A stretch of 64,000 bases of DNA, from positions 2,294,001 through 2,358,000 of the forward strand of contig CATNEN010000029.1 in the NCBI GenBank assembly GCA_950097015.1, in the 5' to 3' direction. Below are positions 1-64,000 of the stretch, piece after piece (the first letter of the stretch is position 1; every line of letters begins with the position of its first letter). Both the position numbers and the translations under genes were made by a program. The stretch comes from Macrostomum hystrix. Its lineage: Eukaryota > Animalia > Platyhelminthes. The notes below the pieces were generated by a model, which made no database searches, was not told the origin of the DNA, and worked only from the letters and a program-made list of their open reading frames with translations.

Positions 1-917
1 TATTCTCATGCTGGGTATCCATCATTCCATATTCTCATGCTGGGTATCCATCATTCCATATTCTCATGCTGGGTATCCATCATTCCATATTCTCATGCTG
101 GGTATCCATCATTCCATATTCTCATGCTGGGTATCCATCATTCCATATCCTCAGGCTGGGTATCCATCATTCCATATCCTCAGGCTGGGTATCCATCATT
201 CCATATTCTCATGCTGGGTATCCATCATTCCATATTCTCATGCTGGGTATCCATCATTCCATATCCTCAGGCTGGGTATCCATCAGTCCATATCCTCAGG
301 CTGCGTATCCATCATTCCATATCCTCAGGCTGGGTATCCATCATTCCATATCCTCAGGCTGGGTATCCATCATTCCATATCCTCAGGCTGGGTATCCATC
401 ATTCCATATCCTCAGGCTGGGTATCCATCATTCCATATCCTGAGGCTGGGTATCCATCATTCCATATTCTCATGCTGGGTATCCATCATTCCATATCCTC
501 AGGCTGGGTATCCATCATTCCATATCCTCAGGCTGGGTATCCATCATTCCATATCCTGAGGCTGGGTATCCATCATTCCATATCCTCAGGCTGCGTATCC
601 ATCATTCCATATCCTCAGGCTGGGTATCCATCATTCCATATCCTCAGGCTGGGTATCCATCATTCCATATCCTCAGGCTGGGTATCCATCATTCCATATT
701 CTCATGCTGGGTATCCATCATTCCATATTCTCATGCTGGGTATCCATCATTCCATATCCTCAGGCTGGGTATCCATCAGTCCATATCCTCAGGCTGGGTA
801 TCCATCAGTCCATATCCTCAGGCTGGGTATCCATCAGTCCATATCCTCAGGCTGGATATCCATCATTCCATATCCTCAGGCTGGATATCCATCAGTCCAT
901 ATCCTCAGGCTGGATAT
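1..917. repeat. 29-bp minisatellite (TATTCTCATGCTGGGTATCCATCATTCCA / TATCCTCAGGCTGG variant), intronic, runs off the left edge
   Basis: About 31 tandem units read directly; ends ~30 nt before the acceptor at 948-949. Confidence 0.95.
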
Positions 918-949
918 AATGATTATCCTTCTCTCTAATCTGTTCGCAG

Positions 950-1911
950 CCGCTTCTCTGCCAGCTGAGTCGACTTCCGCTGATGCCGCCGAAGCGGCTT
1001 CAGTGCCGGAGCCGCCTGCGCAGCTTTTGCCACCAACGGCAACGTTGGCCGCCGTAGCTTCCGAGGACAGCATCGCCAGCATGAACTCGTCGGGTAAGAA
1101 TAAGAAGCAGGATATGAGACAGTACTCTCACTACAGGTATTTAGGTCAGAACGTCAAACTCACTACAGGTGTTTAGGTCAGAACGTCAAACTCACTACAG
1201 GTATTTAGGTTAGAACGTCAAACTCACTACAGGTATTTAGGTCAGAACGTCAAACTCACTACAGGTATTTAGGTCAGAACGTCAAACTCACTACAGGTAT
1301 TTAGGTTAGAACGTCAAACTCACTACAGGTATTTAGGTCAGAACGTCAAACTCACTACAGGTATTTAGGTCAGAACGTCAAACTCACTACAGGTATTTAG
1401 GTCAGAACGTCAAACTTACTACAGGTATTTAGGTCAGAACGTCAACCTCACTACAGGTATTTAGGTCAGAACGTCAACCTCACTACAGGTATTTAGGTCA
1501 GAACGTCAACCTCACTAGGCAGGTGTTTAGGTCAGAACTTCAAACTCACTAGGCAGGTATCTATTATTCCTTCATTGCAGACGCCAGCGATTCTCAGCAA
1601 CCATCCGGCAGCAAGCGAAGAAATCGCTGCTATGTTTGTAAAAAGAAGGTCGGCCTCACTGGTTAGTTTATTAAGTTTCTGTGAACATTTATTTGATTTA
1701 CGTTCATTAAAATAGCATTATACTCTCAGTAGTACAAAATGTGTTTTGTCATTACATTTTAGGCTTCGAATGCCGGTGCGGTGGTGTCTACTGTTCTTTG
1801 CACAGATATAGTGACAAGCACGACTGCCAGTTTGACTACCAGGGCCACGGCCAGGCCGAAATTCGCCGGGCTAATCCGGTTGTGGTCAAGAGCAAGGTTG
1901 ACAAGCTCTGA
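950..1911 (+). CDS. ZFAND5/6: AN1-type zinc finger protein (ZFAND5/6-like), 3' exons only
   Basis: Exons 950-1093, 1581-1661, 1763-1911 with GT-AG, all phase 1. Spliced product ends [63 protein letters not shown], the typical AN1 finger and C-terminus. The 5' exons (expected A20 finger) lie outside the window. Confidence 0.92.
1127..1560. repeat. 32-bp minisatellite (CTCACTACAGGTATTTAGGTCAGAACGTCAAA) in a ZFAND intron
   Basis: About 13 tandem units. Confidence 0.95.
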
Positions 1912-1988
1912 GCTCGGCTGCTATCATCGTCTGCTGCCTCTGCCCTGATTCCAGACCCAGCTTATTTGATCATGAACACTTGCCCAGC

Positions 1989-2748
1989 CTTCCTCGATTG
2001 TTTTTTTCTGACTGACTGACTGACTGACTGACTGACTGATGACTGACTGATGACTGACTGACTGATGACCGACTGATGACTGACTGACTGATGACTGATG
2101 ACTGACTGACTGACTGACTGATGACTGACTGACTGATGACTGACTGACTGACTGACTGACTGACTGACTGATGACTGACTGACGACTGACTGATGACTGA
2201 CTGACTGACTGACTGATGACTGACTGACTGACTGACTGACTGACTGATGACTGACTGACTGACTGACTGACTGACTGATGACTGACTGACTGACTGACTG
2301 ATGACTGACTGACTGACTGACTGACTGATGACTGACTGACTGACTGACTGACTGACTGATGACTGACTGACTGACTGATGACTGACTGACTGACTGACTG
2401 ACTGACTGATGACTGACTGACTGACTGACTGACTGACTGATGACTGACTGACTGACTGACTGACTGACTGATGACTGACTGACTGACTGACTGACTGACT
2501 GACTGACTGATGACTGACTGACTGACTGACTGACTGACTGATGACTGACTGACTGACTGACTGATGACTGACTGACTGACTGACTGATGACTGACTGACT
2601 GACTGACTGACTGACTGATGACTGATGACTGACTGACTGATGACTGATGACTGACTGACTGATGACTGATGACTGACTGACTGACTGACTGACTGACTGA
2701 CTGACTGACTGACTGACTGACTGACTGACTGATGACTGACTGACTGAT
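1989..2748. repeat. (GACT)n microsatellite interspersed with GAT
   Basis: Direct reading; starts ~77 nt after the ZFAND stop codon. Confidence 0.97.
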
Positions 2749-3167
2749 CATATAAGTAATTAAGGTTGGTCAGAATTTACCAGATCTTGTTAATGAATTT
2801 GGGTGTAGCTCCGTTTATGGAGTTATTTCCTCTTCAATTTTCTTCTATTCTCTTTTATTTGCCTTTTAAAGCTTGAATTGCCGGCTCGCTCACCTCGAAA
2901 CTGATATAATTTTTTTTCTGTTTAAATTAGCCTTTCATTTTCTGGCTGCTAGTTTGTTAACCCGTAGCAAATTATTATATTTCCAGCTAGAAAGGCTGCT
3001 TATACTACTCGTGTTATTCCGTTACAGTAGTGTAGTGCACCGATTCCATGTTTCCTATAGCCTAAATCATATCGCGCCCTACTTATTCTTCGCAATTTTT
3101 TCAGTGACAAAACTTGTTGAACTTTTAACGTTGACGCCGAAAACTCCCTATCTCCGAAATATAGCTC

Positions 3168-3884
3168 ATCGAAAACTCCCCATCCCCTACTTACAACCCA
3201 TCGAAAACTCCCCATCCCCTACTTACAACCCATCGAAAACTCCCCATCCCCTACTTACAACCCATCGAAAACTCCCCATCCCCTACTTACAACCCATCGA
3301 AAACTCCCCATCCCCTACTTACAACCCATCGAAAACTCCCCATCCCCTAATTACAACCCATCGAAAACTCCCCATCCCCTAATTACAACCCATCGAAAAC
3401 TCCCCATCCCCTACTTACAACCCATCGAAAACTCCCCATCCCCTAATTACAACCCATCGAAAACTCCCCATCCCCTACTTACAACCCATCGAAAACTCCC
3501 CATCCCCTAATTACAACCCATCGAAAACTCCCCATCCCCTAATTACAACCCATCGAAAACTCCCCATCCCCTAATTACAACCCATCGAAAACTCCCCATC
3601 CCCTACTTACAACCCATCGAAAACTCCCCATCCCCTAATTACAACCCATCGAAAACTCCCCATCCCCTAATTACAACCCATCGAAAACTCCCCATCCCCT
3701 AATTACAACCCATCGAAAACTCCCCATCCCCTAATTACAACCCATCGAAAACTCCCCATCCCCTAATTACAACCCATCGAAAACTCCCCACCCCCTAATT
3801 ACAACCCATCGAAAACTCCCCATCCCCTAATTACAACCCATCGAAAACTCCCCATCCCCTAAATACAACCTATCGAAAACTCCC
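3168..3884. repeat. 32-bp minisatellite (CATCGAAAACTCCCCATCCCCTAMTTACAACC)
   Basis: About 22 tandem units. Confidence 0.95.
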
Positions 3885-4659
3885 ATTCCCGAAATTCACA
3901 TTGTTTCTTCACTTTTCTGATTGGCTTCTGCTTTTGTAAATTTGCTCAGTCATTTGTCCCAATGCCTGCTTAAAACTCATTATCGGTATTAAATATAGAA
4001 CATTTGTTATTCGTCAGTAACTTCACTCAACAATATAAATTCATCTATATAAATAGGTGCACCAGACAATAATCTAATTTGGTTTGTTGTGGAGAGGCAT
4101 TACTTGTGTAATTAACTATTATTACTTCTTTTATTGTTTCTTAATTTGAGGTGTAATTAAACTTTTTTAGGGATCCTAATAAGCTTCAAATAACAGTTTT
4201 CTCCGCTGCTTCTCTTATTATTTACCCACCTTTAATTTTTAAGGAGTGTCTTTCCGCGTTTTTTGTGTTGAAGAATTTGGTAATTCTGTCTATAATATGT
4301 GTTATAATGCTTCATTATTCTCTATTGTATCGCATTCAATCTGCTTCTGAATTTTTGATTGCGTTTTTACCTATCGATCTTAGCTTCCTTGTCCGACTTT
4401 TAAGTCTGAGGAATTTGAAGAGACAATTAACTGCTTTGAGTTGTCTCTTCAGATTATAACACTATTAGGGCACCCATGGATAATTGGTTTTTGTCCTGCT
4501 TTTCAATTGTATTTTACCTGTCATCTGTGTAATTATTACTGGACTGCCTATGGCGCGAAGTTTTACTTAGCCTCCTGTTTAATTCAGCCACACTCAAGCA
4601 ACTGCTTCCTTCCTGAATCAGGTTTTCTTCCTTTGCTTGCGCGCCAGTAGTTCCTGCTA

Positions 4660-5225
4660 TCCGCTCTCTACTCTCAATTCCCTGCTCTTCCGCCTTAAAT
4701 CCGCTCTCTACTCTCCATTCCCTGCTCTTCAGCCTTAAATCCGCTCTCTGCTCTCCATTCCCTGCTCTTCAGCCTTAAATCCGCTCTCTGCTCTCCTCTC
4801 TTCCGCCTTAAATCCGCTCTCTACTTTCGTCTCTTCCACCTTACATCCGCGCTCTAAACTATCGTCTCTTCCACCTTAAATCCACTCTCTACTCTCAATT
4901 CCCTGCTCTTCCACCTTAAATCCGCTCTCTACTTTCGTCTCTTCCACCTTAAATCCACTCTCTACTCTCAATTCCCTGCTCTTCCGCCTTAAATCCGCTC
5001 TCTGCTCTCGTCTCTTCCACCTTAAATCCGCTCTAAACTATCGTATCTTCCACCTTAAATCCAGTCTCTACTCTCAATTCCCTGCTCTTCCGCCTTAAAT
5101 CCGCTCTCTGCTCTCCTCTCTTCCACCTTAAATCCGCTCTCTACTCTCCATTCCCCACTCTCTGCTCTCCCTCTTCTCTTCCGCCTTAAATCCGCTCTCT
5201 AGACTCCATTCCCTACTCTTCCGCC
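4660..5225. repeat. Degenerate mosaic ~30-40-bp pyrimidine-rich tandem repeat (CCRCCTTAAATCCGCTCTCT core)
   Basis: Core recurs ~15 times with variable linkers. Confidence 0.85.
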
Positions 5226-6189
5226 AAAATCCGCAGTCTAATCTCCCGTTCCACCCCCTAGTCGTATTGTTATGAATACTTCTGTGATTGGCTCTTAACT
5301 GACAGTTGTATGTATGTAAAAAAGCATGGCTATGATTCCTAATAGTATAGATATTCTATAGTGACACTCTAGATCGATAAACCCTATGCAAGTACATTGC
5401 TCATGCCGTCAGTGCAGCGAATCTAGAGATGTGTAAACCTAGTAGGAAGTGAAGCGGATTCCAATCCGGGCTGGTTGAATTTTCCAATCGCCAGTCTGTG
5501 AGTTAGGATAATCCCTTAATTCCGCTCGTCGCCTTTAAGAGTCTGAGCTAAGCGACAGTCGCTTGAGGAATTAGCGGGCCCGATAATCCCTCTGATAGTT
5601 GTTAATTGATGACGGATATATTATTATGCGCTAACATCTGATAGCAAAAACACTTCGGACACACATCTGTGCTGCATCGGGTGTGCACTTCTAATCTCTT
5701 CATAGCCGTGTTTAACACAGTAGGCTATATGTATGCTATATATTGATTGATGAAAGTGCTGCAGTCGCATTAGATCCAGTTGATGTACTGCTGAATCTCT
5801 GCATGCGCTGCTGTTTAAGAGGCGTGACAGCGGCGCCCAGACAGGCGGAAGATTGTCTGGCTAGTGAGGGAGCGGTTAGGAGCAACGGCAATACCAGTTT
5901 AGATGAAGCTGATTTCCAATGACTGTCTACGAGTATAATAGTGCGCAAAGTTATCATCTAAAAAATCGTGAATCGGAAATATAAGTCTCCCGTACTAGCG
6001 AGCAAAATAGTGGCTTATATAGATGTCCGGGATCCGTTACGGGTGCAGAAATTTATGGGATTAAATCAGTCTGTTTCAAAACGCAGCGGAAATTGCAGAT
6101 TCCAATTCCCATTTTATATATACCTCTGACGATGTTTATTGTCAGGAACTGATTCACAGGGAAGCGATTGAAGTCAGCGGAGAGAGTGA

Positions 6190-6495
6190 TAGAGGAGAGA
6201 GCGGGAACCGACAACGGAGAGAGCGGGTACCGACAACGGAGAGGGTACCGACAACGGAGAGAGAGCGGGTACCGACAACGGAGAGGGTACCGACAACTGA
6301 GAGAGCGGTATCGACAACGGAGAGAGCGGGTACCGACAACTGAGAGAGCGGTATCGACAACGGAGAGAGCGGGTACCGACAACGGAGAGAGCGGGTACCG
6401 ACAACGGAGAGAGCGGGTACCGACAACGGAGAGAGCGGGTACCGACAACGGAGAGGGTACCGACAACGGAGAGGGTACCGACAACGGAGAGGGAG
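6190..6495. repeat. 18/22-bp minisatellite (ACCGACAACGGAGAG[AGCG]GGT)
   Basis: About 14 units of two lengths. Confidence 0.9.
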
Positions 6496-8059
6496 AGTGC
6501 GTACAGCGGTGGAGAGAAGCCAGAGTCACATGTTGGCAGCACAGGTCGCTGATTAGCATGAATCCCGATTGAACGATGAATGTTTAGTTGGCACTCGACT
6601 TGATCTGTTAGCTTAAGAAAATTCTGTTTTATTCACACCTTCCCGACATGAGGACTCTTTGTAGCTCTTCAACACTGGCTTGTTGATGCTGCAGCTGAAG
6701 AAAGTCGAGACCAAAACTATGGTCTCTCGCCTGGCAGTCTCAAACAATTATTGATTTATTCTTTCGTTGGGGGACACTTAACGTCTAACTCAGAGTCGAA
6801 AATTTCTTAATCCACAGCCCCGGGTTTCCGTGCGGATTACTGCTCGGAATTTCAGCTGGAGGCGCCACTTAGGTGGGAGCTGTGATCAGCGCCAGCAAGG
6901 GTCATTCAGCTCCAACTCTTTTGCCGAAAAAAATGTTTTTGCCTACAGTTCCAAACCAACTTTTTCCTTCTCTATTTGCTGACAAAAAAACTTCTCTACA
7001 TAGCAAAGCCCAGGCCGCTGCCACCGCCTGCTCCGATGCCTCGGCTGACTCTCGATCTTCTTAACTCTCCCTCGCCTGTACCTGTCTCCTCCCGACTGAG
7101 AATACACGCGAACAAAAGCACTGAAATCGATCGAGCAAGGAAGGAACAAGGGTTGAATAACACGCGGCCTCCATAACTCCATAGCCACAGTGTTTTACAA
7201 AGAAGCCTATGTAGCAGTGCCGGGTCAGTTTGCAATGCTCTTGTTGTATCTGGGCTGAAAATCTGTGAGTAGCCAATCAGAAAGATTGAGATCTTAAGGC
7301 TAACGAGCCAGCCAACCAATGGCATTGGTTTTGCTCTGCAGAATTTAGCATTACAAAAGAGCAGGAAGCGCCAGTCACTGCCTGCTTTGCGCCAGCGGTT
7401 CGGGTCGAGATAAATAGAAATAAAAGATTGGAGACAGTTTTCTGATTTAATCGCACCGATATTTCTGGGTTAAGCGAACCTTGGCTTGTCAAAGAAAGCG
7501 AAACGTTGAAAAGTTTCGGCTGGCATGGAGGGCAATGCAACGACCAGCGGCGGGTAAGTTTGTTTACGCAAAGCGACAGACGGATGCATGCAATGTCTAG
7601 TCTAGTCTAGTTGTTCTATTCTCGCGTATAGCGTAGACTTTTACAGAATGATTTCAAATGTGAATGCGAGAATCGGCATTTATACTGAAAATAGGCAATC
7701 GAATCAGGCGAAAGGTGGCTTCAAAATATTCGTCACATTTTCCCTTCTCCTACTATGAAATAGTGAGATCCGAAACAATTGGCTCAAGATAAAAGCTAAT
7801 AGTTGGCTTTCATTGTCGAAAGATTTTGCTATATGTGATATTTTCTGCAAGTAACCATCTATATACCTGTTTACTTTTTAGGCTTTTGTATTTGAGCATA
7901 GCTTGAGCAAACCGAGTCTGAGTGGGCCGTTTTCATGAAATGCTATCCAATGTCTTCAAATCTGAGCAAATGGCTGGCCCGACTTGGAAATCTGTCAAAT
8001 CTAAATTATCGATCGATTTTGAGAAGCACTAGCGGTCTTAATTGAGCACATGCAGATCT

Positions 8060-9525
8060 TAGGACACATTAGGGATCTTGAGACAGGTTAGGGATCTTGT
8101 GACGTACAGGTTAGGAATTTTGAGACATATTAGGGATCCTGAAACAGGTTAGGGATCTTCAGACAGGTTAGGGATCTTGAGACATATTAGGGATCTTGAG
8201 ACAGGTTAGGGATCTTGAGACACATTAGGGATCTTGAGACACATTAGGGATCTTCAGACACATTAGGGATCTTGAGACATATTAGGGATCTTCAGACACA
8301 TTAGGGATCTTGAGACATATTAGGGATCCTGAGACATATAAGGGATCCTGAGACAGGTTAGGGATCTTGAGACATATTAGGGATCCTGAGACATATAAGG
8401 GATCCTGAGACAGGTTAGGGATCTTGAGACAGGTTAGGGATCTTCAGACACATTAGGAATCTTGAGACACATTAGGGATCTTGAGACACATTAGGGATCT
8501 TGAGACACATTAGGGATCTTGAGACACATTAGGGATCTTGAGACACATTAGGGATCTTGAGACAGGTTAGGGATCTTGAGACACATTAGGGATCTTGAGA
8601 CACATCAGGGATCTTGAGACACATCAGGGATCTTGAGATACATTAGGGATCTTGACACAGGTTAGGGATCTTGAGACACATTAGGGATCTTGAGACACAT
8701 CAGGGATCTTGAGACACATCAGGGATCTTGAGACACATCAGGGATCTTGAGACACATTAGGGATCTTGAGACACATTAGGGATCTTGAGACACATCAGGG
8801 ATCTTGAGACACATTAGGGATCTTGAGACAGGTTAGGGATCTTGAGACACATTAGGGATCTTGAGACACATCAGGGATCTTGAGACACATTAGGGATCTT
8901 GAGACAGGTTAGGGATCTTGACACAGGTTAGGGATCTTGAGACACATTAGGGATCTTGAGACACATCAGGGATCTTGAGACACATCAGGGATCTTGAGAC
9001 ACATCAGGGATCTTGAGACACATTAGGGATCTTGAGACACATTAGGGATCTTGAGACACATCAGGGATCTTGAGACACATCAGGGATCTTGAGACACATT
9101 AGGGATCTTGAGACACATTAGGGATCTTGAGACACATCAGGGATCTTGAGACACATTAGGGATCTTGAGACAGGTTAGGGATCTTGAGACACATTAGGGA
9201 TCTTGAGACACATCAGGGATCTTGAGACACATTAGGGATCTTGAGACACATCAGGGATCTTGAGACACATCAGGGATCTTGAGACACATTAGGGATCTTG
9301 AGACAGGTTAGGGATCTTGAGACAGGTTAGGGATCTTGAGACAGGTTAGGGATCTTGAGACAGGTTAGGGATCTTGAGACAGGTTAGGGATCTTGAGACA
9401 CATCAGGGATCTTGAGACACATTAGGGATCTTGAGACACATTAGGGATCTTGAGACACATCAGGGATCTTGAGACACATTAGGGATCTTCAGACACATTA
9501 GGGTTCTTGAGGAGCATTAGGGGCT
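8060..9525. repeat. 19-bp minisatellite (TTAGGGATCTTGAGACACA; TCAGGG and CAGG variants)
   Basis: About 75 tandem units. Confidence 0.97.
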
Positions 9526-10609
9526 TCAAAAAACACCGCAGATCTTGAGAAGCTCCGGGAACATTGTGCACTGTTCACATTTTTATAAAAAACACTCGGA
9601 AAAGAAGGCTGGAGCTGCGGAAGTGTTGTCACCCCTGTTCTCGCCCTATCTATAGCCGAGTTCGTCAGGCGTGGCCCATCATCTTTTCCAACACCCCCCT
9701 AAGGCCGTCTTCAATTGATTTTCCGTCTGAGGGGAAGCCGGGCGGACAGCGGGGCAGGAGTGGGTCAGCCGTGGTCGAATTCAATTGAATTCGCGAGTCC
9801 CCAAGGACGCAGTCTTATTTCGATGGGAATTGGGGATGGGCCAAGCAGCATCCCCTCGCGCGCCGTCCCATCCACAACAGGACCATCCCCCGGCTGCTAA
9901 TCCATGTCAGAAGCTGGTCGCTAATCCTGGAACCTTTTTCTTCCTGCCTCCTGTTGGCTGCTTGTTGTTGAAAGTTCCGCAAAGTTGTGAAAGCCAATGC
10001 GCTCAAATGACTCAAAGTACAACCGAGAAGTTTAGCCCTTGGGGCATGGCTGCCCGTTCACAGTTGGCCTTTAATGAAACTTTTCGCATTTTTTTAGTCA
10101 CTGAGGCGGTTGAGAAAAAGCGGAAATAAAGAAATCAGAAGCAGTCCCACCTCACCCCGCGGCCATGAGTTCGATAGAGAACTAAATTGAAAGGGAAGTG
10201 GCATAATTATGGGATGGAAATGCCCCCCCCCTGCTTGTCACTGCGGAGACTTGTCACAGTTGACTTTCACTGGAGAGCAGTGGTTTCCAACTAGGATTTA
10301 GAAGAGACTCACGACCCCCTGTCGACTCTTGTTGGAAGCTTCTCTGATGCGGCTGCTGCGGCCAGTAATTTTCCTTGCCCTCTGTGATCAGGTCGGGCTA
10401 GCTTCTGCTTCTGCTTAGATCTGCAGTGACCTAACGAAGCGAATTTACTTTTTTTTCCGGCAAGCGAGCTTCAGTGCAACAGTTTGTCCAAGGAATGCGA
10501 AACTAAAATAACAACTGGTATAACTAACTGATCCGTACGAGCACCGATTTTCGTCCAGGGAACAATCCCATTTGAACAGGGGATTGGCAAAATGGAGGCA
10601 ATCTATAAA

Positions 10610-10935
10610 GTGTGATCTCGGAAATATGGGATCTTGACACAGTGGGATCTAGACAAAGTGGGATCTAGACAAAGTGGGATCTAGACAAAGTGGGATCTAT
10701 ACAAAGTGGGATCTAGACAAAGTGTGATCTCGGAAATATGGGATCTTGACACAGTGGGATCTAGACAAAGTGGGATCTAGACAAAGTGGGATCTAGACAA
10801 AGTGGGATCTATACAAAGTGGGATCTAGACAAAGTGGGATCTAGACAAAGTGGGATCTAGACAAAGTGGGATCTAGACAAAGTGGGATCTAGACAAAGTG
10901 GGATCTAGACAAATGGATATTGACACAGTGGGATG
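10610..10935. repeat. 16-bp minisatellite (GGGATCTAGACAAAGT)
   Basis: Tandem units; a higher-order block duplication is visible (10612-10723 vs 10724 onward). Confidence 0.92.
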
Positions 10936-11343
10936 TGGGATGTTGAGAACATAATATTTTGAAAATATGGCATGTTGAAAACATGGGATATCGAAAACTT
11001 GGGATCTAGCGAGCATGGAATCTTTCTCACACAATCTCGATGCTCTCCTAAGCATGAAGCAAATTCTGGAGATCTCCTCAAACAACTTCTACGTTTTCCG
11101 GTCAGCTCACCCAAAGCGGGCATTTGTCTTAACTTGTCGCACTGCTTTCATCTGCAGTGACAATTGCATTTCCTTTTAGTCTTTGCATCCCACACCGGCT
11201 AGAACCATCCGTCCCTTCCGGTCCCGGGGGTCAGTACTCAGCCTGAGTTCTAATTACGGTGCAATAATTGTCATGCTGTTCCTAGCAATTTGATTTCGTT
11301 TCCAAAATCCCAAATCCTATTTGCTTCCTTAACCATAATTCGC

Positions 11344-11465
11344 TTCCCGAATCCCCATTTGTTTCCCGAATCCCCGTTTGATTCCCGAATCCAAATTTGA
11401 TTCCCGAATCCCCGTTTGTTTCCCGAATCCCCATTCGCTTTCCAAATCCTCATTCCTTTCCCGAA
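11344..11465. repeat. Short degenerate 19-bp repeat (TTCCCGAATCCCCGTTTG)
   Basis: About 6 units. Confidence 0.75.
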
Positions 11466-12045
11466 TGCCTATCGTTTCCTATCTGCAAATCCCAAAATAG
11501 TACTACAGACGTAAAACCCTGCAATTAGTTGAGCAATTCAAGTTTTCCACAATCTAATGTCTCGTAATGCGTAGACAATCGCTCAGGAAAATGACAGACG
11601 CTTCTTGGCAAAAGATGCCTATGGTTTTTTGCTTTTCTCTTGCTTCGGGACGGCCCATTCACAATGCCCTACTCGCTGAGGCTATTAATTATGGTCCACT
11701 TTCCCTTGCAATCAAATAGCTGGCTTACTTCGGAAGCCATTGGCATGTAATTAGATGGCAGCTCATGCTGTCTCTGAAGTCACGATGCAGTCATGAAGCG
11801 ATTCGCTGTGAGATTGGAATTATTTCCCGGGTTTTAGCAAAGGTTGAATCTTAGTGGCTTAATCGTTGATCAAATAATTGATGCTCTCAGCTTTGTTGTA
11901 TAGATTGTGAAAGGTGAGACTCAATAGAAATATAAATAATTGGGAATAATTGAGATATTGGCACTGCTCAGGTATATTTAGTCAAGGACTTTCAAATAGA
12001 GAGTTAAGAAATGAGTTTAAGATTAAACCAGGTGACGGGCCTGAT

Positions 12046-12298
12046 TTATGGGAGTCAGCTTGATGGGTGTCAGATTGATGGGTGTCAGATTGATGGGTGT
12101 CAGATTGATGGGTGTCAGATTGATGGGTGTCAGATTGATGGGTGTCAGATTGATGGGTGTCAGATTGATGGGTGTCAGATTGATGGGTGTCAGATTGATG
12201 GGTGTCAGATTGATGGGTGTCAGATTGATGGGTGTCAGATTGATGGGTGTCAGATTGATGGGTGTCAGATTGATGGGTGTCAGATTGATGGGTGTCAG
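12046..12298. repeat. 15-bp homogeneous minisatellite (GATGGGTGTCAGATT)
   Basis: About 16 essentially identical units ending ~50 nt before the GPCR acceptor. Confidence 0.97.
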
Positions 12299-12348
12299 GC
12301 TGATTGGTGACATTACATTAATAACTGCCAACTTTGTTGCTGACATAG

Positions 12349-14409
12349 CGGCATCAAGGACCTGCTGCCTGGCTTGATCATCCTGGAGATCGCCTTGGCT
12401 GCACTGATCGCCCTATTCGGCATCGCAGGCAACATCCTGACCATCTTGGTGCTGCGGGTGCCCAACCTGCGCCAGACCAGCACGGCGTTCTACTTCGCCG
12501 CCCTGGCCTCCGTGGACATCCTGGTGCTGCTGATCGGGCCCACCGTGAAGGCAGTCTCGGCTGCCGTGTTTGAATCCGAGCGGCACATCCGTGACACCAG
12601 CATGCTGAGCTGCAAGCTCATCCTCTATGTCAACTATTCGTCATCACAGATCAGCGCCTGGGTGCTGGTGGCTGTCACTATCGACCGCGCCATCTGGGTG
12701 CTTCTGCCGTTCAAGGCCCGTCAGGTCTGCACCGTCAGGCGCGCTGCCATTGTCCTGGCGGTCATCTGCACCCTTATCTGCTGCATCAACACTCAGGTGC
12801 GACAGTGTCTTGGGACTGCTGCCTCGCCTGATGTCACACTCACCTGAGGTCACACTCACCTGAGGTCACACTCACCTGAGGTCACACTCACCTGAGGTCA
12901 CACTCACCTGATGCCACACTACTCACCTGATACACCACCTGAGGTCACACTCACCTGATGCCACACTCACCAGAGGTCACACTCACCCACCTGATGTCAC
13001 ATGGATGGGGAACTAATTTCCAAAGAAGACAATGAGCATGAAAGAGAATGGCAAGTGTGCCAGTTAATTTTCTACCTGGATTAGTACAGAAAATATTCCC
13101 TTCTGCAGAAAAACCTCAAAAGTGCACTTAGCCGTGTAATTCACTAGCTACCAGTGATGCGCACAAAGGGTAAAGTTTTCTTTTAGCATAGCACACGAAT
13201 TGAGCAGTTGCGTCTGTAGGAAAGCCCTCTTTGTGCCAATTGATATTGTTATTCCTTTCAGCTCCGCAAAAAAAGGAGATTCACTAAAATCGATAAGGTT
13301 CCCAATATAACTGCCTTCTTTCTGACTTCCAAGTCTTCTGCTTGCATTCAGAGCTCCAAAGTGGCGTCGTGATCCAAATCCTTCAAACGATTTCTGTTTG
13401 AAAGCTGTGTCATGTCGTATTGAAGAGTTTGAAACGATTTTCTGCAGACAGCATAGAAATGCAATTTGCTTAACTCTGACTAAAATCGATCCTAATAATT
13501 TAAGGACAATTTGTTTAGACTCTTGCCCTAGTGCAAAATGCAAATCTAGATCGTTATGAAATTCGGAATATAATTTTTTTCGGATTATGAAATTAAGGGG
13601 TATATGAAATATTAAGGCTATGAAATTTAGTTGAAATGAAAATGCCATATTCTGAGTTTCTCGGCCATTAACTCACACAGGTGCTGATGTCCGCGAACCT
13701 CGGTCCGGGCAATGCAACACAGAAGTGTCACCTGCACTATTCGATAATGCGGCACGCCTACGTGTCTTATATCGACCCGGGCCTGGTGACAATCGGGCCA
13801 TTCCTAATCATGCTGGCCGCCAACCTGTTGATTATTAGGAAACTCCGACAGGTGCGCGCGCGCCGGGAGACCAGCCTGAATAAGCAGAGGCGCGGAGACT
13901 CCGGCCGCAATCTGACTAAAATGCTGCTGTGCACCAATTTCTTCTACCTGTTCTCCTCACTGCCCTACCTGCTCATCATGCGGCTGCTGAATGAGAAACG
14001 ACCCGAGATAATGAAACGGCCAGCTTTAATGAACTTTGTCTACCTGATCCAAGGCCTGTGCTATTCGCTGTTCAATCTCAACTACGCCATCCACTTTCTG
14101 CTCTACTGCTTGGCTGGGCCGGCCTTCAAGGCGGAGGCCTTCCGCATTCTCGGCATTCGGCAGGCCGGGGGTCAGGGGCAAGGCACCTGCAGCGGCACGG
14201 CCGGCGGAGGCGGGGAACGGAGCCGAGCTGGAGCCAACACCTGCGACGTCGAAGAGAGCAGTTATCAGCAGCAGCAGCGGCAGCAGCAGCGGCAGCAGCA
14301 GCAGCAGCAGCAGCAGCAGCGCGGCCACGGAGAGGAGATGGAACTGCTTCCGGTGACAGCGGAAACTAACAATGATGATCGGAGAGTTGAAAATTCGGAC
14401 GATATGTGA
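12349..14409 (+). CDS. Rhodopsin-like (class A) GPCR, probable neuropeptide receptor; N-terminal exon not located
   Basis: Exons 12349-12796 and 13681-14409 (CAG|GT donor, CAG acceptor, phase 0). TM1 GNILT, TM2 LASVD, TM3 DRA, TM6 SLPY, TM7 NYAIHFLLY; seven hydrophobic segments; poly-Q C-tail. Confidence 0.9.
12832..13000. repeat. 16-bp minisatellite (CACACTCACCTGAGGT) in the GPCR intron
   Basis: About 10 units starting ~35 nt after the donor. Confidence 0.9.
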
Positions 14410-15983
14410 AGGCTAACGCACTGAAGAGGGATTTCAAGAGACGAAATGGATTCAAACTTTATAATGAAGTTCAGTTATAAAATAAAATTTCTTTTTTCTC
14501 TAACTCACAGCGTATCTGAAGCAAAGCTCTAGCTATTATGTGGCACAAAGTACTCATTCGGTAGCTTTGGTTCATTTGTGCAACAATTATTTTATCTGCT
14601 TATATACGACCTTGTGGTCTGAGTTTCTGAATTTTGACCTTGAGCAAGACAACTGAATTACTGATTGCTTCAGTTCAGCCAGCTGTGAAATGGCTGCGAT
14701 TTCTACTGGGTCCTCCCCAGTCCGCGGACTGATCAGCTGTACACAGCCTTTGGAAGCGCCGCTGTACCAATGGCTGTACAATTGGCCTAACTGGTCTAGG
14801 TGAAATTTATATCTACTCTCTATTCTTTGACAATTTCTCATACTTGCGCATAACTGCAATATAATTGTGCGTAATTTTTCATTCGCTATTCTTGGATCAT
14901 GTCTTTTGAATATAGTAAACTGAGAATTGATGTCGTGAGAACTACACATTAGCGAGCCACTAAAGTACATTTCAATCAAAAGTAGAGAGTTAATGTTTAT
15001 AGATCACGTGGGAGAGTCATTTGTTCAATTCACTGTCTTTATCGCCAGACATATTCGTTAACTTACACTCAATGTACACGCTCTGATTCTCAGAGATTTA
15101 CATTGTGTACATTGTTTACCAATAGCTTTAACCCAATGTTGCTGCTTGCAAGCACCGCATCTAATCGATTTGAGACATTCAGTTTCACATCTGTGTAGCT
15201 TTATTTTCATTTTTGATATTCGGTACATAAAGAATTGCACATTTTTATCACTGCTGCTTAGGTAGATCACTGAATTCAATTTAGAGAGAAGCCTAACCTT
15301 TCACTTTCATTGGTCAACAAGGGATCGAGTTCTTGCTATTTTTAGAAAGCCCGGGAAACCCCGGTTGGATATCCATCACGTGACTGACCCCAGCCAATAA
15401 AATTTTTTAGGTGTTTTCCACTATATATAAATTCCGCGCCACCTAGTTACGCCGTCCTCGATCACTGTTGTTTGTTAAACTACTAATTACGTATTTTTTC
15501 ATTAAACATGTCATTTAAATCGAGCAGAAACTATGAGAGCGAAAGTTTTCTTCTAGTTGAATGCACAGTTCTTCGTAATACTATTTATTTTAAACGAAAA
15601 TATATTTTAAGCACAACTTATGGACCTAATCTGATGGAGAGAAGTTTTTTGCATAGTTTTATTTCTCTAATGCATCGTATAGCTATCACGTGATTGTGAT
15701 TAATTAGCGGGTCAGGACCCCAATCAATAAAGCTGTCAATAGATTTATTATCATGCCAAGCAATGCCATTTGGCCAATTTAACTGACTGCATATATTTTT
15801 ATTGTGGGAGCTGTGATACGGGCGGTAGAGAGAGGTCTCAGATAGGTAGGAAAAATCAGTAGAGAAAGAGAACATTAAAGGTAGATAAACATATCGAAGA
15901 ATACATACTTCAGTAGAAATTATGCTGAATCAACCTCATTGAGTTTAAAAGTTCATTAGATAGTAGAATACACCACGCATATA

Positions 15984-16375
15984 ATGGAATCCATCCGACA
16001 GAGAATGGAATCCATCAGACAGAGAATAGAATCCATCAGACAGAGAATAGAATCCATCAGACAGAGAATGGAATCCATCCGACAGAGAATAGAATCCATC
16101 AGACAGAGAATGGAATCCATCAGACAGAGAATAGAATCCATGCGACAGAGAATAGAATCCATCAGACAGAGAATGGAATCCATCTGACAGAGAATGGAAT
16201 CCATCAGACAGAGAATGGAATCCATCTGACAGAGAATGGAATCCATCAGACAGAGAATGGAATCCATCTGACAGATTTCAATCTATCAGACAGACAGATG
16301 GGAATCCATCAGACAGATTAGAATCCATCAGACAGAAAGATGGGAATCCATCAGACAGATTTGAATCCAACAGAC
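15984..16375. repeat. 21-bp minisatellite (GAATGGAATCCATCAGACAGA)
   Basis: About 18 units, degenerating at the right end. Confidence 0.93.
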
Positions 16376-17194
16376 AGAATAGACCAATAATACTGTCCCT
16401 CATATTTCAGTGCAAAAGCGCAATCAGCAAATTAGCTCGGTATACGCTCGTATGTGAGAACAAAGGTTGTAAACGATATTGTTATTGTTGGAGTCGGATG
16501 GTTAATGTTAGAATGGAAATTAATCTCTACTTTTCTCTTTCGCTCTCACAAGATTGATAACTCGATTGCAGACTAGAGAAAGTTCAAGCAGCAGCAGCAG
16601 CAGCAGCGGCAGCGGCAAGTTGATTGAATGTTAACCAGAAACCAGCGGTTGGCCACTATGTCAGTTGCGAGCAGGAACAAGATAAATTCAACAGCACAGC
16701 CTGCAGGACCCCGGTCAAACTTTTCCATTTCAATGGGCTCGGGAGCAAGCCGAAGGTTTACGCAGCTGCTGTCACTTATGGGAACTGGTTCTCCGACTTT
16801 GCCGGCCCGATCATTTTCTTGCTTTCCCGGATTTCTCCCATCGCACGAATTTCTCCCCCAAACGCCGGCTTTTTGACATTCTGAGGCTGCTTGGGCAGCA
16901 GGAAGATTAGTCCCATAGCAACAGTGGGATTTTCAAGCCTGGGGAGGATTCTAGTCGGACCACAATGAGCCCGCACCGGCGCACCACCTGGGCTGGATTG
17001 AGGATACCACCAGCCTTCATCTCTGCTTGGGCATCAGTGTGTTTTCGCCTATTTCAATCGCTGAAGAATTACGAATATTTTGTCGTGCGCGTGTGCCAAA
17101 CAGATGGGCTACTGTCACTAGAAACAGACGAGGGGGATAATTCTCCCCAGTTGGACATTGCGGTAAACTAATTGGCTAAAGGAACTAATGAACA

Positions 17195-17391
17195 GTGTGA
17201 GGGTGTTCGAGACGGAACAGGAGTAGAACAGGGTGAGGGTGTTAGAGACGGAACAGGAGTAGAACAGTGTGAGGGTGTTAGAGACGGAACAGGAGTGGAA
17301 CACGGTGAGGGTGTTAGAGACGGAACAGCAGTAGAACACGGTGAGGGTGTTAGAGACGGAACAGCAGTAGAACACGGTGAGGGTGTTAGAG
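17195..17391. repeat. 36-bp minisatellite (GAGGGTGTTAGAGACGGAACAGSAGTAGAACASKGT)
   Basis: About 5.5 units. Confidence 0.9.
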
Positions 17392-17937
17392 ATTTCGGAC
17401 TGGAATTGAGACTAGCGACCATACACAGGCAGGGTTGCACCTTTGGGTACAGTGGTCATTGGTCACATTGGTCACGGGGAATTCACACTTCGACTTCAGG
17501 GGCTTCCATTTCGCTTGGCCAAGCGGAATCTGTGGCCCGGCTTCGCGCTTTAGACATGAAAAAGTACAGTCCGCCTGGCTGAGCATTTTAAGGCTGAGCA
17601 GAGCAGGCATGAGGTTCGGCAGAGGCTTATTAACAATTCTCGCTCTGAGTCGCAGTGGTGTTTGCAGATCATGAATGATGCAACGGTTTTAAAGTAATCG
17701 CAAACTATTCTTTGCTTCTTCGCCCACCTGTCTGCCCACCTTTTTTAGTTTACTCGTCTACGGAGAAGACTGAGGATAATGAGAAAGTATTTGATGCAGG
17801 TTTGAAACGGCTGTCTGTTTGAACAGAAGCTGGGAAGTAGGGCAAAGCTTTGAGGACCTTGAAAGTTTTTCTAAAAGAAGTTTTACCCTTTAAATCTATG
17901 CTAAATAAAATGGGAAAACTAAGTTGTTTAAATGGGA

Positions 17938-18412
17938 TTTCAGCCAATTCTGTGGGGTTTCAGCTAATTCTGTGGCATTTCAGCTAATTCTGTGGCATTT
18001 CAGCTAATTCTGTGGCATTTCAGCTAATTCTGTGGGATTTCAGCTAATTCAGTGGGATTTCAGCTAATTCTGTGGGATTTCAGCTAATTCAGTGGGATTT
18101 CAGCTAATTCAGTGGGATTTCAGCTAATTCAGTGGGATTTCAGCTAATTCTGTGGGATTTCAGCTAATTCAGTGGCATTTCAGCTAATTCAGTGGGATTT
18201 CAGCTAATTCAGTGGGATTTCAGCTAATTCTGTGGGATTTCAGCTAATTCAGTGGCATTTCAGCTAATTCTGTGGGATTTCAGCTAATTCAGTGCGATTT
18301 CAGCTAATTCAGTGGCATTTCAGCTAATTCAGTGGGATTTCAGCTAATTCAGTGGCATTTCAGCTAATTCAGTGGCATTTCAGCTAATTCAGTGTGATTT
18401 CAGCTAATTCAG
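17938..18412. repeat. 20-bp minisatellite (CAGCTAATTCWGTGGSATTT)
   Basis: About 23 units. Confidence 0.96.
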
Positions 18413-18749
18413 CTAGAGATGAGGCTCAACGTCTTCAGATTAGCAGATGCCAAATCTGGCAGACAGATTAATAATATTTTTCAGCCCTTTACACAGAACT
18501 GAACCCGCTAGATAATAGAGGCTGCAGAATCGCACATTTTTCTCCAAACGAGACTTGGACGGGTAGGTGGACAGACTGAGAGCTGTGTGCAGCCTGAATT
18601 TCGGTATGAAATTTCACTCATAGTTATGCCTGCAATGACTACCGGTGCAGCGCCAACTAACTAATCGATTTGCCATTATTTACATTATCGAAGAACAGGA
18701 CTAGAAATTTATTAAGAGGAAGCTAAGAAGAAAGGTATACGGCTAATGT

Positions 18750-19860
18750 CCTACTGACATTCCAGCGATCCTGCTGACATCCCAGCGATCCTGCTGACAT
18801 CCCAGCGATCCTACTGACATCCCAGCGATCCTACTGACATCCCAGCGATCCTACTGACATCCCAGCGATCCTACTGACATCCCAGCGATCCTACTGACAT
18901 CCCAGCGATCCTACTGACATCCCAGCGATCCTACTGACATCCCAGCGATCCTACTGACATCCCAGCGATCCTGCTGACATCCCAGCGATCCTACTGACAT
19001 CCCAGCGATCCTACTGACATCCCAGCGATCCTACTGACATCCCAGCGATCCTACTGACATCCCAGCGATCCTACTGACATCCCAGCGATCCTGCGGACAT
19101 CCCAGCGATCCTACTGACATCCCAGCGATCCTACTGACATCCCAGCGATCCTACTGACATCCCAGCGATCCTACTGACATCCCAGCGATCCTACTGACAT
19201 CCCAGCGATCCTACTGACATCCCAGCGATCCTGCTGACTTCCCAGCGATCCTACTGACATCCCAGCGATCCTACTGACACCCCAGCGATCCTACTGACAT
19301 CCCAGCGATCCTACTGACATCCCAGCGATCCTACTGACATCCCAGCGATCCTACTGACATCCCAGCGATCCTACTGACATCCCAGCGATCCTGCGGACAT
19401 CCCAGCGATCCTACTGACATCCCAGCGATCCTACTGACATCCCAGCGATCCTACTGACATCCCAGCGATCCTACTGACATCCCAGCGATCCTACTGACAT
19501 CCCAGCGATCCTACTGACATCCCAGCGATCCTGCGGACATCCCAGCGATCCTACTGACATCCCAGCGATCCTACTGACATCCCAGCGATCCTACTGACAT
19601 CCCAGCGATCCTACTGACATCCCAGCGATCCTACTGACATCCCAGCGATCCTACTGACATCCCAGCGATCCTACTGACATCCCAGCGATCCTACTGACAT
19701 CCCAGCGATCCTGCGGACATCCCAGCGATCCTACTGACATCCCAGCGATCCTACTGACATCCCAGCGATCCTACTGACATCCCAGCGATCCTACTGACAT
19801 CCCAGCGATCCTACTGACATCCCAGCGATCCTGCTGACTTCCCAGCGATCCTTCTGACAT
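18750..19860. repeat. 20-bp minisatellite (CCTACTGACATCCCAGCGAT)
   Basis: About 55 highly homogeneous units. Confidence 0.97.
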
Positions 19861-20387
19861 TTGTGAGATGTTTTTGCGATTTCAATGGGAACACAGAATA
19901 AGGCAGGAAGGTTCTGGGTAAGAAAACGCATTGAATCCTGGGTTCAATTCTCCCCTCGTCGATACTGTAGCACACTTGAGAACCCTGAAGAATTTCGGAA
20001 ACACGTTGACGTTTCTTTAACAAATGAGCAAGTGGCACTGCAGTTATTGTTGGCTAAAAGCGGTTCCCTGTCCCGGATTTGAAGTTTTGACAGCCAAACA
20101 GGGGGGGTTGGTTCTGCAAACCTTGTAAAATATGCCAACGAATGAATGAATTCAGTGCAGTTATAACTGCTAGTCCATCTAAAATTTTAAACCATTGTCT
20201 ATCTTTGAAGTACATTACATATACTTTGAAGGCGTCGCATTGTGTGCATATTTAGGATGATTGAGGACTGAAAATACAGCCAAACAGAAAGGAGCCCTTG
20301 CCTCATCAAAACAGGCGCGAAATATTCAAGTATAAATGAAGTAAAAGCTTACCACCTTGACTTTGAAGCCAAATATGCTTGCTAACT

Positions 20388-21035
20388 CACCTCAGACCAC
20401 GCCATCTCACCTGACACCACACTATCTCACCTGACACCACACTATCTCATCTGACACCACACTATCTCACCTGACACCACACTATCTCACCTGACACCAC
20501 ACTATCTCACCTGACACCACACTATCTCACCTGACACCACACTATCTCACCTGACACCACACTATCTCACCTGACACCACAATATCTCACCTGAGAACAC
20601 ACTATCTCACCTGAGAACACACCATCTCACCTGAGACCACAATATCTCACCTAAGAACACACTATCTCACCTGAGAACCCACTATCTCACCTGAGAACAC
20701 ACCATCTCACCTGACACCACACTAACTCACCTGAGAACACACTATCTCACCTGAGAACACACTATCTCACCTGAGACCACACTATCTCACCTGAGAACAC
20801 AGTATCTCACCTGAGACCACACTATCTCACCTGAGAACACACTATCTCACCTGAGACCACACTATCTCACCTGAGAACACAGTATCTCACCTGAGACCAC
20901 ACTATCTCACCTGAGAACACACTATCTCACCTGAGAACACACTATCTCACCTGAGACCACACTATCTCACCTGAGAACACACTATCTCACCTGAGAACAC
21001 ACTATCTCACCTGAGACCACAATATCTCACCTGAG
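20388..21035. repeat. 20-bp minisatellite (CACACTATCTCACCTGAGAM)
   Basis: About 32 units. Confidence 0.96.
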
Positions 21036-21689
21036 GCTATCCCACCCTATTATCGTCTAAGTCTATCTTATCCCATTTGAGAGACGGCATATTTCCCAAG
21101 ACATTAGCGAATAATAAGCTCTAAGCGGAGAACTCCAAGTGGAATCCCTATTCCGATATCTCAAACGAACCGAGCAAAACGCCGAGACCGCTGGCAGTAT
21201 TTTTTCAGCGTCATCAAATTGGATTTGAGCTGTGGAAACTAAGCAAGCGGAAGGAAGACGAGCGACCAGACATGCGGTGGAGTCGAACAAGATAATAACC
21301 CCTTTCATCTGGCAGGCAAATCGAGGTCCAAGCTCGATGGATATCAAAGAATTCGCCGACTTCATACTAATTTGTCAAGAACTAGCTCTAAATGGAAAGC
21401 GAAAAGCTGATTATGCCTTAGGGAGGCTAAGCCCAAAGCCCTCTCTAAAAGCGAATTCGAACTGACGACCTAAAAGGAGGTTATTTGACAGATTCGTTCA
21501 AATCAACTTTGTGTGAAAAGCTTTCATGAAAGCGTAGCTCGCCTCGAGACCATTAAACGCAGCCTCGGACATTCTAACCATAGACTATGATGAATTAAAC
21601 GGCGTTTATCATATATGAAATTCGATTGCTTATTTTCGGGGCATCCCATCTGATTGATAGACATATAGGTTAAGACCATTTGATTCCGA

Positions 21690-22014
21690 CCATAGACAAA
21701 AAAATAAATTTCTCACGAAGATACAGTCACGAAGCAGCCAGTCAGTCAGTGGTGGCAAAACGTAAAAGCCGAATTCAAAGTTCACTTTAATGTTCCATAT
21801 AATGCTCCTTATTTCGAGGATATTATATGATATAATATCCTAGTTTTTGTCAAATAATCTCATCAAAAATTACCATAGACAACACATTCCCGGCTCAGAA
21901 TAGTACAATTTTTAACGATTAAATAAGCAATCGTATTTTATGTAACGGTGAAACTGAGAATTCGCTGCTCTGATTTCGTGAATTTTCTACGAGTACATTG
22001 CTTTTTGTCTATGG
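21690..22014. mobile_element. Possible MITE with CCATAGACAAAAA terminal inverted repeats
   Basis: 13-bp inverted match (21690 vs 22002-22014); extra CCATAGAC at 21873; no clear target-site duplication. Confidence 0.35.
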
Positions 22015-23426
22015 CCAAATCATATTTTCAATTGAGTGTTTTTTCCCACAAAATCACAAAACATAAACATCGTCAAGATATTCAACGGCTCTCGTCGGGG
22101 TACCTGTTAGCAAAAGCCACCAATTTTTATGCTAATAAAATTGCATCACGTGACCATATCGGCTATCTACTGAGCAATGTTAGTTGTCATTGTCACCAGG
22201 GCAAAGTAGGCAGTGGGAAATACCCGTCTTGCTCGATCACACAAATTGTTTCCTTCGGGCTGAGTTTGCCAGCTGTCACTCACATTGTGGGCAGAATTTA
22301 ATTGATTATAGCATAGAAAAGTCTAGAACTAGAAGAGTTTAGGGTGCATACGCACGGATTTTGAACGATTCACAAACAGCGATAGCCATTCTATTCATCC
22401 AGTCTTTTTAATGGCAATATTGAAACCCTCAGAAGCTTAATCCCTTAGTGACTAAAATCAGAACCCTGCTGATCTACAAATCCTTCCTCTGTAGATTTCA
22501 AAGGAACTAGGGACCGCACTGGCCGAAATTAAAAGCCTCATTTGACTTTCAGTTCTCTTGTGCAAGAAACTACTGAGTGTTTAATCTTAATCCTCGTCCT
22601 CTCTAAAAATATCTGACGCAGGCGAAAACTGTAAATAGTATTTACGGTGCTTCTGTATCGACAGGATTAATTCCACACTTGATAAACTCATAGACCTTAA
22701 TTTAAACTTTATTTTCAGAATACTCAATCTTGGGATTCTTTTTCTACTCTTTGGTAGCCCAAATAGGTACCAGCATTAACTGGAGAAGAAATTGAGTAGT
22801 TTTAGACTTTCCAGTCCATGGACTGAACAGTTGTTACACAGCCTTGGGAAAAACTTTACTGGCTGCACACCTGGCTTAACTAGATTTTCTGTCACTCCGG
22901 GTGCTTTTGAAAGAGCAATGAGGGCATTACAGCATGAGGAAATTGAGTCGACAGCAGGAAATTGGACAGCGACAGAAAGCAACAGTAGCTAATAAGTCGC
23001 ACTTTTTCACATCACAAGGTCAGCGGGTGTCGAACCCGGGACTTCACCGGCCAGAAGTGGAGCCAATAGAGGAAATCAGTAAATTAAAAAGAAGCTCAAT
23101 CTGAGGTAGTTGTTGCCTAATTAAAACAGACGCACCAGGCAGACAAAAATATGCTAAGCTGCCACAGTGAAGGCTGGTGGCTATAAACAACCACCTGAAG
23201 AAAGTGTAGGTGTATTTGAGGATGTAGCTGAAAAACAGCTGGGCAATAGTAGGGAAAGTAAAAAAGAAGTAGAACAAATTGCCTAGGAAGCATTTTAGCT
23301 TCGGTGCAAATGCACTTCAAAAGTGAATATTATAAAACAAGTAAACAACGGGAGAAAAACTGGAAAACAAATATAATAAGTAAATATATAAAGCATGTTA
23401 ATCAATTAGTGAATTTCGATATCTCA

Positions 23427-26400
23427 CTACCGGCCCACCACCTGTTCGAAGCTGATGTCAAATAGGGACGGCGATTCTCCATCGAATGCAAAGTTGTTAG
23501 CAGAAGCGACTGGGCCTTGCGCGTTTAAGCGTCGATCCTCATCGTCGGGCTCGTCCAGCAGCTGGGCAATGGTAGCAGAAGAAGGTTTTGTTCAAGAAGT
23601 GTTTTCCATGTTTTTCCATCATTCTAAACACTATCTAGGGATTTTGGGATTATATGCATGCAATTAATGCAATCGAGCTGAGAATGCATATTTTTTAGTA
23701 GTCAGACAGAACCGACACAAGAATAATATGAGAGCGGGGCAGAAATTTAGAAGAGAAAAGTAGAAAAGTATGCAATACGGCTTCATCTCTCTCGCCAGCG
23801 AAGCGAAAAGAACAAGTTTTAAGAATAAGAAGTAGCGGATGAAGGCGACCAGCTGCCTGACTGGGCAGGCGGTGGGGCTGTGTGAGAGAAATAAATTGAA
23901 GAGCCGAGGCCAAAACAGGGGCTAAGGCCGCGAGCGAGGAACAGGGCACTTTTCTTTATTCCATCCTTCTTGTGTCTTGAGAGCAGAGGGAGCCAAGGCT
24001 GTTTGCAAAGCGTTTGAAAACTAAAGAGGGCCAATATGTAGTAAAGTCTATTTGGATGGCATCTAAAGCGACGAATTGGCTATTGAAATCTGTTGCAAAT
24101 CTGGCTACCCACTATACAGCCAAGCCGTCTAGAGCCTAGACGACTATTAGCGGGAAAAATGCAATGCAGTTAGATGATGAATCACTATAACAGATGATGA
24201 AGAAGAAGCGAGAATGACAAATTAAACGCAGCCAGGAGGGAGAGAAAGAGATAGAGGCAGTGCGCACGATAAAGCGTCACACAAAGTATAGGGTAAAGCA
24301 ATATAAATATTTTAAGCATAGAAAATTAGTCTTATCAAAGAAGCTAGCTAATCAATCTGGGAATGGCGGGAACTAGATAAAAAAAGCGGAGATTGTTTCG
24401 AAACCCATCAAGACAAACTCCTCTTTGAAGCTAAAGTCGAAGCTGTCTTTCTATCTATCTCTCTGTCGCCCCCTTCTCTGTGAGTTCTCAATCATACTCA
24501 CAGTCTACGCCTCTTTTCGATACATATCGGCTAGGACGGGTGCAAGGTGCAACTATATTTATTTTTAGCGACTAAAAATAATCGGTAAAGAACATGCCTA
24601 GCAGATGAGACTAGAGTTGCTCTCTAGATAGTTAGTTAGGTGCACATTACTTCGCCTTGAAGTTGTACAGGAACATGCAGTAAAAATATCCCTTAATCTT
24701 CATAAATAAGTAAATTGCTAAGACTGGCCAAACGCTACGAGGGAATGAAATGCTTGCTCATTCCGGATCTACATAATTATATTGGCTGGCCTGAACGCGG
24801 AACACGCTGAATCGAATAATGTTTAGCACTTGTTATAAGCTGCGCTTCACTGAGCTGGCATTCAATTCACTACACCAGCTCACACAATGGAAACAGCTGA
24901 TTGAGTCACTGAGCCGGCATTCACTACACCAGCTCACACAATGGAAACAGCTGATTGAGTCACAGAGCCGGCATTCACTACACCAGCTCACACAATGGAA
25001 ACAGCTGATTGAGTCACTGAGCCGGCATTCACTACACCAGCTCACACAATGGAAACAGCTGATTGAGTCACTGAGCCGGCATTCACTACACCAGCTCACA
25101 CAATGGAAACAGCTGATTGAGTCACTGAGCTGGCATTCACTACACCAGCTCACACAATGGAAACAGCTGATTGAGTCACTGAGCCGGCATTCACTACACC
25201 AGCTCACACAATGGAAACAGCTGATTGAGTCACTGAGCCGGCATTCACTACACCAGCTCACACAATGGAAACAGCTGATCGAGTCACTGAGCCGGCATTC
25301 ACTACACCAGCTCACACAATGGAAACAGCTGATCGAGTCACTGAGCCGGCATTCACTACACCAGCTCACACAATGGAAACAGCTGATTGAGTCACTGAGC
25401 CGGCATTCACTACACCAGCTCACACAATGGAAACAGCTGATCGAGTCACAGAGCTGGCATTCAATTCACTACACCAGCTCACACAATGGAAACAGCTGAT
25501 CGAGTCACAGAGCTGGCATTCACTACACCAGCTCACACAATGGAAACAGCTGATCGAGTCACAGAGCTGGCATTCAATTCACTACACCAGCTCACACAAT
25601 GGAAACAGCTGATCGAGTCACAGAGCTGGCATTCAATTCACTACACCAGCTCACACAATGGAAACAGCTGATCGAGTCACAGAGCTGGCATTAAATTCAC
25701 TACACCAGCACACACAATGGAAACAGCTGATTGAGTCACAGAGCTGGCATTCAATTCACTACACCAGCTCACACAATGGAAACAGCTGATCGAGTCACAG
25801 AGCTGGCATTCAATTCACTACACCAGCTCACACAATGGAAACAGCTGATTGAGTCACTGAGCTGGCATTCAGTTCACTACACCAGCTCACACAATGGAAA
25901 CAGCTGATCGAGTCACAGAGCTGGCATTCAATTCACTACACCAGCTCACACAATGGAAACAGCTGATTGAGTCACTGAGCTGGCATTCAGTTCACTACAC
26001 CAGCTCACACAATGGAAACAGCTGATCGAGTCACAGAGCTGGCATTCAATTCACTACACCAGCTCACACAATGGAAACAGCTGATCGAGTCACAGAGCTG
26101 GCATTCAATTCACTACACCAGCTCACACAATGGAAACAGCTGATCGAGTCACAGAGCTGGCATTCAATTCACTACACCAGCTCACACAATGGAAACAGCT
26201 GATCGAGTCACAGAGCTGGCATTAAATTCACTACACCAGCACACACAATGGAAACAGCTGATCGAGTCACAGAGCTGGCATTCAATTCACTACACCAGCT
26301 CACACAATGGAAACAGCTGATCGAGTCACAGAGCTGGCATTCAATTCACTACACCAGCTCACACAATGGAAACAGCTGATCGAGTCACAGAGCTGGCATT

Positions 26401-29400
26401 CAATTCACTACACCAGCTCACACAATGGAAACAGCTGATCGAGTCACAGAGCTGGCATTCAATTCACTACACCAGCTCACGCAATGGAAACAGCTGATCG
26501 AGTCACAGAGCTGGCATTCAATTCACTACACCAGCACACACAATGGAAACAGCTGATCGAGTCACTAAGCCGGCATTCACTACACCAGCTCACACAATGG
26601 AAACAGCTGATCGAGTCACAGAGCTGGCATTCAATTCACTACACCAGCTCACACAATGTAAACAGCTGATCGAGTCACAGAGCTGGCATTCAATTCACTA
26701 CACCAGCTCACACAATGGAAACAGCTGATTGAGTCACTGAGCTGGCATTCAGTTCACTACACCAGCTCACACAATGGAAACAGCTGATTGAGTCACTGAG
26801 CCGGCATTCACTACACCAGCTCACACAATGGAAACAGCTGATTGAGTCACTGAGCCGGCATTCACTACACCAGCACACAATGGAAACAGCTGATCGAGTC
26901 ACTGAGCCGGCATTCACTACACCAGCTCACACAATGGAAACAGCTGATTGAGTCACTGAGCCGGCATTCACTACACCAGCTCACACAATGGAAACAGCTG
27001 ATTGAGTCACAGAGCCGGCATTCACTACACCAGCTCACACAATGGAAACAGCTGATTGAGTCACAGAGCCGGCATTCACTACACCAGCTCACACAATGGA
27101 AACAGCTGATTGAGTCACTGAGCCGGCATTCACTACACCAGCTCACACAATGGAAACAGCTGATTGAGTCACTGAGCCGGCATTCACTACACCAGCTCAC
27201 ACAATGGAAACAGCTGATTGAGTCACTGAGCCGGCATTCACTACACCAGCTTACATAATGAAAACAGCTGATTGAGTCACTGAGCCGGCATTCACTACAC
27301 CAGCTCACACAATGAAAACAGCTGATTGAGTCACTGAGCTGGCATTCAATTCACTACACCAGCTCACACAATGAAAACAGCTGATTGAGTCACTGAGCTG
27401 GCATTCAATTCACTACACCAGCACACACAATGGAAACAGCTGATTGAGTCACTGAGCCGGCATTCACTACACCAGCTCACACAATGAAAACAGCTGATTG
27501 AGTCACTGAGCCGGCATTCACTACACCAGCTCACACAATGAAAACAGCTGATTGAGTCACTGAGCTGGCATTCAATTCACTACACCAGCTCACACAATGG
27601 AAACAGCTGATTGAGTCACTGAGCCGGCATTCACTACACCAGCACACACAATGGAAACAGCTGATCGAGTCATTGAGCCGGCATTCAATTCACTACACCA
27701 GCTCACACAATGGAAACAGCTGATTGAGTCACTGAGCTGTCTTTGTACTTAATAATTGACTAGTTTGTTTGAAATTTGTTTGAAATTGCAACTGAATGAT
27801 ATGCTGGTAAGTGTATACTAGCATAATTTCTTGATCATTTTTATGACTTCCTTATGTCTGCCAGAAATAGAGAAAGGGAAATGAAAAAAAGTGAAATTAT
27901 GGTGTGAATTTTCAGTTATATACTTTGACGTTAATGGGATACTTGAAGTACACAAATTATTTCAAGAATTTGGTTATTATTGGATATTGAAATCTCGATG
28001 CTCACAAATTAACTAAGACAAGATTAAACTACAGTAGAGAATTAAGTGACTTAAGAAGGAAGAAGTGCTGGCTAGTAAAGCACTAGCAGCGAAAGACTCA
28101 CTTCGGACAGAGCGTCGCGGATAGTCGGCGTTCTGCTTTGGCGACCAACGCGCAAGTTAGATTTGCGCTGCGTGGGTGTCGGCTGCGGCGGCTGCGACTG
28201 CGATAGCCTACTGGCGCCCTGCTGGTCTGCAAAGTGAAATGCGAAAGCTGACATACTTTGTACTTCAATCCAAACCACCAGGGGATGATTAGCAGAGCGG
28301 TCTAACGCGTCTACCTCTCGCACCAAGGTCCCTGAGCTCAATTCCGCGCCGAGGCCACATTGTACTCTAGTTTGGATTATTAACAGTACAAAGGCCACAC
28401 TATTTCCCTCTTGGGTCTTACGATAGCTCCAAAACCGAAAGTAACCGAAACCGAAACTAACTTTCAAAGCCGTCCGATTTCAGCATCGTTGAAATATAGC
28501 TTTTGTCAGGCTATCTCAGCCTATGGGCATTCAAACTCAGCCAGATAGCAGATAGCATGGCATGGTCTTAAAATGCATGTCTATGGTAAAAATGTGCAGC
28601 TTCAGTAAAAAAACCGCAGTGACAAGATGGGCTGGCTGAGTTTGAATGCCCATAGGCTGAGATAGCCTGACAAAAGCTATATTAAGCGATTCTTGTCGAA
28701 GACCCTCGTGACAAGGACAACTAGCATTGCTCTGTGTAAACCTCTGTGGTGAATCCATATGGTTCAGTACTTTAATATATAATTGACAATATAACCAATA
28801 CAATATAGTCAACAATACGAAGTAATAGCCGACATGGTTTCATGATAGAATTGTTGAATGTCTCGACGATGCCGATGTTTTGTGATTCTGGTAGCTGTTT
28901 CATCGAATAGAGCGTAAAAAATCTTAGCTTCCGTGTTATTTCTACAGTTAATACAAAACATCAACTTGTCATTTAGTCGCAAACTAGTCCAGAATCTAGT
29001 CTACACCTTCTGTGCGGTAGTCAGCAATTACCACTAATTACCATTGAGCCAGTATAATTATCAGCCTAATATACCTTTTTACGTTCTTTTTATATATATC
29101 TTTTTATTTGATAAAAACTGCAACCAATTTGGCCACGGCTCAGCCTGACGCAGCCGCAGCAATTTTCCATAGACAGCCGCCGCTAGCAGCAACCAATTTG
29201 GTAAATCAGTTAATAATTGATTACACCTGCCCCAATTTGGTCAGATGTGCAGTCGACAGCACAGCCGCAGCTAGTTCAGTCCATGGACTGGGGAGACGCC
29301 ACACCCACCTTCAATTATCCCAGCTAATGCTGGTACGCATTTAACAGCTGGGTGAACTGAAGCAATGCAGAGTTAGGTTTCTTGCTTAAGGACAAAAATT

Positions 29401-32400
29401 ATTCCAGTGGAGTCGGGAATCGAACCCCCGACCTTCAAGTCGTGAGTTCGACGCCGTAACCACAATGCTGCAACCTCTAATAGGCCTTTTTTGTCTATTA
29501 CTGAGTCAAATTCGTAAAAAAATAAATAATCCCATAATCTCGGTAGGTGTTCATTACCTTTTATACCTTAGATTAGATTAGTTTTTAGATTTATAGGCAA
29601 GCAATATAGCAGCATTAGAAGATTGTTAAAATTCTCTGACAAAAAGAAAATTTATGACCCGGCAATTGAAAAAAATATCAATGCCTGGCCTCAAAGCAAT
29701 CATATAAAAAATTATGCCAGGTGCGATAATGGAGGCAAAAATTATCTTAACTCACCGTCGCAAATTTCAAACACTGTGCTCTGCTGGGTTGAATTTGCCG
29801 CAAAATTTGCCACTGCAATCTGCTTCATCACTGCGAGTCGAAGAGGAAAATGTGAGGATAGAAAATGTAAAGAAATCATAATTCATCTGATTTCATGACA
29901 GCATGAAAGCTCAGATTATTTTTCCAATACTAAATTTGTTTTTCAAAAGTTCCGGTTAAGCGTTAGAAAAATTAGAAAGAATTAGAAAGAATACGAAATA
30001 ACAGATAAACAGCTGACTTGTAATTTCATTCACTGACCGATTGAGCATACACACAACTGCAAGAAAATAACACGCGTTCTTCTTAGCGACGTATCTAATG
30101 TCGAAATCTTGACGTTGATGTTGATCTTGATGTCCTAATTGTAGTGTCATGTGTCCGAATTCAAATATAGTGTCGATTAAGAAGGGAAAACATTTGAGAA
30201 AATATGAATATCATTTGTAAAAACTCGGATTTACTGTAGCTTAATTAGGATTTTCTGAGTGCTAATTAAGTTTTTATGAGTCTTGATGGAACCCGGAATG
30301 ACAGAAGATTTTCTGTGATTCTACAAGGACTAACATTGTTTTAATAAGAATAAAATATTAGAAGAAAATTATATTGACTGATATAACACAGTCCAAACCA
30401 CACTCGATAAACAGTCCAAAACACACTCGATAAACAGCCTGAAATACACTCGATAAACAGCCCGAAATACACTAAATAAACAGCCCGAAACACACTCGAT
30501 AAACAGTCCATAACACACTCGATAAACAGCCTGAAATACACTCGATAAACAGCCGGAAATACACTCGATAAACAGCCCGAAATACACTAGATAAACAGCC
30601 CGAAACACACTCGATAAACAGTCCAAAACACACTCGATAAACAGCCTGAGATAAACGGCCTGAAATATACTCGATAAACAGTCCAAAACACACTCGATAA
30701 ACAGCCCGAAATACATTCGATAAACAGCCTGAAACACACTCGATAAACAGCCTGAAATATACTCGATAAAGAGTCCGAAACACGCTCGATAAACTGCCTG
30801 AAATACACTCGATAAACAGTCCAAAACACACTCGATATACAGCCCGAAATACATTCGATAAACAGCCTGAAACACACTCGATAAACAGCCTGAAATATAC
30901 TCGATAAAGAGTCCGAAACACGCTCGATAAACTGCCTGAAATACACTCGATAAACAGTCCAAAACACACTCGATATACAGCCCGAAATACATTCGATAAA
31001 CAGCCTGAAACACACTCGATAAACAGCCTGAAATATACCGATAAAGAGTCCGAAACACACTCGATAAACATCCCGAAATACACTCGAAAAACTGCCTGAG
31101 ACACAATCGATAAATCCTGAGCCTGAAAAACTAAAAAAACCGCCCGAAACAAAGTACACGAAGCAATTTGTGTAAGAAAGAATCTTGCTTGTTGGCCAAG
31201 CGCTTATGAAGGCTTAAACGATTAATACAGTTAAGCTTGGTAAAAAAGCGCAAAAATTGGTCTTCAGCAACAATGGTTGCCTAAAAGATTAATGTGCCCC
31301 GCACAATTGATGAGCAACTACTGTAAGAGTTTGAGCTGCTCACCACTCAAGCTTGGGGTGTTCAAGTGCTTGGTGTGAAGTCGAAGTGCAGTCAAGACAA
31401 ACAGCACAAAGAGGTTTTTATATGACTCCTAATTAGGATTTACTTATAATATCCTATTTGGTAACTGTCTTGTTGAATACTTTTGGCACAATTAGACTAT
31501 TTTCTACAGATATCGAGGTAAAATAATTATTAAACAATGACTCACACTGATCCAGCTTAGTGGTAATGGCAGACAGACTATGAGCCTGCTGAGCTTCAAC
31601 AGCCTGAAATCGGCCAACCATGAAGTCCCACAGGTCCTGCACTGTGACTTCGCCCAGCTGCAGCAGGCTAGCCGCAGGCGCAGGCGGTAGTTGGCTATAC
31701 CGCGACCAGCAGTTGTTACCAGCAGCCAGCCGCTGACTGTGGCCGGCGCTCATTGCCGCACTGGCTGGGGTGGCTGTGCGCCCAGAAGTCGCGGCCTGAC
31801 TAAATCGGGGCCGCTTATTAACCGAGTCCTGATTACTATCCAACGCCGGGCCGTACGAATCCCGTGCCAGACGCTTCTGACTCGGTCCTGGCTGCTGGCT
31901 GAGAGCCTGACTAGTATTTGAACGATGTTGTCCTTGGTAACGACTGCTTTGAGTTTGCTCCTGGCTAAAAGCCTGACTGGAACCCGGCTGCTGTTGTTTT
32001 TGTTGGCCCTGGCAACCAACTTTTTGCTTCTTGGCTGCCTGGCTGAATGTCTGACCAACACTGGATTGTGGCTCTACTGATGACTGACCGAAAGCCTGAC
32101 CCGATCTACTAGGCTTCTGTTGTCCTTGACAACGGTTGCTTGGAAGTGTTCTCTGACTCTGACTGAAGCTCGAGATACCATTAGCCAGCGACACTTGACT
32201 ACAGCCTTGGCCAAGATCGGATTCTCTTTGGCGGCCTTGACGACCATCCCGATTTTCTCGCTGGCTAAAGCCCTGACTTGCACTGTCAACGCGCCGGTGT
32301 TGACCTTGGTTACAACTGGCCTTCATTGGTTGCTGACTAAAACCTTGCACTTGGCTAAAATTTTGACTTGACCCAGCAACTGTCTGGCGGCATTGGTAAC

Positions 32401-33636
32401 CATCCTGCGTCGACTTCTGACTAAAGCTTCCGCTGGTCCAAGCAACTGATACGCGTCCTTGGTGACTGTCACTGACCGGCCTTTGACAAAAACTTTCGCC
32501 AGATCGACCGACAGTTTGGCGCCCTTGGAAACTATCGCGATCTATCCACTGGCTAAAGCCGGGATTTGAACCAGCAACCAATCGGCGTCCTTGGTAATTA
32601 TCGTTGCATTGCTCAAATTGTTGAGTGAATATCTGGCTGCGACTAATACCTGATCGGCCCGGCATCTGGTGAGCACCGCCAGGCTGCTGGTGCGGCGGAA
32701 TGAAATCTATAATAATTGAGGAGAACTAAGTCTTGAAATACTACTTTTAGCAGTAGAACTGTCAACACTAAGGCGAAATCGCCCCTGACAATTATTTCTG
32801 CTGCACCCAAACAGAGCAATGCAAGCACACGCAGACGAAACTTTTGCTGAGCATCTTCTGAAAAAGGCACCAGCCCTTCACACTGTCGAGATATTCAATG
32901 CACTGCGGCTTAGTGCGACCTAGGTTGGCCTTCAAACTTTATCAGCACGTCACCCGGATGTGCCTTCATCATTTTCGAACTTTATCTAGAAGGAGCTGCG
33001 GACATTCAACAAGTAGTAGTTTAGTGTAACCCAATATCGAGGCGAGCGAAAGTGGAGAACTTTGCATTAGGCACTTTATGGCCAGCTGAAGGCATCCTGC
33101 TGACGGTGCTGACGGCGTCGGGGTGGTGGCTGATAATTTGACAGACTAGGCGAGGGTCCTGTGGTTGAGCTTTGCCAGCGAAGCTTGATCAGCGAAATGG
33201 GAGAAATTTGCATCAGGGTGTCCATAGTCGGCTGGTGCCACTTGTTGAAGGTCCAGCAGCTCCGTCTAGATAAAGGCGCGTGACTACTGAAGTCGGAGAT
33301 GATGCAGGCACAGTTGGGTGATAAAGTTTGAAAGCCGTGCAAAGCCGCAACTGAGACGCAGTTCGAATTCGTGTATGAAATACAGACCTTCGAAAAGAAC
33401 CGTTGAGTATCTCGACGGTCTGAAGGGCTGGCGACTTAATTCTAGTTTCAGAAGATACGCAGAAAAGTTGTTTCACATTGTAAAAAGCACTCACCACCAG
33501 ATCGTCCAGTTAGTAATGTCGGCTGCGAGCTGTGCCTAGTAAATAGTGGCCGATCACGAAAGTTGTCAAACGCCGGCTGATTATCGTCCCCAGAGCCGCC
33601 AGCAAGTGATCGCCTCTGGCCGGCGTTAAAGCTCAT
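23427..33636 (-). CDS. Tentative orphan gene: ~520-aa Q/S/G-rich protein with FSQ repeats and a short predicted coiled coil
   Basis: Hand-built model complement(join(23427..23561,28102..28226,31546..32706,33495..33636)). ATG at 33636; three GTGAGT donors; acceptors TATAG, TTTGCAG, GCCCAG; phases 1,1,0 all compatible; no internal stop; total 1563 nt. Exon 2 is the 403-aa ORF 31454..32665 trimmed at splice sites. No recognisable domain. Confidence 0.55.
24845..27738. repeat. 54/59-bp satellite (CACTACACCAGCTCACACAATGGAAACAGCTGATYGAGTCACWGAGCYGGCATT[CAATT])
   Basis: About 51 units of two lengths. Confidence 0.97.
28281..28466 (+). mobile_element. tRNA-derived SINE-like element (second family)
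   Basis: A-box-like TAGCAGAGCGG and degenerate B-box GAGCTCAATTCC in tRNA spacing, no complete cloverleaf, short ACCGAAA-repeat tail. Confidence 0.5.
28493..28683. mobile_element. MITE with perfect 52-bp terminal inverted repeats
   Basis: 28493-28544 is the exact reverse complement of 28632-28683; 87-bp spacer; AT-rich ends. Confidence 0.8.
29230..29475 (-). mobile_element. tRNA-derived SINE (palindrome family)
   Basis: tRNA-like head with B-box GGTTCGATTCC (~29410-29475), central segment TGTCCTTAAGCAAGAAACCTAAC...CACCCAGCTGTTAAATG, and palindrome CAGTCCATGGACTG at 29277-29290. Confidence 0.75.
30385..31110. repeat. 23-bp minisatellite (ACACTCGATAAACAGCCYGAAAT)
   Basis: About 30 variable units with a higher-order duplication; a few more units occur at 34918-34985. 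Confidence 0.93.
31142..31361 (+). repeat. 220-bp direct repeat, copy 1 (copy 2 at 34978-35196)
   Basis: Manual alignment shows ~7 differences in 220 bp. Confidence 0.92.
32868..33430. pseudogene. Two convergent decayed copies of an unidentified coding sequence (probably TE-derived) in intron 1 of the orphan gene
   Basis: 32868-33015 (+) aligns with the reverse complement of ~33240-33430; 33120-33300 aligns with 45090-45250; differences fall mainly at third codon positions in one frame. Confidence 0.5.
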
Positions 33637-33894
33637 CGTAAAATAATGTAATACAGCTTTTTTAAAAAGCGGCACCCTAAAAACATAGGCGCTTTTTCAA
33701 GACTCGAAGCGAAAAATTGTTTATTTTTTAGTTCTCCTCGCTGAAAAAAATAAATTGCGATAAATTAAACTGTAATAGTAAGTATCAATTTAGTTACACT
33801 TAATAAACACACAGTTCAAAGAAAATGAGAGTGGGCCGAATGCCGTGTGCTAGTCACATAAATAATGCTAGGGGCTGATAATGGTTTTAGGATT

Positions 33895-34915
33895 GAATAA
33901 TGGTGATAGGGTGGATAATTATGATAGGGCGAATAATAATGATAGGGTGGATAATGGTGATAGGGCGGATAATGGTGATAGGGCGGATAATGGTGACAGG
34001 ATGGATAATAGTGATAGGGTGGATAATGATGATAGGGTGGACAATGATAATAGGGTGAATAATTATGATAGGGTGGATAATGGTGATAGGGTGGATAATA
34101 GTGATAGGGTGGATAATGATAATAGGGTGGATAATGATGATAGGGTGGACAATGATAATAGGGTGGATAATTATGATAGGGCGAATAATAATGATAGGGT
34201 GGATAATGGTGATAGGGTGGATAATGGTGATAGGGTGGATAATAGTGATAGGGTGGATAATGATAATAGGGTGAATAATTATGATAGGGCGAATAATAAT
34301 GATAGGGTGGATAATGGTGATAGGGTGGATAATGGTGATAGGGTGGATAATAGTGATAGGGTGGATAATGATGATAGGGTGGATAATGATAATAGGGTGG
34401 ATAATTATGATAGGGCGAATAATAATGATAGGGTGGATAATGGTGATAGGGTGGATAATGGTGATAGGGTGGATAATAGTGATAGGGTGGATAATGATAA
34501 TAGGGTGAATAATTATGATAGGGCGAATAATAATGATAGGGTGGATAATGGTGATAGGGTGGATAATGGTGATAGGGTGGATAATGGTGATAGGGTGGAT
34601 AATGGTGATAGGGTGGATAATGATGATAGGGTGGACAATGATAATAGGGTGAATAATTATGATAGGGTGGATAATGGTGATAGGGTGAATAATGATGATA
34701 GGGTGGATAATGATGATAGGGTGGATAATGATGATAGGGTGGATAATGGTGATAGGGTGGACAATGATAATAGGGTGAATAATTATGATAGGGTGGATAA
34801 TGGTGATAGGGTGAATAATGATGATAGGGTGGATAATGGTGATAAGGTGGATAATGATGATAGGGTGGATAATGATGATAGGGTAGATAATGATGATAGG
34901 GTAGATAATGATGAC
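33895..34915. repeat. 18-bp minisatellite (GATAGGGTGGATAATGRT)
   Basis: About 56 units with higher-order periodicity. Confidence 0.96.
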
Positions 34916-34977
34916 GAACACTCGATAAACAGCCTGAGATACATTTGATGAACAACCTGAAACAAACGCAATAAACA

Positions 34978-35196
34978 GCCCGAAACACGGTACACGAAGC
35001 AATTTGTGTAAGAAAGAATCTTGCTTGTTGGCCAAGCGCTTATGAAGGCTTAAACGATTAATACAGTTAAGCCTCGTAAAAAGCGCAAAAATTGGTCTTC
35101 AGCAACAATGGTTGCCTAAATGATTAATGTGCCCCGCACAATTGATGAGCAACTACCGTAAGAGTTTGAGCTGCTCACCACTCAAGCTTGGGGTGT
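34978..35196 (+). repeat. 220-bp direct repeat, copy 2
   Basis: Matches 31142-31361. Confidence 0.92.
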
Positions 35197-36324
35197 GGAA
35201 GTGAATTTGCAGCTCAGTGATTAGAGCCCAGGACTACTTGGCCATGTGACCAAGGACCTTGTCCATGGACTTAATATATCTATGCATCTACAAGCCACAT
35301 ACTGTTTTCATTTAAATGAAATGAAACTAATTTGAACAGATTTCAAGCAGGAAAAAACTGTAGTAAAAATATAATTTTTGCATTCATTAGAGCCAGTTTA
35401 ATATCGCCAGATGCGGCACTAGCCAGTCTTGATAGTGAACATTTACCGGGATTAACACTAATACAAACAGTGCAGTTAAGCCTGGATTTAAAACGCAACA
35501 AGCTGAATGCCTACTATTTCAATCCAAAAATTTTACCAGGAATAAACTAATGACCCTCCTCTACATAGCAACTAAACACATAAGCACTTTCAAGCTCAAC
35601 ATTAGCAAGCAACTAATTGAAGCGGGCAGGTTAGTGGGTGCTTGCACGCGTGCGTGATACTGGAAGCCAACTTAGAGCTGACGAGAAAACAGCAGAAGCC
35701 AGAGGGGCTGAGCAGAGAGAACTTGGGAGAACTTTAAATGCTAATAAACATCAGTTGAATTCGCTTAAAAAACTGAAGAGAAAATTTCGGATTTTACCAC
35801 ATAAAAAGGTGACTTCAAAATTGAATAAAAGTACAAAAATAGTTTGCAAACGCAGCAGAATAGAACTCAAACCTCAAAGATGATGGCAACAGGAAACAAA
35901 GGAAATTAAAAGCGACTGTGGAAATGTTCTATGTACAGTTGCACCTATATCTAGCCTCATTTGATTGGGGAAAAAAATAAACCACTATTAATAAATAAAT
36001 ACCGAAAGGAAGTTTGCAAATTTTAACTTCTTAGGAAGAAAATACCAGAGAACAACACAGACAATGTATAGGAACAAGAATGCAATTGGCCTGATTGACT
36101 TTTTCATAAATTAATGTCCCAAGGCTTTGTTCGTCTGTCGCATCTCTTTTTCTCTGAACAAAATTGGTGCACGTAAAGCAGAGTTACAGCGAGTGGACCG
36201 TTACTTTTGTTGCGCTAAATCAGCTAAACAGATTAACGGGTAACAATTAGCGACAATAGGTTTAGTCTGTTTAGTGAAATTGAAAGCAAATAAAAGGACA
36301 AATATATTTGTAAAGAAGGAACAC

Positions 36325-37956
36325 TCATCGACCAACAGCCACAATGTCCATCAGTTCAACATCGCCGGGAGCTGCAGTGGCGCCGACGCCCATAACAACC
36401 ACGGCGGCTGCGGCATCAGTGGGCAGTTGAACTCTCAACGGGCGCACTGGCGGCGAAGCTGGCAGGCACCAGTCCAGCAGCAGCGGACTGGAAGCCGCCT
36501 GACGCCTTCGACAACGATTATCATTGTCATCGGTGTCATCATCAGCGGCTGCTTTCAGCTGCTCGGCAGACGGCTCGGGCGATACCATAGCCAAACCGCG
36601 GCCAACCGTGTGACCAATCGGATCCTCGTCCATGGCCTCCTCGTCATCCGCTTCCGCTTCCTGACGAATCGCGCCATAGAAGGCGCACTCGTTATCGACG
36701 TCTGAATAGTCGTCGGCGTCGTCATCCGACTGACTGGATAACAGAGTCGAAGGCGGCGGCGGCAGGGGGTGACGCAGGCTGCGGTAGGGACTGGGCACCA
36801 GTAGGTCGGGCAGGGGCTGCTGCGCCGGCATCGCCTGGTCAGACGAAGCAGATGTCGCCTCGACGCCGCTTGACGTTGTTGACGACGCTTCGCGTCGGCG
36901 TCGGCCGCTGTGAGCCGCCGGCGGACTAGACGAACGCGAGGAAGAGGTGGCTGCGTTACAGTCCTGACGGCTTCCCAATTGGGGAGGATGCTGAGATCTC
37001 GCGGCCATGAGGCGGCAGGCCAATACAGAGAGAGCCGGCGCGGAGCTGGGGCTCACATACTGATTAGTGATGAGGTGCTCGGCCAAGGCGCGCATAGAGA
37101 CAAACTCTGCGCCGAGAAGTTTCTGTGCCCATTGTACAACCACAGAGTCGTGAAATGTGGCACCGCCGGATCTGCTGCCGCCGCCATTGCTGGCATCGTC
37201 ATCCGAGGAGGTCTGCTGCTGAGCTAGCTGAGCTAGCGAGCCGGGCGGAGGTAACAGGTCGGTTAGGCGAGGCTGCGGCGGACAGGCCTGCTTGCGCAGT
37301 CCGCCATAACAGTATTTCGACTGGCCGCGTTGGCCAAGCCGGCGGGGCTTGACGCCGGGGAAGGCGCGCTTCATCGCCTTGCCAAAGTCGGCCGTGTTTA
37401 AGGGCTTGCAACCGTGCGCCTCGCAGTACTGCTTGTAGTCCGAGTAGACTTCGTCTTTGCGCAGGCACACGCTCGGATCCTCTTCCAGGTGGCTTAGTAT
37501 CCAGGTGTGCGCGTGCGTCTGCTCCGCCTGGTTGCTGAGCTGCGTCAGCTGCTGCTGCTGCTGCTGCTGATTTGGCAGAACTTGATCTATTGGCCTGCCA
37601 CCAGCTGGCAGCTGCAGATAGAGCAACAGCTTCTCAAGGTCAGACAGAGAACGCACCGAATCAAGAATTGCGCAGACTCGCTCACGCGCCTCAGCTGTCA
37701 CATCGGATTCCAGATCGTCACGCAGGGTGTCCATCAGTGGCGTGACATTACGGCTAGACTGGCTGCCGCCGGCGTCTAGTTCAGCAGCAGCTTCACGTTT
37801 GATGACGGCGCCATGCGGGCCAACAGTTGGACTGGTGTTGCGATTCACAGCTTCTACATTGTTATAATTGGCAGTCGAGGATGCTGAAGACGATGATGAA
37901 GGCGCCTTTTGTCTGGCGCTAGGTATTTTATTGTTTGTGTTAGTTTGGCTGACCGG
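36325..37956 (-). CDS. RFX7: RFX-family winged-helix transcription factor, RFX5/RFX7-like
   Basis: RFX DNA-binding domain (HTWILSHLEE...VYSDYKQYC...LNTADFGKAMKRAFPGVKPRRLGQRGQSKYCYGGLRK) preceded by the RFX5/7 N-terminal motif LSDLEKLLLYLQLP. Frame is open up to 37986 without an ATG; likely acceptor TTACAG just before 37956; 5' exon not found. RFX5 vs RFX7 not resolvable by eye. Confidence 0.88.
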   Translation of the reverse strand, partial: PVSQTNTNNKIPSARQKAPSSSSSASSTANYNNVEAVNRNTSPTVGPHGAVIKREAAAELDAGGSQSSRNVTPLMDTLRDDLESDVTAEARERVCAILDSVRSLSDLEKLLLYLQLPAGGRPIDQVLPNQQQQQQQLTQLSNQAEQTHAHTWILSHLEEDPSVCLRKDEVYSDYKQYCEAHGCKPLNTADFGKAMKRAFPGVKPRRLGQRGQSKYCYGGLRKQACPPQPRLTDLLPPPGSLAQLAQQQTSSDDDASNGGGSRSGGATFHDSVVVQWAQKLLGAEFVSMRALAEHLITNQYVSPSSAPALSVLACRLMAARSQHPPQLGSRQDCNAATSSSRSSSPPAAHSGRRRREASSTTSSGVEATSASSDQAMPAQQPLPDLLVPSPYRSLRHPLPPPPSTLLSSQSDDDADDYSDVDNECAFYGAIRQEAEADDEEAMDEDPIGHTVGRGLAMVSPEPSAEQLKAAADDDTDDNDNRCRRRQAASSPLLLDWCLPASPPVRPLRVQLPTDAAAAVVVMGVGATAAPGDVELMDIVAVGR

Positions 37957-40234
37957 CTGTAAGTCATGGCAGTATTTGAATTTAATTCAGAAAGAGCTCG
38001 TGGCTAAACCTAGCAACAGACAGAATCTAACCTTCAGGACATTCTACATTGCTTTGAACTTTTTAATATGTCATTTTAATTAATGACAATAAAAAGTCAC
38101 CTCTTTTGTATGTATGCTGGATGCTGGATGAATTTAAAAGGCTAGATTTGTCTGCCGGCAGACAAAACAACTATTTTGTACAATGATGAGAACTGTAATA
38201 ACATTCTAAAACAATTTTTATAGAAAGTATTTATGATGATTAATGTTTGAATGAACATTTAAACAATTTTGTTTAATAGAATCATTCATATCATTCATTC
38301 AAAGTATTATCATAATTTGAAGCAGTCCTTAAAGAAGGAAATTCTAGTCTTGATGGCTTTACCTTTCATTAATGATTGTTCTAATTGCAATGCTGTTGTA
38401 ACAGCTAAGCAGCATGTCTTTCAGTGTGAAAGATGCAACAAATGCAACCAGATGAAATGTTTTGAAATGGAAATGTTTGGTTCTGGCTTTGTGTATTTAT
38501 AAGCTGCTTATTAGCTACAAAACTTTTAGAAAAATCCTAGCATTTTAACAAAAAAAAATTGTAAGACATTTAGATAATATTTTCATATGAAACTTGATTA
38601 CATACGTGTAATTAGTTATTCTGACTAATGCATATGTTAGCATATAAATGGACTATATCATATATTGGCAAACAAAATGACTATATTGTATATTGGCAGA
38701 TGAAAAGGTGGTAAACAAAAAGGAAGCAGACAAAATGACCATCAACCACTAGAATAGGCCACCACATTGTATATGTATATCTTATTCATGCAAATGCCTA
38801 TATTTTCTCTATATTATTAAAATCAAGGGAGCTAACTTCTAGTCCTGCATAAATTCAAATATTGCTTGACTTAAGAATGTTTAAAATAATATAAAAAACC
38901 TGCTATATTTTCATAAACTTATTTTGTGTTATTTTTGACAGAAATCTAAGTGATAAGTAGGCCTACTGCTAAAAATAACACCTGATTAGAGTTTTTTGCT
39001 CTCCCAAAATTCAACATTCATTCAACACCCTGCTTAATATGCTTACTAGATTTGTTTTATTCTGCTTGCTTGATTCTTCAATGTAAAATAGCTTAATTGA
39101 CATGGGAAACCAGGATAAGGCAAAGTGTATAGGCCCTAACCCCTATGCCTATAAATTAAATTTGTTGTTTCAATAAAGGGAGTAAGGTCCATCTATTAAA
39201 TTAATTAAACGATTATGACGAGGCAAAATGCCGCAAATCTCTTGTCTGTGTAACTGTAACACAGTAACACTGTTTTTGTGCTTCGCCACAAACTGATGGC
39301 GAAACAAAACGAGCTTACATAAATAGGGCATATAAAACAGTATTCATGCATACACTTTATATCTAGATAATCAATATCGATTGGATAAATTTACAATCGA
39401 GTAAAGGCGAGCCTATATCATCAAGCTAGCATCAAACAAAGCACCGTAGCGAGTCACGACCGACCAATCGACGAGGTTAGAAGAAAAAAATATATATTTT
39501 AAAAAATGTACGTCCATTATAACGAACTGTTACAAGAAGTAAAATTGCAAAAAATGTGCAGCAAAAAACACAAAATAATTAAATATATTACGCATGACTG
39601 TATTTTTTCTTTTCTTATTAAACAGAAGAATGATATTTAAAATATTTAAAACACCACTATTATAAGAAACCATTGGGTCTTATCAATGATTAACGTAGAG
39701 GTGGTAGTACGAGTACTACTAGTTAGCATTTACGATATACATCAATATGAACTATTGCTAGACAGCGGAGACGTTCAGAACAGGGCCTAAAACGGCATGT
39801 CTAGCCGCCACGTTTTTTAGGTATTTTTTCCTCCAAATTGTAAAACATAGTGGTCATTAAAATATTTTCAAGTCGCGCTTTATTGCTCTTTATGTGTTAA
39901 AGCTTAGCTAAGCAGAACTTTCGAATTTTCATATAAACGAACACATATTAGATTTTTTGCAGCTCCGTTTTTATATAATCGAATTAGTAAGCCTAATAGA
40001 CATAAAATTAGAATATGCTCGACACACTGATGTATCTGCAACTCTGTAACAACTACTTTGGCATGGCATAATAGACTAATCTATTTTTATATTCATGTTA
40101 TTTTTGTCTAGGCCAATAAATCTTAATTGACTAATTTCACTGTACTTTTTAATAGCTCAATAACTAATTTCGTTTTTAACTTTTTTAGGCTCAAAAGTAG
40201 GAACAAGTAGTACAGTACTAGTATTGGCTGGCTT

Positions 40235-40800
40235 CCATAGTCCGGATCATGTCGTTTACGCCGGAGATCTCCGGCGTAAATCTGGTTTGGGATCGGAGGC
40301 TGGCGTAAGTGCTTGGCGTAAGTATAGGCCAAAATGTGCCTTGGCGTAAGTGCTTGGCGTAAGTACATGGCATAAATCAAGTGGCGTAAATGTTAGCACA
40401 AATGAGATCATTCACGATCAAATGTATCACTATAGAACATAACACATTTGCGTTAATTATGATGTTTGCGTTAATTAGGAGCAGCATTAAAACAAAGTTC
40501 ATTAAAATATTGCAGTTCGTATAAATGAGATATCAGAATATCTATTGTAGGATAGCAAAAGTTTTTTTAGCTTTAAGATGCTTACTTTGATACTTGATTC
40601 AGAATTTGCAACTTGTGAGATTTTTAAACAGTTGCAACTTCTGAATTTAATTAATCACCGATTAACATGATTTGTGAAGGACCTTTTTTTGGGTGGCGTA
40701 AGTCAGAGGGACCTTTTTTTGGTTGGCTCAAGTCTGGCGTAAGTGCCAAAAAATGTTGGATTTTTCCTCCGGCGTAAGTCCTGCATGATCCGGACTATGG
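40235..40800. mobile_element. Non-autonomous DNA transposon (hAT/P-like) with 17-bp TIRs and 8-bp TSD
   Basis: TIR CCATAGTCCGGATCATG (40235-40251 / 40784-40800); GCTGGCTT duplicated at 40227-40234 and 40801-40808; ~10 subterminal GGCGTAA motifs. Confidence 0.85.
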
Positions 40801-43089
40801 GCTGGCTTTTATATTATAGCTTAATAATATTAGGTCCTATTTGTGATGGCTATCATGCTGCTTTGTATTTTTGTTCATTGTTACTAGCCATATTGCTAAT
40901 TTACAGTAGGTCTATAGTCTAGTATTAATTTTTGTTAGAGACAGTGAGGTTTGATTTTGAGACATGTTTTCTTATCATAGTTGTAATTGTTGTAATGTAA
41001 TGAGTGAGTGAGTTGCTATTGCTAAAAAGAGAAACCTGAGGGTTACTTTGTGACTATGCCCTATAGCATATTACTTAGTATTACCGGGTAATATGCTAAA
41101 TGTGTCTGAAAAAGTCATTATTCTTTTAACTTTAATTTATTTTAAAGACAAATGAGATTTCTTAATAGCTAGATACAAAATAAATGAAAACCTAATTAGA
41201 ACAAGTGGAACTGAAGGCTAAACAATCGAGTCACCTGAAAATATTTTATTATATTAACTATTAATAACTATAATGTAATTAATAACTAATATAAATACCT
41301 ATAATCACTAAAATTTTTCTGGTATTTGATAGATCAGTTATTAAGCCTACTAGCTCAACAATGCTATTTTCTCTTATACTCAATCTCATATCCAATATGA
41401 AAAGGCAGGCTGAAAAAGGCATGACTAGTTACTGCTTATTATATAGCTTTCTGTGATTCTTCTCAATCATGTTCAATAGCTAGTGTAACAGGATAGATTT
41501 GCATTTATCTTGCACTTTCTGCCTATCTCAAATAGCAAATGAGTGAAAACAAAACATGGTAGTATGCCTTGCAGCTCCTTTGATGAGCAGGAGACAAAGT
41601 GTGGGAGGTAGCAAGTGCCTAGGGCTAAGAGGCTCAAGAGTAGTTCCATTCTCTCTTGATCTGTTGCTATCTTGGCAATAGCTCTAACAAGGCCATACAG
41701 TGCTAGGGGTGGCTTGCTATGTTTTTAAAGCACACCATGTCTATTATTAGATTTGCTGATGCAAATTTGAGCCTATATTCTACAGCTCATAGCTTTGTAT
41801 AATGTCTCAAACTGAGCTTAAATATATTAAATGTATGTCTAGAAAATTGGCTAGCAAATCAAAGCTTGCATACCAAGTTTTCCCGCATTTGCTAAGTCAC
41901 CCAGACTCAAATATGTTCAAGGGCTTTGTTTAGCAGCAATTCAGATAAAAACAAACAGATAAGTCATGGGTAGTGGCACAGCAAGTTGGCATATATCACA
42001 CTTACTTTGCCCATTTAAACAACACAGACTGATTTTAACCACCAGTCTAAATGGTGTTACAGATATGAATCAATCTTACTGCTACAAATCATGCATAAAG
42101 AGCTCAGACTGCGGTCACTCCTGTCAACATGTTGAAAGTCCAGTCAACATGCTCTCACCCTATAGCTAGAGCTTCACTCACCCAACTGGGACATCTAGAG
42201 TTGGAATCTTAGACCATGTGAAGATTATTACAGAGATTACTGACAATGATAACAATTGGTTAAGTCCTAGATCTGAAAACAGAGCAAATGGGATCCCCAA
42301 ACCAGATAAACTGAGAATTACACCCTCTGGGTTAGATCAGAAAACAAAGGAAACAGCAAAAGTGCAGGTTTCACAGACTAACCCAGAAATCACTATGACC
42401 GACACTATATTGCAAGTTTCAAAGTGAAGTAAAGAATCTAAAACAGCAAAGTTGACTAAAAAGACATGTATAAAGAAGTGTATTTTCCACCAGTTAGCAA
42501 TAAGAGCAAGCTGACAGAGAAGCTATCAGAGCCAGATCTATTACTCGCCAGGCATGATTTTGCAGCAGAAGCTCAAACTCTTTGGCCTGAGACACACTGT
42601 ACTTGTCAGGCATTGACAAGCTGATTCGCTAAAGAGAAAAAGCATGTCCAAACTGCGAGGAGCAAAAAGCAAAAAATGATAATGTAATTAGAAGTATAAT
42701 CTCAGGATCCAAAATTGATAATAAATTATTTTTTAACAAGCCAGATGTCAATCATTAATTTACACTATGATACATGACACAGTTGTGCTAATTAAACAAA
42801 AATTTTTTACACATTTTTGATCACAAATTGAAATTCAAAAGTTTTTTATGGCTACATATATTATCAATAAGTGCCAAGATATTTTTACTATTACTATGAG
42901 TATCATTTGCCAAATGGTAAACTGATGCATAATCTGTCTTGCTTAATCAACATATAATCAGACATTATTTTAGTTGCTTTTTAAGAAGATATGATTGATT
43001 TTTTGTATTAAATTTTTAGTCCTTTAATAGCAATAAATATTTTTTGTTCCATTTTTGACATTTTCTTTTAAGTCAACTTATTAAAGTCG

Positions 43090-43350
43090 ACATTTCCAAT
43101 TACCCGATCTTGATGGATTCATTATATAGGGCATTCCCAACTGACCTTGAAGGATTTAATGTGTTCGACATTCTCAACTGACCTTGAATGATTCAGTGCA
43201 TAGAACATTATCAACTGACCTTCAAGAGTTTAGTATGTAGTATATTCCCAAGTGACCTTGAAGGATTCAGTACATTGGGCATTCTCAGCTGTCCTTGAAG
43301 GATTCAGTATGTAGGACATTCCTAAATGATCTTGAAGGATTCAGTGCATA
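43090..43350. repeat. Old degenerate ~40-bp tandem repeat (CAACTGACCTTGAAGGATTCAGT core)
   Basis: Core recurs ~7 times. Confidence 0.65.
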
Positions 43351-44217
43351 GGACAAGCTCATAGTGGTTATTAATGGCATGAATGTCATCTTGATGTGTA
43401 TGAAAGTATTTTTCAATTGATGATTAATTAATTTCCTATTAATTGACTATTACACTCAAAGTATTTTATTAACAAATCATAAAAAACATTTTATCCGATG
43501 AGAAAATAATTTGTTGCTTTCCTTATATTTCTCTGTCATTTTAAGTCAATGAGCTTAACTTATTTTTTAGGCAGTTTGCAAATGTGCTATGTTGTTTTTT
43601 GCTACATTGAACTATGATTACAGTTTCATGTAGCTGAAGTGATTTTTTTCTAATACTCTTTACCATTTTAGAATACAAATGTTTTAAACCACATAATATT
43701 TAAATAAAGTGCTTAAAGTAAAATAAAATTAAATTAGTTTATCTAAATTTGTTAAATTAATCTGACATTCTCATCTATTCTCATAAGGAGTTTTTGGTCT
43801 GGCACCTAAGCTAGATCAAGTCCCGTCAATACCCAAGCAAGAAGTTTGTAAACATCCAATCTAAAAGTACATGAATAGGGGCATGAATTGTTTTTTTAAT
43901 CAGATTGTACATCTAAACAAAACGTGTCATTTAAATTTAATAATAAATGTAATCCTATATAAGACTTCAAACTATTTAAATGTAACTAAAAAGCCTTCCT
44001 ACAGGGTCTGTAGAACACACAGTGGCGTGTCATGATTGACTAAGAAATTTAACCGATCCTAATTGCAAGCTGATCGATTCAAAAGTACTCCATGTGTATT
44101 TTTCAGCTACTCCCAGTTTGCAAAATTATTTGCAACAGCTTCTCATAGGTTCTCAGAGTGTTTTATTTAGACCTAAAAATAATAAATCTGAACCGTAAGA
44201 GAAGTTAGTCACCAAGC

Positions 44218-46780
44218 ATGGCCGATCAGCCGCCGGTTGATGACGAACCAGAGCCTGCGGCCAATGCTGCAGAAGAATTCGCCGACGCAGAAGAAGACCA
44301 CTTATTAGAACATGACGATGAAGACGAGTTTCACCTTGCTCACGAAGAACTGCCGCATCAGCTTATGATGCACCTGGATGACGACGAGGAGAGTGACGAA
44401 CCTGTGGAGGAAGACGACGAAGACGAGCGCCAGCAAGAAGCTGCGGGCGCCGGCATGCGCGGCCTGCTGCGCCTGCTGCCTCCGTTTGTTTGGCAGCCGG
44501 AGCCGGACCCAGAGTTCGAGGCGTCGGCTATGGAAGCTGCCAATGCGCCTGATTCCGTTACATTCAACCGTCAGCTTCCTGGCGAGCACTCCTATTTAGG
44601 CGGAGATCTGGAAGCGCCAGCGTCGGCTAATTCAGCATTGCTGGCCTCTGAATCGGCTTCTTTAGCAGTTAGAGAGCTACCTGGCCTCACCTGCTCCCTG
44701 GCCGTATTGGTGCCAGGCCAGCTGCTACCGTTGACGCTATTCCGCCCCAATGACGTGTCCCTGGTGGCCGACATGCACGCCGGTCGAATCAACCAGGTGG
44801 CATTGTTGAATCGCTATCCGTACAGTAGCACCGCCGAGCTGCTGTCATGCGGCGAAGAGCTAGATGAAAATGCCGGCCTTGCAATTGTGCGGGCCAAGCT
44901 GATTGGTCGGCAACGCTTTGAACTATTGGGCGTGCGTCGCGACATCACTGGCCGGCCGTGGGCTAAGATTAGGCCGATGCCGGAGCCTAAGTAAGACTAG
45001 GGGGTATTAACAGTAGGACTTCCAAGCCATTTTGCCGCCCATTTTTATACCAAGGGGGGTTTTTGACAACACCCGAATGCTTACAGCGATGGGTGGTGAC
45101 TGATTGGTTGACAGACTATGCGATGGTGTGAGGCTTGATCAGTGAAATTTGAGAAATTCGCATCAGGGTGTCCATAGTTCCACCTGTTGTAGCCCTGAAG
45201 AAGATCTAGCAGTCCGTCTAGATAAACGTAGGTGACCACCGAAGACGGAGATTCCCCTTAGTAGTTCTACTGTTAATGAGATACACATAATAAGCCTGGA
45301 TATATATTTACATAGCACCAACACAAACCGTAGGCAAATGAGCCCATGTCAGAGTCGCCCGGGACCTCGGCGGTCATTGGACCTGGCCGCCTGTCCGTTT
45401 CCGGCCTGGGTGGCCGAAGGCTACGATGCCCGACAGCTGGTGACGGCGATTCGGGCCGAGTTGGCCTCTTACAATCGCTCCTGGGCGGAGGTGCAGGTAA
45501 AACTGCTGCAGCCTGCGTGACTAAGGATTTGCGCCCAATTCTGTCCAATCCTCAGGGCACAGGTGTTCTGTCCAATCCTCAGGGCACAGGTGTTCTGTCC
45601 AATCCTCAGGGCGCAGGTGTTCTGTCCAATCCTCAGGGCGCAGGTGTTCTGTCCAATCCTCAGGGCTCAGTTATCCATGGATTCCCCAGGTCTCAGATTG
45701 TCAGGCAAAGGCGTTTTTCGTTACGGTGTTAAATATAGAGTGATCCAAAAATGCCGCTTCTTCTAATACGCCACACCGCAGGCCGGCCCAGATGAGCCCG
45801 GCCCGTTCTCCTATTGGCTATTGGAACAGCTGCCCCTCCCTGATTGGTTGCGCGTTGACCTACTCGGCTGCCCGCACCCGGCCGGCTGTCTCCGCCGCTG
45901 CCTGCCTCTGCTGCGCCGATGCGCCGCTCTGCGCTGCGTGGTCTGCCACAGTCATGTGGCCAACAAGTCGGCCATCTTCTGCCTAGCCGCCAGCGGCGCC
46001 ACCGGTGCCTACGTGAATCCGGGCGGCCACGTACACGAGATGATGACTGTGGCCACCGCTACTGGCGTGAGGCCGGTTGGCCGGCCATGCACTGAGCACA
46101 GCTGGTTTCCTGGCTACGCCTGGCAGGTGATGACCTGAATGTCAAAATACCTGCCTTTCAGTTTAGATGGCTGATTTATCAGCGGAAATCATTAACACTT
46201 GAGAAAGATGCTTTTAATCATCCCCCCATTGCTTTAGTTATCCCATCTAGGAATTGGTAAATTGGTCATTGGCTCATTAGCCTCATATATGACATTACCC
46301 ACAGTCCATAATATTCAAATGTGACATTCCCCACATTCCAGAAGACTCAAATATGACATTCTCTACAGTCCATAAGACTCAAATAGGACATTCGCCACAC
46401 TACATAAGCATAAAACATGACATTCCCCACAGTCCATAAGCATCAAATATGACATTCCCAACACTCCATAAACCAAAAATAAGTGTCTAAACCTCAAATA
46501 ACCTCAAATAAAGCTACTGTTAGTAGTATGTAAAGTAAAATAAAGATAAGCGCCAAACGAAACCGCCCAGATTTTGGAGTGCAACAAATGCTCGCGCCAC
46601 ATGGGCTGGCGCTTCACGGCGCAGAGTTCAGACACTGTGCCAGCAGCCTTCTACGGAATCTGCCGGAATTCTGTCGAACCGGATCTGGCTGCCGTTCTGG
46701 ACAGTCTGGAACAGGCTGAGATGGCAGAGTCTGTCGCTTCTAGAAGGCGGACGCATCTAGATGAGAGCGGCAATGATTAA
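44218..46780 (+). CDS. CRBN: Cereblon (LON N-terminal domain + CULT domain)
   Basis: Exons 44218-44990, 45334(or 45316)-45496, 45782-46126, 46571-46780 with compatible phases. Motifs LPGEHSYLG, LVPGQLLPLTLF, GRQRF, AYVNPGGHVHE, TEHSWFPGYAW, CNKC, HMGWRF match CRBN. Confidence 0.95.
45090..45250 (-). mobile_element. Dispersed-repeat remnant in CRBN intron 1, homologous to 33120-33300
   Basis: Shared blocks such as GCATCAGGGTGTCCATAGT, GCTTGATCAG and CCGTCTAGATAAA. Confidence 0.6.
45538..45666. repeat. 27-bp minisatellite (TGTTCTGTCCAATCCTCAGGGCRCAGG) in CRBN intron 2
   Basis: About 5 units. Confidence 0.9.
46288..46470. repeat. Degenerate ~33-bp repeat (ATATGACATTCCCCACAGTCCATAAG core) in CRBN intron 3
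   Basis: About 5-6 diverged units. Confidence 0.65.
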
Positions 46781-47201
46781 ACTGAAATTGAAATCGCTTC
46801 TGCTTTCCTATTCGTTTTCTTGTACATACAAGCTACATACAGCAAAAGTGATTTTTTAAAACATACTTCTATATAGTGTTACATTTCTAAAATTTTAGAA
46901 TTCAACGATTCAACGATAAATGTAGAAATCCTGGCTAACATATCTGGGTTCACACCATAGACTATAGACGTCTATCTGTATGGAATGTATATAGAAGCTC
47001 TATATTGTAAGATGCTATATATAGAAGTCCTTGTGGTTGTCGGTTGGCATTACTCATTGAACAACGCTGAGCAAGGGTTTTAATGAACATCGTTAAACTA
47101 TGTCTATGGGGAATTCCCTTTGAATTCTTGTATTTCTAACGTTAAGTGTGTATTTTCATTGAGCAACGCTGGGATTCCCGCCATTAAATACCGGGGTTTT
47201 A

Positions 47202-47604
47202 ATGTCTATGGTGCAAACAGAACCGCAGGGGAACCCCAGCGTTGCTCAATGAAAATATATACCAGCTATTTCGGACATCAATGTCTATGGTGCAAACAGA
47301 ACCGCAGGGAAACCCCAGCGTTGCTCAATGAAAATATATACCGGCTATTTCGGGCATCAATGTCTATGGTGCAAACAGAACCGCAGGGAAACCCCAGCGT
47401 TGCTCAATGAAAATATATACCGGCTATTTCGGGCATCAATGTCTATGGTGCAAACAGAACCGCAGGGAAACCCCAGCGTTGCTAAATGAAAATATATACC
47501 GGCTATTTCGGGCATCAATGTCTATGGTGCAAACAGAACCGCAGGGAAACCCCAGCGTTGCTCAATGAAAATATATACCGGCTATTTCGGGCATCAATGT
47601 CTAT
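47202..47604. repeat. 79-bp tandem repeat flanked by inverted copies of parts of its own unit
   Basis: About 5 units; inverted pieces at 47152-47173 and 47658-47673. Confidence 0.9.
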
Positions 47605-47946
47605 GACCTCGGGCGCTGCGCGCTGCGCGTCCTCGGTCACAGCCATTGATACCCTCGATAGCCGGTATATATTCTTACATTACATCGGTTGTTAATAATT
47701 CACAATTATTTCATAGATTCCTTATTTTATAGTTTCTAGTTTGTGATTGTAAAAAAACGGCTGAATTGTTGTATTTCGCAACATTGAAATATAATATGTG
47801 AAAATAGTGAGTCAACCAATGTTATCGCGCTTTTCATACCTTTTTTATTTAAAAAAGAAGTAAAAAGTAAAATGACATACTCCGGCACAAACCTGCCACA
47901 TGCTGCTCAGTATAGTTGCTAGCCGGCTTTTGATTTAACATTGCTT

Positions 47947-48825
47947 TTGTCAATCTAAACGATAATTTAGACATTCAAAACGATAATGGCTATGTATTAA
48001 CTATGCTCTAAGTAAACCTCGCCGCTAGGGAACATAGACGTTTGGACAACCAATACGAGAAAAGGGGATTCAAAACGAGAATGAATTCAGGCACTTTCAC
48101 CCTTTCGACCATAGAACTAGAGACAACCAAAATTATAAAATCGGAAGGGAAAGCTGAAAAACTCCCTTGCCTTGATCTCTGTTTGGTTTGTTTTAGTTTT
48201 CTCTCGATTCTTTGTTTGCTATTTATTGCTGCTGTTTTTCAAATGCCCCACCAATATCCTCAGTGGACAGGCAACGCTCGGTGTCTGGTCTGCTATTATA
48301 GAGCAAGAGGCAACACTAGAAGCCGCAGCAGCCATCCTGCAAGTGCCGATTGCAACTGGGTATAGAATTATGCGAGCATATACGCAGGATGGAAGGGTTC
48401 GGGCGTTACCAAGAGGTGGCAAAAAGGAGAGCAAATGCAAAGTGGACGAGGAGATGAAGGCCTGCCTTCAGAACAAGCTGGAGCAAAACCCGATTGTTTT
48501 GCCTTCCCAATTCTCGTTTTGATTGCCGCTTTCTCATTTTGAATGTCCTTAACTCTATGGCTGAATAGGTGAGCTGCGCGCGGCAGACCCATCCGATAGC
48601 ATGAGACCACAGACATTATCGTTTTGAATGTCCTTAACTCTATGGCTGAATAGCTGAGCTGCGCGCGGCAGACCCATCCGATAGCATGAGACCACAGACA
48701 TTATCGTTTTGAATGTCCTTAACTCTATGGCTGAATAGCTGAGCTGCGCGCGGCAGACCCATCCGATAGCATGAGACCACAGACATTATCGTTTTGAATG
48801 TCCAAATTATCATTTAGATTGACAA
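47947..48825 (+). mobile_element. Internally deleted Tc1/IS630-like element with transposase HTH remnant and three 85-bp internal tandem repeats
   Basis: TIRs ~47947-47988 / 48784-48825 (2 mismatches); peptide AAAAILQVPIATGYRIMRAYTQDGRVRALPRGGKKESK...LEQNP resembles a Tc1-type DNA-binding N-terminus; 85-bp repeats at 48541, 48626, 48711. Confidence 0.7.
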
Positions 48826-48984
48826 TAGCGATACATGTGTCTGGCTTCTGCTAAAATAGTTTCTATAGGCGGCTAAGTTAAAGAGAACGGCTAAGAGATG
48901 GCGCATCTGATCACTTTTTAATTGAGGGAAAGTATTATATTTGTCCGTGGCTAAAACAGGCGTTTTAATATACCTTTTTAACAA

Positions 48985-49886
48985 TTTTTGGACATAAGTG
49001 AAGTTTATTTAGTCCTTGGCCAGCTCAGTCCTAGAAAAGTGAGTTTGATTTAGTCAGCACTCGGAGTTTACCGTAGACAATAGTAAAGAAATGAAATCGA
49101 TTTAGTCAAGTGCCGCGTTTTTAAACCGTTCCATGACTTGATTTTAGTCAAAGTGAATTTTATTTAGTCATCATGGCGGCAGCTGTAGACATTCGCAGAG
49201 TTACAATCTCTGAGAAGGACCGGCGAAGACTCATCGACGCCTTTATTGGCAATGTCGATTGGCAGCAACTAGCGAGACAGCTGAACATTCCACGTCAGTC
49301 TGCCAGAAATGTTATCGTTAAATACGAACAAAGTGGACGCGTTCCGGCATTGAGACGAGGCGGAAATAAGCCAAAAGCTTAACTGAAGCTATGGTCGACA
49401 GCCCTGTTGAATTTGTTGGTGAAACACCCACCATGACGCTCAATGACATGCGGCAGCTAGGCGACAGGAACGCTGCCAACGCACTTGGCATCAATCTACA
49501 AGAACACCGCGCCCGCATTCTTGAGCGCGAACTGGAGGCGAGTATGGCAGCTGTCACACGGCCTCACTGCGAAGCCTGGCATCGTGAGAGCCTTCGGTAC
49601 ATACCCCGCTGCATTGCCATGGAAGACATTGTTGATGAAATTGAAAAGGGGAAGTTTTTGGTTTGTGTTGTTCTTGTTTAAGCTTTCGTCTCATGGCTAT
49701 AACGACTAAATAAAATTCACTTTGACCTAATAAAAGTTACAAATGACAGATTTAGAGGCACTTGACTAAATCGATATCATTTCTTTACTATAGTTTACGA
49801 TAAACCCCGAGTGCTGACTAAATCAAACTCACTTTTCTAGGACTGAGCTGGCCAAGGACTAAATAAACTTCACTTATGTCCAAAAA
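48985..49886 (+). mobile_element. Internally deleted Tc1/IS630-like element with ~185-bp TIRs
   Basis: Long imperfect TIRs (48985-49170 / ~49703-49886) with five TTTAGTC motifs each; ORF remnants 49173-49382 (HTH, ...SGRVPALRRGG) and 49391-49681 (...CEAWHRESLRYIPRCIAMEDI); no DDE catalytic core visible. Confidence 0.82.
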
Positions 49887-50078
49887 AATCCTGGGGATAG
49901 ACCACGGGGGGTATTTCAAGCACTCACTGCCTACTTCACGATAGCTTCCCACGTACGCAGGTGTGTACATCTGCTATAACTTATTATAACGATTTTCGGG
50001 ATTGGTCCTGAAAGGCGTATACATGTCGGTTGCACATGTGGGTCACTGCTTACATGTTGGCAACTTTGCACTCTTCAG

Positions 50079-51952
50079 CAACGAATCCACGTTCGAGCTC
50101 GTCAGCTGAGCCCGGCGGCTGTGGCGGCCGCAACCTCCGCGGCTGCTGCGCCGTCATTGCACTCGCCGGTGCTGGCCGATGCCGTGGCGAAACTGCTAGT
50201 CAGACCCGACAGGCGGCCGAGCGACAGCCGTCTGGTCCTTCTGGATGCCACTTTCGGCGCTGGCGGCCACACCCGACGCCTGCTGGAAGCGGCGGCGCCG
50301 GCTCCGGTCACAGTGTTCGCCAGCGATCGCGATCCCGCAGCCCACAGCCTGGCCAGACAGCTCGCCAACTCCTTATCCGCCGCCAATTCGTCAGCTTCCA
50401 TTATTCCCCTATTGGGAAAATTCTCCCAACTAGGGGAACACGCGCTGCCAGCCGGCAGTCTGGACGGCGCCCTGCTGGACCTGGGCCTGTGCTCAGCCCA
50501 GCTGGACAGCCCGGCTCGCGGCTTCGCCCTGTCAGTCCGACGGCCCGCTGGACATGCGAATGAGCGGCGAGGCAGAGGCGGACGCGCCGACAGCGGCAGA
50601 TTTGGTCAACGGCCTGGAGGCCGGCGATTTGGCCGCTCTGTTTCGCGCATACGGCGAGGAGCCAATGGCGCGCCGGATGGCCCGGGCCATCGTCGACTGG
50701 CGTCGGGGTCCTCGCGGCCCGCTGCGCACCACCGGCCAGCTGGCCGACTGTCTGGCTAGCGCCGCCGGGCCGAATCGGCGACGTGACAGCATGGGACGGT
50801 CGGCGCATCCTGCAACCCGAGTGTTCCAGGTGCGACATCGGTTGAGTTTGGATTGCAAGTTTAATCTGTTCGGGAAGTTATATGGACTGGATTGCTAGCC
50901 TATTCAGTTTGTGGTTCAAGAGTGGATTGCTAGCCTATTCAGTTTGCGGTTCTAGAATGGATTGCTAGCCTATTCAGTTTGTGGTTCAAGAGTGGATTGC
51001 TAGCCTATTCAGTTTGTGGTTCTAGAGTGGATTGCTAGCCTATTCAGTTTGTGGTTCAAGAGTGGATTGCTAGCCTATTCAGTTTGTGGTTCAAGAGTGG
51101 ATTGCTAGCCTATTCAGTTTGTGGTTCTAGAGTGGATTGCTAGCCTATTCAGTTTGTGGTTCAAGAGTGGATTGCTAGCCTATTCAGTTTGTGGTTCTAG
51201 AGTGGATTGCTAGCCTATTCAGTTTGTGGTTCAAGAGTGGATTGCTAGCCTATTCAGTTTGTGGTTCAAGAGTGGATTGCTAGTCTATTCAGTTTGTGGT
51301 TCTAGAATGGATTGCTAGCCTATTCAGTTTGTGGTTCAAGAGTGGATTGCTAGTCTATTCAGTTTGTGGTTCTAGAGTGGATTGCTAGTCTATTCAGTTT
51401 GTGGTTCAAGAGTGGATTGCTAGCCTATTCAGTTTGTGGTTCAAGAGTGGATTGCTAGTCTATTCAGTTTGTGGTTCTAGAATGGATTGCTAGCCTATTC
51501 CTTTTGGGAAGTTCTATTGTGGATTGCTAGTCCATCCAGTTTAGGATTTCACCAGCCAGCCTGCTAATTTTTGTCAGGCGCTTCGCATCGCGGTCAACAA
51601 CGAGTTCGCGGAGCTGCTGAGCGGCCTGGAGCTGGTTCGGCGGCTGCTGAAGCCCGGCGCCCCCTGCCTGGTACTATCGTTCCATTCGCTTGAGGATCGC
51701 CTAGTTAAGCGCGTATTCGCCAACCGGCCGCTGGACGACCTGTGCTGGCCGGCCGCCTGGTCGGAGGCTCTTCGTAGACGCCAGCGCCAGCTGCCGCCGT
51801 TGGAACAGGCGCCGGCGCCGGCACCAGTTTGGAGCCTGATGAAATTCGAAGCCAACCGCGGCGAGGACTATCTGGTCGCTGGCGACGCTGAATTGGCTGC
51901 GAATCCCAGGGCTAGGTCTGCTAGACTGCGGGTTGGCTTGAAGCTTGGCTAA
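50079..51952 (+). CDS. METTL15: Mitochondrial 12S rRNA m4C methyltransferase (METTL15 / RsmH-MraW family), frameshifted as assembled
   Basis: Motifs [51 protein letters not shown]|[30 protein letters not shown]. Intron 50830-51577. One extra base at ~50532; no in-frame ATG upstream (stop at 49977), so the start coordinate is uncertain. Confidence 0.88.
50888..51500. repeat. 35-bp minisatellite (TGGATTGCTAGCCTATTCAGTTTGTGGTTCWAGAG) in the METTL15 intron
   Basis: About 17 units. Confidence 0.96.
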
Positions 51953-52004
51953 TGTGTCCCTGAATAGCGACAGATATAGGGTGATCTAGATCTGATGTTG
52001 CAGA

Positions 52005-52075
52005 TTCCACAGCTGTACAGTCCATGGACTGGGGGGCATCCACACGCACCCGAATTTCTACCCCAGCTAATTCTG
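52005..52075 (-). mobile_element. 5'-truncated SINE copy (palindrome family) just downstream of METTL15
   Basis: Palindrome at 52018-52031 plus flanking similarity to 29277-29330. Confidence 0.6.
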
Positions 52076-52444
52076 TTATTCATCAAATATTCACTGCAAA
52101 GTGTGTTTCATGTTAGCAAGTTCAGTAATTTTTATTATATCTGCAAGCAGCTTCTTAGAAATGTAGCTCGTAGATCAAGATAAAATTGTTTTAGTGCTAT
52201 TTTGGTGCAACCAAGTTGTGAAATATCATATAGTGCTATCGGTCAATCTTGCGAAATTTGTTAAAATCTTATATTATAAAATATAATTCATTTGGCATTC
52301 ATTGGATTTTCTAGCTAAAAGTGCATTTCAAGTTAAAACATAAAAACAATATTAAGGTAACAATTCATGCTGATTGGCCTTGTCATTCTTTGTGTCACCC
52401 TTTTCCGACTAAATTACTCACGCCATGGTTTTCTCTGAGCTAGG

Positions 52445-53030
52445 CCTAGAGCTCTAGCTAGAATCGCAGCAAGAACTGTAGCTAGAATCGCAGCAAAAAC
52501 TGTAGCAAGAATCGCAGCAAAAACTGTAGCAAGAATCGCAGCAAGACCTGTAGCTAGAATGGCAGCAAGAACTGTAGCTAGAATCGCAGCAAGAACTGTA
52601 GCTAGAATCGCAGCAAGAACAGTAGCTAGAATCGCAGCAAGAACTGCAGTTAGAATCGCAGCAAGAACTCTAGCTAGAATCGCAGCAAGAACTGTAGCTA
52701 GAATCGCAGCAAGAACAGTAGCTAGAATCGCAGCAAGAACTGCAGTTAGAATCGCAGCAAGAACAGTAGCTAGAATCGCAGCAAGAACTGCAGTTAGAAT
52801 CGCAGCAAGAACTCTAGCTAGAATCGCAGCAAGAACTGTAGCTAGAATCGCAGCAAGAACAGTAGCTAGAATCGCAGCAAGAACTGTAGCTAGAATCGCA
52901 GCAAGAACGGTAGCTAGAATCGCAGCAAGAACAGTAGCTAGAATCGCAGCAAGAACAGTAGCTAGAATCGCGGCAAGAACTGTAGCTAGAATCGCAGCAA
53001 GAAAGTAGCTAGAATCGCAGCAAGAAAGTA
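52445..53030. repeat. 24-bp minisatellite (GCTAGAATCGCAGCAAGAACWGTA)
   Basis: About 24 units. Confidence 0.96.
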
Positions 53031-53524
53031 GCTTACGCATCTCATCTTAAACATAAGGCTATGCTAGAATCGCATCTGGACAGCATTACAGCTTTACTAA
53101 GTGGAACTGCAGAAGAAAACAAGTTTCAATGTCAGTTTCTTGTGCACTTGCAGTGTTCACAAAAATATGGCAAATTTTTCATTGCTCTTTGGCTTTGCAG
53201 CAACTTTCACATCGAAGAAAAGCAAGCCTATAGCTACATACGTGTAGGCGCATCATTACAGTTGTTCACATCCATACACTGTGCTGTATTAATACTGCAC
53301 TTGTAATGTAGATTTTTGAAAACACACCCAGCGCACACAGCACAGCGCAGTCACACAGAATACGCTTATTCTGCAACAATCTGCACTTGCTGCCCTAAGC
53401 TGCAGCTAGAGACGGGGATTTAAGCGAAACATATTGTACTAATTACTGCCCAGCCGGATTACTGGTAAATAATGAAACTCAACTCGTTTCTGTTATCTTG
53501 AATCACCACCTAGATCTCAGATTG

Positions 53525-53925
53525 AATGATCGGGCGATCCTAAATCCCCACCTTGATCACAGATCATTGATCTGATCCCCACCTTGATCGCAGATTGGTC
53601 GGGCGATCCTAAATCCCCACCTTGATCGCAGATCATTTGTCGGGCGAACCTAAATCCCCACCTTGATCGCAGATCAATGGTCGGGCGATCCTAAATCCCC
53701 ACCTTGATCCCAGATTGGTCGGGTGATACTAAATCCCCACCTTGATCCCAGATTGGTCGGGCGATCCTAAATCCCCACCTTGATCCCAGATTGGTCGGGT
53801 GATACTAAATCCCCACCTTGATCCCAGATTGGTCGGGTGATACTAAATCCCCACCTTGATCTCGGATCATTGATCGGGCGATCCTAAATCCCCACCTTGA
53901 TCCCAGATTGATTAGGTGATCTTGA
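53525..53925. repeat. 38-40-bp minisatellite (GGTCGGGCGATCCTAAATCCCCACCTTGATCSCAGATT)
   Basis: About 10 units. Confidence 0.9.
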
Positions 53926-54070
53926 ATGCCCAGCTAAGATCCTTAATAGTTAGTGCGATAAATCCCGACCTAAATGCCTAAACAGCTTGATTTACAAATT
54001 TTCACTCTCGGAAAAAAATGCTTCATCCAGTCAAGTCAGCGCACACTTTAAAATCGAGCAGCTCTCAATA

Positions 54071-56489
54071 ATGGCCAAGGCCCGCCAGGATCTTGACGAC
54101 CGAGTTACCTGTCCGGTGTGCCTGGAGCACTTTGTGGATCCGCGCCACCTTAGCCAGTGCAACCACACTGTCTGCCTGCGCTGCTACACCCGCATGCTTG
54201 CCGGCGCGCCAGAGGGCGTCCGCTGCCCGCTTGGCTGTCCTGGCGTCTGCGACCGTCGGCCAAAGGATCTGGCGACAAACTGGACCATGCTGGACCTGTT
54301 GGAGCAGGTGTGGGGCATTGCTAGTCCCGCGGGTTGGGGAGGAATCGATGAATAACTGCTTGCGTCAGTTAGTTATATATCTCCTCTGAGTCTGATACTA
54401 CCTTCAATTTTGAATACTACATTATAGACAGACTATTCGCTCGTACAGCAATTGAAGTCTTTAAGTCTTCTTTAAGTTTTGTCGTGCCTGGAGCGTTTGA
54501 GATTGTCTGATTCGCGGAATTCAGGCAATGGGTTTTGGATCTTCTGAATCTCCTCCGAAGGAGGTGTTCAGCTTGTAATGCCAATAATTGACAAGGCTAA
54601 ACTGAATTGCTGTGCTGACCCTGTGCTAAAGCTGAAATATATTGCGTACCAACAGATGACAACCGAATTCTTTCGAGCAGGCCAGCCGTGCCCACCTCCT
54701 GGCCGTCTCGCTACCGAAGGGCACCGCCTGCCAGCGAGCCGGTTGCGGCAGCGCCAGCCACGGCCTCTGCGAGCACTGCGACATTGATCTGTGCAGGCGG
54801 CACCTGCTTGAGGACGCCTATCACTATGGCAACGCATGCGAATCGCTCTGCCGATCAACGCGGCGCCTGGCCGACGAGGCCGACGCCGCTTGGCGACGAA
54901 TGCGGGTTGGGCTGGAAGCGCGCCGTGGTCGACTGTCCGAGCTGCAGGCAGCGTGCCGAGACCTGTTGACGCTGGCGCGGGACACCGAGGCGTCCGCTGA
55001 GAAGCAAGCAAAATCCGCACTCTCCGCTGCTCAGGCAGACGCCGATCGGCGGCAGGAGGCGCGCAACCTCGCCGATCAGCTGGAGCAGGAGACTGCTGAG
55101 GGCAACACCGCCGTGATGCGCCAACTGGCTGGCCGGCTGCAGCCGCTGCTTGATCGTCTCCGGACTCGCCGTCTAGCTGGAGAGGCTGACGCTCGTGCCG
55201 AGGCGGCCGAGGTGGCAGCGCTGGAGCGGCTGGGGGAAGCCTGCGCAGAGCTGCGCCGTTTGGCGGCCCCGCTGGCTCAGCGGCTGAGCGCTAGAGGAGA
55301 TGCCGAGGGCGGAGCTTCTAGAAGCGGGGGCGATGGCGTCGGGGACCGCTGGCCACCGAGGAAGATCTTCCACTATCGCTGCATCGACGCCGCCGTCGTG
55401 GAGCACTCGGGCCAAGGCTTGCTGTGCCGTCCGGGCCTTGCCGGGATTCGAATTGGTTCGGCAGCGTCGGCTGCTGAAGGCAAAGCCGGACCCGGCAGCA
55501 GCGAGTCAGGCTGCTGGGAGCCGCTGCCATCTCCTGTTGTCTACCTGCTGGCGCAAGGCGGCTCAGTAATCAAGGTGATCAAGTACAGTCGATGAACTGG
55601 AAGCTGGGATCTTGTGGGATCCGGGAGGCTCTCCACAGCTAACTGGCAACGATCCGTTTCACAGGTACTCAGCTGCTCGGGCCGCAGTCTGTCGTCGCTG
55701 AAGCTGGACTCTACATCTCTTGCCAGTGCCGCTGCCGCTGACTGTGGAGCAGTCGGCAGCCTGACGTGCCTGCTTTATCTTGGCACACGTGACCAGTGCC
55801 TGGCCGCAGCCGACAATAACCGGGTCTACCTGGCTGACTTAGCCGGTCACGTGACACACGCCATCTCCGACGTCGGCAGGCCGTCCGGCCTTAGCGCTGA
55901 TGCTGGCCGGCGTCGACTGTTTGTGGCTGACGCCGATCGACGTCGAGTTGCGGTCCTGTCGCTGGACACGCGAGTCCACCAGCTGACCATCGACGCCGAG
56001 CCGTTTGTTAAGTCGGTCGGTGGAATCGGCATTTTGGACTGCCGCCTCTTCCTAACCGATCCAGATGGTGGACAGGTGCGATTAGCGCGACGTAATTTAC
56101 TCAGCGAGGCGCATTCAGCACTCCTACTAACAGTAGCATAAACCAAACAACATTTTCGATTGCAGGTAGTGGTGCTGGACGCGGACACTGGGCTGCAGCT
56201 TCTGGCCTTCCAAACCGATCGGTCGCCCAACCGTCTAGTTGCAGACGGCAGTTCGGGTGTTGTCTACGTTGTCACCGGAGCTGGCGGTGATCGCATCGCT
56301 GCCCACTGCTCAGATGACGGCCGGCTTCTTGTCAGCGTGGGCGGCTCCGGTGGCACCGGCAATGGCGGTCAACGCCCCGGCGAATTTCGCGACCTCGGCG
56401 GACTGGCCGTGTGCGGCGCCTGCGGTGAATTACTGGCCTGCGACCGGGGCAACGGCCGAGTTCAGGTCTTTCCCCTGCTGCGGGCCTAG
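54071..56489 (+). CDS. TRIM-NHL-like E3 ligase (RING, B-box-like, coiled coil, NHL beta-propeller)
   Basis: Exons 54071-54307, 54681-55574, 55665-56075, 56166-56489, all phase 0. RING CPVC...CNHTVCLRC...CPLGC; CQRAGC...CEHCDIDLCRRH; helical A/E/R-rich segment; NHL-type GRPSGLSAD...LFVAD and GEFRDLGGLAV...CDRGNGRVQVF. Confidence 0.85.
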
Positions 56490-56993
56490 ACTCGAGCCGC
56501 AGCTGCAGTACACGTGTACACAGCATGTACACCAGTGTGCCAGTGTGTACATTATGCTGGGTTCAATTAAGTATGTAGCTAAGGAACGCTAAGGTACACA
56601 CGCACAGGCGTTACGTACAGTAAGCTTTGTTGATATATTACCGTGCTTATTATCAATCAGCAGTTCTAGTACAATAAAATTAATAAAATGTTACAATTCT
56701 CCTTTCAGAGCAAGTAGTCCGTTCTGTGTTATGCAATTTTTCGTATCTGCAGTTACATAGTAAATGTTTATTGGCCAGCTCAGGACAATATTTTTTACAC
56801 TACTGCAGCAAACATAATCTCAGCGAGTTGATAGTAATTCCTATAGTACTTCATTAGCTATAAGCCACATTTTAATGGCACGCAGAGAATATTTTCAGCT
56901 TATCGTAATTCTAAATCTGAACGTGTGGGGCAGATAGTCGTTAGGCAGACCAGGTCAAGGCTCTAAGTCGCTACCTGACGCTTAGTCTGATAA

Positions 56994-57075
56994 GTCGCGA
57001 TGGCCGAGTGGTTAAGGCGTTGGACTAGAAATCCAATGGGGTTTCCCCGCGCAGGTTCGAATCCTGCTTGCGACG
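56994..57075 (+). tRNA. tRNA-Ser(AGA)
   Basis: 82 nt; acceptor stem GTCGCGA/TTGCGAC, A-box TGGCCGAGTGG, anticodon arm TTGGA-CTAGAAA-TCCAA, long variable arm, GGTTCGAATCC; T-runs downstream. Confidence 0.96.
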
Positions 57076-57367
57076 AGACTTTTGTTACTTTTTTCTTGTA
57101 CTTTAAGTTATCAGATTCTGTATATCAAAGACATTGGATGAAAATGTCTTATTTTCCCACGTCATCTATAAGTTTAATCGCACTACTTGGCATTTAAGTC
57201 GCAGCTGACTAAGCCGAGCTTAGACACTACTTATATAGAGAAGTAGCAGATTATGCAGCAGCAATCAGAAATTTACGCAACTACGAAAAAAACTTTTTAT
57301 GACTAAACCCCTAAGAACATATTATAAGCCCGAACAAATTTTAAAAGAACTATTGGATTTTAAAGAT

Positions 57368-58185
57368 TAAGTAGCAGTTGGATATTGGATCTAAAGGATT
57401 GGGTAGCAGTTGGATATTGGATCTAAAGGATTGGGTAGCAGTTGGATATTGGATCTAAAGGATTGGATAGCAGTTGGATATTGGATCTAAAGGATTGGGT
57501 AGCAGTTGGATATTGGATCTAAAGGATTGGGTAGCAGTTGGATATTGGATCTAAAGGATTGGATAGCAGTTGGATATTGGATCTAAAAAAAAGGATTGGG
57601 TAGCAGTTGGATATTGGATCTAAAGGATTGGATAGCAGTTGGATATTGGATCTAAAGGATTGGATATTAGTGGGATATTGGATCTAAAGGATTGGATAGC
57701 AGTTGGATATTGGATCTAAAGGATTGGGTAGCAGTTGGATATTGGATCTAAAGGATTGGGTAGCAGTTGGATATTGGATCTAAAGGATTGGATAGCAGTT
57801 GGATATTGGATCTAAAGGATTGGGATACAGTGGGATATTGGATCTAAAGGATTGGATAGCAGTGGGATATTGGATCTAAAGGATTGGATAGCAGTTGGAT
57901 ATTGGATCTAAAGAATTGGGTAGCAGTGGGATATTGGATCTAAAGGATTGTGTAGCAGTGGGATATTGGATCTAAAGGAGTAGGTAGCAGTGGGATATTG
58001 GATCTAAAGGATTGTGTAGCAGTGGGATATTGGATCTAAAGGATTGGGTAGCAGTGGGATATTGGATCTAAAGGATTGTGTAGCAGTGGGATATTGGATC
58101 TAAAGGAGTAGGTAGCAGTGGGATATTGGATCTCAACTATTGGGTAGCAGTGGGATATTGGATCTCAACTATTGGGTAGCAGTGG
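57368..58185. repeat. 32-bp minisatellite (GGATATTGGATCTAAAGGATTGGRTAGCAGTK)
   Basis: About 25 units. Confidence 0.95.
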
Positions 58186-58970
58186 AAAACTGTATTTAAA
58201 GGACTGTAGGTGGCGGCATTGGCCCCGAGAGCCTGCTACTGTGCAGAGAAGTTATTACTATCTATATTATTAAAAAGGAAATCAACATGCATGATGAAAA
58301 CAGAAGAAACTCAACCCACCTGGTCCAACACATGATCAGTAAGATGAAATTTCGTAGAGGCACATTGTGTACACGGTGGTGAATAAGGTTCAGATTTAAT
58401 CTGCTTTTTGTAAAAGCAAGTTTATAGATGCATCTCGTCGATTTTACACACTGTAGCAATATCTGTCGTCTTCATCAAAATTGGGAAAAGAAATTCTACT
58501 GCTTCAAGTTGGTTTATTGTGAAAAATGTGAGTTGCTTCGATATCGACGAGAAATCTTACTTTCAATTGATATTGAAAGATTGCTTCAAGACTGCTGCCA
58601 ATAGAACAGCTACTTATGATGTACTCGAGTTAAGTTTGCCAACGATCAGACTTCGAGTCTAATTCTCGTAATAGGCTGGAGGGAGGCTTTTTGAAGGATT
58701 GTCGTGCAATTGGCTGCTCGCTGGCATCGGGTCAACTATCGCCAAATGATGCGTCAGTTCGCGCAGCCCCTGAAAGTATTTGCAGCCCCGGCAAATGAGC
58801 CGGCAACAAAAGAAACGACAAAGAACAGTAAAAACTGACGAATTTCATCCAGAGTCATTTCCAATAATTAGCGATTAGCCCAAGCGGCTAAGACTGCTGT
58901 TTATTACGATCAGAGCTCAAGGTGTTTAGCCAACAGAGTTGCATAACTGAGAACAAAGAGTCTGCATGCT

Positions 58971-59544
58971 TTAGATCTTCTTGACGTGTCGCTTCTTATT
59001 CGGCTTGCGCAGCGGCTTCGCCTTGCCCTTGGCCAGCTCTTTGCGGAGTTTGCCAGCGGCGAGGTTGACAATATTATTGCGGATCTGCGGGCCAATGAAG
59101 GTTTAGTGAGGCCAGTTACGAGAGTCAGTGCCTACCAATGCCTTTGATCAAGAAGTGAAATTAGACTAGATATAAGGAAATCAAACTCACCTGCTTAGCC
59201 CGCATTAGCTTGAAGCGGTCGAAGTCGGTCATGCCAGCCCGCAGTTTACGAGTCTCCAACTTCTTGGCCCAGTTGGTCTCCTGCCACTTCTCGTCCAGCT
59301 TGGCGGCCGCCCACTTTCGCTTAACCACAGCGGAGCGAGAGGAATGCGGCAGGTCCAGGTTAAACTTGGTCAGGTGCAGCCGCTTCATGTCGCACACCTG
59401 CCTGCGCACGCCGCTGCAGGGTCCGTCGATCAGCACGCGGTTCTGATCAATCACCTCAGCGATGGCGCACACCTTGCCAGAGTCCTTGCCGTTGGCGATA
59501 AACGCCACGCGACCGACCTCAACAAACTTGTCGAGCTTGCCCAT
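58971..59544 (-). CDS. RPL14: 60S ribosomal protein L14, copy A
   Basis: Exons 59544-59191 and 59084-58971, 106-nt GTGAGT...CCGCAG intron; MGKLDKFVEVGRVAFI...VIDQNRVLIDGP...LTKF...MTDFDRFKLMRAKQ|IRNNIV...KKI*. Confidence 0.96.
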
Positions 59545-59657
59545 GTCGCTGGAACGGTATCGAAGCATGAATAAGTGTACCGGGGAAAAGATAGCCAAAC
59601 GTACATGCTTTCGCTAACAAACTAGCTTGAAATTGGGATTAGGAAAGCCAGAATTGG

Positions 59658-59880
59658 ACACTGTAGCCGTGTTCATTCAGCTTCGAACTTATAATCGAAA
59701 GGTCTGGGGTTCGAATCTCAGCCCAGGGGTTCATCACTACTTGTCTATTTGTTAATGAATGGGCATAACGTGGAAAATTAGAATGTTGAGGACCCCCCCA
59801 CCTCCCAGTCCATGGACTGAACAGCTGTAATCAGCGTTTGGTCTACGAACAGGATGCGCTGCGCAATAGCTGCGGCTGCG
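59658..59880 (+). mobile_element. tRNA-derived SINE (palindrome family) upstream of RPL14 copy A
   Basis: tRNA-like head with B-box GGTTCGAATCTC; palindrome at 59806-59819; TAGCTGCGGCTG shared with the 29.2-kb copy. Confidence 0.7.
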
Positions 59881-60109
59881 TCACTGGCTGTAAAAATGGC
59901 ATAGGGGTGATTTTGGAACTTATAAAGGTTAATGACACTAAATGTGTATGCCTTAGAGTAGTGTAAAAAACAGCTTGAAATTTCCCTTCTTTCCAGAATA
60001 GAAAAACAAAAAAGCTTTTCAACAATGTTTAAACTGCAACAACAAAGTATAAAAATATTCTAGCCTGTAAACTGTAAACTGCCTGTAAGCAAGTCAATAT
60101 TTATTTTTG

Positions 60110-60305
60110 AAAGTTTTCGCTCCGGTCGCACTTAGGCCGCGGTGCTGTTTACTAGTTGCGCTTCACGCGACAGTCAGAACCCATCGCCAAAGTACAGCGT
60201 CAAACAAACCTAAGACTTTAACGTAATTAAAATAACGACTTGTCGCCACCCTTGCTAGCTATGCAGGTAGGGTGCAGCGACCGCGGTAATTCCTGTTGGC
60301 GCGGC
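60110..60305 (-). pseudogene. RPS27A: Decayed 3' end (last ~22 codons + 3' UTR) of ubiquitin-RPS27A
   Basis: Aligns with ~61757-61976; frameshift in the coding part and stop codon lost. Confidence 0.88.
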
Positions 60306-60308
60306 AAA

Positions 60309-61497
60309 CTAAGCCCTCTTCAAGTGACGCTTCTTGTTAGGCTTTCTTAGCCGAGAACTGCTGGTCTTGCGCAGAGATCCAACCGCAATGGAGACAATGG
60401 AGTTTCGAATCTGGAAGCAATGAAAGGACGGAATAAGTTGTTGGAATGCTAAAATTTGCATCATCGCCTCAAACAAGATTCTGAATATATCAAAACACGA
60501 CGTCACCAGCTCCATCTCTATTCTCTACATACGTTCTGCCTAGCAACTGGCCAGGGTTATCCCTCTTCTGAAACCTGGCAAGGACCCCACAGCCGGCTTA
60601 TCTTATCGACTGCCTCGAGCCATACATCCTATCTTCCCATGTTGGCATCCGGCTACACATCACGATCTGCACTTGAATTCTACTATTCTACTGCCTGCTG
60701 TAGACACGAAACCTTACCTCGGTCAGATTTGTCAATATCTCGACTAGGTCCACTCCACTCTGTTCACAGCAAGCAGTCATCAACATTCGTTTTGGCCCCT
60801 ATTACAACCTGGGCAACGTTCCCAATCACTAAGTTACCCTGCTCCATATCCACATGCATTCTGTAACGCAACTGGACTTAGGCCACTTGCCGCAGATCCT
60901 ACGCCGAATTTCTCGAAGTCAACTTTAATTAAACGCATGAGCTCCGACTGCACGTCAGGACTATGCCAAGCTCAAAAATCAGCACATTCGCAACGCACCC
61001 AACAACAGCCGTGACTTATCGACCGATCAGAACTTGCCTTCCGCACTAGGACCCAGCGACTCAATCTCACTCAATGTCGCATTTTCCCGTGGTGGACTAC
61101 ATTAGGACCCCAACACAACTAATGAACTCATGAACAACGTCACCTGCTTAGCCCGCATTAGCTTGAAGCGGTCGAAGTCGGTCATGCCAGCCCGCAGTTT
61201 ACGAGTCTCCAACTTCTTGGCCCAGTTGGTCTCCTGCCACTTCTCGTCCAGCTTGGCGGCCGCCCACTTTCGCTTAACCACAGCGGAGCGAGAGGAATGC
61301 GGCAGGTCCAGGTTAAACTTCGTCAGGTGCAGCCGCTTCATGTCGCACACCTGCCTGCGCACGCCGCTGCAGGGTCCGTCGATCAGCACGCGGTTCTGAT
61401 CAATCACCTCAGCGATGGCGCACACCTTGCCAGAGTCCTTGCCGTTGGCGATAAACGCCACGCGACCGACCTCAACAAACTTGTCGAGCTTGCCCAT
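60309..61497 (-). CDS. RPL14: 60S ribosomal protein L14, copy B (divergent C-terminal exon)
   Basis: Exon 1 61497-61144 (1 synonymous difference from copy A); intron 61143-60411 (GTGACG...TTCCAG); exon 2 60410-60309 = IRNSIVSIAVGSLRKTSSSRLRKPNKKRHLKRA*. Confidence 0.85.
60480..61135 (+). mobile_element. Decayed non-LTR retrotransposon fragment, antisense within the RPL14-B intron
   Basis: Frameshifted VLPSNW / QLARVIPLLKPGKDPTAGLSYR matches the pre-RT motif of LINE ORF2; AAC-rich 3' end. Confidence 0.55.
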
Positions 61498-61794
61498 GTC
61501 GCTGGAACGGTATCGAAGCATGAATAAGTGTACCGGGGAAAACGAAATTCGTGTGATTTTGGAGGTTTGTACCTTGCAAGCTAAGATAAGACTAAGAGCT
61601 ATAAGCTAAAGATAAGTGTAAAAACTGCGAATTTCCCTACTTAAGACACAAAAACTTATAAATCTGGTCTAACTGAAACGACTAAGCATAAAATATTCGA
61701 AACTGCAGACAGTTTACACACAAAAAACACTAACAAAAAGCAATATTTAATCCAAAACAGTTTCCGCTCTGGCCACACTTAGGCGGCTGCGCTG

Positions 61795-61800
61795 TTTATT
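61795..61800 (-). promoter_or_regulatory. Probable polyadenylation signal AATAAA of RPS27A
   Basis: About 105 nt after the stop codon, followed on the minus strand by a U/GU-rich tract (~61715-61740). Confidence 0.6.
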
Positions 61801-61903
61801 ACAATCAGGTGCGCCTCACGCGACAGTCAGAACACATCGCCAAAGTACAGCGTCAAACAAAACAAAGGCTGTTTGAGTGACTTTAAAGTAATTAAAATCC
61901 CGA

Positions 61904-62401
<498 letters not shown>

Positions 62402-64000
62402 TTAAAGAGTTTTTTATTTTTACTGAATTAACTAGATTGATGAAGAAAAGAAGAAGAAAGAAAAAAAAGAAGAAAGTGTCAGAAGCAGTCCTTTTTGTTC
62501 ACATCACAAATGAAAATATATGTAGAGCTACATAGCACAAGAAAAATATTTAAAATTTGATTTAAGGAACTTGCACTATTTTACATAATAATTAAGTCCA
62601 TCAATTATAAGTGGAACATGGAAATATAATTTGCCTTTTAACATACTAAAGAAGTACTCAGTGAATATAAGAAGATGCAAACCATAATCATAAATAAATA
62701 TAGTTTAATAGCCACATCTTCTAACCTTTGTTTTTATATTTAATGGCTAGACAACAGCTTAGGACATTTGCTGATACTATTAACTATGCAATAGTAAAGC
62801 TATGCCAAAACTAAAACTAAAATATTGTTAAAATGATATTTTCTTTATATATATTGTTTTTCATTTGAAGCTAAAGCTTTGCTTCATTCTAGTATCATTA
62901 ATATATTGAAATATATAGCTGTATTATAAGCTATATAAGCTACTATATAGCTTATTACATAAAAACTTAATAATAGTCTATAGATCCACAAAAAACTCAA
63001 ATAAAAAAATTTGATGCCATTCTATTCTAAATTATAATTAAAAAATTGTTTAAAATTATTTTTCTAGAATTAATTTTGACAATAAACATACTAGTTATAT
63101 ATTTTTAATTCAAAAAAAACTTTTATATCAATTTTATTCCTAAATATACTTGTATTTTATTAACTATTCACTAATACTTAAAAAGGTAATTTGAATTTTT
63201 TTCTAATTTGGACTGAAGCTTGGCCCTATTATGTGGCTACACAATCTTCAGTCTTAAGTTAGAAATCTTGGGCATCTTTGATTGAATATTTTATTTAATT
63301 GGCAATAAGCATAGCAATGATGGTCAAGCAACAATTAAACAAGCTGGTTGCGATGTCAAAATGCTAACTGACTTAGCCAGGTGCAAGACAGTGAACAGTC
63401 AATATATATTTTGTAAATTTTCAATTAGACATAGTTAAACATATTAAACCATGTTCTTAAGCTATACATTTTAGCACATTAAAAAAAGTGGGATTCCACA
63501 CATCTGAGCAAAAAGAACTGCAGTTGAATAGGTTTTCATAGTTTTCCAATTCAGCTTGTGTATTAGCAAATATTTATGTTTTGTTCATTGATTAGATTAG
63601 GAGATTAGATTTGATTAGGACTACTGTCATCAGCCATATACTATTTACTTAGCTAAATAGTGGTTTGTGACCTAGAATTTTTACGTGAGTATTCTAAGAT
63701 TGAAACAAACTTACTTTGTTTTAACTTGCGCCACAGAAGTTAGGACATTTTAGAACAGAGCAACTCAGAGTCTCAAAGACAAAACATTATGTAATGATAT
63801 GCAGATAGCTTGCTAATTAGTAATTCTTTAATTCATAAAAATTACATGCTTTGTATCTCAGGGCTAACGACATAGCACTGTTAATCTAGGCCATTGCTAA
63901 TTTTTCAATTGCTAAAATTACTATACAATAATTTAGAAAGTAGTAGTTTTAACTTCTAAGAAAGAAAAAAAAAGTTAAGAGAAAAAAATTTATTTTAATT

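What the first reader, a model, noticed from the sequence alone, without database searches (positions are those of the whole stretch)
23427..33636. Hidden 10-kb four-exon orphan gene encoding an FSQ-repeat (SQ-cluster) protein
Seen: four GC-rich segments separated by satellites, SINEs and a MITE join with strong splice sites and perfect phase compatibility into a 520-aa ORF. It reads MSFNAGQRRSL...; then a degenerate ~22-aa repeat (QGR....GSSQxFSQ; 9 exact FSQ plus variants); then VTVQDLWDFMVGRFQAVEAQQAHSLSAITTKLDQ; then ...TIRDALSE|LLDEPDDEDRR...SLFDISFEQVVGR*. Known: SQ/TQ clusters are ATM/ATR phosphorylation sites. Inference: SQ-rich disordered N-terminus + coiled coil + acidic/aromatic tail recalls, from memory and unverified, the fast-evolving meiotic Mer2/IHO1/PRD3 scaffold family; a germ-granule-type disordered protein is an alternative. 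The ORF track shows only exon 2.
Basis: partly seen in the sequence, partly recalled or inferred. Interest (0 to 1): 0.75.

Follow-up and report, generated by a model that had tools for sequence, protein, structure and literature searches.

The report
Flatworm FSQ-repeat disordered protein gene

Summary
The gene is real. All four proposed minus-strand exons, their splice sites and their phases check out. Exon 2 matches a transcript-derived Macrostomum lignano hypothetical protein, Mlig023463 (E 2e-37; pairwise 5e-51). That protein is collinear with every exon.

The corrected model has five coding exons and 545 codons by arithmetic; I never joined the exons.

The gene is single copy in its 220-Mb genome. 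Its introns carry satellites and dispersed repeats.

The protein has six parts:
- a conserved N-terminal peptide;
- about 14 basic Q/S/G-rich units of about 22 aa, each ending in aromatic-S-Q (FSQ 9 observed, 0.5 expected);
- one confident helix of about 50 aa;
- a basic patch;
- a short motif identical in both species;
- an acidic/aromatic tail.

No relative exists outside Macrostomum in 1.84 billion representative proteins, Pfam, PDB sequences or the ESM Atlas.

The Mer2/IHO1 idea stays open and weak. The Phe-3, helix, basic-patch and "LLCD"-plus-acidic-patch layout fits. However, the helix is three to four times too short, no profile matches, and 19% of shuffles reach the C-terminal similarity score.

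My best reading is a lineage-restricted nuclear scaffold with multivalent candidate ATM/ATR sites. Interest is modest.

The parts
33495..33636 (-). Coding exon 1 (142 nt). The ATG is at 33636-33634. It encodes the conserved N-terminal peptide with Phe at position 3 and the motifs PAFD and RDRPLF.RHSSQP. The donor GTGAGT starts at 33494.
   Evidence: 24 of 41 residues are identical to the N-terminus of M. lignano P0001.
31546..32706 (-). Coding exon 2 (1161 nt, phase 1 in and out). The acceptor is ttattatAG and the donor is GTGAGT.
   Evidence: E 2e-37 to P0001; BLASTP 5e-51, 40% identity. Single copy in the genome.
31715..32704 (-). FSQ-repeat region (exon-2 residues 1-330). It holds about 14 units, typically about 22 aa apart, each ending in [F/Y/L]-[S/G/C/N]-Q. 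It is Q/S/G-rich, has net charge +20 and carries 21 aromatic residues. It is predicted disordered.
   Evidence: motif statistics, spacing, charge. (pLDDT below 50 for residues 1-350). No DNA-level tandem repeat here by TRF.
31547..31642 (-). First two thirds of the conserved helix (exon-2 residues 355-386). The helix runs off the end of the exon.
   Evidence: helix 355-385, pLDDT 77-89. (P0001 helix 312-362, pLDDT about 91). 43 of 54 identical to P0001.
29756..29830 (-). It encodes the last third of the helix and the run ANSTQQSTVFE.
   Evidence: acceptor AG, donor GTGAGT. (collinear with P0001 residues 345-370).
28102..28226 (-). Coding exon (125 nt). It encodes a basic patch (RKSNLR...R) and the first ten residues (TPTIRDALSE) of the motif TPTIRDALSELL, which is identical in M. 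lignano; the final LL lies in the next exon.
   Evidence: P0001 short helix 411-421.
23427..23561 (-). Last coding exon (132 nt plus the TAG stop). It encodes an acidic patch (LLDEPDDED) and the conserved terminal motif ESPSLFD.SF. Net charge is -7.
24847..27739 (.). 59-bp satellite, 51 copies, inside the last intron.
30383..31114 (.). 23/46-bp satellite inside the intron between exon 2 and the missed exon.
32899..33470 (.). Dispersed element of about 570 bp filling most of intron 1. It matches in both orientations, so it is foldback or MITE-like.
   Evidence: 163 matches, 1652 first-look candidates, 70-82% identity.
29211..29478 (.). Dispersed SINE-like element of about 270 bp in the intron between the missed exon and the next exon.
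   Evidence: 6167 first-look candidates, 81-88% identity.

Best explanation
**Shown.** This is a single-copy protein-coding gene of a Macrostomum-type flatworm with five coding exons on the minus strand (545 codons by arithmetic). It is the orthologue of the transcript-derived M. lignano gene Mlig023463.

**Anatomy (shown).** The parts, in order, are:
- a conserved N-terminal peptide;
- about 330 disordered, basic, Q/S/G-rich residues holding about 14 units that each end in aromatic-Ser-Gln;
- one conserved amphipathic helix of about 50 residues;
- a basic K/R patch, plus a KRPR or KRGR motif further up;
- the motif TPTIRDALSELL, identical in both species;
- an acidic tail ending in ESPSLFD.SF.

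**Mechanism (inferred).** I read it as a genus-restricted nuclear scaffold or adaptor.
- The helix mediates self-association or partner binding.
- The conserved terminal peptides act as short docking motifs.
- The FSQ array provides multivalency. It may act as clustered substrate sites for ATM/ATR-type kinases, since a hydrophobic residue before SQ is their preferred context (my own knowledge). It may also act as aromatic 'stickers' in a basic spacer that favour condensation on nucleic acid.

Selection appears to act on the motif and not on the unit sequence. Unit number and spacers differ between the two species, while aromatic-S-Q persists.
For: - **Gene model:**
- **Orthology across all five exons:**
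- **M. lignano models come from a genome-guided transcriptome assembly:**
- **Single copy:**
- **Exon GC 0.45-0.64 against intron GC 0.37-0.47:**
- **Motif statistics:** FSQ 9 against 0.5, SQ 20 against 10.5, QS 4 against 10.4, and up to 10 S/TQ per 100 aa. The same bias is seen in P0001.
- **No DNA tandem repeat in exon 2:**
- **Disorder plus one confident helix in both species:**
- **Charge layout:** +20 in the repeats, +5 in the basic patch, -7 in the tail.
- **Mosaic conservation:** helix 43/54, N-terminus 24/41, repeats 107/323 with many gaps.
Against: - I found no expression, localisation or phosphorylation data for either species. Supplement look-ups in four M. lignano papers found no mention of the gene, and at least one held table is cut.
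- The loose SCD definition is met by more than 25% of yeast proteins, so it is weak evidence of kinase targeting.
- Nuclear localisation rests only on short basic motifs.
- The heptad pattern of the helix is weak, 9 of 18 core positions, so oligomerisation is a guess.
Confidence: 0.5

Rival explanations
1. It is the highly diverged flatworm member of the Mer2/IHO1/PRD3 family. On this reading the N-terminal peptide (Phe-3) docks on REC114 and the helix tetramerises. The basic patch binds DNA. The short conserved motif plus acidic patch binds the HORMA-domain axis protein. The FSQ array is a lineage-specific expansion that lets ATM/ATR tune double-strand-break formation.
For: - The order of parts matches the family scheme of SSM1, helix, disordered region, then SSM2 overlapping an acidic patch.
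- Phe at position 3 is conserved in both flatworms, and mouse IHO1 F3E abolishes REC114 binding.
- 'LLCD' followed by an acidic run parallels the mouse C-terminus NLLCDPDFDSSDDNF.
- The Arabidopsis acidic patch also lies 45 aa from the C-end.
- Yeast Mer2 likewise has an essential basic motif in its C-terminal disordered region.
- The genome has SPO11 and HORMA genes, yet no Pfam-detectable IHO1, REC114 or MEI4 anywhere. These fast-evolving partners are therefore invisible to profiles here.
Against: - There is no Pfam IHO1 or Mer2 match to any exon, to P0001 or P0003, or to this locus in the genome.
- The helix is about 50 aa and sits in the last third of the protein. Family members have central coiled coils of 150-220 aa.
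- The C-terminal similarity score is reached by 19% of shuffles.
- No IHO1 sequence was available through the tools for a real alignment.
- Expression is unknown.
Confidence: 0.2
2. It is a cytoplasmic germ-granule or other condensate protein, in which aromatic stickers in a basic Q/S/G spacer drive phase separation with RNA.
For: Composition and periodic aromatic residues: 21 F/W/Y and net +20 over 330 disordered residues.
Against: - The protein lacks the usual RGG/RG boxes, Tudor, LOTUS and helicase modules.
- K-R-x-R type basic motifs suggest a nuclear location.
- The asymmetry of SQ over QS (20 against 4) points to a specific motif and not to mere composition.
Confidence: 0.1
3. It is a transcriptional co-activator, with a Q-rich region and a C-terminal acidic/aromatic activation motif, recruited to DNA-bound partners through the helix.
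For: 17% Gln in exon 2, and an acidic tail carrying F residues.
Against: - No DNA-binding or known co-activator domain was found.
- Nothing explains the strict aromatic-S-Q periodicity.
Confidence: 0.1
4. It is not a functional gene. It would be a chance ORF, a transposon-derived sequence or a pseudogene.
For: The introns are full of repeats. No canonical AATAAA lies within about 530 nt after the stop.
Against: - It is single copy.
- There are five open exons with consensus splice sites.
- It is collinear with a transcript-derived orthologue, and the conservation is mosaic, as expected under selection.
Confidence: 0.03

Closest known systems
Macrostomum lignano hypothetical protein Mlig023463 (copies g1, g3, g4; PAA59311.1, PAA75194.1, PAA58941.1; UniProt A0A267ECI5, A0A1I8GNI3)
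   Same: It is collinear over all five coding exons. It shares the same N-terminal peptide, FSQ units, helix (43 of 54 identical), basic patch, TPTIRDALSELL motif and ESPSLFD.SF end.
   Different: - It is 458 aa against 545 codons.
- It has fewer FSQ units (6 exact against 9), and the spacers are largely unalignable.
- It has 'LLCD' where the window has 'LLDE'.
- M. lignano carries several near-identical copies (polyploid genome), while this genome has one.
Mer2 / IHO1 / Rec15 / PRD3 / PAIR1 family (meiotic DSB-machinery scaffold)
   Same: Both are mostly disordered. Both have a conserved extreme N-terminal peptide with Phe-3 and a conserved helix. Both have a basic patch in the C-terminal disordered part and a short conserved motif overlapped by an acidic patch near the C-end.
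   Different: - There is no profile match.
- The helix is about 50 aa and not central, against coiled coils of 150-220 aa.
- A 330-aa FSQ array separates the N-terminal peptide from the helix.
- A further 30-35 residues and a second aromatic/acidic motif follow the acidic patch.
- The sequence similarity is not above chance.
S/T-Q cluster domains (SCDs) of ATM/ATR (Tel1/Mec1) substrates
   Same: The density far exceeds both the loose definition (3 per 100 aa) and the strict one (3 per 50 aa). Up to 10 S/TQ fall in 100 aa.
   Different: - Known SCDs are short patches next to folded domains.
- This is a periodic array with a near-invariant aromatic residue before SQ.
- Phosphorylation is untested.
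FG-nucleoporin-like or prion-like 'sticker and spacer' disordered regions
   Same: Regularly spaced aromatic residues sit in an uncharged or basic Q/S/G-rich spacer.
   Different: The motif is F-S-Q and not FG, GLFG or FxFG. There is no nucleoporin anchor domain and no sequence relationship.

Membership tests
Mlig023463 orthogroup (Macrostomum-restricted hypothetical protein) | Significant, collinear similarity over the full length | tested here: met
   E 2e-37 and 5e-51. Every exon aligns in order.
Mer2/IHO1/PRD3 | Match to the family profiles (Pfam PF15771 IHO1, PF09074 Mer2) | tested here: not met
   There is no hit for any exon, for P0001 or for P0003, even at E up to 10. PF15771 hits nothing in the whole genome. 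PF09074 gives only weak hits, and these lie on a translated tandem repeat elsewhere.
Mer2/IHO1/PRD3 | Central coiled coil of about 150-220 residues forming a parallel tetramer | tested here: not met
   AlphaFold2 gives one helix of about 51 residues at 68-79% of the length, with a weak heptad pattern. The oligomeric state could not be tested.
Mer2/IHO1/PRD3 | N-terminal SSM1 that binds the REC114 PH domain (Phe-3 in mouse) | tested here: inconclusive
   Phe-3 and a conserved 40-aa N-terminal peptide are present in both flatworms. No IHO1 N-terminal sequence could be obtained through the tools for alignment.
Mer2/IHO1/PRD3 | C-terminal SSM2 overlapped by an acidic patch that binds the HORMA-domain axis protein | tested here: inconclusive
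   A conserved 12-aa motif followed by an acidic run is present. Its similarity to the mouse 15-mer is reached by 288 of 1500 shuffles.
Mer2/IHO1/PRD3 | Meiotic expression and a requirement for DSB formation | not testable with these tools
   I found no expression data.
S/T-Q cluster domain proteins | At least 3 S/T-Q within 100 aa (strict definition: within 50 aa) | tested here: met
   Exon 2 holds 23 S/TQ, with up to 10 per 100 aa. SQ is enriched over shuffles, p 0.0004.
S/T-Q cluster domain proteins | Phosphorylation by ATM/ATR-type kinases | not testable with these tools
   This needs phosphoproteomics.
Transposable element or dispersed repeat | Many dispersed copies | tested here: not met
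   Exon 2 has exactly one match in the 220-Mb genome. Only intron segments are repeated.

The most novel reading that the evidence does not exclude
The gene is the long-missing flatworm counterpart of Mer2/IHO1. On this reading it has been remodelled: the tetramerising coiled coil is shrunk to about 50 residues, and about 14 FSQ units sit between the REC114-docking N-terminus and the helix. That would put ATM/ATR feedback on meiotic break formation directly on the scaffold itself.
Probability: 0.2. Interest if true: 0.65.

Novelty: new member of a known kind. Interest (0 to 1): 0.35.

Why it matters
The result corrects and validates a gene model that a prokaryote-style ORF track cannot see. 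It also shows that the FSQ-repeat protein is a conserved, genus-restricted family and not a one-off.

Such fast-evolving disordered proteins are where the unrecognised meiotic break-machinery scaffolds (Mer2/IHO1, REC114, MEI4) of many invertebrates must hide. This genome has SPO11 and HORMA genes, but no profile-detectable copy of any of the three.

If this protein proves to be one of them, Macrostomum, which is transgenic and RNAi-tractable, would offer a test bed for how the break machinery evolves. If not, it is an ordinary lineage-specific disordered protein.

Tried and rejected
- **Exhaustive phmmer.** P0001 against 1.84 billion representatives found only M. lignano.
- **Word-index searches.** Exon 2 and P0001 residues 285-458 gave the same result.
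- **Pfam.** Searches at E up to 10 on all exons, P0001 and P0003 gave only two or three chance hits.
- **PDB sequences.** Nothing was found.
- **ESM Atlas.** Neither the whole protein nor the C-terminal part gave a usable hit.
- **Rfam over 20000-38000.** Nothing was found.
- **Genome-wide Pfam searches.** IHO1, REC114-like and Mei4 found nothing. The Mer2 model hit only a translated tandem repeat.
- **Finding Mlig023463 in the literature.** I searched paper texts and the supplements of four M. lignano papers and found nothing. At least one held table is cut.
- **Confirming the mouse IHO1 N-terminal sequence from the literature.** It is not printed anywhere searchable. I therefore used only 'F3' and made no alignment.
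- **Fold searches.** I did not run them, because both models are one helix in a disordered chain (mean pLDDT 47 and 36).
- **Spliced protein.** I never assembled it. All searches were exon by exon or used the natural M. lignano protein.
- **Third word-index search.** I left it unused, as the exhaustive search had already answered the question.
- **Human contamination.** The contig is not human.
Full report
**1. Observation**

Their boundaries are as follows.
- Exon 1 starts at the ATG at 33636 and ends at 33495, before GTGAGT.
- Exon 2 (32706-31546) follows ttattatAG and ends before GTGAGT.
- The next exon (28226-28102) follows tttgcAG and ends before GTGAGT.
- The last exon (23561-23427) follows ttgcccAG and ends in TAG.

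The lengths 142, 1161, 125 and 135 nt give phases 1, 1 and 0, hence 520 codons by arithmetic. Every search used single exons by reference or the natural M. lignano protein.

**2. Orthologue and corrected model**

Exon 2 alone finds two Macrostomum lignano hypothetical proteins: P0001 (458 aa, E 2e-37) and P0002 (368 aa). The pairwise BLASTP result is 5e-51 at 40% identity. The cluster holds copies Mlig023463 g1, g3 and g4. These models come from a genome-guided transcriptome assembly built from RNA-seq, so their exon joins rest on RNA.

P0001 is collinear with exon 1 (24 of 41 identical), the end of exon 2 (43 of 54), exon 3 and exon 4. It also carries about 26 residues between the exon-2 and exon-3 equivalents. 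The window encodes these at 29830-29756. This is a 75-nt exon with an AG acceptor and, like the other three donors, GTGAGT, in phase 1 on both sides.

The gene therefore has five coding exons (1638 nt, 545 codons). The missed exon encodes the last third of the conserved helix.

**3. Not a repeat**

Exon 2 occurs once in the 220-Mb, 42-contig genome. The introns do carry repeats:
- a 59-bp satellite and a 23/46-bp satellite;
- a dispersed foldback-like element of about 570 bp in intron 1;
- a SINE-like element of about 270 bp.

Exons have GC 0.45-0.64 and introns 0.37-0.47. The organism is a Macrostomum-type flatworm and is not human.

**4. Anatomy of the protein**

AlphaFold2 on P0001 gives one confident helix (312-362, pLDDT about 91) and a short helix (411-421). 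Everything else scores below 50. The window's own exon 2 is disordered for 350 residues and then helical to the exon end.

In exon 2:
- SQ occurs 20 times (10.5 expected, p 0.0004).
- QS occurs 4 times (10.4 expected).
- FSQ occurs 9 times (0.5 expected).

The same bias holds in P0001.

Motifs of the form [F/Y/L]-[S/G/C/N]-Q recur typically about 22 residues apart, 14 times in all. Up to 10 S/TQ fall within 100 aa. The array has net charge +20, the following basic patch +5 and the tail -7. TRF sees no DNA-level repeat in exon 2. The two species differ in unit number and spacer sequence but keep the motif. This suggests selection on the motif itself.

**5. Relatives**

I found none outside Macrostomum:
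- exhaustive phmmer over 1.84 billion representatives;
- two word-index searches;
- Pfam;
- PDB sequences;
- ESM Atlas.

**6. Test of the Mer2/IHO1 idea**

The literature defines the family by four features:
- an N-terminal SSM1;
- a central coiled coil of 150-220 aa that forms a parallel tetramer;
- disordered flanks;
- a C-terminal SSM2 overlapped by an acidic patch that binds the HORMA-domain protein.

In mouse, the first 23 residues bind the REC114 PH domain, and F3E abolishes that binding.

The flatworm proteins share the order of parts. They have Phe-3 and a basic patch. They also have a short conserved motif followed by an acidic run, 'LLCD...' in M. lignano against the mouse C-terminus NLLCDPDFDSSDDNF.

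Three results count against membership:
- The profiles PF15771 and PF09074 match nothing here.
- The helix is three to four times too short and lies in the last third of the protein.
- The similarity score of the 15-mer is reached by 288 of 1500 shuffles.

The genome has SPO11 and HORMA genes. IHO1, REC114 and MEI4 profiles all find nothing, so a missing profile hit is weak evidence of absence. I put kinship at about 0.2.

**7. Mechanism**

The best-supported reading is a genus-restricted nuclear scaffold. On this reading:
- the helix serves self-association or partner binding;
- the conserved termini act as docking peptides;
- the FSQ array gives multivalency, as clustered ATM/ATR-type sites, as aromatic stickers, or as both.

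A hydrophobic residue before SQ is the preferred ATM/ATR context; that statement is my own knowledge and is not a tool result. The loose SCD definition is met by more than 25% of yeast proteins, so only the density and the strict motif are notable. The gene and its anatomy are shown. Localisation, phosphorylation and oligomerisation are inferred.

**8. Limits**

- I found no expression data.
- No IHO1 sequence could be obtained through the tools.
- I made no joined protein.

Noticed in passing
window 36325-37848 (-): The upstream neighbour on the same strand is an open frame of 507 aa. It has an RFX DNA-binding domain (E 1.9e-26) and an RFX5 N-terminal domain.
   Followed up: partly
window 33897-34914: An 18-bp satellite of about 57 copies lies about 260 bp upstream of the gene's start codon. 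It gives long spurious ORFs on both strands.
   Followed up: no
window 33740-33750 (-): A T-rich tract ending in AG (tttttttcAG) lies about 105 nt upstream of the ATG. It could be a spliced-leader trans-splice acceptor or a 5'-UTR intron acceptor. Trans-splicing is common in M. lignano.
   Followed up: no
window 22900-23426 (-): No AATAAA or ATTAAA occurs within about 530 nt downstream of the stop codon. The polyadenylation signal is unknown.
   Followed up: no
window 13681-14409 (+): An open frame shows weak rhodopsin-type / Srw-type 7TM receptor similarity (E 2.6e-08).
   Followed up: no
G000:C29:6740763-6741527 (L002, L003): Weak Pfam Mer2 hits (E 0.016 and 0.04) fall on a translated tandem repeat. 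They are not a Mer2 candidate.
   Followed up: yes
G000:C25:1757709-1760287 and G000:C11:3349532-3351051: Two loci have HORMA-domain matches above the Pfam cut-off. SPO11 TP6A_N matches at G000:C29:3774477-3774590. I did not work out which HORMA gene is the meiotic one.
   Followed up: partly
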